In this document: positions 1 through 64,000 of the stretch, piece by piece
Position numbering within the stretch: the first letter of the stretch is position 1
Layout: every line of letters begins with the position of its first letter
Origin: Thermodesulfobacteriota bacterium
GTDB lineage: Bacteria > Desulfobacterota > Binatia > Bin18
Direction: 5' to 3'
DNA length: 64,000 nucleotides
NCBI GenBank assembly: GCA_964291405.2
Contig: OZ219926.1
Coordinates: 4,160,001-4,224,000 of the forward strand
Notes under the pieces: generated by a model
The model's database searches: none
What the model was told of the DNA's origin: nothing
Seen by the model: only the letters and a program-made list of their open reading frames with translations
Program-made: the position numbers and the translations under genes

Positions 1-436
1 CCAGATTTTTCAGAAAATGCGCTCCTACTATAAGCACCACCAGGAGGCGGCCGAGCTGTCCAACGTCTTCCTGGAAAAAGAAGAGAGCCAGAACATTCGT
101 CTGCACGGCACGCTGTGTCTGCGCTGTGGAACGCGCCAATACCCCATCACCCCAGTCTGCGGCGGATGCCAGAACCGCGACTCCCTCCACGAAGTCCCGC
201 TCGAACACACGGGTCAGATCTTTACCTTTACCCGCGACCATCTGTATGTGGCTCCCGACTCTCCGACCATTATGAGTGTGGTCGATGTCGACCAGGGCGG
301 TCGTCTCTACCTCCAGATGACCGATGTCGACCCGGAAGATGTCCGGGTGGAGGACCCGGTTGTCCTGACCCTCAGACGCAGGAAAGAAGGACCCACGATG
401 CACAACTACTACTGGAAATGCCGGCCGGTGCGCTAA
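1..436 (+). CDS. 3' end of a Zn-ribbon/OB-fold (DUF35) domain protein, possibly an HMG-CoA-synthase-like + DUF35 fusion; truncated by the window edge
   Basis: The frame is open from position 2. It has CLRC...CGGC Zn ribbon, IFTFTRDH, and a C-terminal YYWKCRP typical of DUF35 OB folds, and lies directly upstream of a thiolase. Confidence 0.75.
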   Translation, partial: QIFQKMRSYYKHHQEAAELSNVFLEKEESQNIRLHGTLCLRCGTRQYPITPVCGGCQNRDSLHEVPLEHTGQIFTFTRDHLYVAPDSPTIMSVVDVDQGGRLYLQMTDVDPEDVRVEDPVVLTLRRRKEGPTMHNYYWKCRPVR

Positions 437-556
437 TCCCGGCCTGGCGAAAGGCGACGCGCTCGGCTAGCATGGGGCGACAAAGAGTAAAGGTGTCCTC
501 CAAACAAGTAGACAAAGCCGGATACGTTTACTCTTTCCGGAAGGAAGGAAACGCAG

Positions 557-1723
557 ATGGGGACATCACTGAAAGATCAAGTCGCGGTTATTGGTGTGGG
601 CTGTATCAAGTTTGGCGATAATTTTGATCAGGGCTATGAAGATATGGCGGCCGAGGCGGCGTACGCGGCCTTTCATGACGCCCGCATTGCCCCGGAAGAG
701 ATCGATGCCGCCTGGCTTGGCACCTACTCACCGGCCCAGGGACACGGCAAGGCCGCAGTTTCCCTGGGTGACGCGTTGCGTTTATACAACAAGCCGATTT
801 CGCGGGTAGAAAATTTTTGCGCGACCGGGACCGACGCGTTTCGGCACGCCGTCCTCGCGGTCGCCTCCGGCATGTATGATACGGCCCTGGTCTTGGGGGT
901 TGAAAAATATAAGGATCGCCCTGGGCGCGGCCTGGCCCGGGAGGGGGTGCATCCGTATTATCACGACGGCTCAACCGCTCCGGGCCTGTTTGCCCTGGCC
1001 GCCACCCGCTATATGCACGAGTTTGGCCTGACCCGTGAAACCCTGGCCAAAGTGGCCGTCAAGAACCACCGCAACGGCGCGCTCAACGCCAAGGCCCACC
1101 TGCAAAAGGAAGTCACCCCGGAAGCCGTCCTGACAGCACCGATTGTGGCCTATCCGTTTGGGCTGTACGACTGCTGTCCGACGACTGATGGCGCGGCTGC
1201 GGCCGTGGTGTGTCGAGCCGATCTGGCAAAGAAATATCGCGCCGATCATATCCTGGTCAAAGGGGTGGGTCTGTCCGTGACGAGCGGGCGACCGTTCATG
1301 GACCCCAATTTTGACTATCTCGGTTTTCGGGCCACCCAGAACGCCTCGGCGCAGGCCTATGCCATGGCCGGCATCACCGACCCGCTGAAGGAGATCGATG
1401 TCGCCGAGGTGCACGACTGCTTTACCTGGACGGAAATTTCCAACTATGAAGACCTGGGTTTTGTTCAAAAAGGCCAAGGGGCGAAGCTGATTGAAGAAGG
1501 CCGCACCGCCCTGGACGGCGATATCCCGGTCAACCCCAGCGGCGGACTCAAGTCGTTTGGCCATCCCATCGGCGCGAGTGGGGTGCGCATGGTGTATGAG
1601 ATTGTGACCCAACTCAGAGGGGAAGCCGGACCGCGTCAGGTCACAGACCCAAAGCTGGGTCTTGTGCATAATGTGGGTGGTCCCGGAGCCGTGTCGTGCG
1701 TGGCCGTGCTTGGCCAGCCCTGA
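557..1723 (+). CDS. SCP2/SCP-x-type thiolase (acetyl-CoA acetyltransferase family)
   Basis: Motifs ENFCATG, VAVKNH, DCCPTTDGAAA, EVHDCF, GHPIGASG and HNVGG; AAGGAAGG RBS. Confidence 0.9.
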   Translation: MGTSLKDQVAVIGVGCIKFGDNFDQGYEDMAAEAAYAAFHDARIAPEEIDAAWLGTYSPAQGHGKAAVSLGDALRLYNKPISRVENFCATGTDAFRHAVLAVASGMYDTALVLGVEKYKDRPGRGLAREGVHPYYHDGSTAPGLFALAATRYMHEFGLTRETLAKVAVKNHRNGALNAKAHLQKEVTPEAVLTAPIVAYPFGLYDCCPTTDGAAAAVVCRADLAKKYRADHILVKGVGLSVTSGRPFMDPNFDYLGFRATQNASAQAYAMAGITDPLKEIDVAEVHDCFTWTEISNYEDLGFVQKGQGAKLIEEGRTALDGDIPVNPSGGLKSFGHPIGASGVRMVYEIVTQLRGEAGPRQVTDPKLGLVHNVGGPGAVSCVAVLGQP

Positions 1724-1755
1724 GGCCGCGACGAGAAACCAAGTGAGGAGAAAAC

Positions 1756-2463
1756 ATGTCACAGTCTTCCATTGTTGATGTCATTTGCGAGCGTGCCCTT
1801 GAGATTGCCCCCGAGGTGCCCTGGCTGGTTGAGCCGCTGACTCCGGGGCGGGGCCAGGCCTTTATCCTGCAACACATTCTGCGCAACCGGCTGTTCAGCG
1901 CGGTCATCCGGCCGGCCTGGATAAGCCGCTGTCCCGACCTGGCCATCGTCCGCAAGACCATCGGGCAGATGCGGGAGGAGTTGGTGTTTGATGACGAGAT
2001 CGCCCAGCCCCATACCACTCTGTTGTGGGAGATGGGTCGCAACGTCGGCCTGACCAACGAAGAAATGGACAATACCCGGGCCGTGCCGCTGGTCGATATT
2101 GCGCTGAACGTGTGGGAGCATATTGCCCGCTCAAAACACTGGGTTGCGGGCTGGCTGGCGACTTCGGTGGATGAGTTCATGCTGACGGCCATGTCGGGCG
2201 AGCATAATTATCGGCCCGAAGCCTGGCAGGCCACCTTTCAGCTCAACGACGAGCAGGTCTTCTTTTTCTCCTACCATACCAAGGCCGACGACGATCATGC
2301 CGGTCGCAAGGTCTGGGAGCCCATCGCCCGACATGTGACGACCGAGGCCGAGCGTCGGGAAGTCCTGGATGGCATGGAACTGGCGCTGACGGCCGATAAG
2401 CTGTTCTACCAGGGGATTTGCGAGCTGGGCGATCATATTGACGCCAGTAAAAACGCCGCTTAG
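1756..2463 (+). CDS. Heme-oxygenase-like diiron enzyme (PqqC/CADD/TenA superfamily)
   Basis: Ligand pattern EE...H (MREEL...QPH), E (SVDE) and HxxxDxxH (YHTKADDDH); GAGGAG RBS. Confidence 0.75.
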   Translation: MSQSSIVDVICERALEIAPEVPWLVEPLTPGRGQAFILQHILRNRLFSAVIRPAWISRCPDLAIVRKTIGQMREELVFDDEIAQPHTTLLWEMGRNVGLTNEEMDNTRAVPLVDIALNVWEHIARSKHWVAGWLATSVDEFMLTAMSGEHNYRPEAWQATFQLNDEQVFFFSYHTKADDDHAGRKVWEPIARHVTTEAERREVLDGMELALTADKLFYQGICELGDHIDASKNAA

Positions 2464-2489
2464 CTGGGCAGGATGCGTGCGCTGAGACT

Positions 2490-3266
2490 ATGCCGATACA
2501 CGACAATCTCAGACGGCTGGTTGAGCTTGCCGCCCCCTTGTGGGCCGGCGAAAAAGAAATCGTCTGGACCTATTTTCAGAGTCCACGGCGCACGAACGAG
2601 ACTGATCTGCTGTGGCTCAAACGGCAATGTTTCAAAGAGATCTGGGGCTCAGGTATCGGCGATAAGAAGAAGGGCCTCTTTCAGGGACCGGTTGCCTACC
2701 TGGACGACGTCTTTCCCAAGATCGACCGCGGGGTTGACCGTCATACGGTCCTGGACGTTATTGACGACCTGCGCTCCGAATTCTATCACTACTGCCTGTT
2801 TGCCGACATCTACGACTCTATCAGCGGCACCAGGCTGGACCCGCAGCAACTCACCGGCTGGGAGGCGGACGACACGCTCGCCCGGTTGCGCTACGAGTGC
2901 AAGGAGCAGCGGGGACAGCTGGGTCACTTTGCCTCGCGCTTTACCGAGGGCGGATATTGCAGCATGTTTGTGGCGGGTATGCGGCTGGCGGGTACGGGCG
3001 AGCTCAACGACCGCATCGCCAAAGCGTGTGAGCAGGTCTATAACGACGAGATCGGACATATGCATTTGGGCTTTGTCGGGCTGGCGCAACAGACCCTGTC
3101 TGCCGAGGAGTGGGACGAGGTCGCCGACATGGTCCGCACGATTCTGATCCAGCGGCTCCACATGCGTAACGAACAATTCGGCTATCCGCTCCCAGATACT
3201 CGCCTGAAGGCCATTCAGGCCGGCGATATCGAGCCTATGCCGTTCGACTACGCCGGTCTTGAGTAG
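2490..3266 (+). CDS. Ferritin-like diiron-carboxylate protein of unknown function
   Basis: Four-helix-bundle ligand pattern E (FKE)...ExxH (EFYH)...E (TEGG)...DExxH (DEIGH). Confidence 0.7.
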   Translation: MPIHDNLRRLVELAAPLWAGEKEIVWTYFQSPRRTNETDLLWLKRQCFKEIWGSGIGDKKKGLFQGPVAYLDDVFPKIDRGVDRHTVLDVIDDLRSEFYHYCLFADIYDSISGTRLDPQQLTGWEADDTLARLRYECKEQRGQLGHFASRFTEGGYCSMFVAGMRLAGTGELNDRIAKACEQVYNDEIGHMHLGFVGLAQQTLSAEEWDEVADMVRTILIQRLHMRNEQFGYPLPDTRLKAIQAGDIEPMPFDYAGLE

Positions 3267-3307
3267 GGGACCGGCCCGCACCGGCTTGTACTGCGTATCC
3301 AAGAGCC

Positions 3308-3556
3308 ATGCAGAAACCCTCACACGCGTCCCTCAGAGAACCGGCCCGCGCCTGGATATGGGCCACCTTTGTTGTGCTGCTGTTTATCTGTGTGCCGTAT
3401 GGGTTTGTCGGCACCTATCAGCCGCTCGTCTTTGGCCTGCCGCTGTGGTTCCTGCTGACGCTGTTGGGCTCCTTCCTCCTGGGCGGATTCACCATGTATG
3501 TGGCGGTCCGGCACTGGCGCTTGGCGGCTTTCATCCTTGACGAGGAAACGGACTAA
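3308..3556 (+). CDS. Small two-TM partner protein of a sodium:solute symporter (DUF3311/DUF997-like)
   Basis: Two hydrophobic helices with a PLVFGLPLWF motif, immediately upstream of an SSS gene. Confidence 0.7.
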   Translation: MQKPSHASLREPARAWIWATFVVLLFICVPYGFVGTYQPLVFGLPLWFLLTLLGSFLLGGFTMYVAVRHWRLAAFILDEETD

Positions 3557-3615
3557 AGAGTAAACGTGTCCAGCATCTCATATATTGGAGGGCTTGTTTC
3601 CTCTTTTGAGTCAGC

Positions 3616-5193
3616 ATGAGCGGTCCAGCTGAGACGGTCGGCCTGGGCTTTGGCGCCCTGGTTCTCCTGTCCGTATATCTGCTGAGTAATCTGTTGATCG
3701 GGTTTTTTGCCTACCGGTCGGGCGAGACCTGGGCGGCCCGCGACTATTTTCTGGGTGGAAAAACAACCGGCGCGCTGGTGCTGTTCTTCGCCATGCTGGC
3801 GACCAAATTCAGCGGCAACACCTTTTTCGGTCTGCCCGGGCAAGCCTACCGGATCGGCTTGATGTCGGTCCTGCTGGTGCCGTTTATGGTTGTGATTGCG
3901 GTAGGCTTTCTCTCCTACGCGCCACGTCTCTACGTCTTATCAAAGAAATATGACTACCTGACACCGGCCGATTTCTACGCCGACCGCTTTCAGAGCCGAC
4001 CTTTGCGACTCATCGTCGCCTGTTTCCTGATCCTGTCGGTGATTCCCTACCTGATGATCCAGGCCACGGGCATGGGTCATGCTTTCGTCGGATTCACTGG
4101 CGGCCAGTATTCGTTCACCAGCGGGGTCGTGTATATCTCCGCCGTCATGCTGGCCTATGTGCTGCTGAGTGGCTGGCGTGGCGTTGTCTGGGCCGAGGTG
4201 TTGCAGGGCAGTCTGCTCTTGGGCTCAATTGTGATTGCCGCGGTGGTGCTGGTCGCGTCCGAAGGCGGGCTGGCCAACGTCATTCAGCAGGCGGTTCGGG
4301 TTGCGCCTGAAAAAGTGGAGGTCGCGGGCTCGTATAGCACCCTGACACGTTCGTATTTGTTGTACGCGGTGGTTTTTGCACTGGGGGGCTGCATGTATCC
4401 CCAGATCATCCAGAGCGTGTATGCCGCCAAGACCGAGGCTGATTTACGGCGCAGCGTCGTCATGATGATCCCCAACTACATCCTCATCATGCTCTGCGTT
4501 GTGTTGATCGGGCTGGTCGGGGTGGTGCGATTCCACGAGCTGGGAACCATACAGGCCGACCAGATTCTGGGTCTGTTGCTCGGCCAGCAGGCCCAGAATC
4601 TGTACTGGGTCGTCGTTCTGGTCTTTATCGGCGCGGCGGCGGCTATCATGTCTACCGCGGCGGGTGTCTTGCTCACCCTCTCGTCTATCGTGACCCACGA
4701 TCTCTACCGGCATTGCTTTCGTCTCAACGCGAGTGAGGATGAAATTGCCCGAGCAGGACGGATTTTCACCGTGCTGCTCCTCTTGCTTGTCATGGGGCTC
4801 TCGCTCCAGCCCATGACCACCTTGTGGCAGCTCACGATTATCAAGTTTGAATTTCTGATGCAGCTCTATCTGCCCCTGATCTTGGGCTTGTACTGGCCGC
4901 GGTTTACGCGCCGGGCGGCCTTTGCCGGGATTGGTGTTGGGACCCTGAGCGTGACCGCTATGCTGCTGGCTGGCTGGAAGCAGGTCTTGATCTTTGACGC
5001 CGGTCTGGTCGGCTTTCTGCTCAATGCGGCGGCGTGCGTCGGTGTTACCCTGCTGGCGCCGCCCGATGCGGACGAACAGGGTCGGGTACGGGAACGGTTC
5101 TTTTCCCTTTTTGACAGGCCGCGCGCGATCCAAGAAAATCAACAAAGCGGCCATGTCTCTCCATCACCTGAGTCAATGACACTGGACGCATAA
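3616..5193 (+). CDS. Sodium:solute symporter (SSS) family transporter
   Basis: DYFLGG, FSGNTFFGLPG, DFYADRF, GWRGVVW and AAAIMSTA motifs; many TM helices. Confidence 0.9.
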   Translation: MSGPAETVGLGFGALVLLSVYLLSNLLIGFFAYRSGETWAARDYFLGGKTTGALVLFFAMLATKFSGNTFFGLPGQAYRIGLMSVLLVPFMVVIAVGFLSYAPRLYVLSKKYDYLTPADFYADRFQSRPLRLIVACFLILSVIPYLMIQATGMGHAFVGFTGGQYSFTSGVVYISAVMLAYVLLSGWRGVVWAEVLQGSLLLGSIVIAAVVLVASEGGLANVIQQAVRVAPEKVEVAGSYSTLTRSYLLYAVVFALGGCMYPQIIQSVYAAKTEADLRRSVVMMIPNYILIMLCVVLIGLVGVVRFHELGTIQADQILGLLLGQQAQNLYWVVVLVFIGAAAAIMSTAAGVLLTLSSIVTHDLYRHCFRLNASEDEIARAGRIFTVLLLLLVMGLSLQPMTTLWQLTIIKFEFLMQLYLPLILGLYWPRFTRRAAFAGIGVGTLSVTAMLLAGWKQVLIFDAGLVGFLLNAAACVGVTLLAPPDADEQGRVRERFFSLFDRPRAIQENQQSGHVSPSPESMTLDA

Positions 5194-5212
5194 AGCGAAC
5201 ACACTGCGAACC

Positions 5213-6271
5213 ATGGAATTCGGCCTGCAATTTTTTCCTGACGTCAGTCCGGCGCAGCGCTCTGGAGAAGAGTATTGGGCCGATGCGCTCTACCTCAGCC
5301 AATTAGGTGAAGAGCTGGGTTTCACATCTATTCGGACAGTCGAACATTATTTCCACCCGTACGGAGGGTACAGTCCCAACCCCCTGTTGTTCCTGGCCGC
5401 GGTGGCTATGAGGACGGCGAAAGCCCGGCTGATTACTGGCGCGGTCTTACCGGCGTTTAATCATCCGCTCAAACTGGCAGGTGAAATCGGAATGCTGGAT
5501 GCGATCTCACATGGCCGCTTAGAAGTCGGATTTGCCCGGGCGTTTCTCCCACATGAATTTGAGCGTTTTGGGGTCACGCCAGACGAAAGCAATGCGCGGT
5601 TTGAAGAAGGGCTTGAACTTGTTCGGCGTCTGCTTGAGGAAGAACATGTGTCTGCTGAGGGACGATTTCACCAATTCAGAGATGTGACCTCTTTACCCCG
5701 TCCGACCCAAACTCCACGGCCTCCGTTTTGGCTTGCTGCATTGGCGACACCCTCGAGCTTTGAGCGTGCCGGACGGCTGGGCTACGATGTGATGGCTATT
5801 CCCCTGGCCGGTGGCCAAATGGCCGACCTGATCGGCCGTTATCGTGAAGCACGCCGACAGGCCGGCCATACCGGGCCAGGCCGTGTTATGCTCGCTTTTC
5901 ATATGTTGTGTACCGCCAGTGAGGAGCAAGCGATCAACATAGCTCGCGGCCCTTTGAATGCGTATCTCAAATCTCTGGTGGACGGCGCGTCGGGCTGGTT
6001 GGCAGGTCAATCATCTGCGGACTATCCCAACTATGACAAGATTATTGCCGTGCTGTCCAAGGAAACCTTTGAAACGCAACGTGAGAAGGGCGCAGCCTGG
6101 ATAGGCACGCCTGACGCTATCAGCCGGCAGATCAAAGACTATTATTCCAGTGTGGGTGGTTTTGATATTGCTTCAATGCAGGTGAATTTCAATGTATTGG
6201 AGCGGGCAAAGGCCGAAGCGTCCATGCGTTTATTTGCCGCCCAGGTCTTGCCGCAATTCACGCACCGGTAA
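5213..6271 (+). CDS. LLM-class (luciferase-like) flavin-dependent monooxygenase
   Basis: MEFGLQFF, VEHYF, HPLKLAGEIGMLDAISHGRLEVGFAR, PRPTQTPRPP. Confidence 0.9.
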   Translation: MEFGLQFFPDVSPAQRSGEEYWADALYLSQLGEELGFTSIRTVEHYFHPYGGYSPNPLLFLAAVAMRTAKARLITGAVLPAFNHPLKLAGEIGMLDAISHGRLEVGFARAFLPHEFERFGVTPDESNARFEEGLELVRRLLEEEHVSAEGRFHQFRDVTSLPRPTQTPRPPFWLAALATPSSFERAGRLGYDVMAIPLAGGQMADLIGRYREARRQAGHTGPGRVMLAFHMLCTASEEQAINIARGPLNAYLKSLVDGASGWLAGQSSADYPNYDKIIAVLSKETFETQREKGAAWIGTPDAISRQIKDYYSSVGGFDIASMQVNFNVLERAKAEASMRLFAAQVLPQFTHR

Positions 6272-6385
6272 CGTACCGAAAGCAAAGCAGGAGAACCCCG
6301 GCTTGCGCTCATGCTGCAAATCCCACATGGTGGCGACAAAATAATCTAGCTCAATTGCTATGATACACAGGAGAAAAAAGAGTCC

Positions 6386-7522
6386 ATGTCAGCCCAAGAA
6401 CATCGCTTTGCCATTATCACCGATGAAGCCCTGGATTCCCTGCGCAAGCTTATTCGTGTCCCTATCGAAGACACCTTGGAGCCGTGGTGCTATGAGGCCA
6501 CGCGCGACAACATCCGCCACTATGCACATGGTATAGGGGACGATAACCCCCTGTGGTGCGACCCGGAATATGCCGCCATAACCCACTACGGCACAATTAC
6601 CGCCCCGCCGTCGTTTGTCTTTCCGCTCAATCGGGTTCTGAGCGGCTATGTGGGCGGACTGCCGGGAATTCACGCTATGTGGGCCGGTGCGGATCTGACT
6701 TGGCATAAGCCCATATTCCGCAACGACGCTTTTACGACCAGAGCCTACTTAAAAGACCTGGTCGAGCATGAGACGCGCTTTGCCGGGCGGGCGATCCAAC
6801 AGATCTACCACGTTGATTATTACAACCAGGACAATGAGCTGGTGATCGAGGGCGATAGTTGGTGTTTTCGCACTGAGCGCGATACCGCCCGGGAGCGTGG
6901 CACAAAATACACCGAGGTCAAACAGCAGGCGCCGGTCAGTTATAGCCGCGAGCAAATCGCCGAGATCTTCGCCCAGTACGCGCAGGAAGAAGTGCGTGGG
7001 GCAACACCGCGCTACATCGAAGATGTCAGTGTTGGTGACAGCCTGCCGACCATGGTCAAAGGACCGATGACGGTTACCGGCTTTATCGCCTATGCCCAAG
7101 GCTGGGGCGGGTTATATATTCGAGCCAACCGCCTGGCCTGGAAGCAGCTCCAAAAGCATCCTGGGCTGGGCATTCCTGACCGTTTTGGCATTCCTGACGT
7201 ACCCGAGCGCGTTCACTGGGATACCGACCTCGCCCAGCGGGTCGGCACGCCCGAAGCCTATGACTATGGTCCGGAGCGCACCTCATGGATGACTCACCAT
7301 CTGACCGACTGGATAGGCGACCGGGGCTTTCTGCGACAGATTTCCGTGAAGATACGGCGTCACAATCCGGTCGGCGATACGCTCTTCATCAACGGCGAGG
7401 TGACTCGAATTTTCGAGGAAGATGGCCATCACTGTGTCGAGGTGCAGCAAAACGCCAAAAACCAGGACGGCGAACTGTCCGTGCTCAGCACCGGTGTAGT
7501 GCGGCTGCCCTCCCGAGCCTGA
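6386..7522 (+). CDS. Double hot-dog (MaoC/FAS1-like) acyl dehydratase
   Basis: DNIRHYAHGIGDDNPLW, APPSF, EDVSVGDSLP and YDYGPER motifs. Confidence 0.85.
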   Translation: MSAQEHRFAIITDEALDSLRKLIRVPIEDTLEPWCYEATRDNIRHYAHGIGDDNPLWCDPEYAAITHYGTITAPPSFVFPLNRVLSGYVGGLPGIHAMWAGADLTWHKPIFRNDAFTTRAYLKDLVEHETRFAGRAIQQIYHVDYYNQDNELVIEGDSWCFRTERDTARERGTKYTEVKQQAPVSYSREQIAEIFAQYAQEEVRGATPRYIEDVSVGDSLPTMVKGPMTVTGFIAYAQGWGGLYIRANRLAWKQLQKHPGLGIPDRFGIPDVPERVHWDTDLAQRVGTPEAYDYGPERTSWMTHHLTDWIGDRGFLRQISVKIRRHNPVGDTLFINGEVTRIFEEDGHHCVEVQQNAKNQDGELSVLSTGVVRLPSRA

Positions 7523-7545
7523 GTCCCGTGGACGTGGAAGCTCCT

Positions 7546-7572
7546 CCTGGGAGTGCGGGCATCCTGCCCGCA
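7546..7572. repeat. REP-like palindrome CCTGGGAG-TGCGGGCA-TCC-TGCCCGCA between convergent genes
   Basis: Perfect 8-bp stem (7554-7561 with 7565-7572) and a 3-nt loop, preceded by a CCTGGGAG tag. Confidence 0.6.
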
Positions 7573-7625
7573 AGATTTTGCCCGAAGATCCTGTGACAAG
7601 AGAGCGCCAACCGGTGATGTGGACG

Positions 7626-8300
7626 CTACACAATCCGGTGCTCTTCGGTAATCAGAGTGAATGCTGATGCCGGGTCAACGAACTTTGCACCATCCGGCTG
7701 AGCGTGATCTTTGTACTCCGCCGACGCCAGGGCAAAATTCAGGTCGCCCAGGGTCTCAAACCACAGCTCGGCCACCCCATCGTACTGCGGCTCACCCCGC
7801 TCATACGCCGAAGGCAGAGCGTGGCACTGAACGTAGCGCTGCACACCAGGCATGGCGAGCGCCAGTGGGCCGTGCACGTCCTTCCAGTAGCGGAAGAACT
7901 CCTCCCGGTCCCAGTCAGGCTTGCGTTTGATAAAGGACAGCCGTTTGACCCGCGGCTCGGGACTGTTGGATTGCTCGCCTCTGCGCAGCACATGGTCTGC
8001 GGTGACGAGCCGCGCTACGTTTTGGACATCTGCAAAATTCGGTTCATCCGCGTACGCGCCTTCGCGATATTCCTTGCTCAGAAAGGCGGCGGTGATGGCG
8101 GCTTCGCTATCCATCCAGATTTCCACCACACCGTCATAGGCTTGGCTCCGGCTCACCACGGTCGAGCTGTGGTTTTGCACATAGCCGCGCAGACCGGGCA
8201 TACGCTTGGCGAGTGGGGCGTGCACTTCGCGCCAGTGGCGTGAGAAGTCCGCCAAGCTGAGACCATCTTTCCGCTTAAAGGCAATGAGTAAGTGGGCCAT
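7626..8300 (-). CDS. Tandem EthD-domain protein
   Basis: Two repeats of KRK...F..(H/Y)W..VH.PLA..MPG...YVQ.H...YDGV.E.W. Start placed at MAHLL from GAGGAGG spacing. Confidence 0.85.
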   Translation of the reverse strand: MAHLLIAFKRKDGLSLADFSRHWREVHAPLAKRMPGLRGYVQNHSSTVVSRSQAYDGVVEIWMDSEAAITAAFLSKEYREGAYADEPNFADVQNVARLVTADHVLRRGEQSNSPEPRVKRLSFIKRKPDWDREEFFRYWKDVHGPLALAMPGVQRYVQCHALPSAYERGEPQYDGVAELWFETLGDLNFALASAEYKDHAQPDGAKFVDPASAFTLITEEHRIV

Positions 8301-8410
8301 TCTATCCATCCTCCTCGCGATAGGGAGGGTATGATTTTTTCACAGCCTGGGCAAGCGCGAATCGGTTGTGTCGATGTACCCACGGGCGAACGGTGAGGTA
8401 TGGAAGAGCG

Positions 8411-9310
8411 TCAGAACGACCCGGCCTCGATGTCCTGAATAAATTGCACCACGTCCCGAAAATACGCCTCCTGATCGTCATACATGGCGCAATGGCTGCC
8501 ATTTTCACACACGGCGACGCGCGAGTTGGGGATCAACTCACCCATGCGTTCAATCTCGGACACACGCATGGTGTCGAAGTGCGCGCCGGAGACCAGGGTC
8601 GGACACTGAATCCGGTGCAGGTCCGCCCAGCGGTCCCAGTCCTTGAACGTGCCGGTCACCACAAACTCGTTCGGGCCCTGCATGGTGTTATAGACCGGCT
8701 TGGCCAGGTTGCGGAACATGCGTACCAGCGGTTCCGGCCAGGGGTCGAGCCGGCATAGATGCTGACGGTACACATGGGTGAACAGGGTCTCCTCGTATTC
8801 CGGCGCTGCATAGTCCTCGGTCGCCTCATATTTTTCAAGAACACGCAGGACCTCGGGCGACTGCTGGGCGCGCAACTCGTTGATATACGCGACATAGGCC
8901 GGAATGCTGGCGGTCATATTGGAGAGAATGAGTCCCTTGAGGTGCTGCTGATAGGCCAGGGCATACTCCATGCCGAGCAGCCCACCCCAGGAATGGCCGA
9001 GCAGATAGAAGTGCTCCAGCCCAAGCGCGCGCCGGACCTGTTCGACTTCTTCCCGAAAACGCTCCACCGTCCACAGGCTGGTATCGTCCGGCTGGTCGGA
9101 ATAGGCCGAGCCGAGCTGGTCGTAGTAAATAATCTGAATATCATGCTGCGGCAGGAAGTCTTCAAAGCACTCAAAATACTCATGCGTGCAGCCAGGCCCG
9201 CCGTGCAGGGTGAGGAGGGGAATCGACCCGGAGCCAAAGCGCTTGGTCCAGACGGTGTACTTGCCATCAATCGGGATCATCTCAACCCCACCGGTTTTGA
9301 TATTTTGCAT
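8411..9310 (-). CDS. pip: Proline iminopeptidase-family alpha/beta hydrolase
   Basis: LHGGPG, YDQLGS, GHSWGG nucleophile elbow, MQGPNEF, GSH. Confidence 0.88.
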   Translation of the reverse strand: MQNIKTGGVEMIPIDGKYTVWTKRFGSGSIPLLTLHGGPGCTHEYFECFEDFLPQHDIQIIYYDQLGSAYSDQPDDTSLWTVERFREEVEQVRRALGLEHFYLLGHSWGGLLGMEYALAYQQHLKGLILSNMTASIPAYVAYINELRAQQSPEVLRVLEKYEATEDYAAPEYEETLFTHVYRQHLCRLDPWPEPLVRMFRNLAKPVYNTMQGPNEFVVTGTFKDWDRWADLHRIQCPTLVSGAHFDTMRVSEIERMGELIPNSRVAVCENGSHCAMYDDQEAYFRDVVQFIQDIEAGSF

Positions 9311-9413
9311 AATCTTATTCCCCTTGATTGCGTGGTGTGCCTGCCCGGTTTCCGGTATAACACTGCTCGGCCTGACCTGACCAGAGCGGCTTTTCCCCGA
9401 AAATGAGAAACTT

Positions 9414-9456
9414 TTAATCTTGATCTCATCTTTCTCTCATATGCAGTTGCCATACT
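9414..9456 (+). promoter_or_regulatory. Putative OmpR-family response-regulator boxes plus extended -10 upstream of the HtrA protease
   Basis: TCTCAT-N5-TCTCAT at 9424-9440, a third 11-bp-phased TTAAT at 9414, and TGnCATACT at 9448-9456. Confidence 0.5.
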
Positions 9457-9499
9457 GAACGTCAAAGAACACAGCAATGCTCATGAGAGGAGGAGTACG

Positions 9500-10969
9500 A
9501 TGCAGACGAAGAAAAAAGTAATAATCGGAACACTGGCGGTTTCCCTGGCCTTCGGGGGCTTTACCTTAGGTCGGGTGACCCAAATGGACGTGGTCCAAGC
9601 AGCGCCGGAAACGGCAGCTCCCAGGCTCTCCATAACGCCGTCCGGATTACCCTCATTTGCCGACCTGGCCGACCATGTCTCGCCGGCTGTGGTCCATGTG
9701 CGTGTTGTTGGCGTAGAAAGGGCGGCTGAGCGTGGTCCCCGTTTTGGCGGTCCACGGAGTCCGTTCGGTCCTCAGTTCCCGTTCCCGCCCGGATTTGGCG
9801 ACCCGCGCCCTCACCAGGGTATACCGCGTCGCAGCTCCGGCTCCGGATTTATCATCCGCAACGACGGGCTGATCATCACCAATAACCATGTGGTTGAGGG
9901 CGCCAACGAGATTATGGTGACTCTTCCGGATGAGCGCGAATATCAGGCAAAGATCCTCGGCCGTGACCCCAAAACCGACCTGGCTGTGCTCAAGGTTGAA
10001 TCCGAGCAGGATTTGCCGGTCGCGAACCTTGGCGATTCCGAAGACGTCCGCGTCGGTGACTGGGTCATGGCCATTGGCAACCCGTTTGGGCTGAGCAATA
10101 CCGTGACCGCCGGTATCGTCAGTGCCAAAGGTCGAACCATCGGGGCCGGTCCGTACGACGACTTTATCCAGACCGACGCCTCCATTAACCCCGGTAACTC
10201 GGGGGGGCCGCTGTTTAACGAAAAAGGCGAGGTCGTTGGCATCAACACCGCGATCTTCGGCAATGGCGGCGGGAATATCGGTATTGGTTTTGCCATCCCG
10301 ATCAACTTGGCCAAGCAGCTCGTACCCGACCTGGAGACCAAGGGCCATGTGACGCGCGGTTGGCTGGGAGTCACCATCCAGAAGATGACCACAGAGTTGG
10401 CGGAATCCCTCGGTCTCGACGAGCCAAGTGGAGCCCTGGTGGCCGATGTCACCACAGACAGCCCGGCCGATAAAGGCGGCCTGGAACGTGGCGATGTCAT
10501 TGTCGGCTACGACGGCCACACGGTGAAAGAGAATGCCGACCTGCCTCTGCTGGTCGCCAACACAAAAGCCGGAACGAAAGTTCCTATTGATGTGGTGCGC
10601 GATGGAAAGACCCGGAGGCTCACGGTTGAAATCGCCAAACTTGACGAACCCGAAGTCGCCAGCGGACCTGCGGCCGCCAAAAGAGGCAAGTGGGGGATGG
10701 CGCTGCGTGAGCTCACGCCGGAAGAGCGAGACCGAATGCGTCTTAAAGCAGGTGAGGGGGTCATTGTGGCTGGCGTGCGGCCCGACAGTCCGGCTGCGGC
10801 CGCTGGAGTCCGTGAGGGGGACGTGATCCTTGAGGTCAACCGAGCCCCGGTCAAAACGGTGGACGAACTCAAAAAGGCAATCGCCACAGTGACGGAAGAC
10901 AAACCGTTACTGCTCCTGCTCCGACGGAACAACGGCGTGAACCACTACGCCTCTCTGGCGGCGAAATAG
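9500..10969 (+). CDS. degP: DegP/DegQ (HtrA) serine endoprotease with two PDZ domains
   Basis: GSGFII, TNNHVV, DLAVLK and QTDASINPGNSGGPL; two PDZ domains; N-terminal signal; GAGGAGG RBS. Confidence 0.92.
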   Translation: MQTKKKVIIGTLAVSLAFGGFTLGRVTQMDVVQAAPETAAPRLSITPSGLPSFADLADHVSPAVVHVRVVGVERAAERGPRFGGPRSPFGPQFPFPPGFGDPRPHQGIPRRSSGSGFIIRNDGLIITNNHVVEGANEIMVTLPDEREYQAKILGRDPKTDLAVLKVESEQDLPVANLGDSEDVRVGDWVMAIGNPFGLSNTVTAGIVSAKGRTIGAGPYDDFIQTDASINPGNSGGPLFNEKGEVVGINTAIFGNGGGNIGIGFAIPINLAKQLVPDLETKGHVTRGWLGVTIQKMTTELAESLGLDEPSGALVADVTTDSPADKGGLERGDVIVGYDGHTVKENADLPLLVANTKAGTKVPIDVVRDGKTRRLTVEIAKLDEPEVASGPAAAKRGKWGMALRELTPEERDRMRLKAGEGVIVAGVRPDSPAAAAGVREGDVILEVNRAPVKTVDELKKAIATVTEDKPLLLLLRRNNGVNHYASLAAK

Positions 10970-11021
10970 TCCATCGCTCTCATTCGCTCGCCAGACGTGT
11001 GGGACTGCTAGGCTGGAGATC

Positions 11022-11110
11022 ACCCACCCCGCCGCTGACGCGGCACCCCTCCCAAGAGGGGATGTGTATTACTCCCCTCCTCGGAGGGGTGGCCGAAGGC
11101 TGGGGTGGGT
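11022..11110. repeat. Composite REP-like element with terminal inverted repeats and internal CCCCTCC/GAGGGG hairpins
   Basis: ACCCACCCC (11022-11030) pairs with GGGGTGGGT (11102-11110); internal CCCCTCCCAAGAGGGG and CCCCTCCTCGGAGGGG. Confidence 0.65.
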
Positions 11111-11249
11111 TCCTTTTCGTGTCTACACGTCCTGAGAGAGGGGTTTTCCGAGTGGGGGACCGCCCACCCTGGGGGATTGCAGAAATATCTAGAACAGGTA
11201 AGGCTTGCAGACGGACGACGAATTCACGACGGAAGAAGGAGAAGGATTC

Positions 11250-12104
11250 ATGCACAAAACATTCACATCTCGGTTTCTCCACTGCTGCATCGCTCTGAGT
11301 ATTGGCCTGCTCTTCGCCGGTCAGGCCCGTGCCGACCATCACGCCGCGGCAGAAGGCGTCGATCCTGCCCTGCAAGCCGCCATTGACGGGGAACATCGCT
11401 CGGCCGAGCACAAGGCACGCGACCAATACCGCCATCCCGCGCAAACCCTGACCTGGATGGGGCTCAAGCCGGATATGACGGTGGTCGAAATCTCACCGTC
11501 AAGAGGCTGGTACACCGAGATTCTGGCTCCCTATCTGAAAGACCAGGGGAGCTTCTATCTGGCCGGGTTCGATAGGGAATCAGAGGTTGCGTACATGAAG
11601 CGGCTGAACGCCCTCTTGGACGAGAAACTGGCTGCTAATCCCGAGGTGTACGGTACGCCAACAGTGACTGAACTCGCCCCGCCCAACAAGGTTGATATTG
11701 CCCCCGCAGGCTCGGCGGACATGGTGCTGACCTTCCGCAACGTCCACAACTGGATGAGCGCCGGGACGGCCGACGGGGTTTTTGCCGCCATGTATGCAGC
11801 GCTCAAGCCGGGCGGGATTCTCGGTCTGGTGGAGCACCGGGCCGATCCCAACACGGAACAGGACCCCAAGGCGTCTTCGGGTTATGTCACCGAGGCAGAG
11901 ACCGTTCGAATGGCAGAAAAAGCGGGCTTCAAGCTCGTGGACCAGACTGAGATCAACGCCAATCCGAAAGATACACGCGATCATCCTAAAGGCGTGTGGA
12001 CCCTGCCACCCGCTCTCAGTCTCGGAGACGAGGACAGGGAAAAGTATCTGGCGATTGGAGAGAGCGACCGTATGACGCTCAAGTTCAAGAAGCCGGCGGA
12101 GTGA
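11250..12104 (+). CDS. Secreted predicted SAM-dependent methyltransferase (COG4798-like)
   Basis: Signal peptide ending in ARA; RDQYRHP, VVEISPSRGWYT, LTFRNVHNW, WTLPP, IGESDRMTLKF. Confidence 0.85.
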   Translation: MHKTFTSRFLHCCIALSIGLLFAGQARADHHAAAEGVDPALQAAIDGEHRSAEHKARDQYRHPAQTLTWMGLKPDMTVVEISPSRGWYTEILAPYLKDQGSFYLAGFDRESEVAYMKRLNALLDEKLAANPEVYGTPTVTELAPPNKVDIAPAGSADMVLTFRNVHNWMSAGTADGVFAAMYAALKPGGILGLVEHRADPNTEQDPKASSGYVTEAETVRMAEKAGFKLVDQTEINANPKDTRDHPKGVWTLPPALSLGDEDREKYLAIGESDRMTLKFKKPAE

Positions 12105-12122
12105 AGAATCCTCGCCCGAGCG

Positions 12123-12605
12123 CTATTCGCTGCTCATGCGCGCGATTTCCTGAACTGCCTTGACAATGCTGGCATAGCCGGTGCAGCGGCACAGATTGCC
12201 GGCTATGCCGTGCCGAATCTCCGCCTCGGTCGGGTCCGGCTTTTCTTTCAGCAGTTGCTGAACCGACAACACCATGCCGGGGGTGCAAAAGCCGCACTGT
12301 AAGGCGTGGTGTTTGACAAAGGCGTCCTGGATCGGATGCAGGTCGCCCGATTGCCTTGTGTCTTGTGTCCAGCCCTCAATGGTGGTGACCGTGGAGCCCG
12401 CGACATCGGCAGCCAGAATGGTACACGCCTTGACCGTCAGACCGTCAAGCACGACGGTGCACGCGCCGCAATTGCCGGTGGCACAGCCGAGATGGGTGCC
12501 GGTGAGGTCGAGCTGATCACGCAAAAAATCAACCAGGAGCGTACGCGTATCGACTGTGGCTTCACACGGCGTATTGTTTACTGTCAGTTGAATGGTAGTG
12601 TGCAT
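12123..12605 (-). CDS. Molybdenum hydroxylase small (2Fe-2S) subunit, CoxS-like
   Basis: GCATGNCGACTV...C, QCGFCTPG, NLCRCTGY. Confidence 0.93.
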   Translation of the reverse strand: MHTTIQLTVNNTPCEATVDTRTLLVDFLRDQLDLTGTHLGCATGNCGACTVVLDGLTVKACTILAADVAGSTVTTIEGWTQDTRQSGDLHPIQDAFVKHHALQCGFCTPGMVLSVQQLLKEKPDPTEAEIRHGIAGNLCRCTGYASIVKAVQEIARMSSE

Positions 12606-12623
12606 AGCCTTCTATCCCATTTC

Positions 12624-13502
12624 TTACGCCGCCCGTTCCAACGCCGTCTTCACCGCCCGGCGAGTAAACACCCGGACCATCTCTCGTTTGTAATCCGCGT
12701 CGGCGTGCAACTCTGCGACCGGGTCGTAAGCCGTCTCATATGCGGCGGTCGCAACCGCCTCGACAAAGGCGTCGTCTACGGCCCTGCCCGTCAGAGTGTT
12801 CTCGATAGCGGTCAAACGGACCGGGACGGGGGCTGCGCCGCAGATGCCGACCCGGATGGACAGACAGGTCCTATCCGGGTTGAGCCGAAGGCACACGCCC
12901 ACGCCGACAATGGCAAAGCCGCCCTCCACCCTAGTGAATTTCACGTAGGCCGTGCCGGTGTCCGGGGACAGAACAGGAACGCGGATTGCGGTCAGAACTT
13001 CATCCGCAGCCAGACTGGTGGTCATATAATCAACAAAGACGTCTTTGGCGGCAACGGTTCGCTCGCCGCTTGGGCCAACAATCCGAAAGGCTGCGTCAAG
13101 CAGGACGAGGACGGGTGGATAGTCAGCCGCGGGATCAAAATGGCCAATCGAGCCACCTAGTGTTCCGCGGTTACGAATCTGGACATCGCCAATACAGGCC
13201 GCGGTCTCGCTCAGGATCGGACAGTGGGTTTGTACAACCTCAGACTCGGCCAGGGCGCGGTGGGTAACCCCTGCTCCTATGGTCAGTGTCTCCCCGTTCC
13301 GGCGAATAGAGTCGAGACCGGCGACATGGTTGAGGCTGACGATATGGGCCGGTGCGACCAGGCCGAGGTTCATGCTCGGCATCAGCGACTGCCCCCCGGC
13401 CAGCAGCTTTGCGTCTTCGCCGTTTTGGGCGCACTGGGATAAGAGGCGGACGGTTTCGTCGATCGAATGCGGCCTATGGAGCTGAAAGGGTGCGCGTATC
13501 AT
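12624..13502 (-). CDS. Molybdenum hydroxylase FAD subunit, CoxM-like
   Basis: AGGQSL, IGDVQIRNRGTLGGS, DPAADYP; its start overlaps the large-subunit stop. Confidence 0.92.
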   Translation of the reverse strand: MIRAPFQLHRPHSIDETVRLLSQCAQNGEDAKLLAGGQSLMPSMNLGLVAPAHIVSLNHVAGLDSIRRNGETLTIGAGVTHRALAESEVVQTHCPILSETAACIGDVQIRNRGTLGGSIGHFDPAADYPPVLVLLDAAFRIVGPSGERTVAAKDVFVDYMTTSLAADEVLTAIRVPVLSPDTGTAYVKFTRVEGGFAIVGVGVCLRLNPDRTCLSIRVGICGAAPVPVRLTAIENTLTGRAVDDAFVEAVATAAYETAYDPVAELHADADYKREMVRVFTRRAVKTALERAA

Positions 13503-15892
13503 GCGTCTGCCCCTCCGTTATTGCCATTCTTGGCCGCTTGAATCATGCGCCACACACGTTGTGGAGTCAGCGGGGTATCGTGAATTCTCACCCCAAAGGG
13601 CGCGAGGGCGTTTTCCACCGCACCGACGATAGTCCCGAACGGACTGGACACGCCGGACTCGCCCGCGCCCTTGGTGCCGAGTGGTGTAAACGGGCTTGGG
13701 ACTTCCTGGTGGTGAATCTCAACGCTCGGCACTTCCACGGCGGTGGGCAGGGTATAGTCCATGAACGTCCCGGTCTGGAGTTGGCCGTTGTCATCATAGC
13801 TGAGCTGTTCATAGATCAGCCCCCCGAGTCCCTGTGCGACGGCGCCCTGAAACTGCCCCTCCACCAATAAGGGATTGATGACGGTGCCGCAGTCGTGGAC
13901 GGTTACATAGCGCAGGAGGGTGATGACGCCGGTTTCAATATCTACCTCCACCACGGCCACGCAGGCCGCATAGGGATAAGAGGGATAGGTGTTGATCCGG
14001 CCTTTGTCGTCCGGCACGTGGTGGATATTGCCCATGCGGAAATAGCGCGTGGACTCCAAACCCGGCTCCATATCAAAGGCGTGATGGTCGAAGGGGCGTT
14101 TGTGGACATACTCGGCAACTTCGTTAAACGCCACTTCTTGGTCAGCCTGCCCCCTGACGCGAATACGGCCCTGTTCACAGTCCAGGTCTTCAGGCGCCGC
14201 TTTCAGCATACTCGCCGCAACCCGCAACACCTTATGGTGCACTTCCCGGGCCGCGTACAGCGAAGCTGAGCCTCCCATGAACAGGCTGCGCGAGCTCCAG
14301 TTACCCAGTCCATAGGGACATGCCTGGGTATCACCCTGCACGACCCTGACGGTACTGAGCGGAACGCCGAGGGTATCTGCCACAATCTGGGCAATGCCGG
14401 TTTCATTGCCCGAGCCGGGCGAGGTGACACCGGTCAGGACGGTGACTTGCCCACTCGGGCTGACGCGGACGGTGGCACCTTCATAGCCGCCGATAAAAGA
14501 GTCGGGAATGCAGCCGCCTTCGGGCGTGAGCTCAAAACCCACGCCCATGCCAATATACCGGCCCTGGGCGCGGAGGCGCTGTTGTTCTTCGGCAAAGCCG
14601 TGGTAGCCGGCCTTGTCCATGACGTCCTGCAACGCCTTGGCATAATCACCGCTATCCAGGGTTGCTCCCGAGATTTGCACATAAGGAAACTCGTCCTTGG
14701 GCACAAAATTCTTGAGCCGCACCGCGGCGCGGTCCATCTGGACCGTATCGGCAACCCGGTCCATGACGCGGTCCATGAGAAAAGAGGCCGCCTCCTTGCC
14801 AAACCCGCGATACGCATTCCAGGGGCCCTTGTTGGTGACCACGATGGACAGGTCTACCTCACAGTTCGGGATTTTGTACGGGCCGGGCACGACAAAGGAC
14901 GCCACATAGGACATGCCCCAACCGGCCACCGCGGCCAGGGCGCCGACGTCGCCAATGATGCGAACCTTGAGGCCGACCACGGTTCCGTCCGCCTTGCAGG
15001 CGACCGAGAACCTGAGGGTTTGCTCACGGGCATGACCGCCGGCCATCAAATGTTCGGTGCGCTCTTCGATCCATTTGACTGGCTTACCGGTCTGCTTCGA
15101 CAGCAGGCAGGCCAGCGGGTCTTCCTGATAGGTCGGAATCTTGACCCCAAATGCGCCACCCACCTGGGGCTGAATCACCTGGATGTCGTTTTCATCCATC
15201 TGCAAGGTGCTGGCCAAGGTGGTGCGTAGGGGATGGGGCGCTTGGGTGGAGACCCACAGGGTCAGGCGTTCAGCGCGGTCATCATAATGCGCCAGGGCCG
15301 CGCGTGGCTCCAGCGGCGTGGCCGTATGCCGGTGCAGGCGGAGGGTGTCGTCGAGGATATGGTCGGCGTCGGCAAAAGCTTGCTCACTATCACCGCCCTG
15401 AAAGCGAACGTGCATTAGTTCGTTGGTTTCCCATTCGGGGTAGAGCAGGGGGGAGTCCGGCTCCAGGGCCCGTTCGGCATCGATTACCACCGGTAGGTCC
15501 GCGTACTCGACTTCGATCAGGTTGGCCGCCTCGGTCGCGGCGTGTCTGGTATCGGCCACCACCGCGGCCACCGGCGTGCCGACATAATGTACCCGGTCAA
15601 TCGCCAGGCAGTAGATGTCGGTCGTTTTTCCCCCAAAGGCGCTGGGGTTTAACGTATGCGGAATGGGCTTGCTCCACTGCTTGATATCCGCCCCGGTGGC
15701 AACGATGCGCACGCCTGGGTGTTGCTGCGCCGCGTCGGTATTGATGCTGAGAATCCGGGCGTGGGCATAGGGACTGCGGACAACGGCCATATAGCCCATG
15801 TCCGGCAGACTCACGTCTGCGGTGTATTGTCCCTTGCCAGCCACGAGTTTGGTATCCAGGATGCCACTGACCGCACTACCTACATATGCCAT
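13499..15892 (-). CDS. Xanthine-dehydrogenase-family molybdopterin-binding large subunit (CoxL-like, not form I CODH)
   Basis: RSPYAHARI, VGGAFGVK, AYRGFG, VHDCGTVINP, KGAGESG. Confidence 0.92.
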   Translation of the reverse strand: MAYVGSAVSGILDTKLVAGKGQYTADVSLPDMGYMAVVRSPYAHARILSINTDAAQQHPGVRIVATGADIKQWSKPIPHTLNPSAFGGKTTDIYCLAIDRVHYVGTPVAAVVADTRHAATEAANLIEVEYADLPVVIDAERALEPDSPLLYPEWETNELMHVRFQGGDSEQAFADADHILDDTLRLHRHTATPLEPRAALAHYDDRAERLTLWVSTQAPHPLRTTLASTLQMDENDIQVIQPQVGGAFGVKIPTYQEDPLACLLSKQTGKPVKWIEERTEHLMAGGHAREQTLRFSVACKADGTVVGLKVRIIGDVGALAAVAGWGMSYVASFVVPGPYKIPNCEVDLSIVVTNKGPWNAYRGFGKEAASFLMDRVMDRVADTVQMDRAAVRLKNFVPKDEFPYVQISGATLDSGDYAKALQDVMDKAGYHGFAEEQQRLRAQGRYIGMGVGFELTPEGGCIPDSFIGGYEGATVRVSPSGQVTVLTGVTSPGSGNETGIAQIVADTLGVPLSTVRVVQGDTQACPYGLGNWSSRSLFMGGSASLYAAREVHHKVLRVAASMLKAAPEDLDCEQGRIRVRGQADQEVAFNEVAEYVHKRPFDHHAFDMEPGLESTRYFRMGNIHHVPDDKGRINTYPSYPYAACVAVVEVDIETGVITLLRYVTVHDCGTVINPLLVEGQFQGAVAQGLGGLIYEQLSYDDNGQLQTGTFMDYTLPTAVEVPSVEIHHQEVPSPFTPLGTKGAGESGVSSPFGTIVGAVENALAPFGVRIHDTPLTPQRVWRMIQAAKNGNNGGADA

Positions 15893-15952
15893 GCTGAAGA
15901 ATCCCTTTTTATCTGTATAGTGCTGGAACCTAGCGCCCTGAGGTTTTCAGTG

Positions 15953-16939
15953 TCAATGCGGTTTCGCCTGATCTTGTTGCTCTGCTTGCTGAGTCCACTT
16001 CTCCGTTTCAACCAAGACGTGAGCGATCCGTTGGCGGAGGGCGTCAGCCGACTCCGGTGTCCAGTCATAGAACCCTTTGCCTGTTTTTACCCCAAGCTCG
16101 TCCTGGGCAACTTTTGCGGACAGGACCGGCGGGATCTTCTGCGACGTTGTGAGATGTGGATACAGCCCTTGCATGGCGGCGGAGATCAAGTCCCAGCCGG
16201 CCAGCTCAAAAACTTCAAAAATCCCGGCGACCGCCCAGCGTCGGCCAATACTATTCTTCATGGCCGTATCAATATCCTGCGGGCTGGCAATACCGTTTTG
16301 CACCATGTCAAGGGCTTCCCGCAGCAGCGCGCCCTGCAAACGGTTGAGAATAAAGCCAGGCACTTCTTTTTGCACGACGACGGGTCGTTTGCCCACGCGC
16401 GTGAGTAATCCGGACAGGGTGTCGAGTGTCTCATCTGACGTGGCCGGCCCACGCACAATTTCAACAATGGGAATGAGATAGGGGGGGTTGGCATAGTGCG
16501 CGACTAAGACCTTGTCGCCGCGCTGCACGGTATGCACGAACTGGCTGGGCATGAGCGTCGAGGTATTGCTCGCCAGGATGGTATGCGGCGGACAAAGGCG
16601 GTCGAGCTGCTCAAAGATGTATCGCTTCAGTTCTACCTCTTCAAACACCGACTCGATCACAAGATCGGCATCCTCGACCGCTCCTTCTAGATCAAGCTCG
16701 GCCCGAATATGGGACAGGACCGGCCTGGCGCGATCCTCAGTCAGCGCACCGAGTGCGATCAAGCGGGCGAGATTGGCCCGGATATTTTCCTCCGCCCGGG
16801 TCAGACTCGCTTGGGTGCGCGCATGCATGGTCACGCGATAGCCGGCCAAGGCAAACTCCTGTGCAATACCGTGGCCCATTAAGCCAGCGCCAACGACGCT
16901 AATGCGTTTGATCGACTGATCGCTCATGTGATTGCTCAT
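15953..16939 (-). CDS. 3-hydroxyacyl-CoA dehydrogenase family protein
   Basis: GAGLMGHGIA Rossmann motif, ASNTS, HYANPP, PGFILNRLQ, LGVKTGKGFY. Confidence 0.92.
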   Translation of the reverse strand: MSNHMSDQSIKRISVVGAGLMGHGIAQEFALAGYRVTMHARTQASLTRAEENIRANLARLIALGALTEDRARPVLSHIRAELDLEGAVEDADLVIESVFEEVELKRYIFEQLDRLCPPHTILASNTSTLMPSQFVHTVQRGDKVLVAHYANPPYLIPIVEIVRGPATSDETLDTLSGLLTRVGKRPVVVQKEVPGFILNRLQGALLREALDMVQNGIASPQDIDTAMKNSIGRRWAVAGIFEVFELAGWDLISAAMQGLYPHLTTSQKIPPVLSAKVAQDELGVKTGKGFYDWTPESADALRQRIAHVLVETEKWTQQAEQQDQAKPH

Positions 16940-17044
16940 GAGTGAGTGATTAGCGCACTCTTCGCTCTACTCCTAGTACCGAGGTTGTAGCCTCTTTGTC
17001 TCAAGCGTGGTTGTATACGGGCGAAAAAAGATTGAGGAGACAGC

Positions 17045-18187
17045 ATGACACAGGCGCTCACTGACATGTTTGGTATCGAATATCCTATTTTTGCCTTCAC
17101 GCACTGCCGCGACGTTGTTGTCGCAGTCAGTAAAGCTGGTGGACTCGGCGTGCTTGGGGCCGCGATTCACACGGACGAGCGCTTGGAAATCGATATGCAA
17201 TGGATAGACGATCAACTCGGCGATGTCCCGTACGGCGTGGACCTGATGATGCCCTCGAACTACGTGGGTGCTTCAACCGGTGGGATGAATCAAAAGGCGC
17301 TTCAGGAATACATCCCGGACGAGCACCGGCGGTTCGTGGAGAAACTGCTGGAGGACGCCGGGGTGCCCGAGTTGCCGGACCATCTAACCGCCTCCAAAAA
17401 GGAACGCGGCTTACGCTATTCCCAAAAACAGGCCAAGGGTATTGTGGATATTGCGTTTGAGCACAAGGCTCGGTTTCTGGTGAGTGCGCTCGGCACACCG
17501 CCGGATTGGGTGACTGAGGCGGCCCATGCGCGGGGCCTCTACGTCGGCGCCCTGGCTGGTAAGAAAAAGCACGCCGAGCGCCACAAAGCCGCGAGTGTGG
17601 ACGTGATTATCGCCCAGTCCTACGAAGCCGGAGGACATACCGGAGAGATCGGCGGCATGGTGCTGATCCCGGAAATTGTCGATGCCGTTGCCCCGACCCC
17701 AGTGCTCGGCGCCGGCGGCATAGGCAGCGGGCGGCAGATGGCCGCGGCCCTGGCGCTCGGTGCCCAGGGCGTGTGGTGCGGTTCCGTCTGGTTGACGACG
17801 GCCGAGTCCGAACTGGACCGCATGGCCAGGCAAAAGCTGCTGGTCGCGGGGACGGATGACACGGTGCGAACCCGATCCATGACGGGCAAACACGCCCGGT
17901 TTTTACGCTCGGCATGGACCGAGGCATGGGATCGGCCCGACACCCCGGACCCCCTCAAAACCCCGCTCCAAAGCGTTTTGAATTATCCTTCCCTGCGCCG
18001 CATCGACCACGCCATGAAGGCCCCCGGCGTGACCCCGGAGTCCGGCGCCTATCAGCTGTACTCCTATCCTGCCGGACAGGGCATCGGCACGCAAAACAGC
18101 GTGCGGGCCACCCGCGATGTCGTGCGGGAAATGGTGGAGGGCTATGTCGAAGCCGTCGCCAGATTGAACGAACAGCTTGAGGGGTAG
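17045..18187 (+). CDS. Nitronate monooxygenase / FabK-like FMN oxidoreductase
   Basis: FAFTHCRDVV, AGGLGVLG, QSYEAGGH, AGGIGSG. Confidence 0.88.
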   Translation: MTQALTDMFGIEYPIFAFTHCRDVVVAVSKAGGLGVLGAAIHTDERLEIDMQWIDDQLGDVPYGVDLMMPSNYVGASTGGMNQKALQEYIPDEHRRFVEKLLEDAGVPELPDHLTASKKERGLRYSQKQAKGIVDIAFEHKARFLVSALGTPPDWVTEAAHARGLYVGALAGKKKHAERHKAASVDVIIAQSYEAGGHTGEIGGMVLIPEIVDAVAPTPVLGAGGIGSGRQMAAALALGAQGVWCGSVWLTTAESELDRMARQKLLVAGTDDTVRTRSMTGKHARFLRSAWTEAWDRPDTPDPLKTPLQSVLNYPSLRRIDHAMKAPGVTPESGAYQLYSYPAGQGIGTQNSVRATRDVVREMVEGYVEAVARLNEQLEG

Positions 18188-18213
18188 ACGGACAAAGTCC
18201 TCACCCACGAGTC

Positions 18214-19293
18214 TCAATACTTGCGCATCACCAACTCGGCAAACTCTGACAGCATCTCCCGGCTTGTCTGGGTCGGAGGCAGGATGGTCAGCTCGTGCAT
18301 GCCCGCTTGCTCTGCCGCGCGGATGCGTTCGATAATCTCCTCTGGCGAGCCCACCAGACTTGTGCCCTGAATCGCCTTGGGAGTCACAAAGCGCCGCTCG
18401 GCCGGCACCAGATAGGTGCTGTGGCCGTCGTGGAGTTGGAGATAGCGTTTGTCGGCCGGCGTCTCCATCCGATCGACATAGGCGCAATACTCCTCCCAGG
18501 TGTCTGCAAATGCCGGCGGAATGACCTCCTCATTCTTGGTCAACTGATAGACCTCATACACAAAATGGAGTGCCGTGGTGACCCAGGCGCCGCAGGCGTC
18601 AATGACCCGGTCCGATTCCAAGGTCTCGCCCGGATGCAGAATCACGGCGGCGGTGACGGCGGAAACGTGAAAGGGGTCCGGCAGGCTGCGTCCGGCTTTG
18701 GCCGCCCCTGTCCGGATCAACTGCAAATGATTGCGCAGGACGCTGGTATCTTCGTAGAGCAGGGTCGTGAGGCCGTCCCCGAATTCACCCGTGAGGCCAA
18801 GCGCCCGCGGTCCGTTGGCGGCAACATAAATCGGAATGGGGTCTTCCAGGTTGATAAAGCGCAGGTCCTGGTGGAGAAAACGGATCGTGCGCGTGGTGTT
18901 ACCAAAGGTGTAGTCAACCTCTTCCCCGCGCAGGAGCGCCCGCACAACGCGCAGATACTCGCGGAAGGGCGCGATGCGCATGGGCTTCATGCCCATGACG
19001 CGCATGGCCGTATGCCCGGTGCCGAGGCCGAGGAAGACGCGGCCCGGTGCAATCTGATTGATCGAGGCAATGGAATGGGCCGTAACCGGAGCGATGCGAC
19101 TGCCGGGAATCGAGACCCCGCTGCCAATATGAATCCGCGAGGTATGCTGCGCAGCCAGCGCCAGGGTGGCATAACAGTCCGACCAGATCATCTGGGAGTC
19201 CGGGACCCAGGCGCGGTCATAGCCCAGATCCTCGGCGTCTTTCACCAGTTGCCAGTCGTCGATACGGGTGGGAAAGATAATACCAAACTGCAT
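18214..19293 (-). CDS. LLM-class flavin- or F420-dependent oxidoreductase
   Basis: AEDLGYDRAWVPDSQ, APGRVFLGLGTG, PIYVAANGPR. Confidence 0.88.
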   Translation of the reverse strand: MQFGIIFPTRIDDWQLVKDAEDLGYDRAWVPDSQMIWSDCYATLALAAQHTSRIHIGSGVSIPGSRIAPVTAHSIASINQIAPGRVFLGLGTGHTAMRVMGMKPMRIAPFREYLRVVRALLRGEEVDYTFGNTTRTIRFLHQDLRFINLEDPIPIYVAANGPRALGLTGEFGDGLTTLLYEDTSVLRNHLQLIRTGAAKAGRSLPDPFHVSAVTAAVILHPGETLESDRVIDACGAWVTTALHFVYEVYQLTKNEEVIPPAFADTWEEYCAYVDRMETPADKRYLQLHDGHSTYLVPAERRFVTPKAIQGTSLVGSPEEIIERIRAAEQAGMHELTILPPTQTSREMLSEFAELVMRKY

Positions 19294-19346
19294 GCGTCCT
19301 CCTGCGTGCGATTCAGGCGCGTCTCTTTTCTATTGAAGCCGCTAGC

Positions 19347-20384
19347 TTAATACTCCACCGGGCGAACCAGATTCGGCTCCAGCGTGCGCACGCTGGTCTG
19401 CCCGCACAAGGCCAGGTTGGTTTCCAGTTCGTCGCGGAATAGTTCGATTGTCCGATGCACCCCGGCCGCGCCGTCCGCGGCCAGACCCCACAGCATGGGC
19501 CGGCCCATGGCAACCAGATGTGCGCCTAAGGCTAGGGCTTTAATGATGTCTGTGCCCCGACGAAAGCCGCCATCAATCACGATCTGGGCTCTACCCTCAA
19601 CCGCCTCGACAATGTCCGGCAAGGCATCAATCGTCGCCAGGGTGGAATCGAGCTGGCGGCCGCCGTGGTTCGAGACCCAAATGATTTCGGCTCCGACCTC
19701 AACGGCCAGCTTGGCGTCTTCCGGGGTCAGAATGCCCTTTAAGCCAAGCGGAACCGACAGAATGCTCTTGAGCCAGGCCACATCGTCCCAGGTCAGGCGG
19801 GTCTGATAGTCGAACTCAGGCGGCTGTTCGTTGGGGGCGATTGCCCGTGCCCGCTGCGGATCAAAACGCAGCTCAACGTCCCGCTCACGGCGGCTATAGG
19901 TCTGTACGTCAACCGTCAGGCAGACGGCGTGATAGCCCGCGGCTTCCACCCGGGCGAGCAAATCCTGACACCAGGAACGGGGGCCGCTCCAGTAGAGCTG
20001 ATATATCAAGGGGCCACGCGCCGTCTGGGCCAGGTCTTCGACCGACCAGCCGGTGACCCCGCTCACAAAGGCGAGGTTGCGGCTGGGGCTTGCTCCGCGC
20101 ACCATTTCGAGGTCGCCTTCCGGATGAAAAAGCACCAGACCGCCCATCGGCGCGATGGCAAAGGGGGTGGGAAGTTCGAGTCCCAGAAAGGTCGTGCTGA
20201 TATCGATATGGCGGACATCGCGCAGCACCCGCTGGCGGATGGCCAGGCGCTTGAGCGCCCGGCGGTTGCGGCGGCGCGTGGTTTCCGTTTCCGCGCCCCC
20301 AGCGCCAAACGCCCACGGTCCGGGCGGCAGCATGGTTTTTGCGGCGCGTCGAATTTCGCGCAAGGTCATAAAGCGGTGTGGCAT
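19347..20384 (-). CDS. FMN-dependent alpha-hydroxy acid oxidase/dehydrogenase
   Basis: QLY, LTVD...R, LKGI, VSNHGGRQLD, DGGFRRGTD, GRP. Confidence 0.9.
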   Translation of the reverse strand: MPHRFMTLREIRRAAKTMLPPGPWAFGAGGAETETTRRRNRRALKRLAIRQRVLRDVRHIDISTTFLGLELPTPFAIAPMGGLVLFHPEGDLEMVRGASPSRNLAFVSGVTGWSVEDLAQTARGPLIYQLYWSGPRSWCQDLLARVEAAGYHAVCLTVDVQTYSRRERDVELRFDPQRARAIAPNEQPPEFDYQTRLTWDDVAWLKSILSVPLGLKGILTPEDAKLAVEVGAEIIWVSNHGGRQLDSTLATIDALPDIVEAVEGRAQIVIDGGFRRGTDIIKALALGAHLVAMGRPMLWGLAADGAAGVHRTIELFRDELETNLALCGQTSVRTLEPNLVRPVEY

Positions 20385-20578
20385 GGCAGAGTCCTTTCAG
20401 GCTGGCCCTTTTTTACTTTCCATACCACACTCTTTCGGAGGCTGCTCGGTCCTTTGGCTTTCCTCGCTTGGGCCACTCCCAAGGCAGGGGAAAGACGCGA
20501 GACCGGTCGAGTTCTGCATAACGGAGGCGAAGCCGGGCGGCAAAGCGGGTACGCCCAGCCCTCGAATATCAGGGCAAC

Positions 20579-20941
20579 CTATGAAGAAGTGGGCGAAGCC
20601 GGGCGGATGCGTAATCTGCCTGGCTCGGCGGTAATGATCGCTCCAGCTTCCAGATCCGTACCGTGCGTAGCGAGTACTTGAATACAGGCTGCTGCTTGTT
20701 GACGTGCCGAGAGATTGACAAGGCGAAGAATGCCTGAGTGGCGCTGGCCGCGGACAATAACAAGTTCGCCAAAGTCCTTGTCTAAGGTCACGAGGATACG
20801 ACGGTCATGGAAAGCTCGACTGAGAATTTCTTCATCGCCTGGGTCTTCATCCCACTCGCCCGCCCACAAGACATCATGGCCAGCGGCTCTCATATCCTGG
20901 CGGACTCCGCCCCAGACACAGCTATCAAGCAGAAGCCTCAC
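20579..20941 (-). CDS. DUF5615-family PIN-like toxin
   Basis: LLLDSC, DEEIL, ILVTLDKDFGEL, HSGIL; GTGA overlap with the DUF433 gene. Confidence 0.88.
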   Translation of the reverse strand: MRLLLDSCVWGGVRQDMRAAGHDVLWAGEWDEDPGDEEILSRAFHDRRILVTLDKDFGELVIVRGQRHSGILRLVNLSARQQAAACIQVLATHGTDLEAGAIITAEPGRLRIRPASPTSS

Positions 20942-21189
20942 GAGGGGGGTTTAATAAAGAATGGCTCGACGCGTTCATGACTAACGAGCTGTCGCGCATA
21001 GAGGAGGCAAGCCTGGATATCTTCCGGCTCAAGCCAGGAATAGCCTGAAAGTATGGTATCGGCGGTATCTCCCGCTGCCAGCATACCGAGAACATGTTCG
21101 ACTGCGAGCCTTCGTCCTCGGACAATGGGCTTGCCGCCGAAGATTTTCGGATCGATAGTAATGCGTTCGAGCAGCTTGGCCTCATTCAT
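20938..21189 (-). CDS. DUF433-family antitoxin
   Basis: RITIDPKIFGGKPIVRGRRL...LEPEDIQACLLYA. Confidence 0.92.
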   Translation of the reverse strand: MNEAKLLERITIDPKIFGGKPIVRGRRLAVEHVLGMLAAGDTADTILSGYSWLEPEDIQACLLYARQLVSHERVEPFFIKPPS

Positions 21190-21301
21190 ACCTGTCTCCC
21201 AAAAACATGTTCCAAGGCCCTCCGTATCTCGTTGTCATTGTACTGGCTCCTGACTCCCGTGCAATGCTTATGCTATGAGACTCTGAAGCGACTAAGGGCA
21301 T

Positions 21302-22336
21302 ATGGACAAACACATACCCCCAACCGACCCGGCTGAAGCTGCGGCCTGGGTTGAGTTCTATTACCAGCAGGGCTGGAGTGACGGGTTGCCGCTTGTCCCG
21401 CCAACCGAAGAGTCGGTCCGGGCGATGCTGGAGGCCGGACAGGTCAAGGCGGAGGAGAATCTGGGGACTATTGCGGAACGGAACGTGACCATCCCGGCTG
21501 AGAAGGTAGCCATCAACGCGGTGATGGCCGGCTGTTTGCCCGAGTATTTCCCCGTTGTGCTGGCTGCGGTGCGGGGCCTGTGCCGACCCGAGTTTCACTA
21601 TCACAATCCGGCAACCAGCACCGGCGGGTCGGCGCTTACCCTGATCGTGAACGGCCCGATTGGTCCCACGCTCGGGATCAACGCGACCCATAACGCCTTT
21701 GGGCCGGGATTTCGTCCCAATGCAACCATCGGTCGGGCGCTCCGTCTGGTCATGCTTAACGTGCTCAATACCCGCCCTGGCCTGCTGGATAAGGCCACTT
21801 TGGGCTCACCGGGGAAATATGCGTTCTGTTTTGCCGAGAATGAAGAAAACCATCCCTGGCAGCCGCTCCACGTTGAACGCGGCTTTCGACCCGAGGACAG
21901 TACGGTGACGTTGTACGCGTCCAATACGCTCATGGGGGTGTATAACCAGTTGGCCAGCACGCCCGAGCCTCTGCTGCTGGAATTTGCCGATGCTGTGTGT
22001 AATCTCGCCTCGCCAAACGTATACGGGTTTAATCAGAGCCTGCTGGTGCTCGCCGGCGAGCATGCCGAAATCATCAAACACAGCGGCTGGAGCCGGCGAC
22101 AGGTCCAGGAGCGGGTGATTCAGCAGGCGCGACGGAGTGTGGCGGATTTCAAACGGGCCGGACGTCTGCCGGGGGAGATTAGTCCCGAAGATGCAACAAC
22201 GTGGCGCTATGTCATGCGTGACCCAGATGATGTGTTGATTGTCTGCGCGGGAGCCCAGGGCGGGAGTTGGTCGGCGTGCTTACCAGGCTGGGGGAATAAG
22301 TGGACGCGTAGCGTGACCGAACTGGTGCGGGTGTAA
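21302..22336 (+). CDS. Conserved protein of the family typically encoded next to UGSC (seleno)proteins
   Basis: GWSDGLPLVPPT, KVAINAVMAGCLPEYFP, NATIGRALRL, FAENEE, PLHVERG. Confidence 0.75.
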   Translation: MDKHIPPTDPAEAAAWVEFYYQQGWSDGLPLVPPTEESVRAMLEAGQVKAEENLGTIAERNVTIPAEKVAINAVMAGCLPEYFPVVLAAVRGLCRPEFHYHNPATSTGGSALTLIVNGPIGPTLGINATHNAFGPGFRPNATIGRALRLVMLNVLNTRPGLLDKATLGSPGKYAFCFAENEENHPWQPLHVERGFRPEDSTVTLYASNTLMGVYNQLASTPEPLLLEFADAVCNLASPNVYGFNQSLLVLAGEHAEIIKHSGWSRRQVQERVIQQARRSVADFKRAGRLPGEISPEDATTWRYVMRDPDDVLIVCAGAQGGSWSACLPGWGNKWTRSVTELVRV

Positions 22337-22360
22337 CTGGGACATAAAGGAGGAAGACGA

Positions 22361-22903
22361 ATGCATCGTACGGTTTTTGATCCGACTCTCCCCTTGGAAA
22401 CCCAGGAATTTGTGTATGCGCAGCGACCCGGCTCGTTCCGGGGGCTGCGGGTTGGAGTGGTTGAAAACACCAAATTCAATTCCAAGGAGTTGCTGTGCAA
22501 GGTGGCCGAGCGGCTGGAGCGGCAGCACGGCATACGCCTGGTATCCGTGAATCGTAAGCAGTCATCCGGCCATACCGTCAGCCAAGAAACGATTTCGCTG
22601 TTTCGGCAACAGGTCGATATTGTGCTGGCCGGCGTAGGTGATTGAGGGTCGTGCAGTTCGAGCAGTGTGCTCGACGGACTGAAATTGGAGCGAGCTGGTG
22701 TCCCCACTGCGGCTATCGTCACCACACCCTTTATTGCCACCGGCCGCGCTATGGCCGCCAGTTGGGGGGTCAAGGACTACCGGTTTCTGGTGACTGCCCA
22801 CCCCATCGCCAACCTGACAGAAGACGAGTTGGACACCCGGGCGGACGAACTGGCGGCACAAGTGCTAGACTTTTTTCAAAGCGCCGGTTCTGCTTCGGAT
22901 TGA
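22361..22903 (+). CDS. UGSC-family selenoprotein (180 aa; Sec encoded by TGA 22643-22645)
   Basis: ORFs 22361-22645 and 22667-22903 are in the same frame and read VLAGVGD-TGA-GSCSSSSVLDGLKLERAGVPT (UxxC). A SECIS-like hairpin follows; AAGGAGG RBS at the first ATG. Confidence 0.88.
22656..22675 (+). promoter_or_regulatory. Bacterial SECIS-like hairpin
   Basis: G-(bulged T)-TCGAGCA-GTG-TGCTCGA-C: a perfect 7-bp stem with a G-initiated loop separated from the TGA by 19 nt. Confidence 0.75.
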
Positions 22904-22990
22904 CACCCCCGAAGGGGCATTGTAACAATAACGCCTCATACGAATACGGGAGTTTTCAATACTCACCGGCGCATTCACGGAGGAGGGAAG

Positions 22991-24145
22991 GTGTTTCAAA
23001 CCTCACGGCTACCGTATGCAGGGGCCATTGATGCCGATGGCCATATTAATGAACCCGCCGATCTGTGGGAGCGGTATATTGACCCGGAATATCGGGAGCA
23101 GGCCATCCGGATTCGGCCCGGCCCGGACGGGCTCGACCATCTGGAACTGAACGGCCAGCGTTCGCGCTATTTTGACGCGGAAATCCTGGCCCGTGGCACC
23201 AGCATGGGCAGCACATTTGAAGAGCGTACCGGCATTAAGCAACAGGGCTACACCAAAAGCGTCCCCTTTGGAGGAAACGATCCTCAAGAACGCCTGGCCC
23301 TACTCGATCAGGAAAACCTGGCCAAAGCGCTGATCTATCCAACGATCTGTCTGGAATGGGAAACAGAAGTCACCGACCATGATCTGGCCCAGGCCTACAC
23401 CCGCGCCTATAACCGCTGGATCGTGGATTTTTGTTCCGATTCCGGTGGCCGGCTGATTCCGATCGCCCATATCTGTCTCACTTCAGGTGAAGCTGCGGCT
23501 CAGGAACTGGAACGGGCCGTCAAAGCCGGGGCCAAGGGTGCTTTTGTCTCACCTTATACGCTGACCGACAAAGCTCATGGGCATAAGGATCACGATCCGT
23601 TCTGGGCTATGGCCCAGGACCTGGATGTCCCGATCGGGATTCATCCGGTGGCCGAGCCGCCGAACCGCCGCGTCTACCAGCGCTTTCGGGAGATGTATAA
23701 ATGGGGCGAGTGGTGGGTGGACATGCTGGGCGGCCAGGGTCCCCAGCAGGCCTTCTTGGGCCTGTTCCAATACGGTCTGTTCGACCGTTTTCCCACCGTA
23801 AAGGTTGTCGTGCTCGAATCCGGAGCGGGCTGGATCGGGCATATGCTCGACCGCATGGACGCCGCGTATAAGACCGCCCTTGGCAGAAGCGTCCCGCTCA
23901 AAGAAGTCCCGAGCTACTACTTCCAGCGCCAGTGTTGGATATCGGCCGACCCGGATGAGCGTGCTCTGCCATACCTGATTGAGTATATCGGCGCGGACAA
24001 GTTTTTCTGGGCGAGTGATTTCCCCCACGACGATCATACCTGCGACTATATTAAAGACCTGACGAAGATGGTGGAGCCGCTGTCTGAAGAGAGTCGGCGG
24101 AAAGTCCTGGGTGAGAATGTAGCCGGCGTGTACGGGCTGTCCTGA
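22991..24145 (+). CDS. Amidohydrolase_2 family metal-dependent hydrolase
   Basis: IDADGHINEP, YNRWIVDFC, PIGIH, LESGAGW, WASDFPH; GTG start with GGAGG RBS. Confidence 0.9.
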   Translation: MFQTSRLPYAGAIDADGHINEPADLWERYIDPEYREQAIRIRPGPDGLDHLELNGQRSRYFDAEILARGTSMGSTFEERTGIKQQGYTKSVPFGGNDPQERLALLDQENLAKALIYPTICLEWETEVTDHDLAQAYTRAYNRWIVDFCSDSGGRLIPIAHICLTSGEAAAQELERAVKAGAKGAFVSPYTLTDKAHGHKDHDPFWAMAQDLDVPIGIHPVAEPPNRRVYQRFREMYKWGEWWVDMLGGQGPQQAFLGLFQYGLFDRFPTVKVVVLESGAGWIGHMLDRMDAAYKTALGRSVPLKEVPSYYFQRQCWISADPDERALPYLIEYIGADKFFWASDFPHDDHTCDYIKDLTKMVEPLSEESRRKVLGENVAGVYGLS

Positions 24146-24197
24146 CCCCAAGCGCACCTCTGTACACAGAAACGAATAACCAAAAAAGGAGTAGGTT

Positions 24198-25316
24198 ATG
24201 CAATTCGGTATGCTGTACGAAATGGAAACGCCCCGCCCGTGGAACAAGCTGAGTGAGTACAACGTCTACCACGAAGCCCTGGCCCAGATCGAACGGGCCG
24301 ACCAGGTTGGCTTTGACTATGTGTGGGAGGTTGAGCATCATTTTCTGGAGGAATACTCCCACAGCCCGGCCCCCGAGGTGTTCTACGGGGCGGTCTCGCA
24401 GCGCACCAAGAACATCCGTATCGCCCACGGCGTGCGCCTCCTGCCGCACCGCTTCAACCACCCCATCAAGGTGGCGGAACAGGCCGCCGTGCTCGACATT
24501 CTGAGCAACGGGCGGATGGACCTGGGTACGGGGCGGTCAACCACGGCCCAGGAGCTGGACGGATTTGGGGTGGATTACGATCGGACGCGTGAAGAGGTGC
24601 GTGAGGCCCTCGATGTGATCGTGAAAGCCTGGACCGAAGAAATCCTGGAATACAACGGTAAAACTATTCAGGTCCCGCCCCGGCGGGTCGTGCCCAAGCC
24701 CATTCAAGAGCCACATCCGCCGATGTGGATGGCCTGCGTAGCACCGGACAGCTATGAGATGGCTGCCGACCGCGGCCTCGGTGTGCTCAGCTTCAATCTG
24801 AACTGGGAACAGGTCCAGAAGACCATGGACACCTACCGGGAGAAGTGTAAAGACCGCAGCGACGTGGTGTCGCAGGTGATCAACGAGCGGTTTGCCGGGG
24901 TGGCCATCTGTCATGTGGCCGAGAACAAAGAGGAAGAGGCGATCGGCATCGACGGGGCACGTTGGTTTCTGCACAACGTGGCCAAGCTGTTTGAGCCCCT
25001 GATGGTCAAGAACAATCTGTACTCATACGAATATCTGCGCACCCTGTTCGACCTGGAAGCGGATGCCAACGATTTGAGCGACGCGCAGATCAAAGAGCAC
25101 CCCATGGTCACGGTCGGCAATCCGGATGAGGTCAACCGCAAGCTCGAAAACTTTGACCAGGCCGGTCTGGATCAGGTGATTTTCTTCAAGCAGGCCGGTC
25201 GGATTCCGCACAAGAACATCATGCGCTCGATTAATCGGATCGGGCAGTATGTGATTCCGTATTTTAATCCGCATAAAGCGGGACCGACTGAGGAGACGCT
25301 GTTCTCAGCAAAATAA
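24198..25316 (+). CDS. LLM-class flavin-dependent monooxygenase
   Basis: WEVEHHFLEEYSHSPAP, NHPIKVAE, LSNGRMDLGTGRS, PKPIQEPHPP. Confidence 0.9.
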   Translation: MQFGMLYEMETPRPWNKLSEYNVYHEALAQIERADQVGFDYVWEVEHHFLEEYSHSPAPEVFYGAVSQRTKNIRIAHGVRLLPHRFNHPIKVAEQAAVLDILSNGRMDLGTGRSTTAQELDGFGVDYDRTREEVREALDVIVKAWTEEILEYNGKTIQVPPRRVVPKPIQEPHPPMWMACVAPDSYEMAADRGLGVLSFNLNWEQVQKTMDTYREKCKDRSDVVSQVINERFAGVAICHVAENKEEEAIGIDGARWFLHNVAKLFEPLMVKNNLYSYEYLRTLFDLEADANDLSDAQIKEHPMVTVGNPDEVNRKLENFDQAGLDQVIFFKQAGRIPHKNIMRSINRIGQYVIPYFNPHKAGPTEETLFSAK

Positions 25317-25342
25317 GGCTGCCGCACAAGGAGAAGTCATAC

Positions 25343-26446
25343 ATGCTCAAGCCCATTATCTCTTCCGATTCGCATATTACCGAACCACCAGGCACCTATG
25401 TGGATCGCATTGACAAGAAGTACAGAGATACCGCGCCGCACATGATTCACGACGAGAAGAAGGGTGATCTATTCGTCATCAGCGGCATGAAGCAGCCGGT
25501 CCCCATGGGGCTGGTTGCCGCAGCCGGACAGAAGGCTGAAGACCTTGCCATGTTCGGTGCCAAGTTTGAGGACTTGCACCGGGGCGGCTGGGACCCGGAA
25601 GCACGTCTGGCCGACCAGGACCGGGACGGCGTGGCTGCCGAGGTGATCTATCCCACCGTGGGGATGCTGCTGTGTAATCACTCCGACTTTGACTACAAGA
25701 AGGCCTGCTTTGACGCCTATAACGAATGGATCGCGGAATACTGCTCCGCCCATCCGGACCGCCTGCTCGGCCTGGGCCAGACCGCCATGCGCTCGGTCGA
25801 TGAGGGCATAGACGATCTGCGCAAGATCAAAGAGCTGGGTCTGCGCGGGGTGATGATGCCGGGCAACCCCCAGGTGTCCGATTACGACGACCCGCTCTAT
25901 GACGTGTTCTGGCAGGCTGCCATCGATATGCAGATGCCGCTGAGTTTTCACATTCTCACCAGCCGGAGCGATGTGGTCGGTTCCTCTCCACGCGGGCCCA
26001 AGCTGAACGGCTTCCTGTCTATTATTCGGGGCAACCAGGACCTGATGGGGACGTTTATTCTGGGTGGCGTGTTTGAACGTAACCCCAAACTGAAAATCGT
26101 GTGTGTCGAAGCCGACGCCGGCTGGGTGCCGCACTACATGTACCGCATGGATCATGCCTACGATCGGCACCGCTACTGGCTGAAACCCGGCCAGGAACTG
26201 TCAAAGATGCCGAGCGAGTATTTCAGCGAGCATATCTACACGACCTTTCAGGACGACTGGGTGGCGTTCCGGATGAAAGATATGTGCAACCCGCGCCGTC
26301 TGATGTGGGCCAACGACTTCCCGCACAGCGACTCGACCTGGCCGTGGTCACAGGAACTCCTGAAGGAGCATACGGCGCATCTCACGGAAGAAGAGAAGAA
26401 CTGGATTCTTCACGACAACGTGGCCGAGCTGTATAACCTGGACTAA
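25343..26446 (+). CDS. Amidohydrolase_2 family metal-dependent hydrolase
   Basis: SSDSHITEP, DQDRDGVAAEVIYPT, LSFH, VEADAGW, WANDFPHSDSTWP. Confidence 0.9.
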   Translation: MLKPIISSDSHITEPPGTYVDRIDKKYRDTAPHMIHDEKKGDLFVISGMKQPVPMGLVAAAGQKAEDLAMFGAKFEDLHRGGWDPEARLADQDRDGVAAEVIYPTVGMLLCNHSDFDYKKACFDAYNEWIAEYCSAHPDRLLGLGQTAMRSVDEGIDDLRKIKELGLRGVMMPGNPQVSDYDDPLYDVFWQAAIDMQMPLSFHILTSRSDVVGSSPRGPKLNGFLSIIRGNQDLMGTFILGGVFERNPKLKIVCVEADAGWVPHYMYRMDHAYDRHRYWLKPGQELSKMPSEYFSEHIYTTFQDDWVAFRMKDMCNPRRLMWANDFPHSDSTWPWSQELLKEHTAHLTEEEKNWILHDNVAELYNLD

Positions 26447-26469
26447 AAGACTGGCGAGCGTACAAACCG

Positions 26470-26497
26470 GGGCGTCCAAAACGGACGCCCTTTTTTT
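26470..26497 (+). terminator. Rho-independent terminator
   Basis: GGGCGTCC-AAAAC-GGACGCCC followed by T7. Confidence 0.88.
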
Positions 26498-26536
26498 GTC
26501 GCCTTCCGGGGTCGGATCGTGGAGGGCAAGCCGCTC

Positions 26537-26800
26537 CTAGGCATCAACCTTCTCGGCCAGCCAGACTTTGATGGGCGACTGATACGGAACATCTCGCTTG
26601 TTGGCCGCGATCTTGATCCGCTCCAGCAGATCGACGGGTAACCTGAGGGAAATCGCTTTGGTGGACGGTTTGAGGTTGGGGAACCGGGCACGTTCGGCTC
26701 GACTCCAGTCCACATAATCGGTCGAATCGTGGCTTTCCCAAAAGACTCGCTCTTCCGCCTCACTCTTGAAGGGGGGAATGGATTTACGTTTCCTGCTCAT
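26537..26800 (-). CDS. brnA: BrnA/CopG-like antitoxin
   Basis: IPPFKSEAEERVFWESHDSTDYVDW...ISLRLP...KRDVPYQS.IK.WL. Confidence 0.88.
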   Translation of the reverse strand: MSRKRKSIPPFKSEAEERVFWESHDSTDYVDWSRAERARFPNLKPSTKAISLRLPVDLLERIKIAANKRDVPYQSPIKVWLAEKVDA

Positions 26801-26876
26801 AACGGGTTCGCTCCTTACGGCTCATATCTCGGGCGGAGATGACGCGAATCAGTGTGTTTTTAACATACTTGAGGAA
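26784..26876 (-). pseudogene. brnT: C-terminal remnant of BrnT toxin
   Basis: The minus strand reads stop-FLKYVKNTLIRVISARDMSRKERTRYEQET-stop, overlapping the brnA start. The IRVISAR..RKER signature is present but the N-terminal two-thirds is missing. Confidence 0.8.
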
Positions 26877-26960
26877 TCAAGGGAGTCTATAATGACCGGC
26901 GTCGAAAAGATGTGATACGGTCCAATCTCGACGTGCATTAACAAGTAGAGAGACACCGGC

Positions 26961-27542
26961 ATGGAGAACACAAAGGACGCGGGGAACAGACAGGAGCCTG
27001 AGGGCGTCATTGACCTCAGACAAGAGTTGATTGACCTGTATGCCAGCGAACAAATGCTGGCGTTCTTTGAGTTCACGCTTGAGCGCCCTGGAAACGAGGC
27101 GCTTTCCGGGCTGTGCCGCATTGCCCAGCCAAAGCCCCACCGCTCGACGCTACGCTATCTCTCCCTCATTTTTCTGGTTGACACCCATGACTCCGCAACC
27201 CGACTCGTCGTCCAGAAAGCCCTGGCCCGGCTTGAGGGCAACGCCCTGAAAACAGCCGTGCCCGGCATGACGGACGGCGCTATCATCTCAAGCCTGAATT
27301 CCAGCACCGAGAACTATATCGCCCAGACGGACCTGCTGCTGGAAAGCGCGGTGAACAAGGCATTCATCACGACCCAACTCATTCCTGCCATCGCCCGCAT
27401 CGCCCAGTTCCACCTGACTCACATTGAGTGGTGGGAGGAGAGCCGCAGTATGGCTTCCCCCCCAGCCGACACGCCATCCGCGCCGTCCTCCTTGCTGGCT
27501 ACGGTCCGGGACTGGTTTCGGCGAAGTACCGAGCGCCGCTAG
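26961..27542 (+). CDS. Hypothetical protein
   Basis: A 193-aa ATG ORF fills the gap; TATAAT lies upstream at 26888; no family recognised. Confidence 0.6.
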   Translation: MENTKDAGNRQEPEGVIDLRQELIDLYASEQMLAFFEFTLERPGNEALSGLCRIAQPKPHRSTLRYLSLIFLVDTHDSATRLVVQKALARLEGNALKTAVPGMTDGAIISSLNSSTENYIAQTDLLLESAVNKAFITTQLIPAIARIAQFHLTHIEWWEESRSMASPPADTPSAPSSLLATVRDWFRRSTERR

Positions 27543-27576
27543 TCAGGAAGCCTATTTTTTGTTCATAGGGATAACC

Positions 27577-27801
27577 ATGCTCGCCAAGCTCACGTCCAAA
27601 AATCAACTGACCCTCCCGAAAGCAGTGTTGTCCGATTTCAAAGGCATCGAGTATTTTGAGGTGACTGAGGAGAACGGTCGTATCGTATTAACGCCTGTGC
27701 GTTTTTCACGGGCGGGTGCCGCGCGGGCCAAGCTAGCCGAACTCGGGCTATCTGAGGCTGGCATTGCTGAGGCAGTAGTGTGGTCGCGTCGTACCGGATG
27801 A
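27577..27801 (+). CDS. AbrB/MazE/SpoVT-family antitoxin (orphan)
   Basis: MLAKLTSKNQLTLPK...YFEV...GRIVLTPV. Confidence 0.85.
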   Translation: MLAKLTSKNQLTLPKAVLSDFKGIEYFEVTEENGRIVLTPVRFSRAGAARAKLAELGLSEAGIAEAVVWSRRTG

Positions 27802-27819
27802 GCCCAGTCTCCACCTCTT

Positions 27820-28029
27820 ATGAGCAGCCGTATTCATAAACACAATAAAGGGCGTCGGTGGGACTATTGGGTCTGCGCTGCCTGTGACAGGCAGGTCCAC
27901 CGGTTCATGACGCTGTTCGCGTCCCGTCGTAAATACTGTTCCGACCGCTGTAAGGAGCTTGCAGCCGAGGCACGCGCCGAGGTCAAGAAGGCTGAGAAAG
28001 ACCGTCAAACCGGGAGGACGCTACATTGA
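27820..28029 (+). CDS. Small basic zinc-finger protein
   Basis: CAAC...KYCSDRC treble-clef-like motif followed by a charged helix. Confidence 0.5.
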   Translation: MSSRIHKHNKGRRWDYWVCAACDRQVHRFMTLFASRRKYCSDRCKELAAEARAEVKKAEKDRQTGRTLH

Positions 28030-28055
28030 GGGCACCGTTGCCTCGTACCGCCTGT

Positions 28056-28092
28056 CCCCTCGCCCCTTGGGGGAGAGGGCTAGGGAGAGGGG
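28056..28092. repeat. REP-like element CCCCTCGCCCC-TT-GGGGGAGAGGG...AGGGAGAGGGG
   Basis: Imperfect GC hairpin plus an AGGG-GAGGGG tail in an intergenic gap. Confidence 0.55.
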
Positions 28093-28128
28093 CAATTTCG
28101 AGATAAGCGCCACAGTCAGCGCTCTACG

Positions 28129-29451
28129 ATGAATCTTTTCCTCATTTTTCAGTACGGCCTTATCGGCGCGTTTGTCGCCCTGTTGGCGACTTTCCTGTTG
28201 GTCATGGTCTCCGACAGTGTGGAAGGGCATGTTTCCCACCTTTTGGGTTTATACACGAAAAACCCAATCCTGAAATTTCTCGGCATCGGCATGGGCGGCG
28301 TGCTGCTCGCTCTGCAAGCCTTGATGTCTTACAAACGGGCCAAGGCACTGGAGGACACCGCGAACGCCCAGGCTGAAGCAGCGAAGGCACAGGCCAAGGC
28401 CACGGAGGAACAGGCAAAGGCCAACGAGAATACCGAACAGGGGCAGCGGCAGGAACGCCTGAAAAACGCCATAGAGCATCTTGGACACGCCTCGGACTCC
28501 GTGCGTTTGGGCGGGGCTTATGAACTGTTCCATCTGGCGCAAGATACGAAAGACTTGCGTCAGACTGTCCTGGACATTCTCTGCGCCCATATCCGACGGA
28601 CGACGGGCGAGGCTGCGTATCGGGAAAAGTATAAGTTCGAACCTTCAGAAGAAGTCCAAAGCTTATTGACCCTGCTGTTCGTGCAGGAGCGTGAAATCTT
28701 CAAAGGTCTCCGTATCAACCTGAAGGGAAGCTGGCTGAATGGGGCTGATCTCAGAGAAGCACGTTTAGCCAGAGCCATTCTGACCAATGCGTATCTGCAA
28801 AGAGCCCTGCTTCAAGGGGCGCACCTGCAAAGGACCGGCCTTGCCGTGGCGCACCTAGAAGAAGCAGTTCTCACCAAGGCTTGGCTACACGGAGCCGATC
28901 TTCTTGAGACATACATGCAAGGAGCTGCTCTTCAATCTGTGCGGTTGTATGGAGCTGATCTTCGTGGGGTGAAAATGCAAGGAGCTTATCTACCCGACGC
29001 GCATCTGCAGGGAGCCTTTCTTCAGTCTGTGTCGCTGGAGGGGGCGACCCTTTCGAGGGCCCGTCTACAAGGAACTGGTATTTCCTTCATATATCTGCAA
29101 GGAGCCTCTCTTAATGAGGCGAAGCTGCACGGGGCAGGAACTGATAATTGGTCTTCTTCGATGCCTTTTGCAGAGCGCATCAAGAGGTCAATTGGCAAAG
29201 AAAGTAATCTGTCGAGCGTATTTTTTGGAGGTATAGGCCGGGGAGGTGTAGACCTCCTTGTCGAAGGCTTGTCTGATAAAAAAGCAAGAATACTTCGAGA
29301 GATACTGAGGCCACATATTGACCAGCCAGTAAGCCACGAATTACCGGAAAATAGCGGTGCCATCACCGGAGCCTACACAGCCAAAGAAGCAGAACAATGG
29401 ATTGCCGAATACAACGAAGCCATGTCAGAAGTACCTGAGGGCGATAGCTGA
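28129..29451 (+). CDS. Membrane-anchored pentapeptide-repeat protein
   Basis: Two N-terminal TM helices, a coiled coil, AIEHLG..SVRLGGAYEL, then about 25-30 A(D/H)Lxx pentapeptides. Confidence 0.88.
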   Translation: MNLFLIFQYGLIGAFVALLATFLLVMVSDSVEGHVSHLLGLYTKNPILKFLGIGMGGVLLALQALMSYKRAKALEDTANAQAEAAKAQAKATEEQAKANENTEQGQRQERLKNAIEHLGHASDSVRLGGAYELFHLAQDTKDLRQTVLDILCAHIRRTTGEAAYREKYKFEPSEEVQSLLTLLFVQEREIFKGLRINLKGSWLNGADLREARLARAILTNAYLQRALLQGAHLQRTGLAVAHLEEAVLTKAWLHGADLLETYMQGAALQSVRLYGADLRGVKMQGAYLPDAHLQGAFLQSVSLEGATLSRARLQGTGISFIYLQGASLNEAKLHGAGTDNWSSSMPFAERIKRSIGKESNLSSVFFGGIGRGGVDLLVEGLSDKKARILREILRPHIDQPVSHELPENSGAITGAYTAKEAEQWIAEYNEAMSEVPEGDS

Positions 29452-30986
29452 TGCCCACCCTCCACTGGCTCACCCGAGACAAAGACCTCCGCACCGCCTC
29501 CTGCGTGCCGTATCGGCTGTTGGAAGAAGCGCCTGACCTGTCGGCAGGGGAACCGGACACGAGCAATATCCTGATTCAGGGCGACAACCTGGAAGCGCTC
29601 AAGGCGTTGCTGCCGTTCTACGCCGGGCGGGTGAAGTGCATCTATATCGACCCGCCGTACAACACGCACTCCGCCTTCGAGCATTACGACGACAGCCTCG
29701 AACACACGCAATGGCTGGCGATGATGTGGCCACGCCTCGAATTATTGAGAGAGTTCATGACGGATGAAGGGTCAATCTGGATCAATATTGACGATGACGA
29801 GGGACACTATCTCAAGATCATTGCTGACGAAATCTATGGCCGAAGAAATTTCATCGTTAACTGTCTTTGGCAAAAGAGAACGTCGCCCGACGGAAGGATA
29901 AATATGGGCGATGCTCATGACCATATCTTTGTCTATGGCAGTCAGACGACAAGAGACAGTTTCAACAACCTGGCATTAACGGAGGAACAGCGGAGTTTGT
30001 ACAAGAACCCTGATAACGACTTACGTGGCCCGTGGGTTTCTACGGACTTCACTGCTCAGGGTTGGCGGCCGAATCAGATGTATGAAATCGTCACTCCCGC
30101 CGGCGTGCGATATTCTCCACCAGAGGGCCGGTGTTGGGCTAATGTCGAAGAGAATTTTACCCGTCTGCGTAATCAAGGGCGGATATGGTTTGGAAAGGAT
30201 GGCAGCTCTCGGCCACGTGTAAAAAACTATCTGTCGGAGGCAGAAGGGGTGAAATCCTGGAGTTGGTGGGCCAACAGAGAAGTTGGTCATAATCAGGAAG
30301 CCAAGAAAGAAATCAACGCTCTGTTTGGGGCATTGAACGCCTTCGACACTCCAAAACCCGAACGTCTCATCCAACGTATTCTTCACATTGCCACCAACCC
30401 CGGCGACCTGATACTCGACTCCTTCCTCGGCTCCGGTACCACGGCGGCAGTCGCCCACAAGATGGGCAGGCGCTACATCGGCATTGAGATGGGCGAGCAC
30501 GCGGTGACGCATTGCGTACCCCGCTTGCGAAAGGTCATTGACGGCGAGCAGGGCGGCATCTCAAAAAGTGTCGGTTGGCAGGGTGGGGGCGGGTTCCGTT
30601 TCTACCGGCTCGGGCCACCGGTGTTTGATGAGGAGGGACAGATTCGAGCGGACATTCGCTTTCCGGTGCTGGCTGCCCATGTCTGGTTCAGCGAGACCGG
30701 GCGTCCGTGGAATGGGAGCGGGGATTCGCCCTTCCTGGGTCTGCACGACGGCCACGCCTATGCGCTGCTGTACAACGGCATCCTGGGCGATAGGCGCCCG
30801 AATGGTGGCAACGTGCTGACACGGGCCACACTTGCTACGATTCGGGAAGAGATTGCGCGCAAGCATGCGCGTTTCAACGGGCCGATGACGGTCTATGGCG
30901 AACAGTCGCGCCTGGCCTCTGCTACTTTGGAGCGGGACGGCATTACCTTCAAGCAAATGCCGTATGATGTGAAGGCAAGAACCTGA
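29451..30986 (+). CDS. mod: Type III R-M modification methyltransferase (beta class)
   Basis: LIQGDNLEALK, YIDPPYN, central TRD, TPKPERL, DSFLGSGTT. Confidence 0.92.
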   Translation: MPTLHWLTRDKDLRTASCVPYRLLEEAPDLSAGEPDTSNILIQGDNLEALKALLPFYAGRVKCIYIDPPYNTHSAFEHYDDSLEHTQWLAMMWPRLELLREFMTDEGSIWINIDDDEGHYLKIIADEIYGRRNFIVNCLWQKRTSPDGRINMGDAHDHIFVYGSQTTRDSFNNLALTEEQRSLYKNPDNDLRGPWVSTDFTAQGWRPNQMYEIVTPAGVRYSPPEGRCWANVEENFTRLRNQGRIWFGKDGSSRPRVKNYLSEAEGVKSWSWWANREVGHNQEAKKEINALFGALNAFDTPKPERLIQRILHIATNPGDLILDSFLGSGTTAAVAHKMGRRYIGIEMGEHAVTHCVPRLRKVIDGEQGGISKSVGWQGGGGFRFYRLGPPVFDEEGQIRADIRFPVLAAHVWFSETGRPWNGSGDSPFLGLHDGHAYALLYNGILGDRRPNGGNVLTRATLATIREEIARKHARFNGPMTVYGEQSRLASATLERDGITFKQMPYDVKART

Positions 30987-31054
30987 TTGGTTGACGAGCG
31001 TCAGGACAGTTTGTACCTGATTGTCAGATCATGACTCCACAGGAGGACAGAGGA

Positions 31055-31246
31055 ATGCAGCAGACCTTTCGAGTGAAAGCTGTGTGGGACGCTGAGGCAG
31101 AAGTGTTCTACTCTGAAAGCGATATCGAGGGCTTGCACATTGAGGCGGCTACCCTTCGACTCTGCTCAGGACAGGCCCTGGATGAATTTGAAGCAATCAT
31201 GCTGGACGCAGCGCCTGAACTCATCATGGTGAACCATCGTACTTGA
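31055..31246 (+). CDS. DUF1902 (HicB-like) protein with an in-frame 8-aa repeat-derived insertion; possibly truncated at the C-terminus
   Basis: VKAVWDAEAEVFYSESDIEGLHIEAAT[LRLCSGQA]LDEFE...PELI..NH. Confidence 0.75.
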   Translation: MQQTFRVKAVWDAEAEVFYSESDIEGLHIEAATLRLCSGQALDEFEAIMLDAAPELIMVNHRT

Positions 31247-31253
31247 GAGGGCA

Positions 31254-31363
31254 GGTCCTTCGACTTCGCTTGCGCTACGCTCAGGACGAATGGGTGCTTA
31301 GGACCGCCGGTCATGCTGAGCGTAGCCCCGGAGGGGCGAAGTCGAAGCACGCTCAGGACGAAC
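31254..31363. repeat. Inverted doublet of CTTCGACTTCGC-x-GCTACGCTCAG repeats upstream of the GIY-YIG gene
   Basis: Forward unit 31254-31290, reverse unit 31311-31350, partial GCTCAGGACGAAC at 31351-31363. Confidence 0.85.
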
Positions 31364-31380
31364 GTGTGGGCGAGGGTGCC

Positions 31381-31677
31381 ATGAGTTTCTGGGTCTACAT
31401 TTTACGCTGTGGAGACGGGTCCTATTACACCGGTCATACGGATGATCTTGAACGCCGTCTTCACCAACATCAGGCCGGGACTTTCGGGGGATACACTTCG
31501 TCCCGGAAACCATTATCCTTGGTCTATTCCTGTCCATTCCCGTCGAGGGAAGAGGCCATGCGAGCGGAACGGCAGATTAAAGGTTGGAGTCGAAAGAAGA
31601 AAGAGGCCATGCTGCGCGGAGACTGGACTGCGGTCAATCGGTTGTCTCGTGGGAAACATAGGCATCAACGGTCGTAA
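31381..31677 (+). CDS. Small GIY-YIG nuclease (YhbQ/UPF0213-like)
   Basis: WVYILRCGDGSYYTGHTDDLERRLHQH...AERQIKGWSRKKK. Confidence 0.92.
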   Translation: MSFWVYILRCGDGSYYTGHTDDLERRLHQHQAGTFGGYTSSRKPLSLVYSCPFPSREEAMRAERQIKGWSRKKKEAMLRGDWTAVNRLSRGKHRHQRS

Positions 31678-31678
31678 T

Positions 31679-31863
31679 GGTCCTTCGACTTCGCTGACGC
31701 TACGCTCAGGACGAACGGCGGGGAGACCGTCGGTCCTGAGCGTAAGGCGCACCGCGCCTGAAGTCGAAGGGCGCTCAGGACGAACGGAACAAAGGCTATT
31801 GGTCCTGAACACCCGCCATTCATGCTGAGCGTAGCCCCAGAGGGGCGGAGTCGAAGCACGCTC
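31679..31863. repeat. Cluster of the same repeats downstream of the GIY-YIG gene
   Basis: Forward unit 31679-31718, reverse unit 31727-31772, partial unit 31773-31787, reverse unit 31819-31863. Confidence 0.85.
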
Positions 31864-31921
31864 GGGATAGGCACAGCACAAGCGCAAGCGAAGGACGAAC
31901 GGGTCTGGAAGAAGACGAGTC

Positions 31922-34549
31922 ATGCAACTGAAGCAGTATCAGGCCGATGCGCTGGCCGTTCTGCGCCGCTTCTTTGAAGAAGCCCGCATGGCCGGGCCGA
32001 GGAATGCCTACGAAACTATTACCAAAGAACCCGAATATGCGGACCGGCTCGGGCGCTATGGCGGAACGTATAGCGCCCCACTCACGGACCTGCCGAACAT
32101 GCCGTACGTCTGCCTGCGTCTGCCGACCGGCGGTGGCAAAACAATCCTGGGCGCTCACGCCGTTGCCGTAGCGCGTGATGCCTGGATAGAGAAAGACTAT
32201 CCGCTGGTCCTGTGGCTGGTGCCGACAAAGACGATTCGTTCGCAAACAGTCGAAGCCCTGAAGAACGCCGGCCACCCGTATCGGCAGGTTCTGGATGAAG
32301 ACTTTGACGGCCGGGTGCGCGTGTTCGATATTGCGGACTTTACCCATATTCGACCGCACGACCTGCGCGACCACTGCTGTATTATAGTCGGCACTATTCA
32401 GACATTGCGGGTGACGAACACCGAGGGCCGTAAGGTCTACGCCCACCACGAGGAAATGGAGCCGCATTTCTCCGGGGCCCAGAATGCTACGCCGGGCCTG
32501 GAGAAAATGGAGGGCGGCGTCAAGTTTTCCTTCGCCAACCTGCTGCACATCCACCGCCCGCTGATGATCGTGGATGAGGCCCACAACGCGGTAACCGGTC
32601 TGACTCGCGAGATGCAAACGCGGGTCAATCCGTGCGCGATTATCGAGTTCACCGCCACTCCTCAGCCCAAGTCGAATATCCTGTACAGCGTCTCCGCCCT
32701 GGAACTCAAACGCGAGGACATGATCAAGTTGCCGATCATGCTGTCCGAGCACGGCACCTGGCAAAACGCGGTCAACGGCGCGATTGCGAAGCGGGCGTCT
32801 CTGGCAGAAGCCGCCAAACGAGACGCCGCCTACCTCCGGCCCATCGTCCTGTTCCAGGCTCAGAAGAAAAATCAAGAAGTTACGGTCGAAGCGCTGAAAG
32901 AACATCTGACGGATGTTGAGCACATTCCCGCAAGCGTAATCGCCATTGCTACCGGCGACCAGCGGGAACTGGACGGTATCGACCTGTTCGATCCACATTG
33001 TCCGATTGAATACGTCATCACCGTCGAAGCCCTGAAAGAAGGCTGGGACTGTTCCTTCGCCTATGTGTTTTGCTCGGTCTCGCGTATTCACAGTGCGACA
33101 GATGTGGAACAGCTCTTGGGCCGCGTGCTGCGCATGCCCTACGCCAAGCGGCGTAAAGTTACCGATCTGAACAAGGCGTATGCCTACCTGTCCGAGCCGT
33201 CCTCGGGAGCATCCGCGCGGGCATTGACCGATAAGCTCGTTGCAATGGGATTTGAGGAAGATGAGGCGCGTGACAACATTGAGCCGGTACAGGGAGAGTT
33301 GGGAGGCGAGGACGGTCTTTTCGGTCTGCGCGACCAGCCGCCACCATCATTCCGGCATACGCTCTCGGTGACGCCAGAGGCGCTGTCAGCCTTGAAGCAG
33401 ACACAACGAGACGGTGTGACGGTGCGCGAGACTGGTGGCGGGAAAGTTGAGATCGAGATTGTTGGCCCTGTGGACGACGCTCTGGAAACGGTCATCCGTG
33501 CAGCGGTCCCGGAGGCGGAACATGGGCGGATTGATGAGTCCTTTGGGGAGTATCGGAAGCTTCTCTCGCCCGCCGAACGTGGTGAGAAGTTCGACGTGCC
33601 GCGTCTCATGGCGGAACTCCAAGGAGAGCTTGAGTTCGCCGATACCGACGTGTTCATGGAAGATCACGATTGGTCGCTGCTCAACCACTCGTCGCACTTG
33701 GATGAGCATGAATTTACGGTCCGTGAGACATCACGCAGTTTTGAGATCGACATTGACGGCAGGCACGTCACCTATCAGTTCGCCGGCGAGGAGGAGCAAC
33801 TCGCGCTGAACGTAGACGTAGCAGGCTGGACGCCTGAAGCTCTGGTGCTGTGGCTTGATCGACAGGTGCGTCAGCCCGACATCAGGCAGGGTGAATTGAT
33901 CAAATGGCTGTCCGAACTCGTTGGCCATCTAATAAACAGACGCGCCCTGCATATCGCTGCACTCATGCGGTGTAAGTTTATCCTGGCACGGAAGCTACGC
34001 GACAAAATTAGCGCCATTCGTCGGCAGGAACGAAAGAGTACCTATCAACAGCGTCTTTTTGCGCCAGAGGCAAAAGTCGAAATATCCTTCGACGATGCCT
34101 TCTCATTCAAGGCCGGGATGTATCAGGATCAGCGGCGATACCGGGGGCGCTGGGAGCCGGGGAAGCATTTTTTAGGTTCAGACCACGTTCCGGCTTTCGA
34201 CGGCGCGGACGATGGTGAAGAAGTCCAGTGCGCCCAGGAGCTCGACAGCCTGCCCGGCGTGAAATACTGGATTCGCAATGTAGCCCGCCACCCGGAGTCG
34301 TTCTGGCTGCCAACCGCAACGGACAAGTTTTACCCTGACCTCGTAGCACTGCTGAACGACGGACGGCTGCTCGTTGTCGAATATAAGGGGGCACATATCG
34401 CTGATGGAGCGGATACCGCAGAGAAACGGACCATCGGCGAACTGTGGCAACAAAAAAGCAACGGCAAGGGCCTTTTCCTCGTTGTTGAAAGACTCCTCAA
34501 CGGCCGGGACGTATACCAGCAGTTGATAGAGAAAACTGGTGCTACCTGA
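31922..34549 (+). CDS. res: Type III R-M restriction subunit (SF2 helicase + PD-(D/E)xK nuclease)
   Basis: LPTGGGKT, DEAH, LKEGWD, QLLGRVLR, C-terminal FYPDLV...VEYKG. Confidence 0.92.
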   Translation: MQLKQYQADALAVLRRFFEEARMAGPRNAYETITKEPEYADRLGRYGGTYSAPLTDLPNMPYVCLRLPTGGGKTILGAHAVAVARDAWIEKDYPLVLWLVPTKTIRSQTVEALKNAGHPYRQVLDEDFDGRVRVFDIADFTHIRPHDLRDHCCIIVGTIQTLRVTNTEGRKVYAHHEEMEPHFSGAQNATPGLEKMEGGVKFSFANLLHIHRPLMIVDEAHNAVTGLTREMQTRVNPCAIIEFTATPQPKSNILYSVSALELKREDMIKLPIMLSEHGTWQNAVNGAIAKRASLAEAAKRDAAYLRPIVLFQAQKKNQEVTVEALKEHLTDVEHIPASVIAIATGDQRELDGIDLFDPHCPIEYVITVEALKEGWDCSFAYVFCSVSRIHSATDVEQLLGRVLRMPYAKRRKVTDLNKAYAYLSEPSSGASARALTDKLVAMGFEEDEARDNIEPVQGELGGEDGLFGLRDQPPPSFRHTLSVTPEALSALKQTQRDGVTVRETGGGKVEIEIVGPVDDALETVIRAAVPEAEHGRIDESFGEYRKLLSPAERGEKFDVPRLMAELQGELEFADTDVFMEDHDWSLLNHSSHLDEHEFTVRETSRSFEIDIDGRHVTYQFAGEEEQLALNVDVAGWTPEALVLWLDRQVRQPDIRQGELIKWLSELVGHLINRRALHIAALMRCKFILARKLRDKISAIRRQERKSTYQQRLFAPEAKVEISFDDAFSFKAGMYQDQRRYRGRWEPGKHFLGSDHVPAFDGADDGEEVQCAQELDSLPGVKYWIRNVARHPESFWLPTATDKFYPDLVALLNDGRLLVVEYKGAHIADGADTAEKRTIGELWQQKSNGKGLFLVVERLLNGRDVYQQLIEKTGAT

Positions 34550-34590
34550 AGCTGTGCAAGCACTTTGCGATACGCGAGCGCACGGCGCAG

Positions 34591-34821
34591 CTACGGCCCA
34601 TCGTGAAACACTCTCGCCTGTCGGTTGGCAAGCTGTTCACGCGGCGCTCTGTTCGGCCGACCATGAATACGGTTGAACCAGCTTTCTCGTTCAGCCGAGG
34701 CCACCCCATACCAGTCTAAAGAGAGCATGGCGCGCGAACCACAGTAGAGACAAACCCCTTTGGGGATGCTGGTCAGTAATGCTTCACAGTCTTGACATTG
34801 ATAAGTAAACGTTCCCTTCAT
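34591..34821 (-). CDS. Small zinc-ribbon protein
   Basis: YQCQDC...CLYCGS; AGGAGG RBS upstream of ATG 34821. Confidence 0.65.
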   Translation of the reverse strand: MKGTFTYQCQDCEALLTSIPKGVCLYCGSRAMLSLDWYGVASAERESWFNRIHGRPNRAPREQLANRQARVFHDGP

Positions 34822-35001
34822 CCGCGACCTCCTCACCTCATCCACAGGAACCATCCACCGTCTACTCTCCCCGTTTCCCGAATAGACAGCTACTTGCTGA
34901 CTATATCATTTTCTTCCCGAAGAGACAGCCCCGACCAAGAGGTATGGGGGATTGCGTAGCGTGACTGTTTGCGCATACTCCACCTGCGTGGAGGAATGAA
35001 C

Positions 35002-36192
35002 ATGATGCAACCGCTGGCTGGCTTTCGGGTCCTTGATCTCTCGCGCATATTAGCCGGGCCTTTTTGCGCCATGACCCTGGGAGACCTTGGGGCCGAGGTC
35101 ATCAAAATCGAGCGGCCGGGAAGCGGTGATGATACCCGTGCCTGGGGGCCGCCGTTTGCGGGCGGGGAAAGTGCGTATTACCTCTGCGCCAACCGCAATA
35201 AAAAAAGTATTACCGTCAATCTCAAATCGGATGCGGGCAAGGAATTGATTCGCCGTCTCGTTCGAGTCAGCGATGTGCTCATTGAAAACTTCAAATCCGG
35301 GGAAATGGAGTCACTGAATCTTGGATATGAACAGCTCAAGCAGGAGAACGCAGGGCTGGTCTATTGTGCGATTACCGGCTACGGCCAGACCGGTCCGGAC
35401 AAAGACCTACCCGGCTATGACTTCATTATTCAGGGCCGGGGCGGGGTGATGAGCATCACCGGCGAGGCCGGGGGCGAGCCCATGAAAGTCGGGGTCGCCA
35501 TTACCGACATTACTGCCGGTTTGTTCGCCGCCAATGCCATTCAGGCCGCCTTGCTCGCCCGAACGAAAACGGGCCAAGGGCAGGCGATCGACATCTCTCT
35601 GCTGGACGCCCAAGTCGCGTGGCTGGCAAACGTTGGCAGTAATTATTTAGTGTCTGGTACCAAGCCCGGTCGATACGGCAACGCTCATCCATCCATTGTG
35701 CCGTATCAGTCCTTTCAAGCCCAAGACGGCTATTTTTGTCTGGCGGTTGGCAACGATGGCCAGTGGCAGAAACTCTGCCGGCTCATCGCCCGCCCTGAGC
35801 TGACGGCTGACGAACGTTTTTCCACCAACCCCGCGCGAGTACAAAACCGGGAGCTCCTTATTCCCATTCTCCAAGACGTGTTTGGCACGGACACGGTACA
35901 CGGTTGGCTGCAAAAAATTCGCGCCGCCGGTATTGCGTGCGGGCCCATTCAATCCATTGACGAAGTCTTTGCTGACGAACAGGTGCTTGCCCGCGACATG
36001 CGTGTGGCCATGCCGCATCCAACCGCGGGAGAAGTCCTGCTTGCCGGCTCGCCGCTCAAACTCTCCGCGACCCCGGTCGAGTTCCACCTCCCGCCGCCTT
36101 TATTAGGAGAGCATACAGACGAGGTGTTGACAGACCTGCTTGGCTATTCGGCCAAGGAGATTAGGCGGTTGCGCGGAGAAGGGGTGGTTTGA
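35002..36192 (+). CDS. CoA-transferase family III (CaiB/BaiF)
   Basis: LDLSRILAGP, LGAEVIKIERP..GDDTR, NRNKKS, GYD, PPPLLGEHT. Confidence 0.93.
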   Translation: MMQPLAGFRVLDLSRILAGPFCAMTLGDLGAEVIKIERPGSGDDTRAWGPPFAGGESAYYLCANRNKKSITVNLKSDAGKELIRRLVRVSDVLIENFKSGEMESLNLGYEQLKQENAGLVYCAITGYGQTGPDKDLPGYDFIIQGRGGVMSITGEAGGEPMKVGVAITDITAGLFAANAIQAALLARTKTGQGQAIDISLLDAQVAWLANVGSNYLVSGTKPGRYGNAHPSIVPYQSFQAQDGYFCLAVGNDGQWQKLCRLIARPELTADERFSTNPARVQNRELLIPILQDVFGTDTVHGWLQKIRAAGIACGPIQSIDEVFADEQVLARDMRVAMPHPTAGEVLLAGSPLKLSATPVEFHLPPPLLGEHTDEVLTDLLGYSAKEIRRLRGEGVV

Positions 36193-36205
36193 TTAGCGAC
36201 ACACT

Positions 36206-36640
36206 TTACCTGTTGGTTGTTATAAAAGGATTGCGAACCCTCACACTCCCGTACATGCGCGTATGCTGAAAGTCTTCGGAGAGGATTTCGGTCAGTCCGT
36301 AGACTTCCGCGTAGGCCCACAGGTGGGCATCAAACCAGGATAAACCGTACGCTGCCGCACCCCGTAAGGCGGTCCGCAACACAGCTTCATTGGGATAAAG
36401 GGCTCTAAACTGAGCCAGCATTTCTTCTGCCTCGCGTCGCGCATCCGCTGGCTCCAGGAGTTGGACTTCGGGTCTGCCGCGGGTCGTTGCCGTAACGAAC
36501 TCGACAATGGCCTGACTCGGTACTCTGAATACGTTGGATTTGATGCCTTGGCGTAGAATGTCGGTCACAATCCGCTGCTTTTCCGGAAAGCGAGCGTCGT
36601 AACGATAGACCAGGATATTGGTATCAATGAGGACGGGCAC
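36206..36640 (-). CDS. PIN-domain (VapC-like) toxin
   Basis: LIDTNILVY, QAIVEF, LSWFDAHLWAYA, ILSEDF, VRNPF. The GTG start overlaps the antitoxin end. Confidence 0.9.
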   Translation of the reverse strand: MPVLIDTNILVYRYDARFPEKQRIVTDILRQGIKSNVFRVPSQAIVEFVTATTRGRPEVQLLEPADARREAEEMLAQFRALYPNEAVLRTALRGAAAYGLSWFDAHLWAYAEVYGLTEILSEDFQHTRMYGSVRVRNPFITTNR

Positions 36641-36869
36641 GTTGGTACAGGTCTTCGCGCGTCCAGCCACGGCGGTGCGCCCGCTTACGAGGTTCTACCA
36701 GCGATTGGCTCTTACGCTGCCGTGTTGTTGCGGCATCGAACAACTCCAGACGTTCGTTTACGTTGAGCGCGGCGGTTGACATGCCTGTGGTCGGAGGTGG
36801 GACTTGAATGACATCTCCCTCGGCCTCAATAGGAACTCTCCCCCACAATTTACTCGTAATCTTCGCCAT
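36624..36869 (-). CDS. AbrB-type antitoxin with an apparently shortened DNA-binding domain
   Basis: MAKITSKL start and RGWTREDLY tail; the AbrB core looks internally deleted. Confidence 0.7.
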   Translation of the reverse strand: MAKITSKLWGRVPIEAEGDVIQVPPPTTGMSTAALNVNERLELFDAATTRQRKSQSLVEPRKRAHRRGWTREDLYQRARPH

Positions 36870-36893
36870 ATTCTTGACTCTGGCAATGGCGAG

Positions 36894-38246
36894 TTATCGC
36901 CGCCCCTGGCTTAAGATATTTACGTCGTAGCGTTCCTCGACGTGTTCGAGATCGACGTCGGGGTACTCAATGGTGTAGGCGGAGAAAATCGTAGCCTGCT
37001 CCTGTTTGACATCAACAATCGTAAAACCGATGTTGCGGGGCACCTGCTTGCCCCGGTCCGACTCGGCCTGACTCGGGTCTTCGGACCAGCCGTGCAGCAG
37101 GTCGTTAACCTTCCAGAGCTTGCCATCAGCATCAAAAACCAGGACCATCGCCGTCTCATAGGTCTCCGCATCCCAGAAATAGATTTTGCTGCTGTAGTTG
37201 CGAGGCATGGTCGGTGTTTGTTCGACAACGGCACATAAACGCAGCTCCCAGCGGTCGTTGGGTAGCCAGCCGTTGGGGCCGTAGAAGCGGGCATACGGGT
37301 GCTGGGAATTCATGACGTGCAACAGCACCTTCCATCCCAGAAATTTCCACTCATGGTCAAGGATACGGCCGGAAAATCCAGTAAAATCGTCCAGCGTCAT
37401 TTCTGTTCCGGCAACGGAATCATCCCGCTCGTGCGTGGACAGGCGGCGGACCTTGCGCAATTGGGGCAGGAAGCCCCAGGCGTCGTCCGGCTGACGCGGG
37501 TTATCATAGCGATAGATCATAAACCGTTGTCCGCGGACATCGTACGGCTCAAGCACCTCGACATAATCCTTGTATTCAAATCGCCCCGCATCAGTAAAAG
37601 GCAGGAGATGACCCTGCTGTGATAACTGGGCCAAATGGTTGTGGTAGACGCGTTGGTATAAGGCAACGAGATGGCGGATGGCTCTCCCTCCGCCCTGAAT
37701 CAGGTCCTCCGGGAACCCGGACAGCCGTGACGCGCTTCCGCCCTTGGCAATGAGCGCGCCCAGATAGCGCTCGACATTCATCCCGTAGTACTGCCAGCGG
37801 TAATTGAAATTCCAGGCTGCCTTGACCCCCGAAGTCGGGTCGTCAGGATTGATCAGCGCTTGGGCAAATGGCCGCCCGGCAATATAATTCTCAAGTGCGC
37901 CGTCTGCGGCGAGACGGGTTTGATTGGCGTACTGCTCGGTTGCAGCCAGATAATCGGGGTGGGGCGGGTAATGGCCCGTGGGTGCAACGTGAAACGCGAC
38001 TTCAGGAAAATCAAACTCGTCAATATAGCGCGGGGGCAGGAAGGGGCGCAGCTTCTCCAGGTCGGCCTGTCCCAGAACATCGCCCTCTTTGAATTGGGGA
38101 AGCGTGGTCAGGTTCATGCTAATCCACTGTTGGATATCTTCCCGAGTGGGGAGATCCTGGCCCTGTGGGTGGACATGGGGTGTCAACACGACGCTCAGCA
38201 CGAGCACAATGAGTACGCCACACATGGAAAAAATCGTCTTACGCAT
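36894..38246 (-). CDS. DUF1329-domain exported protein
   Basis: Signal peptide; LENYIAGRPF, KAAWNF, EPYDVRG, FLPQLRKVRRLS, DGKLWK. Confidence 0.85.
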   Translation of the reverse strand: MRKTIFSMCGVLIVLVLSVVLTPHVHPQGQDLPTREDIQQWISMNLTTLPQFKEGDVLGQADLEKLRPFLPPRYIDEFDFPEVAFHVAPTGHYPPHPDYLAATEQYANQTRLAADGALENYIAGRPFAQALINPDDPTSGVKAAWNFNYRWQYYGMNVERYLGALIAKGGSASRLSGFPEDLIQGGGRAIRHLVALYQRVYHNHLAQLSQQGHLLPFTDAGRFEYKDYVEVLEPYDVRGQRFMIYRYDNPRQPDDAWGFLPQLRKVRRLSTHERDDSVAGTEMTLDDFTGFSGRILDHEWKFLGWKVLLHVMNSQHPYARFYGPNGWLPNDRWELRLCAVVEQTPTMPRNYSSKIYFWDAETYETAMVLVFDADGKLWKVNDLLHGWSEDPSQAESDRGKQVPRNIGFTIVDVKQEQATIFSAYTIEYPDVDLEHVEERYDVNILSQGRR

Positions 38247-38374
38247 GGACTCTGTTTCCTTCCCAGTCTGCTGCTGTTGCCGTCAGCCTAACCGAGCCCT
38301 TGTACTGCCGCAAGGATACGGCTGGCTCCAGCGCTGGATGGAGAGGGGTAGGAAGTCGTACGGAGAAGAACGCG

Positions 38375-39562
38375 TCAGCCCTCCGGTTTGGCCCTTGTTC
38401 GCGTCCCCCATGCCGCTCCGGCAGCGCCGCCGAGAGCCACGCCGCCCGCGCACAGAAACATCACTGTAAAATCGGTGTATTCGAGGACCGCTCCCAAGAC
38501 GATACTGCTCAGCCCCACCCCAATATCGAACGCCCCCATCAGCGTGGCCAGCGCCGCCCCGCGCTCGTGCAAGGATGAGCGATCAACAACAAGGGCCATG
38601 ATGGCGGGTTGCACCGCGCCAAAGCCCAAGCCTTGTAAGGCGGCGGCAGTCAGGAGGCTGGGAAGGGACGACGCCAGCGCAAGCGTGGCCATCGCGACCG
38701 CCAGGCAGCCCATACCGGGAACAATCACCGCGGTGCGACCAAAGCGGTCGGACAGCCGCCCGGCAAAGGGACGTGAGACCACGACCACAATGGAATACAC
38801 GCTGAAGTATATGCCCGGATTGCCAAGGTTGGCGTCTTTGACAAAGAGCGGCAGAAAGGAGACCACAGCGCCGAAGGTGACCGTCATGCAGACGGCAATA
38901 AAACCGGGAAAGAGCGCGGTCCGGCTCACCCATTTATGCGGCTGGGTACCTGCCTGGTGCTGGGACGGAGCGCGCGCCGGCTCCCGGATCAATTGTGACA
39001 GGACAAGACTTCCGAGGCCGAGGGCCGCGCACAGCCAGAACAGGGAATCATAACCGATGTGGCCGATGAGCATGACCCCCAGGGCCGGGCCAATGGTCAT
39101 GGCCAGGTTCAGGGACATGCCGTAATAGCCCATCCCCTCTCCACGACGACTCGGCGGGGCCAAGTCCGCAACAATGACCCCGGCGGCGGTCGTATAGGCG
39201 GCTATCCCTAATCCGTGAAAAAAACGCAGACCCAGCATGACCGGGACGGACTCGGCCTGGGTATAGAGCGCGGGAGCCAGACAGTAGATCAGGGCACCTA
39301 TGCTGAGAATGGTCTTCCGACTCCACTGGTCAACCAAACGGCCGGTCATGGGACGCACGAGCAGGGCAGAGACGGCGAACGCGCCCATGATCAGACCGAC
39401 CTGAGAATCTGCGCCGTGGAGTTCCTCAACTACAAAGACCGGCAGGACGGCAAAGAGTAGGAACATGCTGCCGGCAAACAAGAAGGTGCCGAGACACAGC
39501 AGGATAAAATCTCGTGTAAATAAGACTTCCGGACTTTGCGAGGGGGCGGGCGACTCAGGCAC
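38375..39562 (-). CDS. MFS transporter
   Basis: About 12 TM helices; GRLVDQWSRK and GRLSDRFGR motifs. Confidence 0.92.
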   Translation of the reverse strand: MPESPAPSQSPEVLFTRDFILLCLGTFLFAGSMFLLFAVLPVFVVEELHGADSQVGLIMGAFAVSALLVRPMTGRLVDQWSRKTILSIGALIYCLAPALYTQAESVPVMLGLRFFHGLGIAAYTTAAGVIVADLAPPSRRGEGMGYYGMSLNLAMTIGPALGVMLIGHIGYDSLFWLCAALGLGSLVLSQLIREPARAPSQHQAGTQPHKWVSRTALFPGFIAVCMTVTFGAVVSFLPLFVKDANLGNPGIYFSVYSIVVVVSRPFAGRLSDRFGRTAVIVPGMGCLAVAMATLALASSLPSLLTAAALQGLGFGAVQPAIMALVVDRSSLHERGAALATLMGAFDIGVGLSSIVLGAVLEYTDFTVMFLCAGGVALGGAAGAAWGTRTRAKPEG

Positions 39563-39610
39563 GGCGGCTGAGTCTATAGGCGGGGGAGGAGGGGAGCAAG
39601 AGATACGAAC

Positions 39611-40366
39611 TTAGAGCATGATATCACCGCCATTGGGGCTGAGGCATTGCCCGACATAGTGGCTCGATTCGTCGGAGGCCAGAAAGACATAGGTCGGCGC
39701 AATATCGTCGACCGTTGCCAGATGGCCTTTGGGAATACTGGCCCGAATGGCTTCCAGGGCCTCGCTGCTGATGCCCTTGAGGATTGGGGTTTGCGTTGCG
39801 CCAGGGCCGACGCAATTCGCATTGATGTTGCGAGTTCCGATTTCACGCGACAGCGAGCGGGTAAACGCGATGATGGCGGCCTTGGCGGCACAGTAATGAC
39901 CCAGGCCGGGCGAGCCGAGATAGGCGAGTTGCGAGGCGGTGCTAATAATTTTGCCGTAGTCTTGCTTATACATCAGCGGTAAGACCAGGCGTGTACACAA
40001 AAAGACGCTTCTCAGGTTGACCGCTAACATCTGGTCCCACATGGAAACCGGCATGTTCTCGACGGTCGCGGCAGAGGCAATGCCGGCATTGTTGACCAGA
40101 ATATCGATGCGGCCATAGGTCTGTATCGTCGTATCAACGAGGTGCTGCACCTCATCTTCCTGGGAAACGTCCGCCCGAATGGAGACTGCCCGACGACCAA
40201 GAGCCTCAACATCTTGCTGGACCGTCGCGGCATTGTCGGCCTGGGAGTCATTCGGGTAGTTGAGGGCAAGGTCGGCCCCCTCTTTGGCAAAGGCGAGGGC
40301 GACCGCTTTTCCAATCCCGCTGCTTGAGCCGGTGATGAGGGCGATTTTATTATCGAGTTTTCCCAT
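39611..40366 (-). CDS. Short-chain dehydrogenase/reductase (FabG-like)
   Basis: TGSSSGIG, NNAG, YCAAK. Confidence 0.93.
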   Translation of the reverse strand: MGKLDNKIALITGSSSGIGKAVALAFAKEGADLALNYPNDSQADNAATVQQDVEALGRRAVSIRADVSQEDEVQHLVDTTIQTYGRIDILVNNAGIASAATVENMPVSMWDQMLAVNLRSVFLCTRLVLPLMYKQDYGKIISTASQLAYLGSPGLGHYCAAKAAIIAFTRSLSREIGTRNINANCVGPGATQTPILKGISSEALEAIRASIPKGHLATVDDIAPTYVFLASDESSHYVGQCLSPNGGDIML

Positions 40367-40380
40367 TGGTCTCTCCTCGC

Positions 40381-40890
40381 TTATATGGGTTTGTTCTTAA
40401 TCTGCATGGCCACGAGTGTTTCGTCTGTTTTTTCAAACAGGAGTTGGAGCGCGGTTTCCGTATCAAAGGCATGTGGCGCTTCGAGCCGGGCACCTAGGGC
40501 GGCTTTCAGAAATGGGTAGTCGGCTACCCAGGTAGTGAGCTGGGGTGGCTGCTGCTCTTCGGACTGTTGCGCGTGCCACTCCAGCACTGTGTCCGCAACT
40601 TGCAGATAGGCCATGATGGTGTTGACGTACGGCCGCATTTCGTGGGGCGTCTCCTCCATCTTTTGCCGCACAAGCCTTTGAAACACCTGGAACTCGGCAT
40701 GGTAGGTCGGATAGTCCAGTCCGGCATACCCCAGGTCCAGCAACGGCCGGAGAGCGGCTGCTATGTCACGGTGTCCGGTCAGCGGCTGGTTGCGGAGTTG
40801 GTCACAGGAGAAGAGAAAAAGAAAGGCAAGGACGAACACACGCCAGACTATCCGATTCAAACCGACAGTAGGAGCGTTGAGGGCTATCAT
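40381..40890 (-). CDS. Hypothetical protein, putative lipoprotein
   Basis: Hydrophobic stretch ending LFLFSC; start uncertain. Confidence 0.55.
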   Translation of the reverse strand: MIALNAPTVGLNRIVWRVFVLAFLFLFSCDQLRNQPLTGHRDIAAALRPLLDLGYAGLDYPTYHAEFQVFQRLVRQKMEETPHEMRPYVNTIMAYLQVADTVLEWHAQQSEEQQPPQLTTWVADYPFLKAALGARLEAPHAFDTETALQLLFEKTDETLVAMQIKNKPI

Positions 40891-40957
40891 CGGTCTTGAA
40901 TGACAGGCTGGTGCTCGATTCCCCTGACTTCCATCACTGCTCATGAGGGGCAAGAGA

Positions 40958-42847
40958 TCAGGCCGCGACTTTCTTCACCCCGTTTGTCTCCCAGCCCGGC
41001 GGTAAGCTGGGAGCGGTAGGCGGCTCCAGTCCGGTCTCCTCTTTACAGCGCGCCAGGAGTTCTTGGAGGGGCGGGCCAAAATCGAACGTCTGTAGCTCGC
41101 CCCGGCTCTCTCTCATGCGCTGACGCAGGGCCTGGGTGGCCGCCTCGTCGACTTCAGACGTGGACGGGTCGAACACCACGCCGTAATCGGACGCGGCCTT
41201 TTCTACGGACACTAACTCGCGCACGACATCAACTCGGACTTTTTCAATGTCGCGCTCTAGCGGGTCTCCCCAGCCGCCGCCACCCGCGGTCTGGAAGATG
41301 AGCTGGTCGCCTGGTTCGACTTTGATCTGGTCACATTTTGAGGGAAGAACAGTTCGGGTTCCATCGGTGTGGACCAGGATTTTTGTTGAGCGCATTCCCG
41401 GTTTGCCCCCGAGAATTCCCCAGGGAGGAGTCAGCCAGCGGTCGTCGTGAATGGCGATCTCGCCGGGTTCGAGAAAGGTGTACCATTTATCGATGCCGTT
41501 CCCGCCCCGATGCAAACCGGCTCCACCGGAGTCGATGACCGACGAATAGCGGTCCACGCGCAGGGGACAATAGCTTTCGAGGTATTCGGTCGGAATATTG
41601 GTGAAGAGCGGCCACCAGGAATGGCCATCCATGCCGTCGCCAATCGGTCGGCCCGGAATGCCGCCATAGCCGATTTCCATGATAAAGAAGAAGTTGCTGT
41701 CCTTATCGTTGCCGCTGTACAGCAGGTGGGGGCTGGTGCCGTAGCCGGCCGCGGTCGTCAGCTCCGGGCTCTTCTGGCCGAGACAGCCGCCCATGACATC
41801 AAACAGGCGGGCCAGGGCATGGGTGCGACAGCCCAGCGGAGCGGGGAATTTCGGGTGGAGGAGGGAGCCGTCCGGCATGCGGGCGTCGATCAGATCGTAG
41901 AAACCGTCGTTAAACAGAATCTGGGGATCGTAGACCATGATGAGGTAGACGCCGATGAACATCTTGAACATGCCCGGATTGAGATAAAAATTGATCGGTC
42001 CAACGGCCTGCGGGTCGGTGCCGGTCCAGTCGAAGACCGCCCGGTCACCCTCACGCCAGATGGTGAGTTTCATTTTGAACGGGCCGTTGCCGAGCCCGTC
42101 ATCGTCAATATAGTCCTCGAAGGACTGCGGCTCGGTCGGGATATTGCGCTGGATGAGGGTCTGGACGGCTCGGTAGGTCCGGTCCAGCAATGCCTGACAG
42201 GCGGCCAGATAGGTATCCCGCCCAAAGCGCTCGCACAGTTCCTGCACGCGCTGTTCAGCAGTTTTGCAGCCGGCCACAATACCCATGAGATCCGAGCGGT
42301 TCATCATGGGTATACGGACGTTATTCAGAATCAGGTCCAGGACGGCCTGGTTGAGTTCCCCTTTTTCAAACAGTTTAACCGGCGGAATGCGGAGTCCCTC
42401 GCCAAAGATCGAGGTCGCGTTGGTCGGAAACGAGCCGGGCAGCGGACCGCCTACGTCCATTTGATGGCCGAACATGGAGGTCCAGCCAATGAGTTCATCG
42501 CCGTCAAAGACGGGGACCAGCACGAGAAAGTCGTTGATGTGGGAAATGGCCCCTCCGCACAGATAGGGATCGTTGAGCAGAATGACATCGCCGGGATAGA
42601 GCGGCTGGTCAAAACGCTCCATCATCTCCCGGATATAGGAGCCGAACTGCCCGACGACCATGCGGCCGTTGGGGTCGCAGATCATGGGGAATTCGTCGTG
42701 CTGCTCACGGATCACTGGGGACATGGCCGTGCGGAACAGCACTGCATCCATTTCATAGCGGTAGTTCTTGAGCGCACTCTCGATAATGTCGAGGGTGACG
42801 GGATCGACCTCGATATCTGGAATCTCAGCAATTTTCACATCGCGCAT
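40958..42847 (-). CDS. Hydantoinase B/oxoprolinase family subunit
   Basis: DPVTLDII, RTAMSP.IRE, NDPY..G..SH.ND, EGLRIPPVK, TAGGGGWGDP. Confidence 0.92.
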   Translation of the reverse strand: MRDVKIAEIPDIEVDPVTLDIIESALKNYRYEMDAVLFRTAMSPVIREQHDEFPMICDPNGRMVVGQFGSYIREMMERFDQPLYPGDVILLNDPYLCGGAISHINDFLVLVPVFDGDELIGWTSMFGHQMDVGGPLPGSFPTNATSIFGEGLRIPPVKLFEKGELNQAVLDLILNNVRIPMMNRSDLMGIVAGCKTAEQRVQELCERFGRDTYLAACQALLDRTYRAVQTLIQRNIPTEPQSFEDYIDDDGLGNGPFKMKLTIWREGDRAVFDWTGTDPQAVGPINFYLNPGMFKMFIGVYLIMVYDPQILFNDGFYDLIDARMPDGSLLHPKFPAPLGCRTHALARLFDVMGGCLGQKSPELTTAAGYGTSPHLLYSGNDKDSNFFFIMEIGYGGIPGRPIGDGMDGHSWWPLFTNIPTEYLESYCPLRVDRYSSVIDSGGAGLHRGGNGIDKWYTFLEPGEIAIHDDRWLTPPWGILGGKPGMRSTKILVHTDGTRTVLPSKCDQIKVEPGDQLIFQTAGGGGWGDPLERDIEKVRVDVVRELVSVEKAASDYGVVFDPSTSEVDEAATQALRQRMRESRGELQTFDFGPPLQELLARCKEETGLEPPTAPSLPPGWETNGVKKVAA

Positions 42848-42860
42848 GATTGGACCCCTC

Positions 42861-44915
42861 TCAGTGTGCAGTGGGCTGAATCAAAATGTTACCATATGTA
42901 TCAATTTCACCGGAAAAGTCCGGTAACACGACCGTCGTTGAGTCCATCTCGGTCACAATCGCCGGACCCGGCAGGCGGTTGCCCGGTGTGAGCTTGGCCC
43001 GATCATAAATCGGAGTGGTCAGAAAGTCGCCGTCAAAATAAATCCGGTGTTCGTCAACCTGGGCGTGAGCCACGGACGGCCCGTCCGTTTCGCCTTCGGG
43101 CCAGTTCAGTGTGGTTCCCGTACCGAGGGCAACCGCGCGAAGATTGACGATCTCACACTCGGCATCCAGACGAAAGCGGTAGAGCTGTTCGTGCAGGGCG
43201 TGAAATTGTTCCGCCAGCGCCGCCGTTCCGTTGGTTTGCAACTCGTCGAGTGTTGTGGTTACCGGCAGTTCATAGCCCTGGCGGAAGTAGCGCATATCGG
43301 CGTTATAGAAAATCTGCTGCTGCTGTCGAGAGATGCCTTCCTGCTCCAGCCAGCCGGTCGCCTCTGCGCTCAACCCTTCGAGTATATCAACGACCTCCGG
43401 CGCGGTGAGCTGGTCCAGGGTGCGGAGGACGGTTCGGGAGAATTCTTCCCGGTAGTCGCAACACACATCGCCCATGGCGCATAAAATGCCCGGTGCGGGC
43501 GGGACGATAACCGGGAAGGAGCCAATCAGCTTGGCCACTGCGTTGGCGTGCAGCGGCCCGGCGCCACCAAATGCGGCCAAGGCGAAATTGCGGGGGTCGT
43601 AGCCACGCTGGACGGAGACCAGACGCAAGGCACCGTGCATATTCTCATTCACAATGTCTAGGATGCCCTGGGCAGTCTGATACACGTCAAGGCCGAGATT
43701 TTTCCCGATGCGCTCGACCGCAGCGTGGGCGGCTTCCGTATCCAGCATCATCTCGCCGCCCAGCAGATTGGGTGGCAGATGGCCAAGGACAACGTTGGCG
43801 TCCGTCACCGTGGGCTCCGTTCCACCCTGGCCGTAGCTGGCCGGACCGGGAGCCGCGCCGGCACTCTGCGGACCGACCCGGAGCGCGCTGGTAATCTCGG
43901 GGACATGGGCAATGGAGCCACCGCCGGCCCCGATACTGCGGACATCGACCGAAGGAACCTTAATCGGGAAATAGCCCAGGGTCGTTTCCCGCGAAATAGT
44001 CTGGCTGCCATCCTGACACAGGGCCACGTCGGTGGACGTGCCGCCCATATCGAGGGTCAACAAATGCGGGAAGCCGGCCTTTTTCGCAATATACAGCGCT
44101 CCCGCCACGCCACCGGCCGGGCCTGACATCACGGCGTAGACCGGCCGTTCCTGGGCCATACGCAAGGTCATCAGCCCGGCGTCAGAGCGGAGAATATTGA
44201 CGTCCGCTTTCAGGCCATGCGCCGTGAGCTGGTCCGCAAAGCTGCGCATATACTGGGAGACTTTCGGCCGCACGTACGAATTCATCACCGCGGTGAGGGC
44301 GCGTTCGTACTCTCGAAATTCAGGCAGCACTTCCGATGATGCGGTAATCGGAGTGTCGGGCAGTATCTCCTGAGCGATCTCTTTGACGCGCTTTTCATGG
44401 CTTTGGTTGGCGTATGAGTTGATGAGAGAAATCGTCAACGCTTCGATTCCTTGGGCGCCCAAATCTTGCAGGTCTGTGCGCAGCGCGCCCTCGTCCAGCG
44501 GGGTAACCACCTGCCCGCGGGTGTCGATGCGTTCGATAGCCTCGCGGGTGTATTCGATGGCTGCGGGCGGGTCCGGCTTCTCCATAATCATCCAGCCGGC
44601 GAGCGGACCCGGCGTCCAGGAACGCGCCAAGTGGAGGATTTGCTTAAACCCCCGGGTCGTAATCAGGCCAACCCTCGCGCCCTTGCCCTCAAGGACGGCG
44701 TTGGTTGCCACGGTCGTCCCGTGCATAATCTGAGCGATATCACCGGGTGAGATGTTGGCCGAGCGGCAGATTTTCTCAATCCCGGCCAGTACGCCAACCG
44801 AGGGATCACTGGGGGTAGACGGGGTTTTGGCACGGACCTGCCGGCCGCTCTCTTCGTCAAAAAGGATGAGGTCGGTAAATGTCCCGCCGACGTCAACACC
44901 AAGTTTGAAGGACAT
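42861..44915 (-). CDS. Hydantoinase A/oxoprolinase family ATP-binding subunit
   Basis: GVDVGGTFTD, HGTTVATNA, SGPAGG, DMGGTS, GAGGGS. Confidence 0.93.
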   Translation of the reverse strand: MSFKLGVDVGGTFTDLILFDEESGRQVRAKTPSTPSDPSVGVLAGIEKICRSANISPGDIAQIMHGTTVATNAVLEGKGARVGLITTRGFKQILHLARSWTPGPLAGWMIMEKPDPPAAIEYTREAIERIDTRGQVVTPLDEGALRTDLQDLGAQGIEALTISLINSYANQSHEKRVKEIAQEILPDTPITASSEVLPEFREYERALTAVMNSYVRPKVSQYMRSFADQLTAHGLKADVNILRSDAGLMTLRMAQERPVYAVMSGPAGGVAGALYIAKKAGFPHLLTLDMGGTSTDVALCQDGSQTISRETTLGYFPIKVPSVDVRSIGAGGGSIAHVPEITSALRVGPQSAGAAPGPASYGQGGTEPTVTDANVVLGHLPPNLLGGEMMLDTEAAHAAVERIGKNLGLDVYQTAQGILDIVNENMHGALRLVSVQRGYDPRNFALAAFGGAGPLHANAVAKLIGSFPVIVPPAPGILCAMGDVCCDYREEFSRTVLRTLDQLTAPEVVDILEGLSAEATGWLEQEGISRQQQQIFYNADMRYFRQGYELPVTTTLDELQTNGTAALAEQFHALHEQLYRFRLDAECEIVNLRAVALGTGTTLNWPEGETDGPSVAHAQVDEHRIYFDGDFLTTPIYDRAKLTPGNRLPGPAIVTEMDSTTVVLPDFSGEIDTYGNILIQPTAH

Positions 44916-44976
44916 GAAGAGCCTGCACTTTCTGATTCAAGGGTAACGGCTGGTCGTTTTTTGTGCGCTCTGGCCG

Positions 44977-45309
44977 TCAGGACGAAACCGCACGAACCGC
45001 GGCTTGGTATGATTCCGTGGTCTCGCCCTTGTCGGTCTCCTCCAACTCCTGATGGACGACTCGCAGGATCCGTTCGAGGTATTCCGTACGCCAGCGTTCC
45101 CGTTCAGCCATAACGGCCTCATCCGGGTGATAGGCTTCGATGTCGCGTTGCGTGAACAGGCCCTTGGCCGCCGCTAGACGTTCAACGGTATCAAGGCGCT
45201 CCCGCAGCACAGAGACCTCGCCAGCCAGGGCCATGACGATCCCCATAACCGTATCGATTTGGGGATCGTCAAAGAAAGCTGGGCGTTTGCCTTTTGCCTT
45301 GCGTATCAT
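44977..45309 (-). CDS. Conserved hypothetical protein
   Basis: AKGKRP.FFDDP..D..M..VMALAGEVSVLRERLDTVERL; AGGAG RBS; directly downstream of the methyltransferase. Confidence 0.75.
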   Translation of the reverse strand: MIRKAKGKRPAFFDDPQIDTVMGIVMALAGEVSVLRERLDTVERLAAAKGLFTQRDIEAYHPDEAVMAERERWRTEYLERILRVVHQELEETDKGETTESYQAAVRAVSS

Positions 45310-45321
45310 GAAGGGCTCCTG

Positions 45322-46476
45322 CTACCTGGTCGCGCCAAAGACGAACCACGCCCCGCCGCCGCCAAAATCGCCGCCTTGGAATTTCTTCGTACGGGCTTGG
45401 GCTCGCTCCAGGGCGCTCGGGATCATCGTCTGAATGACATTCTGTGCGCCAAAGCCGGACTCTTCGGCGAGCTTTTGGAGGTCCATGGAATGCACCGTCC
45501 CCCAGAAGGGTTCGTTGTTGTTATAGGTATCCCAGTCGAGAATAAACGCCTCATAGGGCGGCATGCCTTCATACTGCGGTACCTCTTGGTGGAGCACCAT
45601 GCCCCCCGGCTTTAACAAGCGGTGACATTCTTTCATGATATTACGAATGGCCTGACTCGAAGTCTCGTGCAGCAAAATATGAGAAACGATAAGGTCAAAC
45701 GAGCCATCCTCGAAATTGGTCTGCTCCGCATTCTGCTGAGAGAAATGGACGCGTTTGCCCAGGGCCTCGGCACGCGCATGGCCATACCGCAGGACTGGTG
45801 CACCCACGTCAATGGCAAAGACCTCGGCTTCGGGATAGGCATCAACATAGGGCAGGGTGCTGTGCCCGACGGTGCAGCCCATATCCAGGATACGAGCGGG
45901 CCGGAAGTCCGCATGCTGCTCTTTGAGGTGCAGCACCACCGATTGACCCATTTCATCGTTCAGACTGCCTAAGCGGCTCATAGCGTAAATATAGACGGCC
46001 CGGTCATAGGTCGCTCCTGCGGCTACGTCGTCCTGTCCCAACTCGGTGTGGTAGCCGCCTGGCTGACAGTGAATGTCCACCGCTGTGTGGTAGGCCGGAA
46101 TGGCCAGATCTGGATTCAAGGTAAGAGAGCCGAGCGTCTTCCCGTTTATCGTGGCACGCTCCCGTAACTCTGGGAGCTGGCGTTCCACGCTCACATTGAC
46201 CGAATCCCACATCATTTCCTGGCTGGTCCGCAGCAGGGTGCTCCACATCTGGTAATAGGGCTCGTCCTTCATGACGCTGCGGACTTCACGCCGGTCTTGG
46301 GGAGGACGCTGATGTTCACGCACAAAGCGGGGGGCCGCCCTATGCTCGTAAATAGTCTTATTGCCAGGTGAGACTTTGGTGGCCAGATGGACCTTGAGGC
46401 TTTGGACAAAGTTTTGCCGCGCCAACTCATCATGGGTGGCTGTCGGGAGCAGATCGTGCTGCAACTGCGCATTCAT
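45322..46476 (-). CDS. Class I SAM-dependent methyltransferase with a long N-terminal extension
   Basis: ILDMGCTVGHST, FDLIVSHILLHE, RLLKPGG, NNEPFW; GGAGG RBS before ATG 46476. Confidence 0.88.
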   Translation of the reverse strand: MNAQLQHDLLPTATHDELARQNFVQSLKVHLATKVSPGNKTIYEHRAAPRFVREHQRPPQDRREVRSVMKDEPYYQMWSTLLRTSQEMMWDSVNVSVERQLPELRERATINGKTLGSLTLNPDLAIPAYHTAVDIHCQPGGYHTELGQDDVAAGATYDRAVYIYAMSRLGSLNDEMGQSVVLHLKEQHADFRPARILDMGCTVGHSTLPYVDAYPEAEVFAIDVGAPVLRYGHARAEALGKRVHFSQQNAEQTNFEDGSFDLIVSHILLHETSSQAIRNIMKECHRLLKPGGMVLHQEVPQYEGMPPYEAFILDWDTYNNNEPFWGTVHSMDLQKLAEESGFGAQNVIQTMIPSALERAQARTKKFQGGDFGGGGAWFVFGATR

Positions 46477-46514
46477 AATGACTCCTCCATTTAATGTGTA
46501 CTCTCTCCATAGCG

Positions 46515-47537
46515 TCATTCGGCAAAGGCGGCAATCATTGCGGCGTTATTGTGACGAACCTCTTCCGGGTCGGCAGCAAAGGAGGGGCTGAGCAAGAGCA
46601 GCGTGTCAAACAAACCCTCAAAGGCGGCCAACTGTTGCCGGACATCGTCCGGTGTCCCTGCCAAGACCAGCGCATCAATCATCTCGTCGCTCACGGCCGC
46701 AAGCATGGCTGCAACGTCATTCCGTCTCATCGCGTCTCGGATGGCGAGCTTGGCCTGCGTAAAGCCTGGGGGGTCAAGGATCACGTCGAAATAGGGCAGG
46801 GTCGCGTAAAAGGCGACGGCATGTCTGGCCAAATCGCGGGCCCGCTGACGGTTGGTATGCACCGCGCAGCATTTCACGGCACAAATCTCGAAGCCGTCTC
46901 TGTCCCGTCCGCTGCGGCTGAAGCCTTTTTTCAGATTTGGATGGACGACATCCGTGAAATATTGAGGCGTATTGAGCACGTTGAGGATAATGCCGTCGGC
47001 CAGTGCCCCGGCGAGCTGAATCATATTTGGCAGAACCGCGGCCAGATAAATGGGAATGCTGGGATAGGCCGGCTCGGTGAGCCGTTGATAGTTGCGCACC
47101 TGATAGAATTCACCGCTATACTCGACCGCCTGCGCTGGTGAGCCTTGCCACATGGTGCGAATACACTCAACATACTCCCGCATGCGGGCAACGGGTTTGC
47201 GGTATTCCAGGCCGTGCCACTGTTCGTTCCAGTCCTTCGGCGCAGTCCCAAGTCCCAGAATGAAACGCCCGTGAGTGTATTCGGCGAGTGACATTGCGCC
47301 TAACTCGGTCAACATCGGCGGACGAGCAAAATGGGCGACCGCCGTCCCGAGGCGGACGGTCCGAACCGCACTGGCTATGGCGGTCAGTGGCACAAAGGCA
47401 TCCCGCCACAGCTCGGCGGCCCAAATGCTCTCCGCTCCGGCGTCTTCCGCTTGTGTGGCAAAGCGGACGATATGATCGAGGCTCAGCTTATCTCCATTAA
47501 AGAGAACGCCCCACTTTAACGACTGGACTTGCACCAT
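46515..47537 (-). CDS. LLM-class flavin- or F420-dependent oxidoreductase
   Basis: AESIWAAE, GRFILGLGT, PIYLAA. Confidence 0.88.
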   Translation of the reverse strand: MVQVQSLKWGVLFNGDKLSLDHIVRFATQAEDAGAESIWAAELWRDAFVPLTAIASAVRTVRLGTAVAHFARPPMLTELGAMSLAEYTHGRFILGLGTAPKDWNEQWHGLEYRKPVARMREYVECIRTMWQGSPAQAVEYSGEFYQVRNYQRLTEPAYPSIPIYLAAVLPNMIQLAGALADGIILNVLNTPQYFTDVVHPNLKKGFSRSGRDRDGFEICAVKCCAVHTNRQRARDLARHAVAFYATLPYFDVILDPPGFTQAKLAIRDAMRRNDVAAMLAAVSDEMIDALVLAGTPDDVRQQLAAFEGLFDTLLLLSPSFAADPEEVRHNNAAMIAAFAE

Positions 47538-47736
47538 GTAAAAGATCTCCTCGTCCTTCTGGTTTTAGGCTTCCGCCCGCGACACCTTCTCCATCCGTGA
47601 GAGGTAAGGATAATAATATAACATAGTTTGATATTTGTGGCCAAAAAAATGTGGAGTAATTTTTCCGAGTATGCTATAGGAGGCCGTTACTTTTGTAGAG
47701 GATACAAGGATCCGAGAGGTCCTGTTCGGAAAAGCC

Positions 47737-48153
47737 TTGAGAATTCTTTTGACGATTCTGGTCAGCTGCGCCCTGACCGGATGCGTGAGTCGTCCGACAA
47801 AACCTCTGGTTTTGACCGAACAGGTGGGGGCGCTTCCCATCGAATTCACGACGACAAATTGTAAGATTCCTATTCTTGATTCTCCTCCCGCGTTAGCCCA
47901 TGAAGTGATCGCCCGCGTGAAAACGTACGGCAATCAAGGTACGGGCATGGAAGCCATGCAGACGGCCCTGCACCGTGAGGCGTGTGCGATAGGGGCGGAG
48001 GCCATTGTCCTGCAACGGATGAAAGCCGGAGAATTCCAGGACGAAATAACGGTAGCCCATGTCGGGGCGAGTACCGCCCGAGACTACCGAAGCCGGTCAG
48101 ACTACGAATTTCAATTGGTTGGTTTGGCCATTCGATATACACAAAAAAACTGA
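47737..48153 (+). CDS. Hypothetical lipoprotein
   Basis: Lipobox LTGC; EACAIGAEAIV. Confidence 0.65.
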   Translation: MRILLTILVSCALTGCVSRPTKPLVLTEQVGALPIEFTTTNCKIPILDSPPALAHEVIARVKTYGNQGTGMEAMQTALHREACAIGAEAIVLQRMKAGEFQDEITVAHVGASTARDYRSRSDYEFQLVGLAIRYTQKN

Positions 48154-48286
48154 ACTGTTATGCTGGCGAAGTAGCCCTTGAGGGGTCACTTGACAGTTCT
48201 GTCCGTACTTCATAGATAAGGGAGCTTAGCCTCGGAGTCTTACGAGCGACAACACTGTCCCCCGCATCAGTTAAGGAGAGAATATC

Positions 48287-49522
48287 TTGAAAAGACAAAT
48301 ACGTTTGGTGTGGCGTCACACGGCTTGGAGCGTTCTGGTCGCCGCCCTCTTTACGCTGTCAGCCTGTATTGAAGCAGCCGACGAAGAGGTGCTGCGTGAA
48401 CTCAACGAAATGGGAGCGTCCAGAGGAAATGTGTTCCCTGACCGCGAAGACTACTATGACGCCTTTGTCCTTGACGCGAACAATGCGTGGGTCTCTGGCG
48501 GACGGGGGCTTATCCTGCATGTGACCAATAACGGGCAGGATTTTACCATGCTGGAGACCGGGGTCCAAAAGGCAATCTATGAGGTTGATTTTGCGACCGC
48601 CGAGGACGGGGTGGCCGTTGGGCAGGATGGCATAGTCCTCAAGACTGACGACGGCGGACAGACCTGGACTCGCATTCCTATCGAATTACCGCTGCTGGAC
48701 TGGCAGGTAGCCCAGCCCCACTATTTTGCGGTCAGCCGTGGTGCGGACGCCCAACATATATGGGCCGTCGGTCCGGTGGGCGCCATTATCCGTTCACAAG
48801 ACGGTGGAGAGACCTGGGAGAATCTCTCGCTGTGGTGCGATATGAGCTTCGATAATTTTGCAACGTCGGACCCCGCGGATGATCCCGAATCAACCCTGCG
48901 GCTGAATCCGTGCGATGTGACGCTGAACGGGGTGTCCTTCCCCACGAATACGGACGGGTGGGTCGCGGGCGAATTTGGGGTTATTTTGCGCACCCAGGAT
49001 GGTGGCGTCACCTGGCAGCGGCAACGCGATGTGCACAACCTGCCGAAATATACTCGCCCGGAACTCCCTGAAGAGGAAGCGATCCGACAGCGTATTCCCC
49101 CTCTCTATATTGAAGACCTTTTCCTGATTGATGTGGATTTTCGTAGCGCCCAGGAGGGGTATGTCACCGGGGAGAGTGGCACGTTATTACAAACGACAGA
49201 TGCGGGGGAAACGTGGACAAACATTCCCAGTGGGAGCTTTAATACGCTCCTGTCCGTCACCGCCGCTCCGGATAACAACCGCGGTGACTTTGCCACGGGC
49301 GTGCTCGGCACGCTTGCCTCAGCCACAAGTGACGCATGGCAGCTTGACGAGAATGTCCGCCAGGATGTGCTGACGTGGATCCGCACGGCGTCTTTTGCTC
49401 CTGATGGGCAGTTTGGCGTTGCGTGCGGAGGGAAGGGCACGGTCCTGGTCACTACCGATAGTGGCAAGAGCTGGACTACCGCGGACAAGGCAAAGCTGTA
49501 TGCCGCGAACCCGTCTCTCTAA
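48287..49522 (+). CDS. YCF48-related BNR/beta-propeller lipoprotein
   Basis: Lipobox LSAC; repeated (T/S)xD(G/A/S)GxxW BNR motifs; AAGGAG RBS with TTG start. Confidence 0.88.
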   Translation: MKRQIRLVWRHTAWSVLVAALFTLSACIEAADEEVLRELNEMGASRGNVFPDREDYYDAFVLDANNAWVSGGRGLILHVTNNGQDFTMLETGVQKAIYEVDFATAEDGVAVGQDGIVLKTDDGGQTWTRIPIELPLLDWQVAQPHYFAVSRGADAQHIWAVGPVGAIIRSQDGGETWENLSLWCDMSFDNFATSDPADDPESTLRLNPCDVTLNGVSFPTNTDGWVAGEFGVILRTQDGGVTWQRQRDVHNLPKYTRPELPEEEAIRQRIPPLYIEDLFLIDVDFRSAQEGYVTGESGTLLQTTDAGETWTNIPSGSFNTLLSVTAAPDNNRGDFATGVLGTLASATSDAWQLDENVRQDVLTWIRTASFAPDGQFGVACGGKGTVLVTTDSGKSWTTADKAKLYAANPSL

Positions 49523-49620
49523 CGCATTCGCTCAACGGCGCTGTCATGACTGACATATCTCTAAACAGAACATATTACCTACACACTACTACGCTCCTGC
49601 TCGCGTAAGGAGGAATTAAG

Positions 49621-52044
49621 ATGGCCCATACCCCCCCAGGTCACAAAAAAGGCACCGCCGACCGTATCATTGAAGCCTATCTGGCAGTTCTCTGGCGACA
49701 CCGTCTTGCGTATATGGTCGCCTTGGCGATCGCGACTGTCCTCTGGGGCTATCAAGCCCGTAAGGTCGAAATGTACAGCCAGTTTGCCGACCTCCTGCCC
49801 CAGGGCCACGACTACATCCAAGCCTACAACCAGCATCGGCCGACCTTTGGTGGGGCCAATATTGTGACGGCGGTCCTCCAGGTAGAGGAAGGGGATATTT
49901 TCACCAAAGAAAGTCTGGAAAAGGTTCGTTACCTCACGGATCAACTCGACCAGATTACCGGTGTGGACCATAACCAGGTGGCTTCGCTCTCCCACGTCAA
50001 AATCCGCAATATCAAGACCTTGCCGGGCGGCATGGTGCGTTCATACCCGGTGCTTCCCGTTGATGTGCCGGACGACCCCAATGAGCTCAGCGCGCTGAAA
50101 TTCGAGATGTTCAATAACGATATCGTTATGAACAAATACGTCTCAGAGGACGGCAAAGCCGCGCTCGTTCTTGCCGGATTTAACGAAGACCGGCTGGATT
50201 ACCGGGAAATTCAACGCGAGATCACGCGTATCCGGAGTGAAATAGAAGACGACAACACAAAAGTGTACGTCGCTGGCGAGCCGGCGCTCAAAGGCTGGGT
50301 CTGGTTTTTCACCGGCGAGCTGTTCATGATCTTCACCTTCACCGGAATAATGGTCTTTCTTGCGCTGATTATCTATTTCCGGCGAGCTTACGGGGTGCTC
50401 GTCCCGTTGATTGGCGCGGCCATCCAGACCGTGTGGGGTCTGGGCTGGGTTGGCTGGTGGGGTTTTAACCTTGATCCGCTCATCCTGGTGATTCCGCTGC
50501 TGATCACGGCCCGCTCGGTCAGCCACGCGGTGCAGATGATTGAGCGCTATTTCGAAGAACTCGAGGTCTCGCAAGACCAGGAGAAAGCGGCGTTTACCTG
50601 TCTGAGCGACTTGTTTCTACCAGGCGTGACGGGTGTCATCAGCGACTCCGGTGGGATTCTCGTCCTGTCCGTGGCCACTATCCCGCTGATCGAGAAGCTC
50701 GCCTACTATGGCAGTTTCTGGGCATTTGCCAATATCTTCTGCATCACGCACACCATGCCCATCCTGCTGTCATATTTCCCAAGGCCAAAGCAAACAGAAC
50801 ATTTCATTCCGCGTTGGATGGAGGTCACGTTGATCACAGTCGGCAATATCGCCACCGGGCGGACCAGCCGCTGGGTGATTATGGTCGCCGCCGCGATAAC
50901 CATCTTCTTTGGCGTGCGGACCGCGATCACCGTACCGATTGGCGAGCAGGAGGCCGGCTCGCCGCTGCTGTGGCAGGATGCCCACTATAATGTGTCCGCC
51001 CGGACGATTAACGAGCGATTTGCTGGGGCCAACCAACTGGTGATCTACCTCGAAGGCGAGCGTGAGCATATCCTCAAGGAACCGCATGTGCTCGATACGC
51101 TTGAGGAAATGCGTCGCTATTTGTTGGAGCAGGAAGAGGCAGGCGATACGCGTGAGTTATATACCTTAGCCCGCGACCTCAATCGCCGCTATCATTACGG
51201 CGACCCACGCTGGCAGGTCATTCCGCCTGATAGATCGATCACCGGGAATTTGATTTTTGTGTATGAAGCCTCGGCTCCCATATCGGGTGTTATTCTTGAG
51301 TACACCGATATGGTCTACCAGAACGGCCAGTTTGTCGTGTTTTACAAGGACGTAAAGGGCGACACCGTCCGTGAGGCGATCGCCCGGGCGAAGAAGTTCA
51401 TGGCTGAGCATCCGATTGAGGCGGTGAGTCTGCGCTTGGCCGGCGGATTTATCGGAACGACGGCGGCCCTGAATGAGGAGATTGATCGCTCCGAGAAGCA
51501 GGCCGCCATGCTTGTCATTGCGACGGTTTACACCCTGGTCCTTTTGAGTTACGGTTCCATCATCGCGGCAACCCTGGTGATGCTCGCGCTGGTTGCCGCG
51601 GGGGTGGCCAGCTATATGTACGTCTCCTTTATGGGCATCGGCATTAACATCAACTCGCTGCCCGTGACCGCAGTGGGGATGGGTATTGGAGTGGACTACA
51701 TCTTGTACGTCGTTGATCGGATTCGACTCGAAGTCCCGCGGGCAGGAGGCGATTTGGTTGCCGGCATTAAACGCACGGTGTCAACAACGGGTATGGCTGT
51801 GACCTTTACCGCCACGACGATGATTGCCGGTGTGATTCCGTGGTATTTCATGTCGAGTTTGCGTTTCTCCGCGGAGATGGCCTTACTCTTGGCCATTCTG
51901 CTGGTGACACACTGGTTGTCGGCGCTGACCATGATCCCGGCCATGATTGCGATTGTGAAGCCGAGGTTTGTGGTTGGGGAGCCTGTGCAGGTTGAGGAAG
52001 AGCAGCCGGTGATGGCGGAGCCGAGCCCGCAACCAACGAGTTGA
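49621..52044 (+). CDS. MMPL/RND-family membrane transporter
   Basis: Two blocks of one plus five TM helices with large soluble loops; ARSVSHAVQ, GIGVDY. Confidence 0.9.
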   Translation: MAHTPPGHKKGTADRIIEAYLAVLWRHRLAYMVALAIATVLWGYQARKVEMYSQFADLLPQGHDYIQAYNQHRPTFGGANIVTAVLQVEEGDIFTKESLEKVRYLTDQLDQITGVDHNQVASLSHVKIRNIKTLPGGMVRSYPVLPVDVPDDPNELSALKFEMFNNDIVMNKYVSEDGKAALVLAGFNEDRLDYREIQREITRIRSEIEDDNTKVYVAGEPALKGWVWFFTGELFMIFTFTGIMVFLALIIYFRRAYGVLVPLIGAAIQTVWGLGWVGWWGFNLDPLILVIPLLITARSVSHAVQMIERYFEELEVSQDQEKAAFTCLSDLFLPGVTGVISDSGGILVLSVATIPLIEKLAYYGSFWAFANIFCITHTMPILLSYFPRPKQTEHFIPRWMEVTLITVGNIATGRTSRWVIMVAAAITIFFGVRTAITVPIGEQEAGSPLLWQDAHYNVSARTINERFAGANQLVIYLEGEREHILKEPHVLDTLEEMRRYLLEQEEAGDTRELYTLARDLNRRYHYGDPRWQVIPPDRSITGNLIFVYEASAPISGVILEYTDMVYQNGQFVVFYKDVKGDTVREAIARAKKFMAEHPIEAVSLRLAGGFIGTTAALNEEIDRSEKQAAMLVIATVYTLVLLSYGSIIAATLVMLALVAAGVASYMYVSFMGIGININSLPVTAVGMGIGVDYILYVVDRIRLEVPRAGGDLVAGIKRTVSTTGMAVTFTATTMIAGVIPWYFMSSLRFSAEMALLLAILLVTHWLSALTMIPAMIAIVKPRFVVGEPVQVEEEQPVMAEPSPQPTS

Positions 52045-52140
52045 TAAAAGTTTGAGGGATTATTGTGAAGAATGGCCCCTCCTGGGGGTAGTAAAGATTT
52101 TCCCTTCGTGAGGGCGAAGGGCAAGGAAGGAGGCCTCGTT

Positions 52141-54321
52141 ATGAAACGAGCAGGGAGAGGGAAGCTGACCGGTCTCTGGCTGGGGATAACAGCCATTGGA
52201 CTGAGTATGGCGCTCGCCATTCCATCTGCGGATGCGGCCGGGCGTAAAGATAGAGGATTTATGGATAGTTTCGAGAGAATGGCGATCCACGGCTATGTGG
52301 ATAATTTCTCCATTCTACGGAGCGATAACTTTAAAGACGACTATCATATCGCGTCGTCCCGCTACCGGGCCAGCGTGCAGTTGGCCGGTCCCCTGTACGT
52401 CATGCAGGACTACTTCCAGCGCTTCGAGTACTTCATCGAACTGCGGCCCGAGTACGAGTCGATCTACGACATAAGTCACAGGTTCGGAAACGGTCGAAAT
52501 GGTAAGGTCTCCGGGCGCTCTGGTAAGCCCAGTCCGAACAATGCGGCTTTTCTCCAAGCCTTCGGACTTGCCCCCCGCAACTATGGTGGGTTCTGGCCGA
52601 AGGAACCGAACGCGACCGGCGGCGGAAATATTGAGTTCTTGCACACCTTGACACCTGGCTCGACGTACGGCGTGCCCGGCCGCGATGTGGATTCGCGAAG
52701 CCGGGGGTACTATGGCCTGGACGCCAGCCAGAACGATCTGCGCTTCGGCATGCTGCGCGAGACCAATATGGACCTGTACTATCCCGTCCGCGAGGCGTAT
52801 TTGGACCTCTTCTGGAGGGGGTTGGGAGGCCGGAACTGGCTGCGTATCGGAAAACAGCAGCATGTGTGGGGGAAGGCCGACTTCTTCCGCCTGCAAGACA
52901 TCGTGAACCCGGTCAACTTCGGTGACCACTTCTTCATCGACCTGTTCGACGACACGCGCGTGCCGCTGTGGTCGGCCTTGTTCGAGCACCGCTTCGGCAA
53001 CATCGGTTTTCTGCGCGACGTGGCCGGTAGCGTGATCTATGTCTTCGACCGCCACACGCCGACCGGTCTCGGTCATCCGGCTCAGCCGTGGGCCACGGGC
53101 TTCGGTCGGACGATCGACGGGTTCGTGTTCGGGAACGATCTGTTCGCCACCGCCCTTTTTCCTGGCACGTCCGACCACTACGCCATGGCAGGCGAGGGCA
53201 GGCCGTGGCTGCCGTTCAAGAATATGGCGCTGTATAAAAACCGCGCCCCGCACTGGAACCTGAAGAACGGCGGTATCGGTATGCGCTGGGAAGCCACTGT
53301 CGGCAACCTGCGTGTCCAGGTCACCGACTACTTCGCGTTTCCCGACCTGCCGGTGACCGGATGGGACCGTATCAACGTTATCAACTCTCCGGGCTGCGCA
53401 ACGGATGGCAATGGGAACAGCATTCTGCCGGCCGACCGGAATGACGCGCCGATTACGGCGGAACAATTGGCCGGCGCAGACCACAAGTCATTTCATAAGG
53501 ACGGCGGCACGGTATACGGCGACAAACTCATCGGTGTCAAGCCGAAGCACATCAATATCCGTGAGGCTGGCATCTTCAAAGAGGGCGGAGCGGCATACGG
53601 CACCAAGGCGAAAAACCGCCATGCCAAATATGCCAACCTGTGCGGTTTCGGCGGCTCGCTGGCTGCCAGATATCGCAAGACGAACACCCTAGGTCTGTCG
53701 CTTGACTGGTTTGAGCCGTACACCGGCTTCGTTATTCGCTGGGAATCGTCCTGGACCACCAACGCGCTGTTGAACGACACGGCCAAGATCGACCTGATGG
53801 GCGACGGCAATGCCTTCAAGTGGGTGTTGGGGATCGACCGACCGACCCTGATTCGCTGGCTCAATCCAACGCGGAGCTTCTTCCTGAGCGCCCAGGCGTA
53901 CGGAACCCACTATCCCGACTCGCGGGCTGGCCGCCGCGGTATCGTGAGCGAGAACAACAACTTCATCTTTACCGTGTTCGCGCAGAACCACTTCATGCGT
54001 GACCAGTTGGTGTATCTGGTCTTTGGCGCGTTCGGCACCGCAGCCCAGGACGGCACGACCGGCGGCAATATCGAGTATCTGATCACCAACAACTGGTCGG
54101 TCACGCTCGGTTTCACCGCGTTTCTTGGCGCACGGCACCGCCACGACCTCGGCACGTTCGGGGTATTCAACGATGGCTCGTGCTATGGTGGCTTCGCTGG
54201 TCCAGGCTCCTGCCAGGGGCCATTTACGGAAGCTGGCTTCGGCCTGTTCCATATGCAGGCCGGTGGCTCGGAGCGGAACCAGATGAACGAATTCTGGGGT
54301 CGCCTGCGTTATCGGTTCTAG
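52141..54321 (+). CDS. DUF1302-like outer-membrane protein
   Basis: Signal peptide; REAYLD, LRIGKQQHVWGKADFFRLQDIVNP; terminal LRYRF beta-barrel signature. Confidence 0.8.
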   Translation: MKRAGRGKLTGLWLGITAIGLSMALAIPSADAAGRKDRGFMDSFERMAIHGYVDNFSILRSDNFKDDYHIASSRYRASVQLAGPLYVMQDYFQRFEYFIELRPEYESIYDISHRFGNGRNGKVSGRSGKPSPNNAAFLQAFGLAPRNYGGFWPKEPNATGGGNIEFLHTLTPGSTYGVPGRDVDSRSRGYYGLDASQNDLRFGMLRETNMDLYYPVREAYLDLFWRGLGGRNWLRIGKQQHVWGKADFFRLQDIVNPVNFGDHFFIDLFDDTRVPLWSALFEHRFGNIGFLRDVAGSVIYVFDRHTPTGLGHPAQPWATGFGRTIDGFVFGNDLFATALFPGTSDHYAMAGEGRPWLPFKNMALYKNRAPHWNLKNGGIGMRWEATVGNLRVQVTDYFAFPDLPVTGWDRINVINSPGCATDGNGNSILPADRNDAPITAEQLAGADHKSFHKDGGTVYGDKLIGVKPKHINIREAGIFKEGGAAYGTKAKNRHAKYANLCGFGGSLAARYRKTNTLGLSLDWFEPYTGFVIRWESSWTTNALLNDTAKIDLMGDGNAFKWVLGIDRPTLIRWLNPTRSFFLSAQAYGTHYPDSRAGRRGIVSENNNFIFTVFAQNHFMRDQLVYLVFGAFGTAAQDGTTGGNIEYLITNNWSVTLGFTAFLGARHRHDLGTFGVFNDGSCYGGFAGPGSCQGPFTEAGFGLFHMQAGGSERNQMNEFWGRLRYRF

Positions 54322-54420
54322 AGTGTAAGGGAGCGGTGCATACATCGCCCCCTTAGCACTGACTCTAATGGGTCGGTGAGGATTGAAACCAACAGTATAA
54401 AAATACCTGCTGAAGAATTA

Positions 54421-54441
54421 TTGACTTCCTAAAAAAGTCAA
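54421..54441. promoter_or_regulatory. Palindromic operator candidate TTGACTT-N7-AAGTCAA overlapping a -35-like TTGACT
   Basis: Perfect 7-bp inverted repeat in an AT-rich intergenic region 40 bp upstream of the DUF1329 start. Confidence 0.45.
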
Positions 54442-54481
54442 CTAAAAATAGAGCGGTAATTTTTCTTAATGAGGAGGATTT

Positions 54482-55924
54482 ATGAAACGACTTATAGCGT
54501 TTTCGTTTCTCGCGGCCTGCAGCCTGTTGTGGGCGCAGACCAGCGTACTGGCGCAGGGCGGTGACGCGACCACGTACACGCGCGATACATTCGAGCAATG
54601 GTTCAACGAGACCAAAGACGCCGAGCCGGAATTTAATCCCGGTGACACGTTGACGCACGCCGACCTGCCTAAGGTAAGGCCGTTCATGTTCCCCGGCTAT
54701 TTCGAGCAGTTCGAGAAGTGGAACGACGGTACGCTGCAAATGGAGGTGGCTGAAACCTATAACGTGACACCACACCAAGTTGTGCGGGACTGCGACGAGA
54801 AGTTCCAGAAGCAGGTCACGCTGGCCGCGGACGGCGCGCTCGAGAACTACATCTGCGGTTATCCGTTTTCGAACGAGGATATCCGGACCGAGACGGACAT
54901 GAGCATTGCCGGTCTCAAGGTGGCCTGGAACTACGACAAGCGCTTTTACTGGCGCGGCTACTTCGTTGCCAACGCGCTGAGCACGTGGCTGAGGTTCGGC
55001 GGCGAGCACGAGACTCCGGAGCCGACGAAACCACCCGATGCCTGGATTGGTGGTGAAATCGATATCGACACGGACTGGGACTACGATTTCGAGAAGATCT
55101 ACGGCGGCGGCGGCACCTACGAGCGTAGCCTTGGAACCTTCTATCACAAGGCCTATCACTCCCAGATGGCCATGTTTCCGGAAAACAACTACAACCTGCC
55201 CGAAAACGATGACGCCGGCACCGTGCACTGGAAAGAGTTCACCGGCTTCTTCGAGCCGTACGATGTGCGGGGCACCGCGTTCATCATCCAGCGCTATATC
55301 GACCCGCGCCGGACCGATGACGGCTGGGCCTACGTTCCGAGCTTGCGGCGCGTGCGGCGTATTTCGGCCGAGGTGAAGTCTGACTCGCTGATGGGCACCG
55401 AGCATACCCTGGAAGACTTCTACGGCTTCTCGGGCCGTCCGCTCGAGTGGGACTGGGTGTTCTGGGGTCCCAAGAAGTTCCTGACTGTGCACGCCCTGAC
55501 CAAATGGGAAGACGACGGCGTGCGCTACGGTGGGCCCGACGGCTGGCTCAACGACGACATCTGGCAGATCCGCGAGCTGTTCGTGGTGGAACGTATTCCG
55601 AAAGACCCGCGCCATCCGTACAAGAGCGCGATCATGGCGATTGACCCGCAAACCTGGGAGACCTGGAACCACATTGCTTTCGACCGTAAAGGGAAACTGT
55701 GGAAGTTGTGGCAGTGGGGCTACCAGTGGGCTGACGATTCCAAGAAGTATACGTACATGAACGCCAATCGTGGCGCGATTCACTGGCGGAACGTGGACAC
55801 GGTCGACATTCAGAACGGTCGCGGCAACCTGTGGCGCGAATACGCCGGTGGTCTGCCTGACTTTTCGATGGACTATATTAATGGCCTGTACGACCTTAAC
55901 CGTCTGACTGAGCTGCACCGCTAA
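54482..55924 (+). CDS. DUF1329-domain exported protein
   Basis: Signal peptide; LENYICGYPF, KVAWN, EPYDVRG, YVPSLRRVRRIS, KGKLWK. Confidence 0.88.
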   Translation: MKRLIAFSFLAACSLLWAQTSVLAQGGDATTYTRDTFEQWFNETKDAEPEFNPGDTLTHADLPKVRPFMFPGYFEQFEKWNDGTLQMEVAETYNVTPHQVVRDCDEKFQKQVTLAADGALENYICGYPFSNEDIRTETDMSIAGLKVAWNYDKRFYWRGYFVANALSTWLRFGGEHETPEPTKPPDAWIGGEIDIDTDWDYDFEKIYGGGGTYERSLGTFYHKAYHSQMAMFPENNYNLPENDDAGTVHWKEFTGFFEPYDVRGTAFIIQRYIDPRRTDDGWAYVPSLRRVRRISAEVKSDSLMGTEHTLEDFYGFSGRPLEWDWVFWGPKKFLTVHALTKWEDDGVRYGGPDGWLNDDIWQIRELFVVERIPKDPRHPYKSAIMAIDPQTWETWNHIAFDRKGKLWKLWQWGYQWADDSKKYTYMNANRGAIHWRNVDTVDIQNGRGNLWREYAGGLPDFSMDYINGLYDLNRLTELHR

Positions 55925-55944
55925 ACAGCCTCAGAAGACATCTC

Positions 55945-55974
55945 CAAGGGGGAGCAGATATCTGCTCCCCCTTG
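55945..55974. terminator. Perfect 30-bp palindrome, likely terminator
   Basis: CAAGGGGGAGCAGAT|ATCTGCTCCCCCTTG, 20 bp after the DUF1329 stop. Confidence 0.7.
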
Positions 55975-56001
55975 TCCTTTCGGGTTGCGAACGGTGAGAA
56001 C

Positions 56002-56490
56002 ATGGGCTTCAGCATGAAAAGCATCCTGACTATCGTTGTGAGCCTTGGCGTTCTGTGTGTCGCCGGTGATCTCCGGGCAGAAGGAGAGCCGCAACCAACG
56101 GCACCCAAAGCCACTGCGTATTACGGCTGGCTGGATAAATTTGAAAACCCGTCTCACCAACCGGCACCGACCCAGAAGAGTGATGCCCGCCCGCTGACTG
56201 AAAAAGGTCAGGCCGAACAGGCCGCGCAACACGACATCGCTTCAGTCAAGACACCCCCTTCGACAGAGGACGGAGGCGGTGCGGTTCCCGACGCTAGTGT
56301 CGAGGAGGAGACCGCCGCGCCAGGTGAGGGCCTGGGCTGCTATTACCACCGTGCCTACTATTCTCACCTCCCCATGTTTAAGGATGACGTCTATTCGCTA
56401 CGTGGCTCTTTTGACGTAGCGGAAACCTTTCATAAGCCATCCGAAGACGTCATTTCTGTGCCTCCTGATCAGGCGACGCAGACGGAATAG
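56002..56490 (+). CDS. Secreted, largely low-complexity protein carrying a DUF1329-like segment
   Basis: Signal peptide; LGCYYHRAYYSHLPMFKDDVYSL resembles a segment of the upstream DUF1329. Confidence 0.6.
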   Translation: MGFSMKSILTIVVSLGVLCVAGDLRAEGEPQPTAPKATAYYGWLDKFENPSHQPAPTQKSDARPLTEKGQAEQAAQHDIASVKTPPSTEDGGGAVPDASVEEETAAPGEGLGCYYHRAYYSHLPMFKDDVYSLRGSFDVAETFHKPSEDVISVPPDQATQTE

Positions 56491-56520
56491 TCTGTCTCGC
56501 AGGGTGATGAACCCTTCCTC

Positions 56521-64000: not shown

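Follow-up and report, generated by a model that had tools for sequence, protein, structure and literature searches.

A UGSC-family selenoprotein gene and its upstream partner in a Binatia bacterium: a probable two-component (seleno)thiol-driven reductase

In a stretch of Binatia DNA 64,000 nucleotides long, analysed as a whole and called the window below, two short open reading frames share one frame and are separated by a single TGA codon, directly downstream of a gene for a 344-aa protein. The locus raises the question of whether this TGA ends a gene or encodes selenocysteine (Sec) within a longer one, and of what the product does together with its upstream neighbour. It is proposed that the pair is probably a two-component (seleno)thiol-driven reductase, in which the UGSC protein, with Sec95 inserted, serves as electron carrier to the partner. 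The features on which this reading draws are as follows.

21302 to 22336, + strand: gene for the 344-aa partner ('Unknown_1' of Zhang & Gladyshev 2008), from translation and motif match
22347 to 22353, + strand: Shine-Dalgarno-like AAGGAGG, 7 nt 5' of the UGSC start codon, from reading of the sequence
22361 to 22903, + strand: UGSC-family selenoprotein gene, 180 aa with the TGA at 22643–22645 read as Sec (U95), from HMMs and comparative data
22643 to 22645, + strand: in-frame TGA, proposed selenocysteine codon U95, from TGA/TGC across loci and Cys homologues
22656 to 22675, + strand: bacterial SECIS-type hairpin, from folding, conservation and model constraints

The first of the two reading frames (22361–22645) encodes 94 aa and is closed by the TGA at 22643–22645. 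Beyond this codon, the same frame remains open until the TGA at 22901–22903, which is the final stop. Reading the internal TGA as U yields a 180-aa product, ...LAGVGD-U-GSC-SSSSVLDG..., in which the motif is U95-G-S-C98 and the resolving cysteine, Cys98, is encoded at 22652–22654. The sequence across the join is exactly that given in a first-pass annotation of this DNA, and the family membership claimed there is borne out by two profile models. The read-through protein scored 138.4 bits against the NCBIfam model NF041046, 'UGSC family (seleno)protein' (cut-off 125), and 183 bits against the Pfam model PF24696 (cut-off 25, E = 7e-54). Judged by these matches, the product of 22361–22903 genuinely belongs to the UGSC selenoproteins.

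The find is correct and it is not new, as the UGSC family was published in 2007/2008 (Zhang & Gladyshev) and an NCBI naming model exists for the read-through form. According to the available part of PMC2398784, the GOS data contained 255 Sec and 21 Cys sequences of UGSC, which ranked there with the commonest predicted selenoproteins of aquatic metagenomes and led all families in several non-marine samples. A 2026 review still lists UGSC as functionally uncharacterised in its available text (PMC13188914), and both sources agree with the first-pass description of a predicted selenoprotein family with no established function. Hyphomonas neptunium is named as a cultivable carrier (PMC1976440). No feature sets the window protein apart from the family; it belongs with the orthologues of Binatia type and shares 92% identity with that of the relative L001. 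A literature search on Binatia and selenocysteine returned only unrelated papers. What the window offers is a clear-cut instance of UGSC and partner as separate genes; on the existence of the family it adds nothing.

The 344-aa gene at 21302–22336 contains both of the motifs first read in it, DGLPLVPPT and AVMAGC. In 77 of 80 related loci, the partner gene lies directly 5' of the UGSC gene on the same strand, often abutting or overlapping it. In the window, 24 nt lie between the partner stop and the UGSC start, and a consensus scan of the interval between the genes found no promoter-like or terminator-like site. This companion had already been shown in 2008 as the fused domain 'Unknown_1', and the block A-[IV]-N-[AG]-V-M-A-G-C-x-P-E-Y-x-P ... 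V-N-G-P in Figure S1A of that paper (PMC2398784, available part) recurs in the partner. The published example there is a fusion with UGSC at the N-terminus, whereas here the partner is a separate gene upstream of UGSC.

Fusion proteins extend the association. Among 14 long family members scanned, four are full UGSC–partner fusions, four more are UGSC–partner fusions cut at the Sec codon, and two are partner–UGSC fusions that end at ...GD. Adjacency and fusions in both orders uphold the earlier view that the 344-aa gene is the usual companion of UGSC. In a second set of 16 long members, UGSC is replaced in five by an N-terminal AhpC/TSA domain (above cut-off) with DCPT[C/S] motifs; one member has an N-terminal ferredoxin:thioredoxin reductase (FTR) beta domain, and another has the order UGSC–partner–FeThRed_B. 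Tandem partner–partner proteins also exist in the partner family, and an MsrB gene overlaps the UGSC stop codon in 7 of the 80 loci. No mention of the partner–UGSC, Trx/Prx-like–partner, FTR-beta or tandem partner forms was found in the available part of PMC2398784.

From these fusions and the conserved adjacency, it is inferred that UGSC binds the 344-aa partner, and that genes 21302–22336 and 22361–22903 would together encode a two-component enzyme. The alternative fusion domains (Trx/Prx-like and FTR-beta) say that the partner probably consumes electrons delivered by thiols, and the presence of Trx/Prx-like CxxC/CxxS domains in the UGSC position implies a role equivalent to that predicted for UGSC.

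The partner belongs to a huge family with neither a Pfam or NCBIfam model nor a convincing relative among solved structures. The family comprises at least 8000 clusters at 90% identity and at least 4933 representatives at 50% identity. Near-invariant residues include Asp27-Gly-Leu-Pro30, Pro33-Pro34, Asn72, Ala73, Met75-Ala-Gly-Cys78, Pro80, Pro84, Gly118-Pro119, Arg138, Asn140, Arg145, Cys176, Glu179 and Trp186, and Cys78 is conserved in at least 90% of 76 members. The window protein gave no match to Pfam or NCBIfam models, no Pfam match (E ≤ 1) was common to the 76 members, among which only scattered single matches occurred, and a PDB sequence-profile search returned no match at E ≤ 1. The AF2 model of the partner has a pLDDT of 95.1, and the best match in a PDB fold search reached a TM score of 0.29. 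Class I fumarate hydratase and the Toblerone-fold hydrolases headed the fold matches and were rejected as relatives at TM scores of 0.20–0.29. In the ESM Atlas, the partner found nothing but unnamed clusters of its own family, among them one auto-named 'Thioredoxin family protein'. By these searches and the model, the partner stands for a very large family in which no domain has been named, and its fold, predicted with confidence, lacks a convincing solved relative.

The AF2 model of UGSC (pLDDT 90.2) shows an alternating β–α domain of five strands, each followed by a helix, with Sec placed directly after strand 87–93 at the N-terminus of helix 96–111. PDB fold matches were CheY receivers, the FMN reductases SsuE/MsuE and TIR domains (TM 0.36–0.49); no thioredoxin-fold protein was among the 50 PDB fold matches listed. 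None of 30 UGSC members matched a Trx-family Pfam model at E ≤ 1, and the matches from a PDB sequence-profile search were all at chance level, for example cysteine synthase at E = 0.49. The placement of the UxxC motif at a helix N-terminus following a β-strand is shared with the Trx-fold UxxC/CxxC selenoproteins of the marine selenoproteome, from which UGSC differs in its predicted alternating β–α fold and in its lack of a Trx-family HMM match. The 2008 paper, in its available part, suggested a 'likely Trx-like fold' for UGSC (PMC2398784), which the AF2 model and fold matches do not show. A thioredoxin-fold oxidoreductase was rejected as an identity for UGSC, as the model fold, the PDB matches and the Trx-family HMMs all stand against it.

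In the proposed two-component reductase, SelB and tRNA-Sec would insert selenocysteine at residue 95 to give the 180-aa protein. Residues Sec95 and Cys98 would then alternate between selenol/thiol and selenenylsulfide forms, handing two electrons on to a reaction that centres on the conserved Cys78 of the partner, to which partner residues Cys176, Arg138, Arg145, Asn140 and Glu179 may also contribute. The oxidised U-x-x-C motif would be re-reduced by cellular thiol systems of the thioredoxin or ferredoxin:thioredoxin reductase type. The partner would be the substrate-specific part of the enzyme. A small, catabolic and probably carboxylate-bearing substrate is suggested by the partner's conserved, Arg-rich site and by the genes nearby. 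Three genes follow the pair on the same strand, and a possible terminator lies beyond them.

22991 to 24145, + strand: Amidohydro_2 gene, from Pfam
24198 to 25316, + strand: luciferase-like monooxygenase gene, from Pfam
25343 to 26446, + strand: Amidohydro_2 gene, from Pfam
26469 to 26501, + strand: terminator-like hairpin and T run, 9 pairs of which 7 are G-C, a consensus match only

The three downstream genes (22991–26446) may be co-transcribed with the pair, and the hairpin at 26469–26501 is, as a consensus match, the likely end of the transcription unit. Conservation of this downstream context is limited to the Binatia relatives (L001–L020) and does not extend to other phyla. Outside Binatia, the gene neighbours are of mixed kinds and point to no particular substrate.

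PrdB and GrdB operate with a separate substrate-binding subunit, and the pyruvoyl group of PrdA and GrdE is formed by self-cleavage at a cysteine. By analogy, catalysis could reside in the selenoprotein UGSC itself, within a reductive-cleavage enzyme of the same build as D-proline reductase (PrdA/PrdB) or glycine reductase (GrdE/GrdB), a reading that is judged unlikely. The partner would bind and activate the substrate, Sec95 would act as the nucleophile that breaks a C–N, C–O, C–S or C–X bond, and Cys98 would resolve the selenium adduct. The invariant polar residues around Sec (Asn36, Lys38, Lys66, Asp86, Asp94, Asp105, Glu110, His147 and Asn151) are many, exceed the needs of a simple electron carrier and favour such a catalytic UGSC. 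Further points in its favour are the conserved Arg, Asn, Glu and two Cys residues of the partner, and the catabolic character of the neighbours, which include amidohydrolases, CoA-transferases, SDRs and luciferase-like monooxygenases.

Profile searches bear on this analogy from both sides. The PrdB model TIGR04483 gave weak matches in 10 of 30 UGSC members (best E = 3.9e-4), the best of them aligning residues 79–127 with profile positions 133–180, which is the strand–U-x-x-C–helix element, and GrdB was matched by one of the 30. PrdB is likewise listed with a UxxC motif in the available part of PMC2398784. The TIGR04483 score of 19.9 bits nevertheless lies far under the family cut-off of 300, and UGSC was rejected as a member of the PrdB/GrdB family. 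The Pfam GRDB model matched none of the 30 members at E ≤ 1, PrdB and GrdB chains were absent from the PDB sequence and fold search results, and the PrdB profile is some 60 residues longer than UGSC. The partner, which matches no named family by sequence, shows no sign of a pyruvoyl group or of self-cleavage, and no pyruvoyl-forming subunit was identified. Furthermore, the hosts of UGSC, unlike those of PrdB and GrdB, are mostly not amino-acid-fermenting anaerobes. The replacement of UGSC by CxxC/CxxS Trx/Prx-like or FTR domains is also more easily understood if UGSC is an exchangeable reductant than if it is a dedicated catalytic nucleophile.

A more far-reaching proposal, held to be less probable still, is that the partner is the catalytic, substrate-specific subunit of a huge modular reductase family with a new fold. 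It would be served by interchangeable (seleno)thiol modules (UGSC, Trx/Prx-like CxxC and FTR-type Fe-S domains), and the UGSC branch would use Sec for PrdB-like cleavage of small organic acids or amines. If this is true, Stickland-type selenium chemistry would reach beyond fermenting clostridia into lineages abundant in soil and ocean (Binatia, Methylomirabilota and SAR324).

The proposed two-component (seleno)thiol-driven reductase would have Sec at residue 95, and comparison of homologous loci makes it very probable that the in-frame TGA at 22643–22645 indeed encodes selenocysteine. TGA occupies this position in 78 and TGC in 2 of 80 related genomic loci, which span Binatia, Methylomirabilota, SAR324, Nitrospinota, Tectomicrobia, Burkholderiales and others across several phyla; the U-G-S-C motif and this mostly-Sec, rarely-Cys pattern are those of the UGSC family. 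Cysteine at the TGA position had been named as a check in the first-pass annotation, and it aligns with the TGA in each of the 14 public full-length homologues that span this position, all of them single proteins of 176–187 aa. Relative to 20 Binatia relatives, substitutions at codon positions 1/2/3 number 187/164/499 before the TGA and 173/111/503 after it, a pattern that indicates translation of the stretch 3' of the TGA in the same frame.

It is very improbable that the TGA is a true stop and that the locus holds a broken gene or two small genes (94 and 78 aa) with no selenoprotein. Public gene calls do contain these two pieces: of 58 short related public proteins, some of them split-annotated on megabase contigs, 23 stop precisely at G-x-G-D and 32 correspond to the C-terminal piece. 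Elsewhere in the window TGA serves as an ordinary stop (18 of 40 Pfam-supported ORFs), and selA, selB, selD and tRNA-Sec were not found within the 64 kb by a tRNA scan (no genes), an Rfam scan at gathering thresholds (no matches) or the domains of 57 ORFs. Against a true stop, the TGA is retained across phyla with the frame open on both sides, a single PF24696 match covers residues 5–172 and runs through it, the AF2 model places it mid-way in one compact domain, the Cys homologues are undivided, and the hairpin downstream is under constraint at the nucleotide level. The split pieces agree with the earlier expectation that standard annotation would divide the gene, as gene callers that stop at TGA produce 'hypotheticals' of 94 and 78 aa across many public records.

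The hairpin has a 7-bp stem, in which TCGAGCA (22658–22664) pairs with TGCTCGA (22668–22674), a GUG loop (GTG, 22665–22667) and, across the bulged U22657, a further pair G22656–C22675. The elements first described, and the loop 19 nt from the UGA, stood up to inspection; its placement right after the TGA did not, since the hairpin starts 10–12 nt downstream. Four constraints on bacterial SECIS elements, from the model behind bSECISearch, are quoted in the available text of PMC13188914: (i) an apical loop of 3–9 nt and an upper stem of 4–16 bp; (ii) a G within the first two loop positions, mostly followed by G or U; (iii) 16–37 nt from the UGA to the apical loop; and (iv) a minimum free energy of ≤ −7.5 kcal/mol. 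Here, the loop has 3 nt and the stem 7 bp with one pair past the bulge; the loop G-U-G is invariant in 69 of 69 aligned TGA-form sequences (67 distinct rows); 19 nt (22646–22664) separate the UGA from the loop; and the 20-nt hairpin folds at −9.1 kcal/mol (z = −3.05), or the UGA plus 40 nt at −12.4 kcal/mol. The bacterial SECIS geometry claimed at first reading thus agrees with the published model on all four constraints. In a 66-nt context, folding is no better than that of shuffled sequences (z = 0.15), and the window contains 34 perfect 7-bp hairpins. Taken alone, the hairpin is weak evidence; the comparative evidence is strong.

Across 75 distinct sequences, third-position entropy is zero in the hairpin codons +5 to +10, compared with 0.8–1.8 bits in the invariant Gly, Asp, Ser and Pro codons on either flank. 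Ser+5 is TCG in 74 of the 75, and Ser+7 (AGT), Val+8 (GTG), Leu+9 (CTC) and Asp+10 (GAC) are each uniform in all 75. Four codons occur at Ser+2 in these sequences, three at Ser+4, and both Asp codons at Asp−1 and at Asp−9. The core stem pairs form in 66–67 of 67 distinct rows, and the sole variable stem position changes from A-U to G-U, in 18 rows, through a Ser-to-Gly replacement. Compensatory, two-sided changes were seen at none of the nine hairpin pairs, so the structure rests on conservation and not on covariation. Both loci of the Cys form carry different Ser codons, and have an interrupted stem and a loop with no G at either of its first two positions. Together, the alignments show a UGA at 22643 followed by a putative coding-region SECIS hairpin that is nucleotide-invariant across phyla.

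That the hairpin is instead a by-product of the peptide S-S-S-V-L-D with no RNA function, the UGA being read otherwise (for example by near-cognate Cys or Trp insertion), deserves very little credence: the 3' arm does encode the invariant V-L-D, compensatory changes are lacking and GTG CTC GAC is retained in both Cys-form loci, but the third positions of codons +5 to +10 are fixed where those of Ser+2, Ser+4, Asp−1 and Asp−9 vary freely, the only variable stem position keeps its pairing, and the Cys forms are altered in the 5' arm codons, with the perfect stem and G-first loop gone.

Like the bacterial coding-region SECIS elements of the E. coli fdhF type, the UGSC hairpin lies in the coding sequence soon after the UGA and has a small loop beginning with G-U, although its loop, at 3 nt, is of the minimum length. 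Bacterial SECIS elements generally have no common sequence (PMC13188914, available text), and the near identity of the UGSC element across several phyla is unusual in this respect; it is explained in part by the conserved peptide encoded there. Elsewhere in the window, two read-through candidates at 62288–62788 (+) and 62752–63318 (−) gave no Pfam match. Outside called genes, a TGA flanked by open frame occurs only at the UGSC locus and in a few ORF pairs at 31.0–31.9 kb and 62.2–64.0 kb.

A 344-aa partner gene, confirmed by translation to contain the DGLPLVPPT and AVMAGC motifs attributed to it by the first-pass annotation, is followed by two ORFs that share one frame and are joined across an in-frame TGA, as had been claimed. 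When this TGA is translated as selenocysteine (Sec, U; U95), a 180-aa product results that reads ...LAGVGD-U-GSC-SSSSVLDG.... The 24-nt gap between the partner and UGSC genes contains AAGGAGG, and no promoter-like or terminator-like site was found within it. The overall reading of the locus in that annotation is correct and well supported. The features of the locus are:

21302-22336, + strand: partner gene, 344 aa (ORF translation)
22361-22645, + strand: N-terminal UGSC ORF, 94 aa, terminating at TGA 22643-45
Beyond TGA 22643-45, + strand: frame open until TGA 22901-03 (sequence reading)
22658-64 paired with 22668-74, + strand: hairpin stem, 7 bp (sequence reading)
22665-67, + strand: hairpin loop GTG, its first base 19 nt past the UGA
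22656/22675, + strand: outer pair G22656-C22675, spanning a bulged T

The locus belongs to the already known UGSC family and is not a new kind. Membership was established by two libraries. With the TGA read through, the product scores 138.4 bits on NCBIfam NF041046, 'UGSC family (seleno)protein', for which the cut-off is 125, and it passes Pfam PF24696 (E 7e-54) in a single match over residues 5-172 that runs across the TGA. The partner protein matched neither NCBIfam nor Pfam. UGSC was named a selenoprotein of unknown function in a 2007 paper, was ranked with the most abundant GOS selenoproteins in a 2008 one (PMC2398784) and was still described as uncharacterised in a 2026 review (PMC13188914); full-text searches of one library returned no reported function in the passages retrieved.

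Several lines of sequence evidence indicate that TGA 22643-45 encodes Sec. Scanning a single genome for each species turned up 298 relatives, and among the best 80 of these the codon at the site is TGA in 78 loci and TGC in two. Homologues with Cys aligned to the TGA, which the first-pass annotation had proposed looking for, also occur among 15 public proteins of comparable length, where all 14 that cover the site carry Cys and one 85%-identical protein terminates at ...GVGD. Differences from 20 Binatia loci at codon positions 1/2/3 number 187/164/499 before the TGA and 173/111/503 after it; this similar pattern indicates that both halves are translated in this frame. A changed genetic code was rejected, since TGA terminates 18 of 40 Pfam-supported ORFs in the window, and recoding is therefore local. 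The predicted split annotation is likewise seen in databases: its 58 short public relatives include 23 that stop at G-x-G-D and 32 that correspond to the C-terminal part.

The closest of the best 80 loci are Candidatus Binatia MAGs (up to 92% identity), which makes Binatia the most likely source of the window; the remainder carry the labels Methylomirabilota/Rokubacteria, SAR324, Nitrospinota, Tectomicrobia, Burkholderiales and Dormibacterota, among others. Some of the MAG labels, 'Enterobacteriaceae' being one, look unreliable. Records with the gene pair among L016, L018, L061 and L067 bear the names Enterobacteriaceae, Janthinobacterium lividum or Bordetella parapertussis, yet their UGSC genes group with Binatia or Burkholderiales-type sequences, so these names look doubtful.

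The hairpin after the TGA, claimed to fit bacterial SECIS geometry, lies within all four limits of the bacterial model as given in PMC13188914: a loop of 3-9 nt with a stem of 4-16 bp, a G within the first two loop positions, a spacing of 16-37 nt (here 19 nt), and a free energy of -7.5 kcal/mol or lower (here -9.1 kcal/mol, z -3.05). By itself the hairpin is unremarkable: perfect 7-bp hairpins occur 34 times in the window, and its 66-nt context folds the same as shuffled sequence. The decisive support for its candidacy as a SECIS is comparative. Across 75 distinct TGA-form sequences, third-position variation is zero in codons +5 to +10 (TCG, AGC/GGC, AGT, GTG, CTC, GAC); flanking invariant Gly, Asp, Ser and Pro codons vary by 0.8-1.8 bits at that position. 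At the sole variable stem base, 18 of 67 distinct rows have G-U in place of A-U. The two Cys-form loci differ in their Ser codons and have only an interrupted stem and a loop without an early G. No compensatory change was found in any hairpin pair, so the support is conservation and not covariation. Taken at the level of sequence comparison, the locus is identified as a UGSC gene of the Sec type that carries a SECIS.

The 344-aa gene proved to be the usual companion of UGSC: a partner homologue lies immediately upstream on the same strand, often abutting, in 77 of the 80 loci. The three exceptions are L030 (contig edge), L031 (a copy 2.6 kb away) and L073 (none within 6 kb). L073:5570-6100 is the only full-flank locus whose TGA-type UGSC gene lacks a partner homologue in the surrounding 6 kb; a long, unassigned ORF terminates just upstream. 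The association was already published in 2008: Zhang and Gladyshev drew a 'UGSC/Unknown_1 fusion' in Figure S1A (PMC2398784), and the window partner carries the same V-M-A-G-C-x-P-E-Y...V-N-G-P block as their Unknown_1 alignment.

Fusions were surveyed in two sets of long partner-family members. The first (n=14) comprised four full UGSC-partner fusions, four such fusions truncated at the Sec codon, two in the order partner-UGSC, ending ...GD, and four without UGSC. In the second (n=16), five members begin with an AhpC/TSA domain that scores above cut-off, and a sixth shows a Redoxin match below threshold; one has an N-terminal ferredoxin:thioredoxin-reductase (FTR) beta domain, one a UGSC-partner-FeThRed_B architecture and one a further UGSC fusion, the rest having no named extra domain. 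The fused Trx/Prx-like domains contain DCPT[C/S] motifs. A second motif, P-G-C-[GAS]-[SA]-[KR], reminiscent of C/U-G-S in UGSC, lies ~95-125 residues past DCPT[C/S], between the redox and partner domains, in all seven Trx/Prx-like-partner fusions (P0216, P0222, P0232, P0279, P0207, P0274, P0233). L080 has tandem modules at 3212-4519 and 4955-6522; its first partner copy has a ~90-aa N-terminal extension preceded by a UGSC N-fragment ORF and is thus probably a Sec-type UGSC-partner fusion, with a separate partner and UGSC pair directly after it. L058, L076 and L078 likewise have two partner ORF matches each in their flanks.

The partner represents a very large family without a name or a solved relative: clustering at 90% identity leaves at least 8000 groups, and at 50% identity (E<=1e-3) there are 4933 representatives. 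All source names among the matches listed are 'hypothetical protein', and none of the 76 members compared shares a Pfam match with another. AF2 models the partner confidently (pLDDT 95.1, pTM 0.93); the best fold match in the PDB reached TM 0.29, and searching the PDB with a sequence profile gave no match. Among the near-invariant residues are D27-G-L-P, N72, C78, R138, N140, R145, C176 and E179.

The AF2 model of UGSC (30 sequences; pLDDT 90.2) predicts five strands with a helix after each one, and places U95 directly behind strand 87-93, where helix 96-111 begins. In the PDB its fold matched CheY receivers, SsuE/MsuE FMN reductases and TIR domains (TM 0.36-0.49). The 'likely Trx-like fold' proposed in the 2008 paper (PMC2398784) is not borne out by this model, because no thioredoxin-fold protein is among the 50 PDB matches listed.

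Judged from sequence, adjacency and fusion tie UGSC to its partner, CxxC/CxxS redox domains occupy the UGSC position in other family members, and an FTR domain can be appended to partner-family proteins. UGSC would then act as (seleno)thiol reductant in a two-component reductase, in which the partner would be the catalytic, substrate-specific component, probably acting via Cys78, and a selenenylsulfide on UGSC would be re-reduced by cellular thiol systems. Alternatively, UGSC itself may carry out reductive cleavage like that of PrdB, the D-proline reductase selenoprotein: many invariant polar residues surround its Sec, and 10 of 30 UGSC members match the PrdB model weakly over the strand-UxxC-helix element (best E 3.9e-4), which is a lead, although these matches fall far under the family cut-off.

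Gene context across the UGSC loci did not identify a substrate. Downstream of the pair in Binatia come Amidohydro_2, a luciferase-like monooxygenase, a second Amidohydro_2 and a terminator-like site; outside Binatia the adjacent genes differ from locus to locus (CoA-transferase III, SDR, amidohydrolases, SIS, alpha/beta hydrolases, TctC). An MsrB gene (Pfam SelR/MsrB, methionine-R-sulfoxide reductase) follows UGSC in 7 of 80 loci, starting at or overlapping the UGSC stop (L047:6519-6977, L048, L052, L057, L058, L068, L069). All seven are labelled Methylomirabilota or Rokubacteria, and the overlap hints at a common thiol-redox operon in that lineage.

The window as a whole is rich in paralogous catabolic families: four luciferase-like monooxygenases, two Amidohydro_2 and two thiolase-like genes, a CoA-transferase III, a molybdopterin dehydrogenase trio and sets of hydantoinase A/B. 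Within this otherwise catabolic region, 28129-34549 (+) looks like a restriction-modification or defence island, encoding in a row a pentapeptide-repeat protein, an N6/N4 DNA methylase, a GIY-YIG nuclease-domain protein and a ResIII helicase. ORFs of 190-517 aa without a Pfam family lie at 11205-12104, 26961-27542, 40381-40953 and 54365-55918. Two small toxin-antitoxin-like pairs occur: at 36206-36869 (-), where an 81-aa ORF overlaps that of a PIN-domain protein, and at 20579-21185 (-), where an 86-aa ORF overlaps that of a DUF5615 (PIN-like) protein; the latter pair is directly upstream of the partner gene and divergent from it.

Follow-up and report, generated by a model that had tools for sequence, protein, structure and literature searches.

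The 24 bp at positions 31152-31175 of the window, the 64,000-nucleotide stretch of DNA analysed here, are best explained as a copy of a discrete, non-palindromic 24-bp mobile unit, a reading to which, taken as a whole, we assign a probability of roughly 75%. The unit, CCCTTCGAC-NNN-GCTCAGGACAGG, is a complete element with fixed ends, and comparison of related genomes gives good support to both the element and its mobility, which would make it a very small kind of mobile DNA. Mobile DNA of this size is barely documented, and if a 24-bp unit without a hairpin truly propagates, the lower bound for a mobile element would be two arms of 8-9 nt. The genome that carries the window measures 4.95 Mb; among named relatives, the nearest are MAGs titled Candidatus Binatia.

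A derived 24-bp insertion in a DUF1902 gene

The copy in the window lies in a small gene of a type III restriction-modification locus, the relevant features of which are as follows.

29451..30986, plus strand: type III restriction-modification methylase gene (mod), context (N6_N4_Mtase, 2.9e-43)
31055..31246, plus strand: DUF1902 host gene, 63 aa (55 aa without the insert)
31152..31175, plus strand: 24-bp unit CCCTTCGAC-TCT-GCTCAGGACAGG, putatively mobile; exact 24-bp gap in empty alleles, same phase and ends at 20 other loci
31176..31179, plus strand: CCCT of the original target, equal to the first 4 bases of the element (junction microhomology)
31922..34549, plus strand: type III restriction subunit gene (res), context (ResIII, 7.3e-16)

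On inspection, positions 31151-31180 read A-CCCT-TCGACTCTGCTCAGGACAGG-CCCT-G, and the placement of the unit is ambiguous by 4 nt, up to 31156-31179. Placed at 31152-31175 it encodes LRLCSGQA in the host frame. Starting from the ATG at 31055, with GGAGG a few bases 5' of it, the gene reads ...GLHIEAAT-LRLCSGQA-LDEFEAIML...NHRT up to the stop codon at 31244-31246; its C terminus, ending in ...NHRT, is shortened, intact relatives being ~83 aa long. The Pfam DUF1902 model (PF08972) scores 22.5 bits against a gathering cut-off of 22, over residues 13-42 of a 71-aa open reading frame only, and the match ends near the insert. Close homologs carry a precomputed PF08972 match; no NCBIfam model matches this protein or the GIY-YIG protein described below. 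In an AlphaFold model of the window protein (pLDDT 72, pTM 0.50), the inserted residues 34-41 are placed between a predicted strand (30-32) and helix (38-61), within the lowest-pLDDT block of the first six.

A homolog search with the DUF1902 protein returned 71 proteins, 27 of which were aligned with the window protein. The 8 residues are absent from 24 of these 28 sequences, some of them 95% identical elsewhere; among those without them are all homologs under such titles as Nitrospira, Latescibacterota, Gemmatimonadota and Rhizobium. Three sequences have the residues (the window protein, P0001 and P0002, the latter two as LRLGSGQA), and the last, P0062, is broken at another place by a different repeat-like sequence. 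At the DNA level the gene was found in 13 of 55 family genomes as 12 distinct alleles, 10 empty and 2 filled, the filled ones coming from this genome and from G149, which belong to different genera. The aligned loci L002-L010 read GCGGCYA-CCCTGGATG with an exact 24-bp gap, the empty site being GCGGCYA-CCCTGG, and L001 is filled. Among public contigs, those of X1 match the window exactly and, like those of X2 (1 difference in 151 bp) and X4 (31 differences in 566 bp), are filled; one sponge-metagenome contig from run X3 has a 24-letter gap at this site, with 10 differences. Because the insert is absent from most homologs, from most DNA alleles and from one public contig, the 24-bp insertion in the DUF1902 gene is real and derived, in agreement with the original prediction of an in-frame insert.

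Among related Binatia, the gene order mod-DUF1902-res is kept in L002, L004-L008 and L010. In L001 and L003 the mod/res locus has decayed, leaving only mod and res fragments. Separately, four DUF1902 alleles (P0015, P0026, P0030 and P0074) have an unrelated, repeat-like N terminus (…PLTLALSxQGRGD…) in place of MQQTFR, which suggests that a second repeat family may have replaced the 5' end of the gene.

Sequence, copy number and distribution of the unit

The window holds 4 occurrences of the two-arm pattern, where 0.01 would be expected by chance. We scanned 121 Binatia genomes for the exact 23-nt pattern CCTTCGAC-NNN-GCTCAGGACAGG, with the reversed pattern as control, and found 9 copies here and as many as 24 in relatives; the control gave no match in any of the 121 genomes. 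With tolerance for as many as 2 mismatches in the arms and for centres of 1-6 nt, the count for this genome rose to 25. The centre trinucleotide is free to vary among exact-pattern copies, the arms of which are set by the search, so that arm conservation among the scanned copies is partly built in. The 24-mer shows no significant fold (z +0.63 and +0.16 on the two strands) and its ends, CCCTTCG and GGACAGG, do not make up an inverted repeat. Units stand in tandem, 24 bp apart, at position 980062 of contig C3 (C3 980062) in this genome, in G002 and in G237.

The region from 978 to 985 kb of C3 is a repeat hot spot of this genome. C3 979740-980110 (L209 840-1210) holds a tandem array of four 79-bp units, in each of which an inverted long unit occupies the centre of a 24-mer; the array leads directly into two plain 24-bp units. 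Elsewhere, the same-site copies L159 (G005) and L195 (G116) have identical arms, as set by the search pattern, and differ at 2 of 3 centre bases; the window and L001 copies likewise share their arms and differ at 2 of 3 centre bases (TCT and TTG). Such a quickly changing centre could be the mark of a point of cleavage and repair.

The 15 Binatia genomes (of 121) in which the exact pattern is present represent 5 families. Further copies were counted in a MAG titled Nitrospira sp. (9) and in one titled Thermodesulfobacteriota (2); in the phylum of the former, 14 of 151 genomes carry the pattern, with at most 24 copies. Control patterns were at zero in all genome sets scanned. Overall, the occurrence of the 24-mer is patchy and extends over two or more phyla, which raises the question of exchange between co-resident symbionts.

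Filled and empty sites across relatives

Three copies of this genome were followed across 5 relatives. One, lying directly 5' of a ribosome-binding site upstream of a glyoxalase-like gene, is filled only in this genome and empty in all 5. Another, in the ccmC/ccmD spacer, is empty in 3 of 5; the 24-bp form is found in this genome (G000) and in G006, and a 34-bp form with a longer centre occupies the same position in G002. The third, in a glycosyltransferase gene, is empty in 1 of 5 (G006), and the G002 allele has a 42-bp long unit nested in the 24-mer centre.

For the reverse comparison we examined 60 of the 64 copies listed for G005, G108, G018, G116 and G013 (one G005 and three G108 copies were omitted; the other nine copy-bearing genomes lie outside this set) and searched both flanks of each locus against this genome. 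Both flanks paired at 51 of 60 loci. Among these, 20 differ by exactly 24 bp (17 sites, at which gain versus loss is unpolarised) and 4 by 48 bp; at 3 loci both genomes are filled, and the other 24, of which L167 and L187 were analysed further, show length differences other than 24 or 48 bp. Alignments of 26 cases gave the same 24 letters with the same ends each time. One of the 48-bp cases is a head-to-tail pair (L154); in the other three a copy lies within another's centre, L168 and L172 sharing a site and L170 being at a second one. In total, 21 clean filled/empty sites were found, which bears out the earlier claim that the repeat family is mobile.

Junctions and target preference

The junctions were analysed at 21 independent sites, 17 from relatives (one representative per site) and 4 from this genome, leaving out the 48-, 27- and 42-bp cases and complex ones. 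Summed over these sites, the flanks overlap with the element ends by 45 nt, compared with 16.3 ± 4.7 nt when the same 24-mers were placed at random genome positions (5000 trials, maximum 35, 0/5000 reaching 45). The overlap measures 0 nt at four sites, 1 nt at seven, 2 nt at two, 3 nt at two, 4 nt at four, 5 nt at one and 7 nt at one. In 16 of 21 cases the element is followed on its 3' side by a C (genomic C frequency 0.288; binomial 1e-5). No conserved word was found 5' of the element at these sites; C occurs at -3 in 11 of 21, a weak signal counted by eye. Of the 21 sites, only two, the window site and L200, have CCCT after the element. Since the overlap varies from 0 to 7 nt and CCCT is this infrequent, the CCCT repeat at the window site is one case of variable overlap and there is no general target-site duplication; the 4-bp duplication noted originally does not hold as a rule, and the 24-mer, which does not fold, is not palindromic. 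A precise loss between short direct repeats would likewise enrich microhomology at polymorphic sites.

Copies inside protein-coding genes

With a length of 24 bp the unit never shifts the reading frame. One of its six frames always contains TGA and the other five are open unless the centre makes a stop. Because the frame is kept and five of six frames can be open, copies survive in genes as 8-residue loop insertions. We ran a Pfam scan on 26 of the 60 loci, picked for the longest open frames across the unit. A Pfam family was matched at 15 of 26 loci, and at 8 (7 sites) the domain match spans the insert, in line with the earlier suggestion that peptides are added without frameshift in the manner of Rickettsia palindromic elements. 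The loci spanned in this way are listed below.

L155: aminotransferase class I/II
L159, L195: asparaginase_2
L164: MoCoBD_2
L165: GatB_N
L176: PMT_2
L181: GCV_T
L194: N6_Mtase

In CarB the unit stands between two domains (L173, L206). Clean 24-bp filled/empty pairs exist for 6 of the 7 domain-spanned sites, the exception being L194 (N6_Mtase), and for the CarB site L173. The unit thus offers a natural system for studying the tolerance of random 8-residue loop insertions in such essential proteins as GatB, CarB and GcvT.

The unit and its relatives also yield spurious peptides in predicted proteomes (LRLxSGQA, PSTxLRTG, PVLSxVEG, CPEPxRR and PFDxAQDR). In the Pfam-scanned genes these were seen as xLRxxSGQA, PSTxLRTG, PVLSxVEG and xCPEPxRR; PFDxAQDR occurs in unconfirmed frames only. 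As the inserted peptides blur Pfam matches, recognising the unit improves annotation.

A 57-bp composite of a 24-mer-like module and a G/C-run hairpin was observed in frame in pdxA and in a helicase gene. Both lie in this genome (C3 3005656-3005719 and 3155996-3156059) and most genus members have both; the pdxA copy is absent in G005, G006, G011 and G017 and the helicase copy in G006, G014 and G017.

Longer repeats and the GIY-YIG gene

Immediately downstream of the DUF1902 gene, longer repeats surround a small nuclease gene.

31254..31293, plus strand: long unit with 13-nt centre and GAACGG-type tail, starting 8 bp after the DUF1902 stop codon
31304..31367, minus strand: inverted long unit with GC hairpin centre and, after it, a lone right arm; brackets the GIY-YIG gene on the left (D1, D4, I3, I9)
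31381..31677, plus strand: stand-alone GIY-YIG nuclease gene, 98 aa (PF01541, 1.5e-19)
31679..31904, both orientations: right-hand long-unit cluster (31679-31718 plus strand, 31727-31789, 31813-31867, 31875-31904)

The arms CCTTCGAC and GCTCAGGAC are common to the 24-mer and the neighbouring longer repeats, and arm comparison upholds what had been noticed from the sequence. The centres of long units measure 13-19 nt and are often a GC hairpin; these units end in GAACGG, TAACGG or CGACGG, the 24-mers having their own 3' tail, ACAGG. Because long and short forms share a site and long units nest in 24-mer centres, the repeats are one modular family with two conserved arms and a free centre, of which the 24-mer is the smallest member. 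The junction CGTACTTGAGAGGRCAG of the long unit at 31254..31293 is common to L001, L003 and L007. The composite at 31304..31367 folds with -14.5 kcal/mol (z -2.0) and the segment 31725-31790 with -20.5 kcal/mol (z -3.7); an Rfam scan by E-value over 30900-32000 gave a single snoRNA match, at chance level (E 0.49), and the repeats fit no known RNA family.

The GIY-YIG gene is the sole stand-alone one found in this genome (single tblastn match), the other two PF01541 matches belonging to open frames of 636 and 679 aa. Of the units that bracket the gene, the left one is inverted and the right one direct. At 12 other Binatia GIY-YIG loci, arm units are found within 600 bp in 8 cases, and inverted pairs bracket the gene near its ends in 5 (G082, G111, G055 twice and G013). 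In run X2, one contig joins 31364 to 31723 via two direct right arms, without the GIY-YIG gene, at a depth of 21.6 against ~70 for the gene; because this contig skips the gene at such depth, the GIY-YIG gene itself is present or absent within a population.

Across Binatia, a GIY-YIG homolog (E ≤ 1e-8) was found in 32 of 121 genomes, a count that includes the unpublished genome G101. Homologs occur in 10 of 15 genomes with the 24-mer versus 22 of 106 without it (Fisher 6e-4, a value overstated because relatives are not independent); at a post-hoc cut of ≥54% identity the figures are 9 of 11 versus 6 of 110. The 24-mer is not confined to GIY-YIG-bearing genomes: 5 of 15 Binatia genomes with the unit have no homolog, among them G005, with 23 copies and none at E ≤ 1e-8. 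Outside Binatia, 6 of 7 tested genomes with the 24-mer have no homolog (G134, G138, G286, G314, G242 and G248), and the homologs of the remaining one, G237, are distant (34% identity) and have no flanking units. The link to GIY-YIG is structural for the long units and inconsistent for the 24-mer. Calling the family a GIY-YIG repeat, as had been done initially, is justified for long units that bracket GIY-YIG genes and unclear for the 24-mer.

History of the DUF1902 copy

All 17 filled protein alleles are of the truncated type, ending in ...NH(R/C)x, and empty alleles are both truncated and full length; truncation of the DUF1902 gene by the repeat cluster therefore preceded the 24-mer. The window copy is identical over 29 nt to the first unit of the C3 980062 array, including the TCT centre and the CCCTG that follows, and because of this match the two-unit array is the likely template of the window copy, or else its sister copy. 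In G116 only ~60 bp of the DUF1902 gene are left, and in G108 the gene is wholly replaced. A 24-mer beside the GIY-YIG gene of G108 was considered as the window's insertion and rejected, as the alignment has the DUF1902 gene replaced there and the copy is thus a different one.

Most likely, a single entry of the 24-mer into the DUF1902 site gave rise to the filled allele, which went on to spread and recombine among related Binatia associated with sponges. Independent insertion at this site on two or more occasions, as would be expected of a hot spot or a specific target, is an unlikely but serious competitor. The flanking haplotype of the window (6 linked sites) is that of L004, L006, L008 and L009, and that of L001 is shared by L002, L003, L005, L007 and L010. 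The differences between the two haplotypes continue until 2 bp before the insert, no derived flanking site is common to the window and L001 alleles, the TCT and TTG centres differ at 2 of 3 bases, and the filled genomes belong to different genera. Against this, the filled protein alleles occur as SES+C, SES+G and SQS+G, combinations that together with the shared truncated C terminus fit one origin followed by recombination. P0078 can be told from the window protein by the centre residue alone, and the locus exists in only 13 of 55 family genomes.

Proposed mechanism and candidate enzymes

In the sequence of events that we propose, the 24-mer would have entered a DUF1902 gene already truncated by the neighbouring repeat/GIY-YIG cluster. 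Insertion proceeds without a fixed target-site duplication, usually just 5' of a C, and the unit can also land in tandem or inside the centre of an existing copy. We infer that an existing copy is copied into a nick or break, primed by a few bases homologous to the element ends, with the C3 980062 two-unit array as the likely template in this genome. Because long units bracket GIY-YIG genes much as terminal inverted repeats would, the GIY-YIG nuclease is our leading candidate for the break-making enzyme, albeit a tentative one with the odds against it. The same arms bracketing a tiny nuclease gene at least make this candidate testable.

A wider possibility, likewise with the odds against it, is that the family was left behind by a bacterial DNA transposon of a kind not described before. 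The autonomous form, of ~450 bp, would carry a stand-alone 97-aa GIY-YIG nuclease gene between inverted arm units, and its solo ends would range down to a 24-bp module that spreads in trans by break-and-copy with few-base homology, nesting in other copies, entering essential genes in frame and crossing phyla in sponge microbiomes.

It is improbable that the 24-mer was moved by a REP-associated (RAYT/IS200-like) Y1 transposase, rather than by the GIY-YIG nuclease or host repair. Insertion without duplication is typical of this transposase family and fits the junctions described here. One Y1_Tnp gene lies at C3 982103, in the repeat-rich region that includes the two-unit array, and 4 matches were found in G005, which has 23 copies and no GIY-YIG homolog. 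However, the Y1_Tnp gene of this genome is interrupted by a 183-bp composite repeat, no match was found in G108 (24 copies) or G116 (9 copies), and the 24-mer has neither a hairpin nor a conserved 5' target word.

The interrupted Y1 gene spans C3 981600-982400 (L209 2719-3503), and the composite that splits it consists of two long units. With 6 copies at 98-100% identity in this genome, this composite looks recently active.

Even less probable is the origin first suggested for the window copy, in which a full-length repeat with a hairpin centre once stood in the DUF1902 gene and its centre was later deleted, leaving the arms. The ccmC/ccmD site does hold both the 24-bp form (G000, G006) and the 34-bp form with a longer centre (G002), and a 24-mer with a TTC centre matches a long unit from which the 11 nt between two short CGC repeats have been taken out. 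Yet the long form is present in none of 12 DNA alleles and none of 17 filled protein alleles of the DUF1902 gene, and at 20 other loci the length difference is exactly 24 bp, with identical ends. The tail of the 24-mer is ACAGG and not the GAACGG, TAACGG or CGACGG of long units, and tandem 24-bp arrays exist, as do nested copies. These features favor a discrete 24-bp unit over a remnant of a longer repeat. Finally, although the CCCT direct repeat could mediate a precise 24-bp loss, an ancestral presence of the 8 codons followed by their deletion in empty alleles is contradicted by the homologs with titles naming Nitrospira, Latescibacterota, Gemmatimonadota, Rhizobium and others that lack them and by the nature of the segment as a copy of a dispersed repeat, and we give it almost no weight.

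Comparison with known systems

In the literature searched, we found neither the 24-bp motif nor any 24-bp element of Binatia described, nor small GIY-YIG genes bracketed by repeats. The closest analogues of the 24-mer are the small dispersed repeats (SDRs) of cyanobacteria and the Rickettsia palindromic elements (RPEs). SDRs, reportedly described by Elhai et al. in 2008 in Nostoc and other cyanobacteria, are said to be ~20-27 nt long and dispersed, to nest in other repeats and to have no coding capacity; they are also said to have a predicted hairpin, and their mobility was reportedly inferred from filled and empty orthologous sites. No enzyme is known for them. The 24-nt dispersed unit fits the SDR definition of 21-27 nt, and shares with SDRs the filled/empty sites, the nesting and the lack of coding capacity and of a known enzyme. 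It differs from SDRs in its phyla (Binatia and a second phylum), in the lack of a fold and presumably in its sequence. Alongside these stand the frequent in-frame residence of the 24-mer in housekeeping genes and its junction microhomology.

RPEs lie in frame in unrelated metabolic genes, where the added peptide is apparently compatible with the fold, and are palindromic elements of ~150 bp confined to Rickettsia (PMC10969869). The 24-mer resembles them as a dispersed repeat found in frame in protein-coding genes. Whereas RPEs are palindromes of ~100-150 bp with a stable hairpin, the 24-mer is 24 bp long, non-palindromic and present in at least 2 phyla.

REP and REPIN sequences are presented as non-coding repeats of 20-40 bp that are thought to be moved in trans and to insert without duplication; REPs form hairpins, are extragenic, carry a GTAG or CGTC tag and flank a single-copy RAYT gene (PMC3116915, PMC3733652). 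The 24-mer is similarly very short and non-coding, causes no duplication and belongs to a family that flanks a single-copy gene. In contrast to REPs, it is free of hairpins and often intragenic, and the flanked gene encodes a GIY-YIG nuclease and not a Y1 transposase, so that neither the hairpin repeat nor the repeat-flanked RAYT gene that characterize REP/REPIN-RAYT systems is seen for the 24-mer.

MITEs are elements of 70-300 bp with terminal inverted repeats and direct-repeat duplications of fixed length; they are non-autonomous, are found via filled and empty sites and occasionally form in-frame fusions with open reading frames (PMC3184786, PMC10969869). The 24-mer lies below this size range and has neither terminal inverted repeats nor a duplication of fixed length, but like MITEs it is apparently non-autonomous, is revealed by filled and empty sites and resides in frame in open reading frames.

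Follow-up and report, generated by a model that had tools for sequence, protein, structure and literature searches.

The window (the whole 64-kb stretch of DNA analysed here) contains a small GIY-YIG nuclease gene set amongst palindromic repeats between mod and res, and we put at about 65% the probability that the gene and the repeats are a cognate pair, in which a small GIY-YIG nuclease is matched to hairpin units that flank its gene in inverted orientation and that are sometimes scattered through intergenic regions. Across phyla the gene keeps its units and the units keep their orientation; most of the dispersed copies lie outside genes, often as inverted doublets, and even close relatives have gained or lost units. 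The pair in the window is itself best explained as an old, vertically inherited insertion between mod and res in a Binatia-like genome. The features of this region, in window coordinates, are:

29451..30986, + strand: Type III methyltransferase mod (context; PADLOC MTase_III, full length, E 3.4e-186)
31031..31246, + strand: 71-aa DUF1902 ORF (Pfam), host of the mini-insertion (context, outside the system)
31152..31175, + strand: 24-nt mini-unit CCCTTCGACTCTGCTCAGGACAGG, in frame within the DUF1902 ORF, missing from the syntenic locus L001
31254..31293 (full copy 31258-31290), + strand: unit 1, long form, left half of the upstream doublet
31304..31350 (full copy 31310-31347), - strand: unit 2, long form, with a GCCCC/GGGGC inner hairpin, gene-proximal upstream
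31347..31367, + strand: partial unit, 3' arm GCTCAGGACGAACG, fused to unit 2
31381..31677, + strand: GIY-YIG nuclease gene, assigned to a UPF0213/YhbQ/Slx1-like lineage by Pfam, profile and structure matches
31679..31718 (full copy 31683-31715), + strand: unit 3, gene-proximal downstream
31727..31771 (full copy 31730-31769), - strand: unit 4, with an AGGCGC/GCGCCT inner hairpin, right half of the downstream doublet
31769..31789, + strand: partial unit, 3' arm
31813..31859 (full copy 31819-31856), - strand: unit 5, 91% identical to unit 2 (family D4)
31884..31904, + strand: degenerate partial unit (family D1), immediately before res
31922..34549, + strand: Type III restriction subunit res (context; PADLOC REase_III, E 2.4e-182)

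The nuclease is encoded by an ORF of 98 aa that runs on the forward strand from an ATG at 31381 to a stop at 31677, and its sole domain is the Pfam GIY-YIG domain PF01541 (E 1.6e-19, residues 3-74), which confirms the gene that the original prediction had placed between mod and res. The prediction of a YhbQ-like enzyme is likewise borne out, as E. coli YhbQ is 38% identical to the window protein (E 4e-19) and an alignment profile of the nuclease finds in the PDB the UPF0213 structures 1zg2 (E 3e-22; Bacillus halodurans BH0048) and 1ywl (1.6e-17; Enterococcus faecalis EF2693). The same two structures take ranks 1 and 2 when the AlphaFold model of the nuclease (pLDDT 87) is searched with Foldseek, with Slx1 coming after them, and the GIY-YIG core of the model matches the Slx1 and plant HIGLE structures 6seh, 4xm5, 7cq4 and 7wme, whose PDB entry titles concern the cutting of branched or hairpin-like DNA. 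Five residues, Y6, Y16, R26, E58 and E63, are invariant in an alignment of 25 sequences, and we take a catalytic role for the tyrosine, arginine and glutamate among them from what is known of the GIY-YIG superfamily. Judged from its sequence and model, the window nuclease keeps residues of the catalytic type and is UPF0213/Slx1-like in both fold and sequence. The minimal stand-alone GIY-YIG proteins of UPF0213 are grouped with Slx1 in those passages of PMC1564403 that treat them, where Slx1 is described as carrying a RING domain and working with Slx4. In having these two attributes, and no known cognate repeat family, the eukaryotic structure-specific endonuclease Slx1 differs from the single-domain window protein.

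Five full copies of the repeat, together with partial ones, had been proposed to surround this gene and all of them are present, the partial copies being three in number and all on the + strand, and the central hairpins vary exactly as first quoted. Only the long form of the unit is carried in the window, where a covariance model of the short unit finds nothing significant. Unit 1 reads CCTTCGAC-TTCGC..GCTAC-GCTCAGGACGAAtGG, unit 2 ends 35 nt before the start codon of the nuclease and the conserved core of unit 3 begins 7 nt past its stop codon. The pattern of the 3' arm, with up to 2 mismatches, has 8 matches in the 64-kb window against a shuffled expectation of 0.12, a number that was reached by none of 100 shuffles, and six of the eight lie inside 31275-31834; the 10-mer CTTCGACTTC by itself is weak evidence, with 8 matches against 3.6 expected. 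Both of the forward/reverse doublets that had been thought able to form stem-loops fold as single-stranded DNA beyond what shuffles achieve, at -31.4 kcal/mol (z -3.8) for the upstream doublet 31254-31367 and -37.7 kcal/mol (z -6.2) for the downstream doublet 31679-31790, and the folding of the third cluster (31806-31905) is no better than that of shuffles (z -1.1 and -0.3). The location first given for the repeat field was correct but its extent was a little too small, as it runs from 31254 to about 31905 with an additional mini-copy at 31152-31175.

This mini-copy lies within the DUF1902 ORF, between mod and the nuclease gene, to which it adds the residues LRLCSGQA, and CCC is found at both of its junctions. 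The suspicion of an in-frame insertion adjacent to the nuclease proved right, since the syntenic L001 lacks the 24 nt and there has a continuous Pfam DUF1902 match (profile 2-50), whereas the match in the window ends at the insertion (profile 2-32). L001 in turn carries an extra unit of 44 nt compared with the window, and in another locus, L065, two units have been gained in tandem.

When the units are compared across loci their logo reads CC-TTCGACARGCTCA-GG-RCGAACGG, with an abrupt 3' edge, and the unit forms a hairpin whose loop is conserved and whose stem covaries. The stem covariation score of 140 units is 0.344 against 0.164 for shuffles, none of 500 reaching the observed score, and at most 0.141 for slid controls, and the inner stem pairs change type, for example between CG (83) and GC (39). 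Within the 10-bp stem 65% of cells pair, the outer pairs being weak, and conservation of the unit is far lower in the 5' arm than in the 3' arm. Wobble pairs were considered as a clue to the strand that folds and were dropped, as A-C and G-T cells resemble transition decay in the 5' arm. It was also observed that the unit (CCTTCGACARGCTCAGGRCGAACGG and its long form), the sequence of which is unusually well conserved, breaks metagenome assemblies and that it is translated into protein tails, such as ..PSTSSGRTG.

The association of repeat and gene was followed in the best 80 of at least 592 matches, with 62-95% identity to the window protein, a set that therefore samples close relatives only and in which the loci are not independent, as L001 to L004 share synteny with the window and a single gene context, nrdR-gene-methyltransferase, is common to the sphingomonad loci. 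The hosts are Binatia, Nitrospirota, Thermodesulfobacteriota, Alpha-, Beta- and Gammaproteobacteria, Chloroflexota and Verrucomicrobiota. Repeat enrichment in the flanks of homologues had been put forward as a check of the prediction and it is found: by a broader pattern 73 of 81 loci (the 80 and the window) have a unit no more than 200 bp from the gene, with a reverse unit upstream in 53, a forward unit downstream in 61 and both in 43, and visibly diverged variants are present in the eight loci that have no pattern match. Counted over the 80 loci, matches to the motif CTCAGGRCGAACGG with no more than 1 mismatch number 6.9 to 8.8 per kb in the 100 bp next to the gene and 0.04 to 0.08 per kb at more than 1 kb from it, so that unit density beside the gene is about 100-fold that further away. 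The inverted layout is equally clear in these loci, with 47 reverse and 8 forward units in the 100 bp upstream and 52 forward and 18 reverse units in the 100 bp downstream.

A comparison of nuclease and repeat lineages had also been suggested, and here the two agree, as the loop type (TTCG or ARG) tracks protein clades and one subclade of four loci is all TTCG; the protein tree leaves 39 of its 78 inner branches open, and at this poor resolution we make no claim on horizontal transfer. Flanking inverted units are kept in relatives from Sphingomonas and Methylobacterium at 58% and 53% identity respectively, and none are found in two plasmid relatives at 40-41% (Legionella lytica and Xanthomonas citri), nor is there an annotated repeat, or space for one, at E. 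coli yhbQ, which is packed between yhbP and yhbS. The link with the repeat is therefore a property of one subfamily and not of UPF0213 as a whole.

Beyond the immediate flanks, 85 distal units are found in 27 of the 80 loci, the other 53 having none within 10 kb on each side. ORFs contain 28 of these 85 units, although they make up 82% of the bases concerned, and neighbouring units form 97 inverted and 30 direct pairs. The genome of Sphingomonas parapaucimobilis has at least 155 unit places spread over 9 replicons, with one gene match detected. In the window no repeat copy was found outside the locus, the best match to the short-form covariance model having an E value of 0.12 and the long-form pattern giving only two 2-mismatch matches, and REP-like dispersal is therefore a feature seen for relatives only. 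Thus the REP-like character given to the system in the original prediction stands as regards the inverted flanking units and, in some relatives, the extragenic copies, but not as regards dispersal within the window.

Of the other explanations for this arrangement the one that survives best, whilst still unlikely, is that the gene and its inverted terminal units form a very small autonomous transposon of about 400-450 bp, of which the solo units and doublets would be MITE-like derivatives. The gene-proximal units are indeed inverted with their sharp edges outward, as terminal inverted repeats would be, and L062, L065 and L071 show high identity all the way from one flanking unit to the other, with a drop outside the upstream one; furthermore the authors who described the Ssn nucleases liken their repeat-gene-repeat layout to that of insertion sequences (PMC11893778). 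However, the gene is single or low copy, and where a second copy occurs, in 2 of the 80 loci, the paralogues either share 75-82% DNA identity or cannot be aligned, and are therefore not recent copies, the second paralogue of L073 having its own unit variant. The gene context is also kept within lineages, both in the five loci with the order mod-gene-res (the window and L001 to L004) and in the sphingomonads, and the sole junction duplication seen is the CCC beside the 24-nt mini-unit, with no target-site duplication established for the cassette as a whole. Insertion sequences and MITEs have near-identical coding copies and target-site duplications, whereas the window-type gene is without either.

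Somewhat less probable again is that a free-standing, homing-type endonuclease gene inserted into repeats that were already there, which would make the repeats its target and not its product. That GIY-YIG homing endonucleases exist can be read in parts of PMC1564403, and the gene is always inside the repeat cluster. Against this, the protein, at 98 residues, lacks a separate DNA-binding domain, I-TevI matches the nuclease model only weakly in structure (rank 38, E 1.5), and the position of the gene is conserved with mostly vertical inheritance within families. Homing endonucleases of the GIY-YIG type have a separate DNA-binding domain and show presence/absence polymorphism at a defined target, in contrast to the single-domain and syntenic window protein.

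In REP/RAYT systems palindromic units stand in inverted orientation around a single-copy gene that is largely vertical, extragenic inverted doublets occur (as REPINs) and each paralogue has its own unit variant, and the window-type system is similar in every one of these features. The two differ in their enzyme, the RAYT being a Y1 HUH tyrosine transposase related to those of IS200/IS605 and the window enzyme a hydrolytic GIY-YIG nuclease, and in their repeat, since REP sequences are species-specific whereas the window-type unit is conserved across phyla. The proposal of a RAYT-like layout in which the enzyme is a GIY-YIG protein was therefore sound, given the flanked gene (PF01541) and the inverted units around it. 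It would seem improbable, by a shade more than in the case of homing, that the repeats were spread by another enzyme located elsewhere, whether a RAYT or an IS200/IS605-type transposase, and merely accumulate beside this gene. REP elements are known to cluster, and such a RAYT could lie elsewhere, the domain scan having covered the ORFs of the window; amongst those 56 ORFs there is no RAYT or transposase domain by Pfam. An enrichment of this size, in a fixed orientation and across unrelated gene contexts and phyla, argues against a foreign enzyme, as does a loop type that follows the protein clade.

More doubtful still is the idea that the hairpins work solely as RNA and not at the level of DNA, for example by terminating transcription, stabilising mRNA or regulating the nuclease gene. 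Units do occur in 5' and 3' untranslated regions, where they sometimes run into the 3' end of the ORF, and in some AT-rich loci a T run follows the unit. Yet neither the window region nor any of 10 short loci gave a credible match to an Rfam family, units are found in either orientation and, far from the gene, as scattered inverted doublets, the Ssn protein does not interact with RNA (PMC11893778), and a regulatory element would leave at least 155 copies in one genome unexplained. Finally, it is hard to credit that the nuclease serves the surrounding Type III restriction-modification system as an accessory component, as the order mod-gene-res might suggest, when the other 76 loci have no DNA match to the mod or res of the window, the flanks read in some of them show nrdR, a SpoU-type methyltransferase or dnaG instead, and the nuclease protein has no PADLOC match. 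As a separate observation on gene context, the nuclease ORF is apparently continuous with the downstream methyltransferase in 9 alphaproteobacterial loci; in RefSeq the two are overlapping genes in Sphingomonas parapaucimobilis.

The claim of a novel nuclease-repeat system holds in so far as the lineage looks undescribed but was overstated, as a sister system, Ssn, is already in print (PMC11893778), and besides that paper no literature was found on GIY-YIG genes with REP-like repeats. Those papers naming both GIY-YIG and RAYT that were inspected proved irrelevant. Ssn nucleases are proteins of about 94 aa with a single GIY-YIG domain of CDD family cd10448, and their genes lie between NTS/SRM hairpin repeats, which number in the hundreds (Chenal et al., Nat Commun 2025, PMC11893778). 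The protein binds the flanking hairpin repeats and cuts them solely as single-stranded DNA, and its demonstrated activity is a site-specific ssDNA cleavage that modulates transformation, not transposition of the repeat; the authors list Slx1 as a separate family and also draw a parallel with REP/RAYT (PMC11893778). Ssn and the window-type system have in common a small single-domain GIY-YIG protein (about 94-98 aa), a repeat-gene-repeat layout with hairpins of 20-50 nt on both sides that are mostly extragenic, and repeats that can reach hundreds of copies with one or a few copies of the gene per genome.

There are nevertheless differences. The nearest characterised relatives of the window protein are UPF0213 proteins and Slx1, and Ssn is defined as cd10448. 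The authors' SRM pattern has no match in positions 30900-32000 of the window and none in five extra loci (L081 to L085), and only 3 of 81 loci have a match 300 bp or less from the gene. Methylocaldum marinum (P0038) and Thiocapsa imhoffii have relatives that are respectively 71% and 67% identical to the window protein, and both species are scored NO on all four homologue criteria (Supplementary Data 4, PMC11893778), with no SsnA/cd10448 homologue, defined there by cd10448 or by tblastn to N. meningitidis SsnA at E < 1e-10, and no SRM enrichment. Three sphingomonad species that carry the window-type family were scored YES for Ssn, which another gene could explain. The window-type system looks like a second, undescribed lineage of Ssn-type nuclease/repeat systems. 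Rickettsia palindromic elements are short palindromes of about 100-150 bp that insert in frame into coding genes, and in entering genes in this manner they resemble the 24-nt insertion in the DUF1902 ORF, although they are longer. Rickettsia is amongst the SRM-rich genomes (PMC11893778), and these elements may therefore belong to the Ssn system and not to the window-type one.

As to how a cognate pair would function, we would anticipate that the protein recognises the conserved loop TTCGAC..GCTCA together with the 3' tail CGAACGG, and that this recognition takes place on the extruded hairpin form of the unit, most probably while the DNA is single-stranded. By analogy with the Ssn/NTS system and the structure-specific nuclease Slx1 it would then cut near the unit, the sharp outer edge of which may mark a boundary of recognition or cutting; the binding, strand preference and cutting that we infer for the window-type nuclease all draw on such analogies. 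More speculatively, the cuts may drive the spread and turnover of units. A bolder proposal, which we consider possible though distinctly less probable than the pairing itself, is that a UPF0213/Slx1-like branch gained its hairpin-repeat partnership independently of Ssn and that the nuclease both cuts the hairpins and drives the copying of discrete units of 24-48 nt to new sites, some of them in frame within genes. GIY-YIG enzymes are hydrolytic nucleases for which we know of no strand-transfer chemistry, and a role for one in the insertion of units would, to our knowledge, be without precedent. If true, it would mean mobility by means of a hydrolytic nuclease with no transposase and would provide the first function for part of UPF0213.

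Ssn enzymes are under development as site-specific cutters of ssDNA (PMC11893778), and a second family with a different, well-defined recognition element would broaden that toolbox. The 24-nt in-frame insertion shows that units are able to remodel coding sequences. If the pairing is confirmed, the partnership of a very small GIY-YIG nuclease and a hairpin repeat of its own would not be limited to Ssn (cd10448) but would recur in UPF0213/YhbQ, a lineage that is still without a defined function.

The GIY-YIG gene that the original prediction had placed between mod and res is present, and where at least seven flanking repeat copies had been claimed (five full and at least two partial) there are five full and three partial. 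The features of the locus are as follows:

29451-30986, Type III methyltransferase, full-length, upstream of the GIY-YIG gene
31031-31246, DUF1902 ORF, 71 residues, between methyltransferase and GIY-YIG gene
31258-31290, + strand, full repeat copy
31310-31347, - strand, full repeat copy
31347-31367, partial repeat copy
31381-31677, + strand, GIY-YIG gene, 98 residues, single GIY-YIG domain (Pfam PF01541, E 1.6e-19)
31683-31715, + strand, full repeat copy
31730-31769, - strand, full repeat copy
31769-31789, partial repeat copy
31819-31856, - strand, full repeat copy
31884-31904, partial repeat copy
31922-34549, Type III restriction subunit, full-length, downstream of the GIY-YIG gene

The 64-kb window has 8 matches to the 3' arm pattern where 0.12 are expected, 6 of the 8 being at the GIY-YIG locus, and no further repeat copies, long form or short form, were found elsewhere in the 64 kb. 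Single strands of the two doublets fold well (z -3.8 and -6.2), in keeping with the stem-loops predicted for them, and a third repeat cluster at the locus does not. The window unit is the long form of a common element, CCTTCGAC-TTCGC[hairpin]GCTAC-GCTCAGGACGAACGG, with a variable extra hairpin inserted into the loop, and this form is common to the window and its Binatia relatives. Immediately 5' of mod is a gene for a 440-aa pentapeptide-repeat protein (28129-29451, +), and the related loci L001-L004 have DNA matching parts of this gene, which suggests that it travels with the Type III system. A PIN-domain ORF (36206-36670, -) and a DUF5615 ORF (20579-20941, -), possible toxin-antitoxin components, share the region with the restriction-modification genes.

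An alignment profile of the protein matched the PDB entries for two UPF0213 proteins, BH0048 (E 3e-22) and EF2693, and both are again the best structural matches of the AlphaFold model (pLDDT 87), followed by Slx1 and HIGLE. The protein is 38% identical to E. coli YhbQ, and 25 relatives all retain Y6, Y16, R26, E58 and E63.

One scan of species-representative genomes gave at least 592 loci encoding relatives, the best 80 of which (62-95% identity) were kept, and the expectation that repeats would flank homologous genes holds in these. Their flanks are almost everywhere alike, with a reverse copy, CCGTTCGYCCTGAGCYTGTCGAAGG, upstream and a forward copy, CCTTCGACARGCTCAGGRCGAACGG, downstream. The density of the 14-nt core is 6.9-8.8 per kb within 100 bp of the gene compared to 0.04-0.08 per kb beyond 1 kb, the cores within 100 bp being 47 reverse and 8 forward upstream, and 52 forward and 18 reverse downstream. 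With a broader pattern that also accepts long-form units, and counting the window, a unit lies within 200 bp of the gene in 73 of 81 loci (reverse unit upstream in 53, forward unit downstream in 61, both in 43); the eight without a match are seven alphaproteobacterial loci and L080, and those of their flanks that were read have diverged versions of the unit. The ORF often extends into the downstream unit, which is why relatives have protein tails such as ..HPSTSSGRTG. Loop type tracks protein clades, and a second paralogue in L073 has its own unit variant. The link fades with distance from the window protein: inverted units still flank the gene in plasmid-borne relatives at 58% and 53% identity, two relatives of about 40% identity lack them and around E. 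coli yhbQ there is no space for such units.

Some loci have peculiarities of their own. A 53% identity relative in Methylobacterium bullatum (L082:1440-1930) has a different unit, ..CCTTCGAGGCC[hairpin]GCACCTCAGGATGAGG.., in reversed orientation, forward upstream and reverse downstream. L004, labelled Nitrospirales, is syntenic with Binatia loci at 71-80% DNA identity, and L033, a contig of only 1.7 kb labelled Nitrososphaera, sits in an archaeal bin and has a bacterial-type gene. Misbinning or transfer could explain either locus. A run of N breaks the repeat array just 3' of the gene in L009 (10290-10520) and many metagenome contigs encoding relatives are only 0.4-3 kb long, which points to these repeats as places where assemblies break.

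The loop TTCGACARGCTCA and the 3' tail CGAACGG show 82-100% conservation within 246 short units, the variable R position excepted, and conservation stops abruptly after the final GG, whilst the 5' arm is just 40-74% conserved. Across 140 distinct units a 10-bp stem over the loop pairs in 65% of cells versus 54% in shuffles, with a covariation score of 0.344 versus 0.164 (0 of 500 shuffles reach it; slid controls give at most 0.141) that comes mainly from four inner, type-switching pairs (CG 83/GC 39; UA 61/CG 48). Conservation and covariation therefore describe a short stem of free sequence closing a fixed-sequence loop with a fixed tail after it, the combination that a protein reading the hairpin and its adjacent bases would need; that the hairpins act instead at the RNA level is less likely. 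In the pair flanking the gene the sharp unit edges point outward. A sub-variant ending CTCAGGACAGGC in place of CTCAGGACGAACGG occurs at window 31152-31178, L004:10300-10330 and L064:9940-9975; this form is the one inserted in the DUF1902 ORF and recurs adjoining the gene in other loci. In L046 (5700-16800) stem classes CCC..GGG and TGG..CCA alternate within inverted doublets, so that each doublet can adopt either two small hairpins or a single long one containing a 3-nt mismatch.

Units are also dispersed, with 85 lying at distances above 1 kb from the gene in 27 of the 80 loci; only 28 of these are inside ORFs, though ORFs make up 82% of that sequence. Adjacent units form 97 inverted and 30 direct pairs, and dense intergenic doublets occur in L006, L008 and L046. 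The local doublet of Sphingomonas parapaucimobilis YK209 has at least 155 matches, which lie on 9 replicons, and a protein search of the strain's records gives one GIY-YIG gene. Spread of the units by another enzyme is considered less likely. Unit turnover is seen in the predicted in-frame mini-insertion, which is real (24 nt in the DUF1902 ORF, CCC at both junctions, Pfam match interrupted, absent from L001), in one extra complete 44-nt unit in L001 and in two extra units in tandem in L065.

The gene itself looks stable from its contexts, mod-gene-res being common to L001-L004 and nrdR-gene-methyltransferase to the sphingomonads, with a second copy in just 2 of 80 loci, the paralogues diverged. 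A role as accessory of the Type III restriction system, a homing endonuclease gene settled within pre-existing repeats and a tiny transposon are each less likely. No transposase or RAYT domain was found among the 56 window ORFs scanned. In nine alphaproteobacterial loci (L017, L023, L036, L037, L048, L050, L054, L067, L073) the GIY-YIG frame stays open through the repeat into a SpoU-type RNA methyltransferase gene, giving apparent run-on ORFs of about 270-390 codons (gene start at about 10001 or locus-specific); RefSeq has two genes with a 4-nt overlap in S. parapaucimobilis (L081), and one source names a 97-aa Methylocaldum relative 'tRNA/rRNA methyltransferase SpoU'.

The only literature found on small GIY-YIG genes with REP-like repeats is Chenal et al. 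2025 (PMC11893778). In that paper, SsnA is a 94-residue single-domain GIY-YIG protein (cd10448) whose gene lies between NTS/SRM hairpin repeats that number in the hundreds, it cleaves only single-stranded DNA, adjoining the repeat, and modulates transformation in Neisseria, and the authors themselves draw the comparison with REP/RAYT. The concept is therefore already known, and the novelty originally proposed is reduced to a pair that appears not to fit the published Ssn definition, judged by the SRM pattern and the authors' genome scores. The SRM pattern has no match at the window locus and matches near the gene in just 3 of 81 loci of the family. The table of PMC11893778 scores Methylocaldum marinum and Thiocapsa imhoffii as without an SsnA or cd10448 homologue and not SRM-enriched, yet the former encodes a protein (P0038) 71% identical to that of the window and the latter one (L028) at 67%. 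Against this separation, three sphingomonad species carrying the family are Ssn-positive in the same table, which may reflect a separate ssnA gene.

The feature is real, the original observation confirmed and its interpretation as a nuclease-repeat system supported in part: association, orientation, hairpin covariation, extragenic dispersal in relatives and unit turnover are observed, whilst binding, cutting and spreading are inferred. The best-supported explanation is that nuclease and hairpin repeat form a cognate pair, which would work like Ssn/NTS but within the UPF0213/Slx1-like lineage and with its own repeat; the protein would bind the unit hairpin, prefer single strands, cut at a putative site nearby and may have a part in spreading the units.
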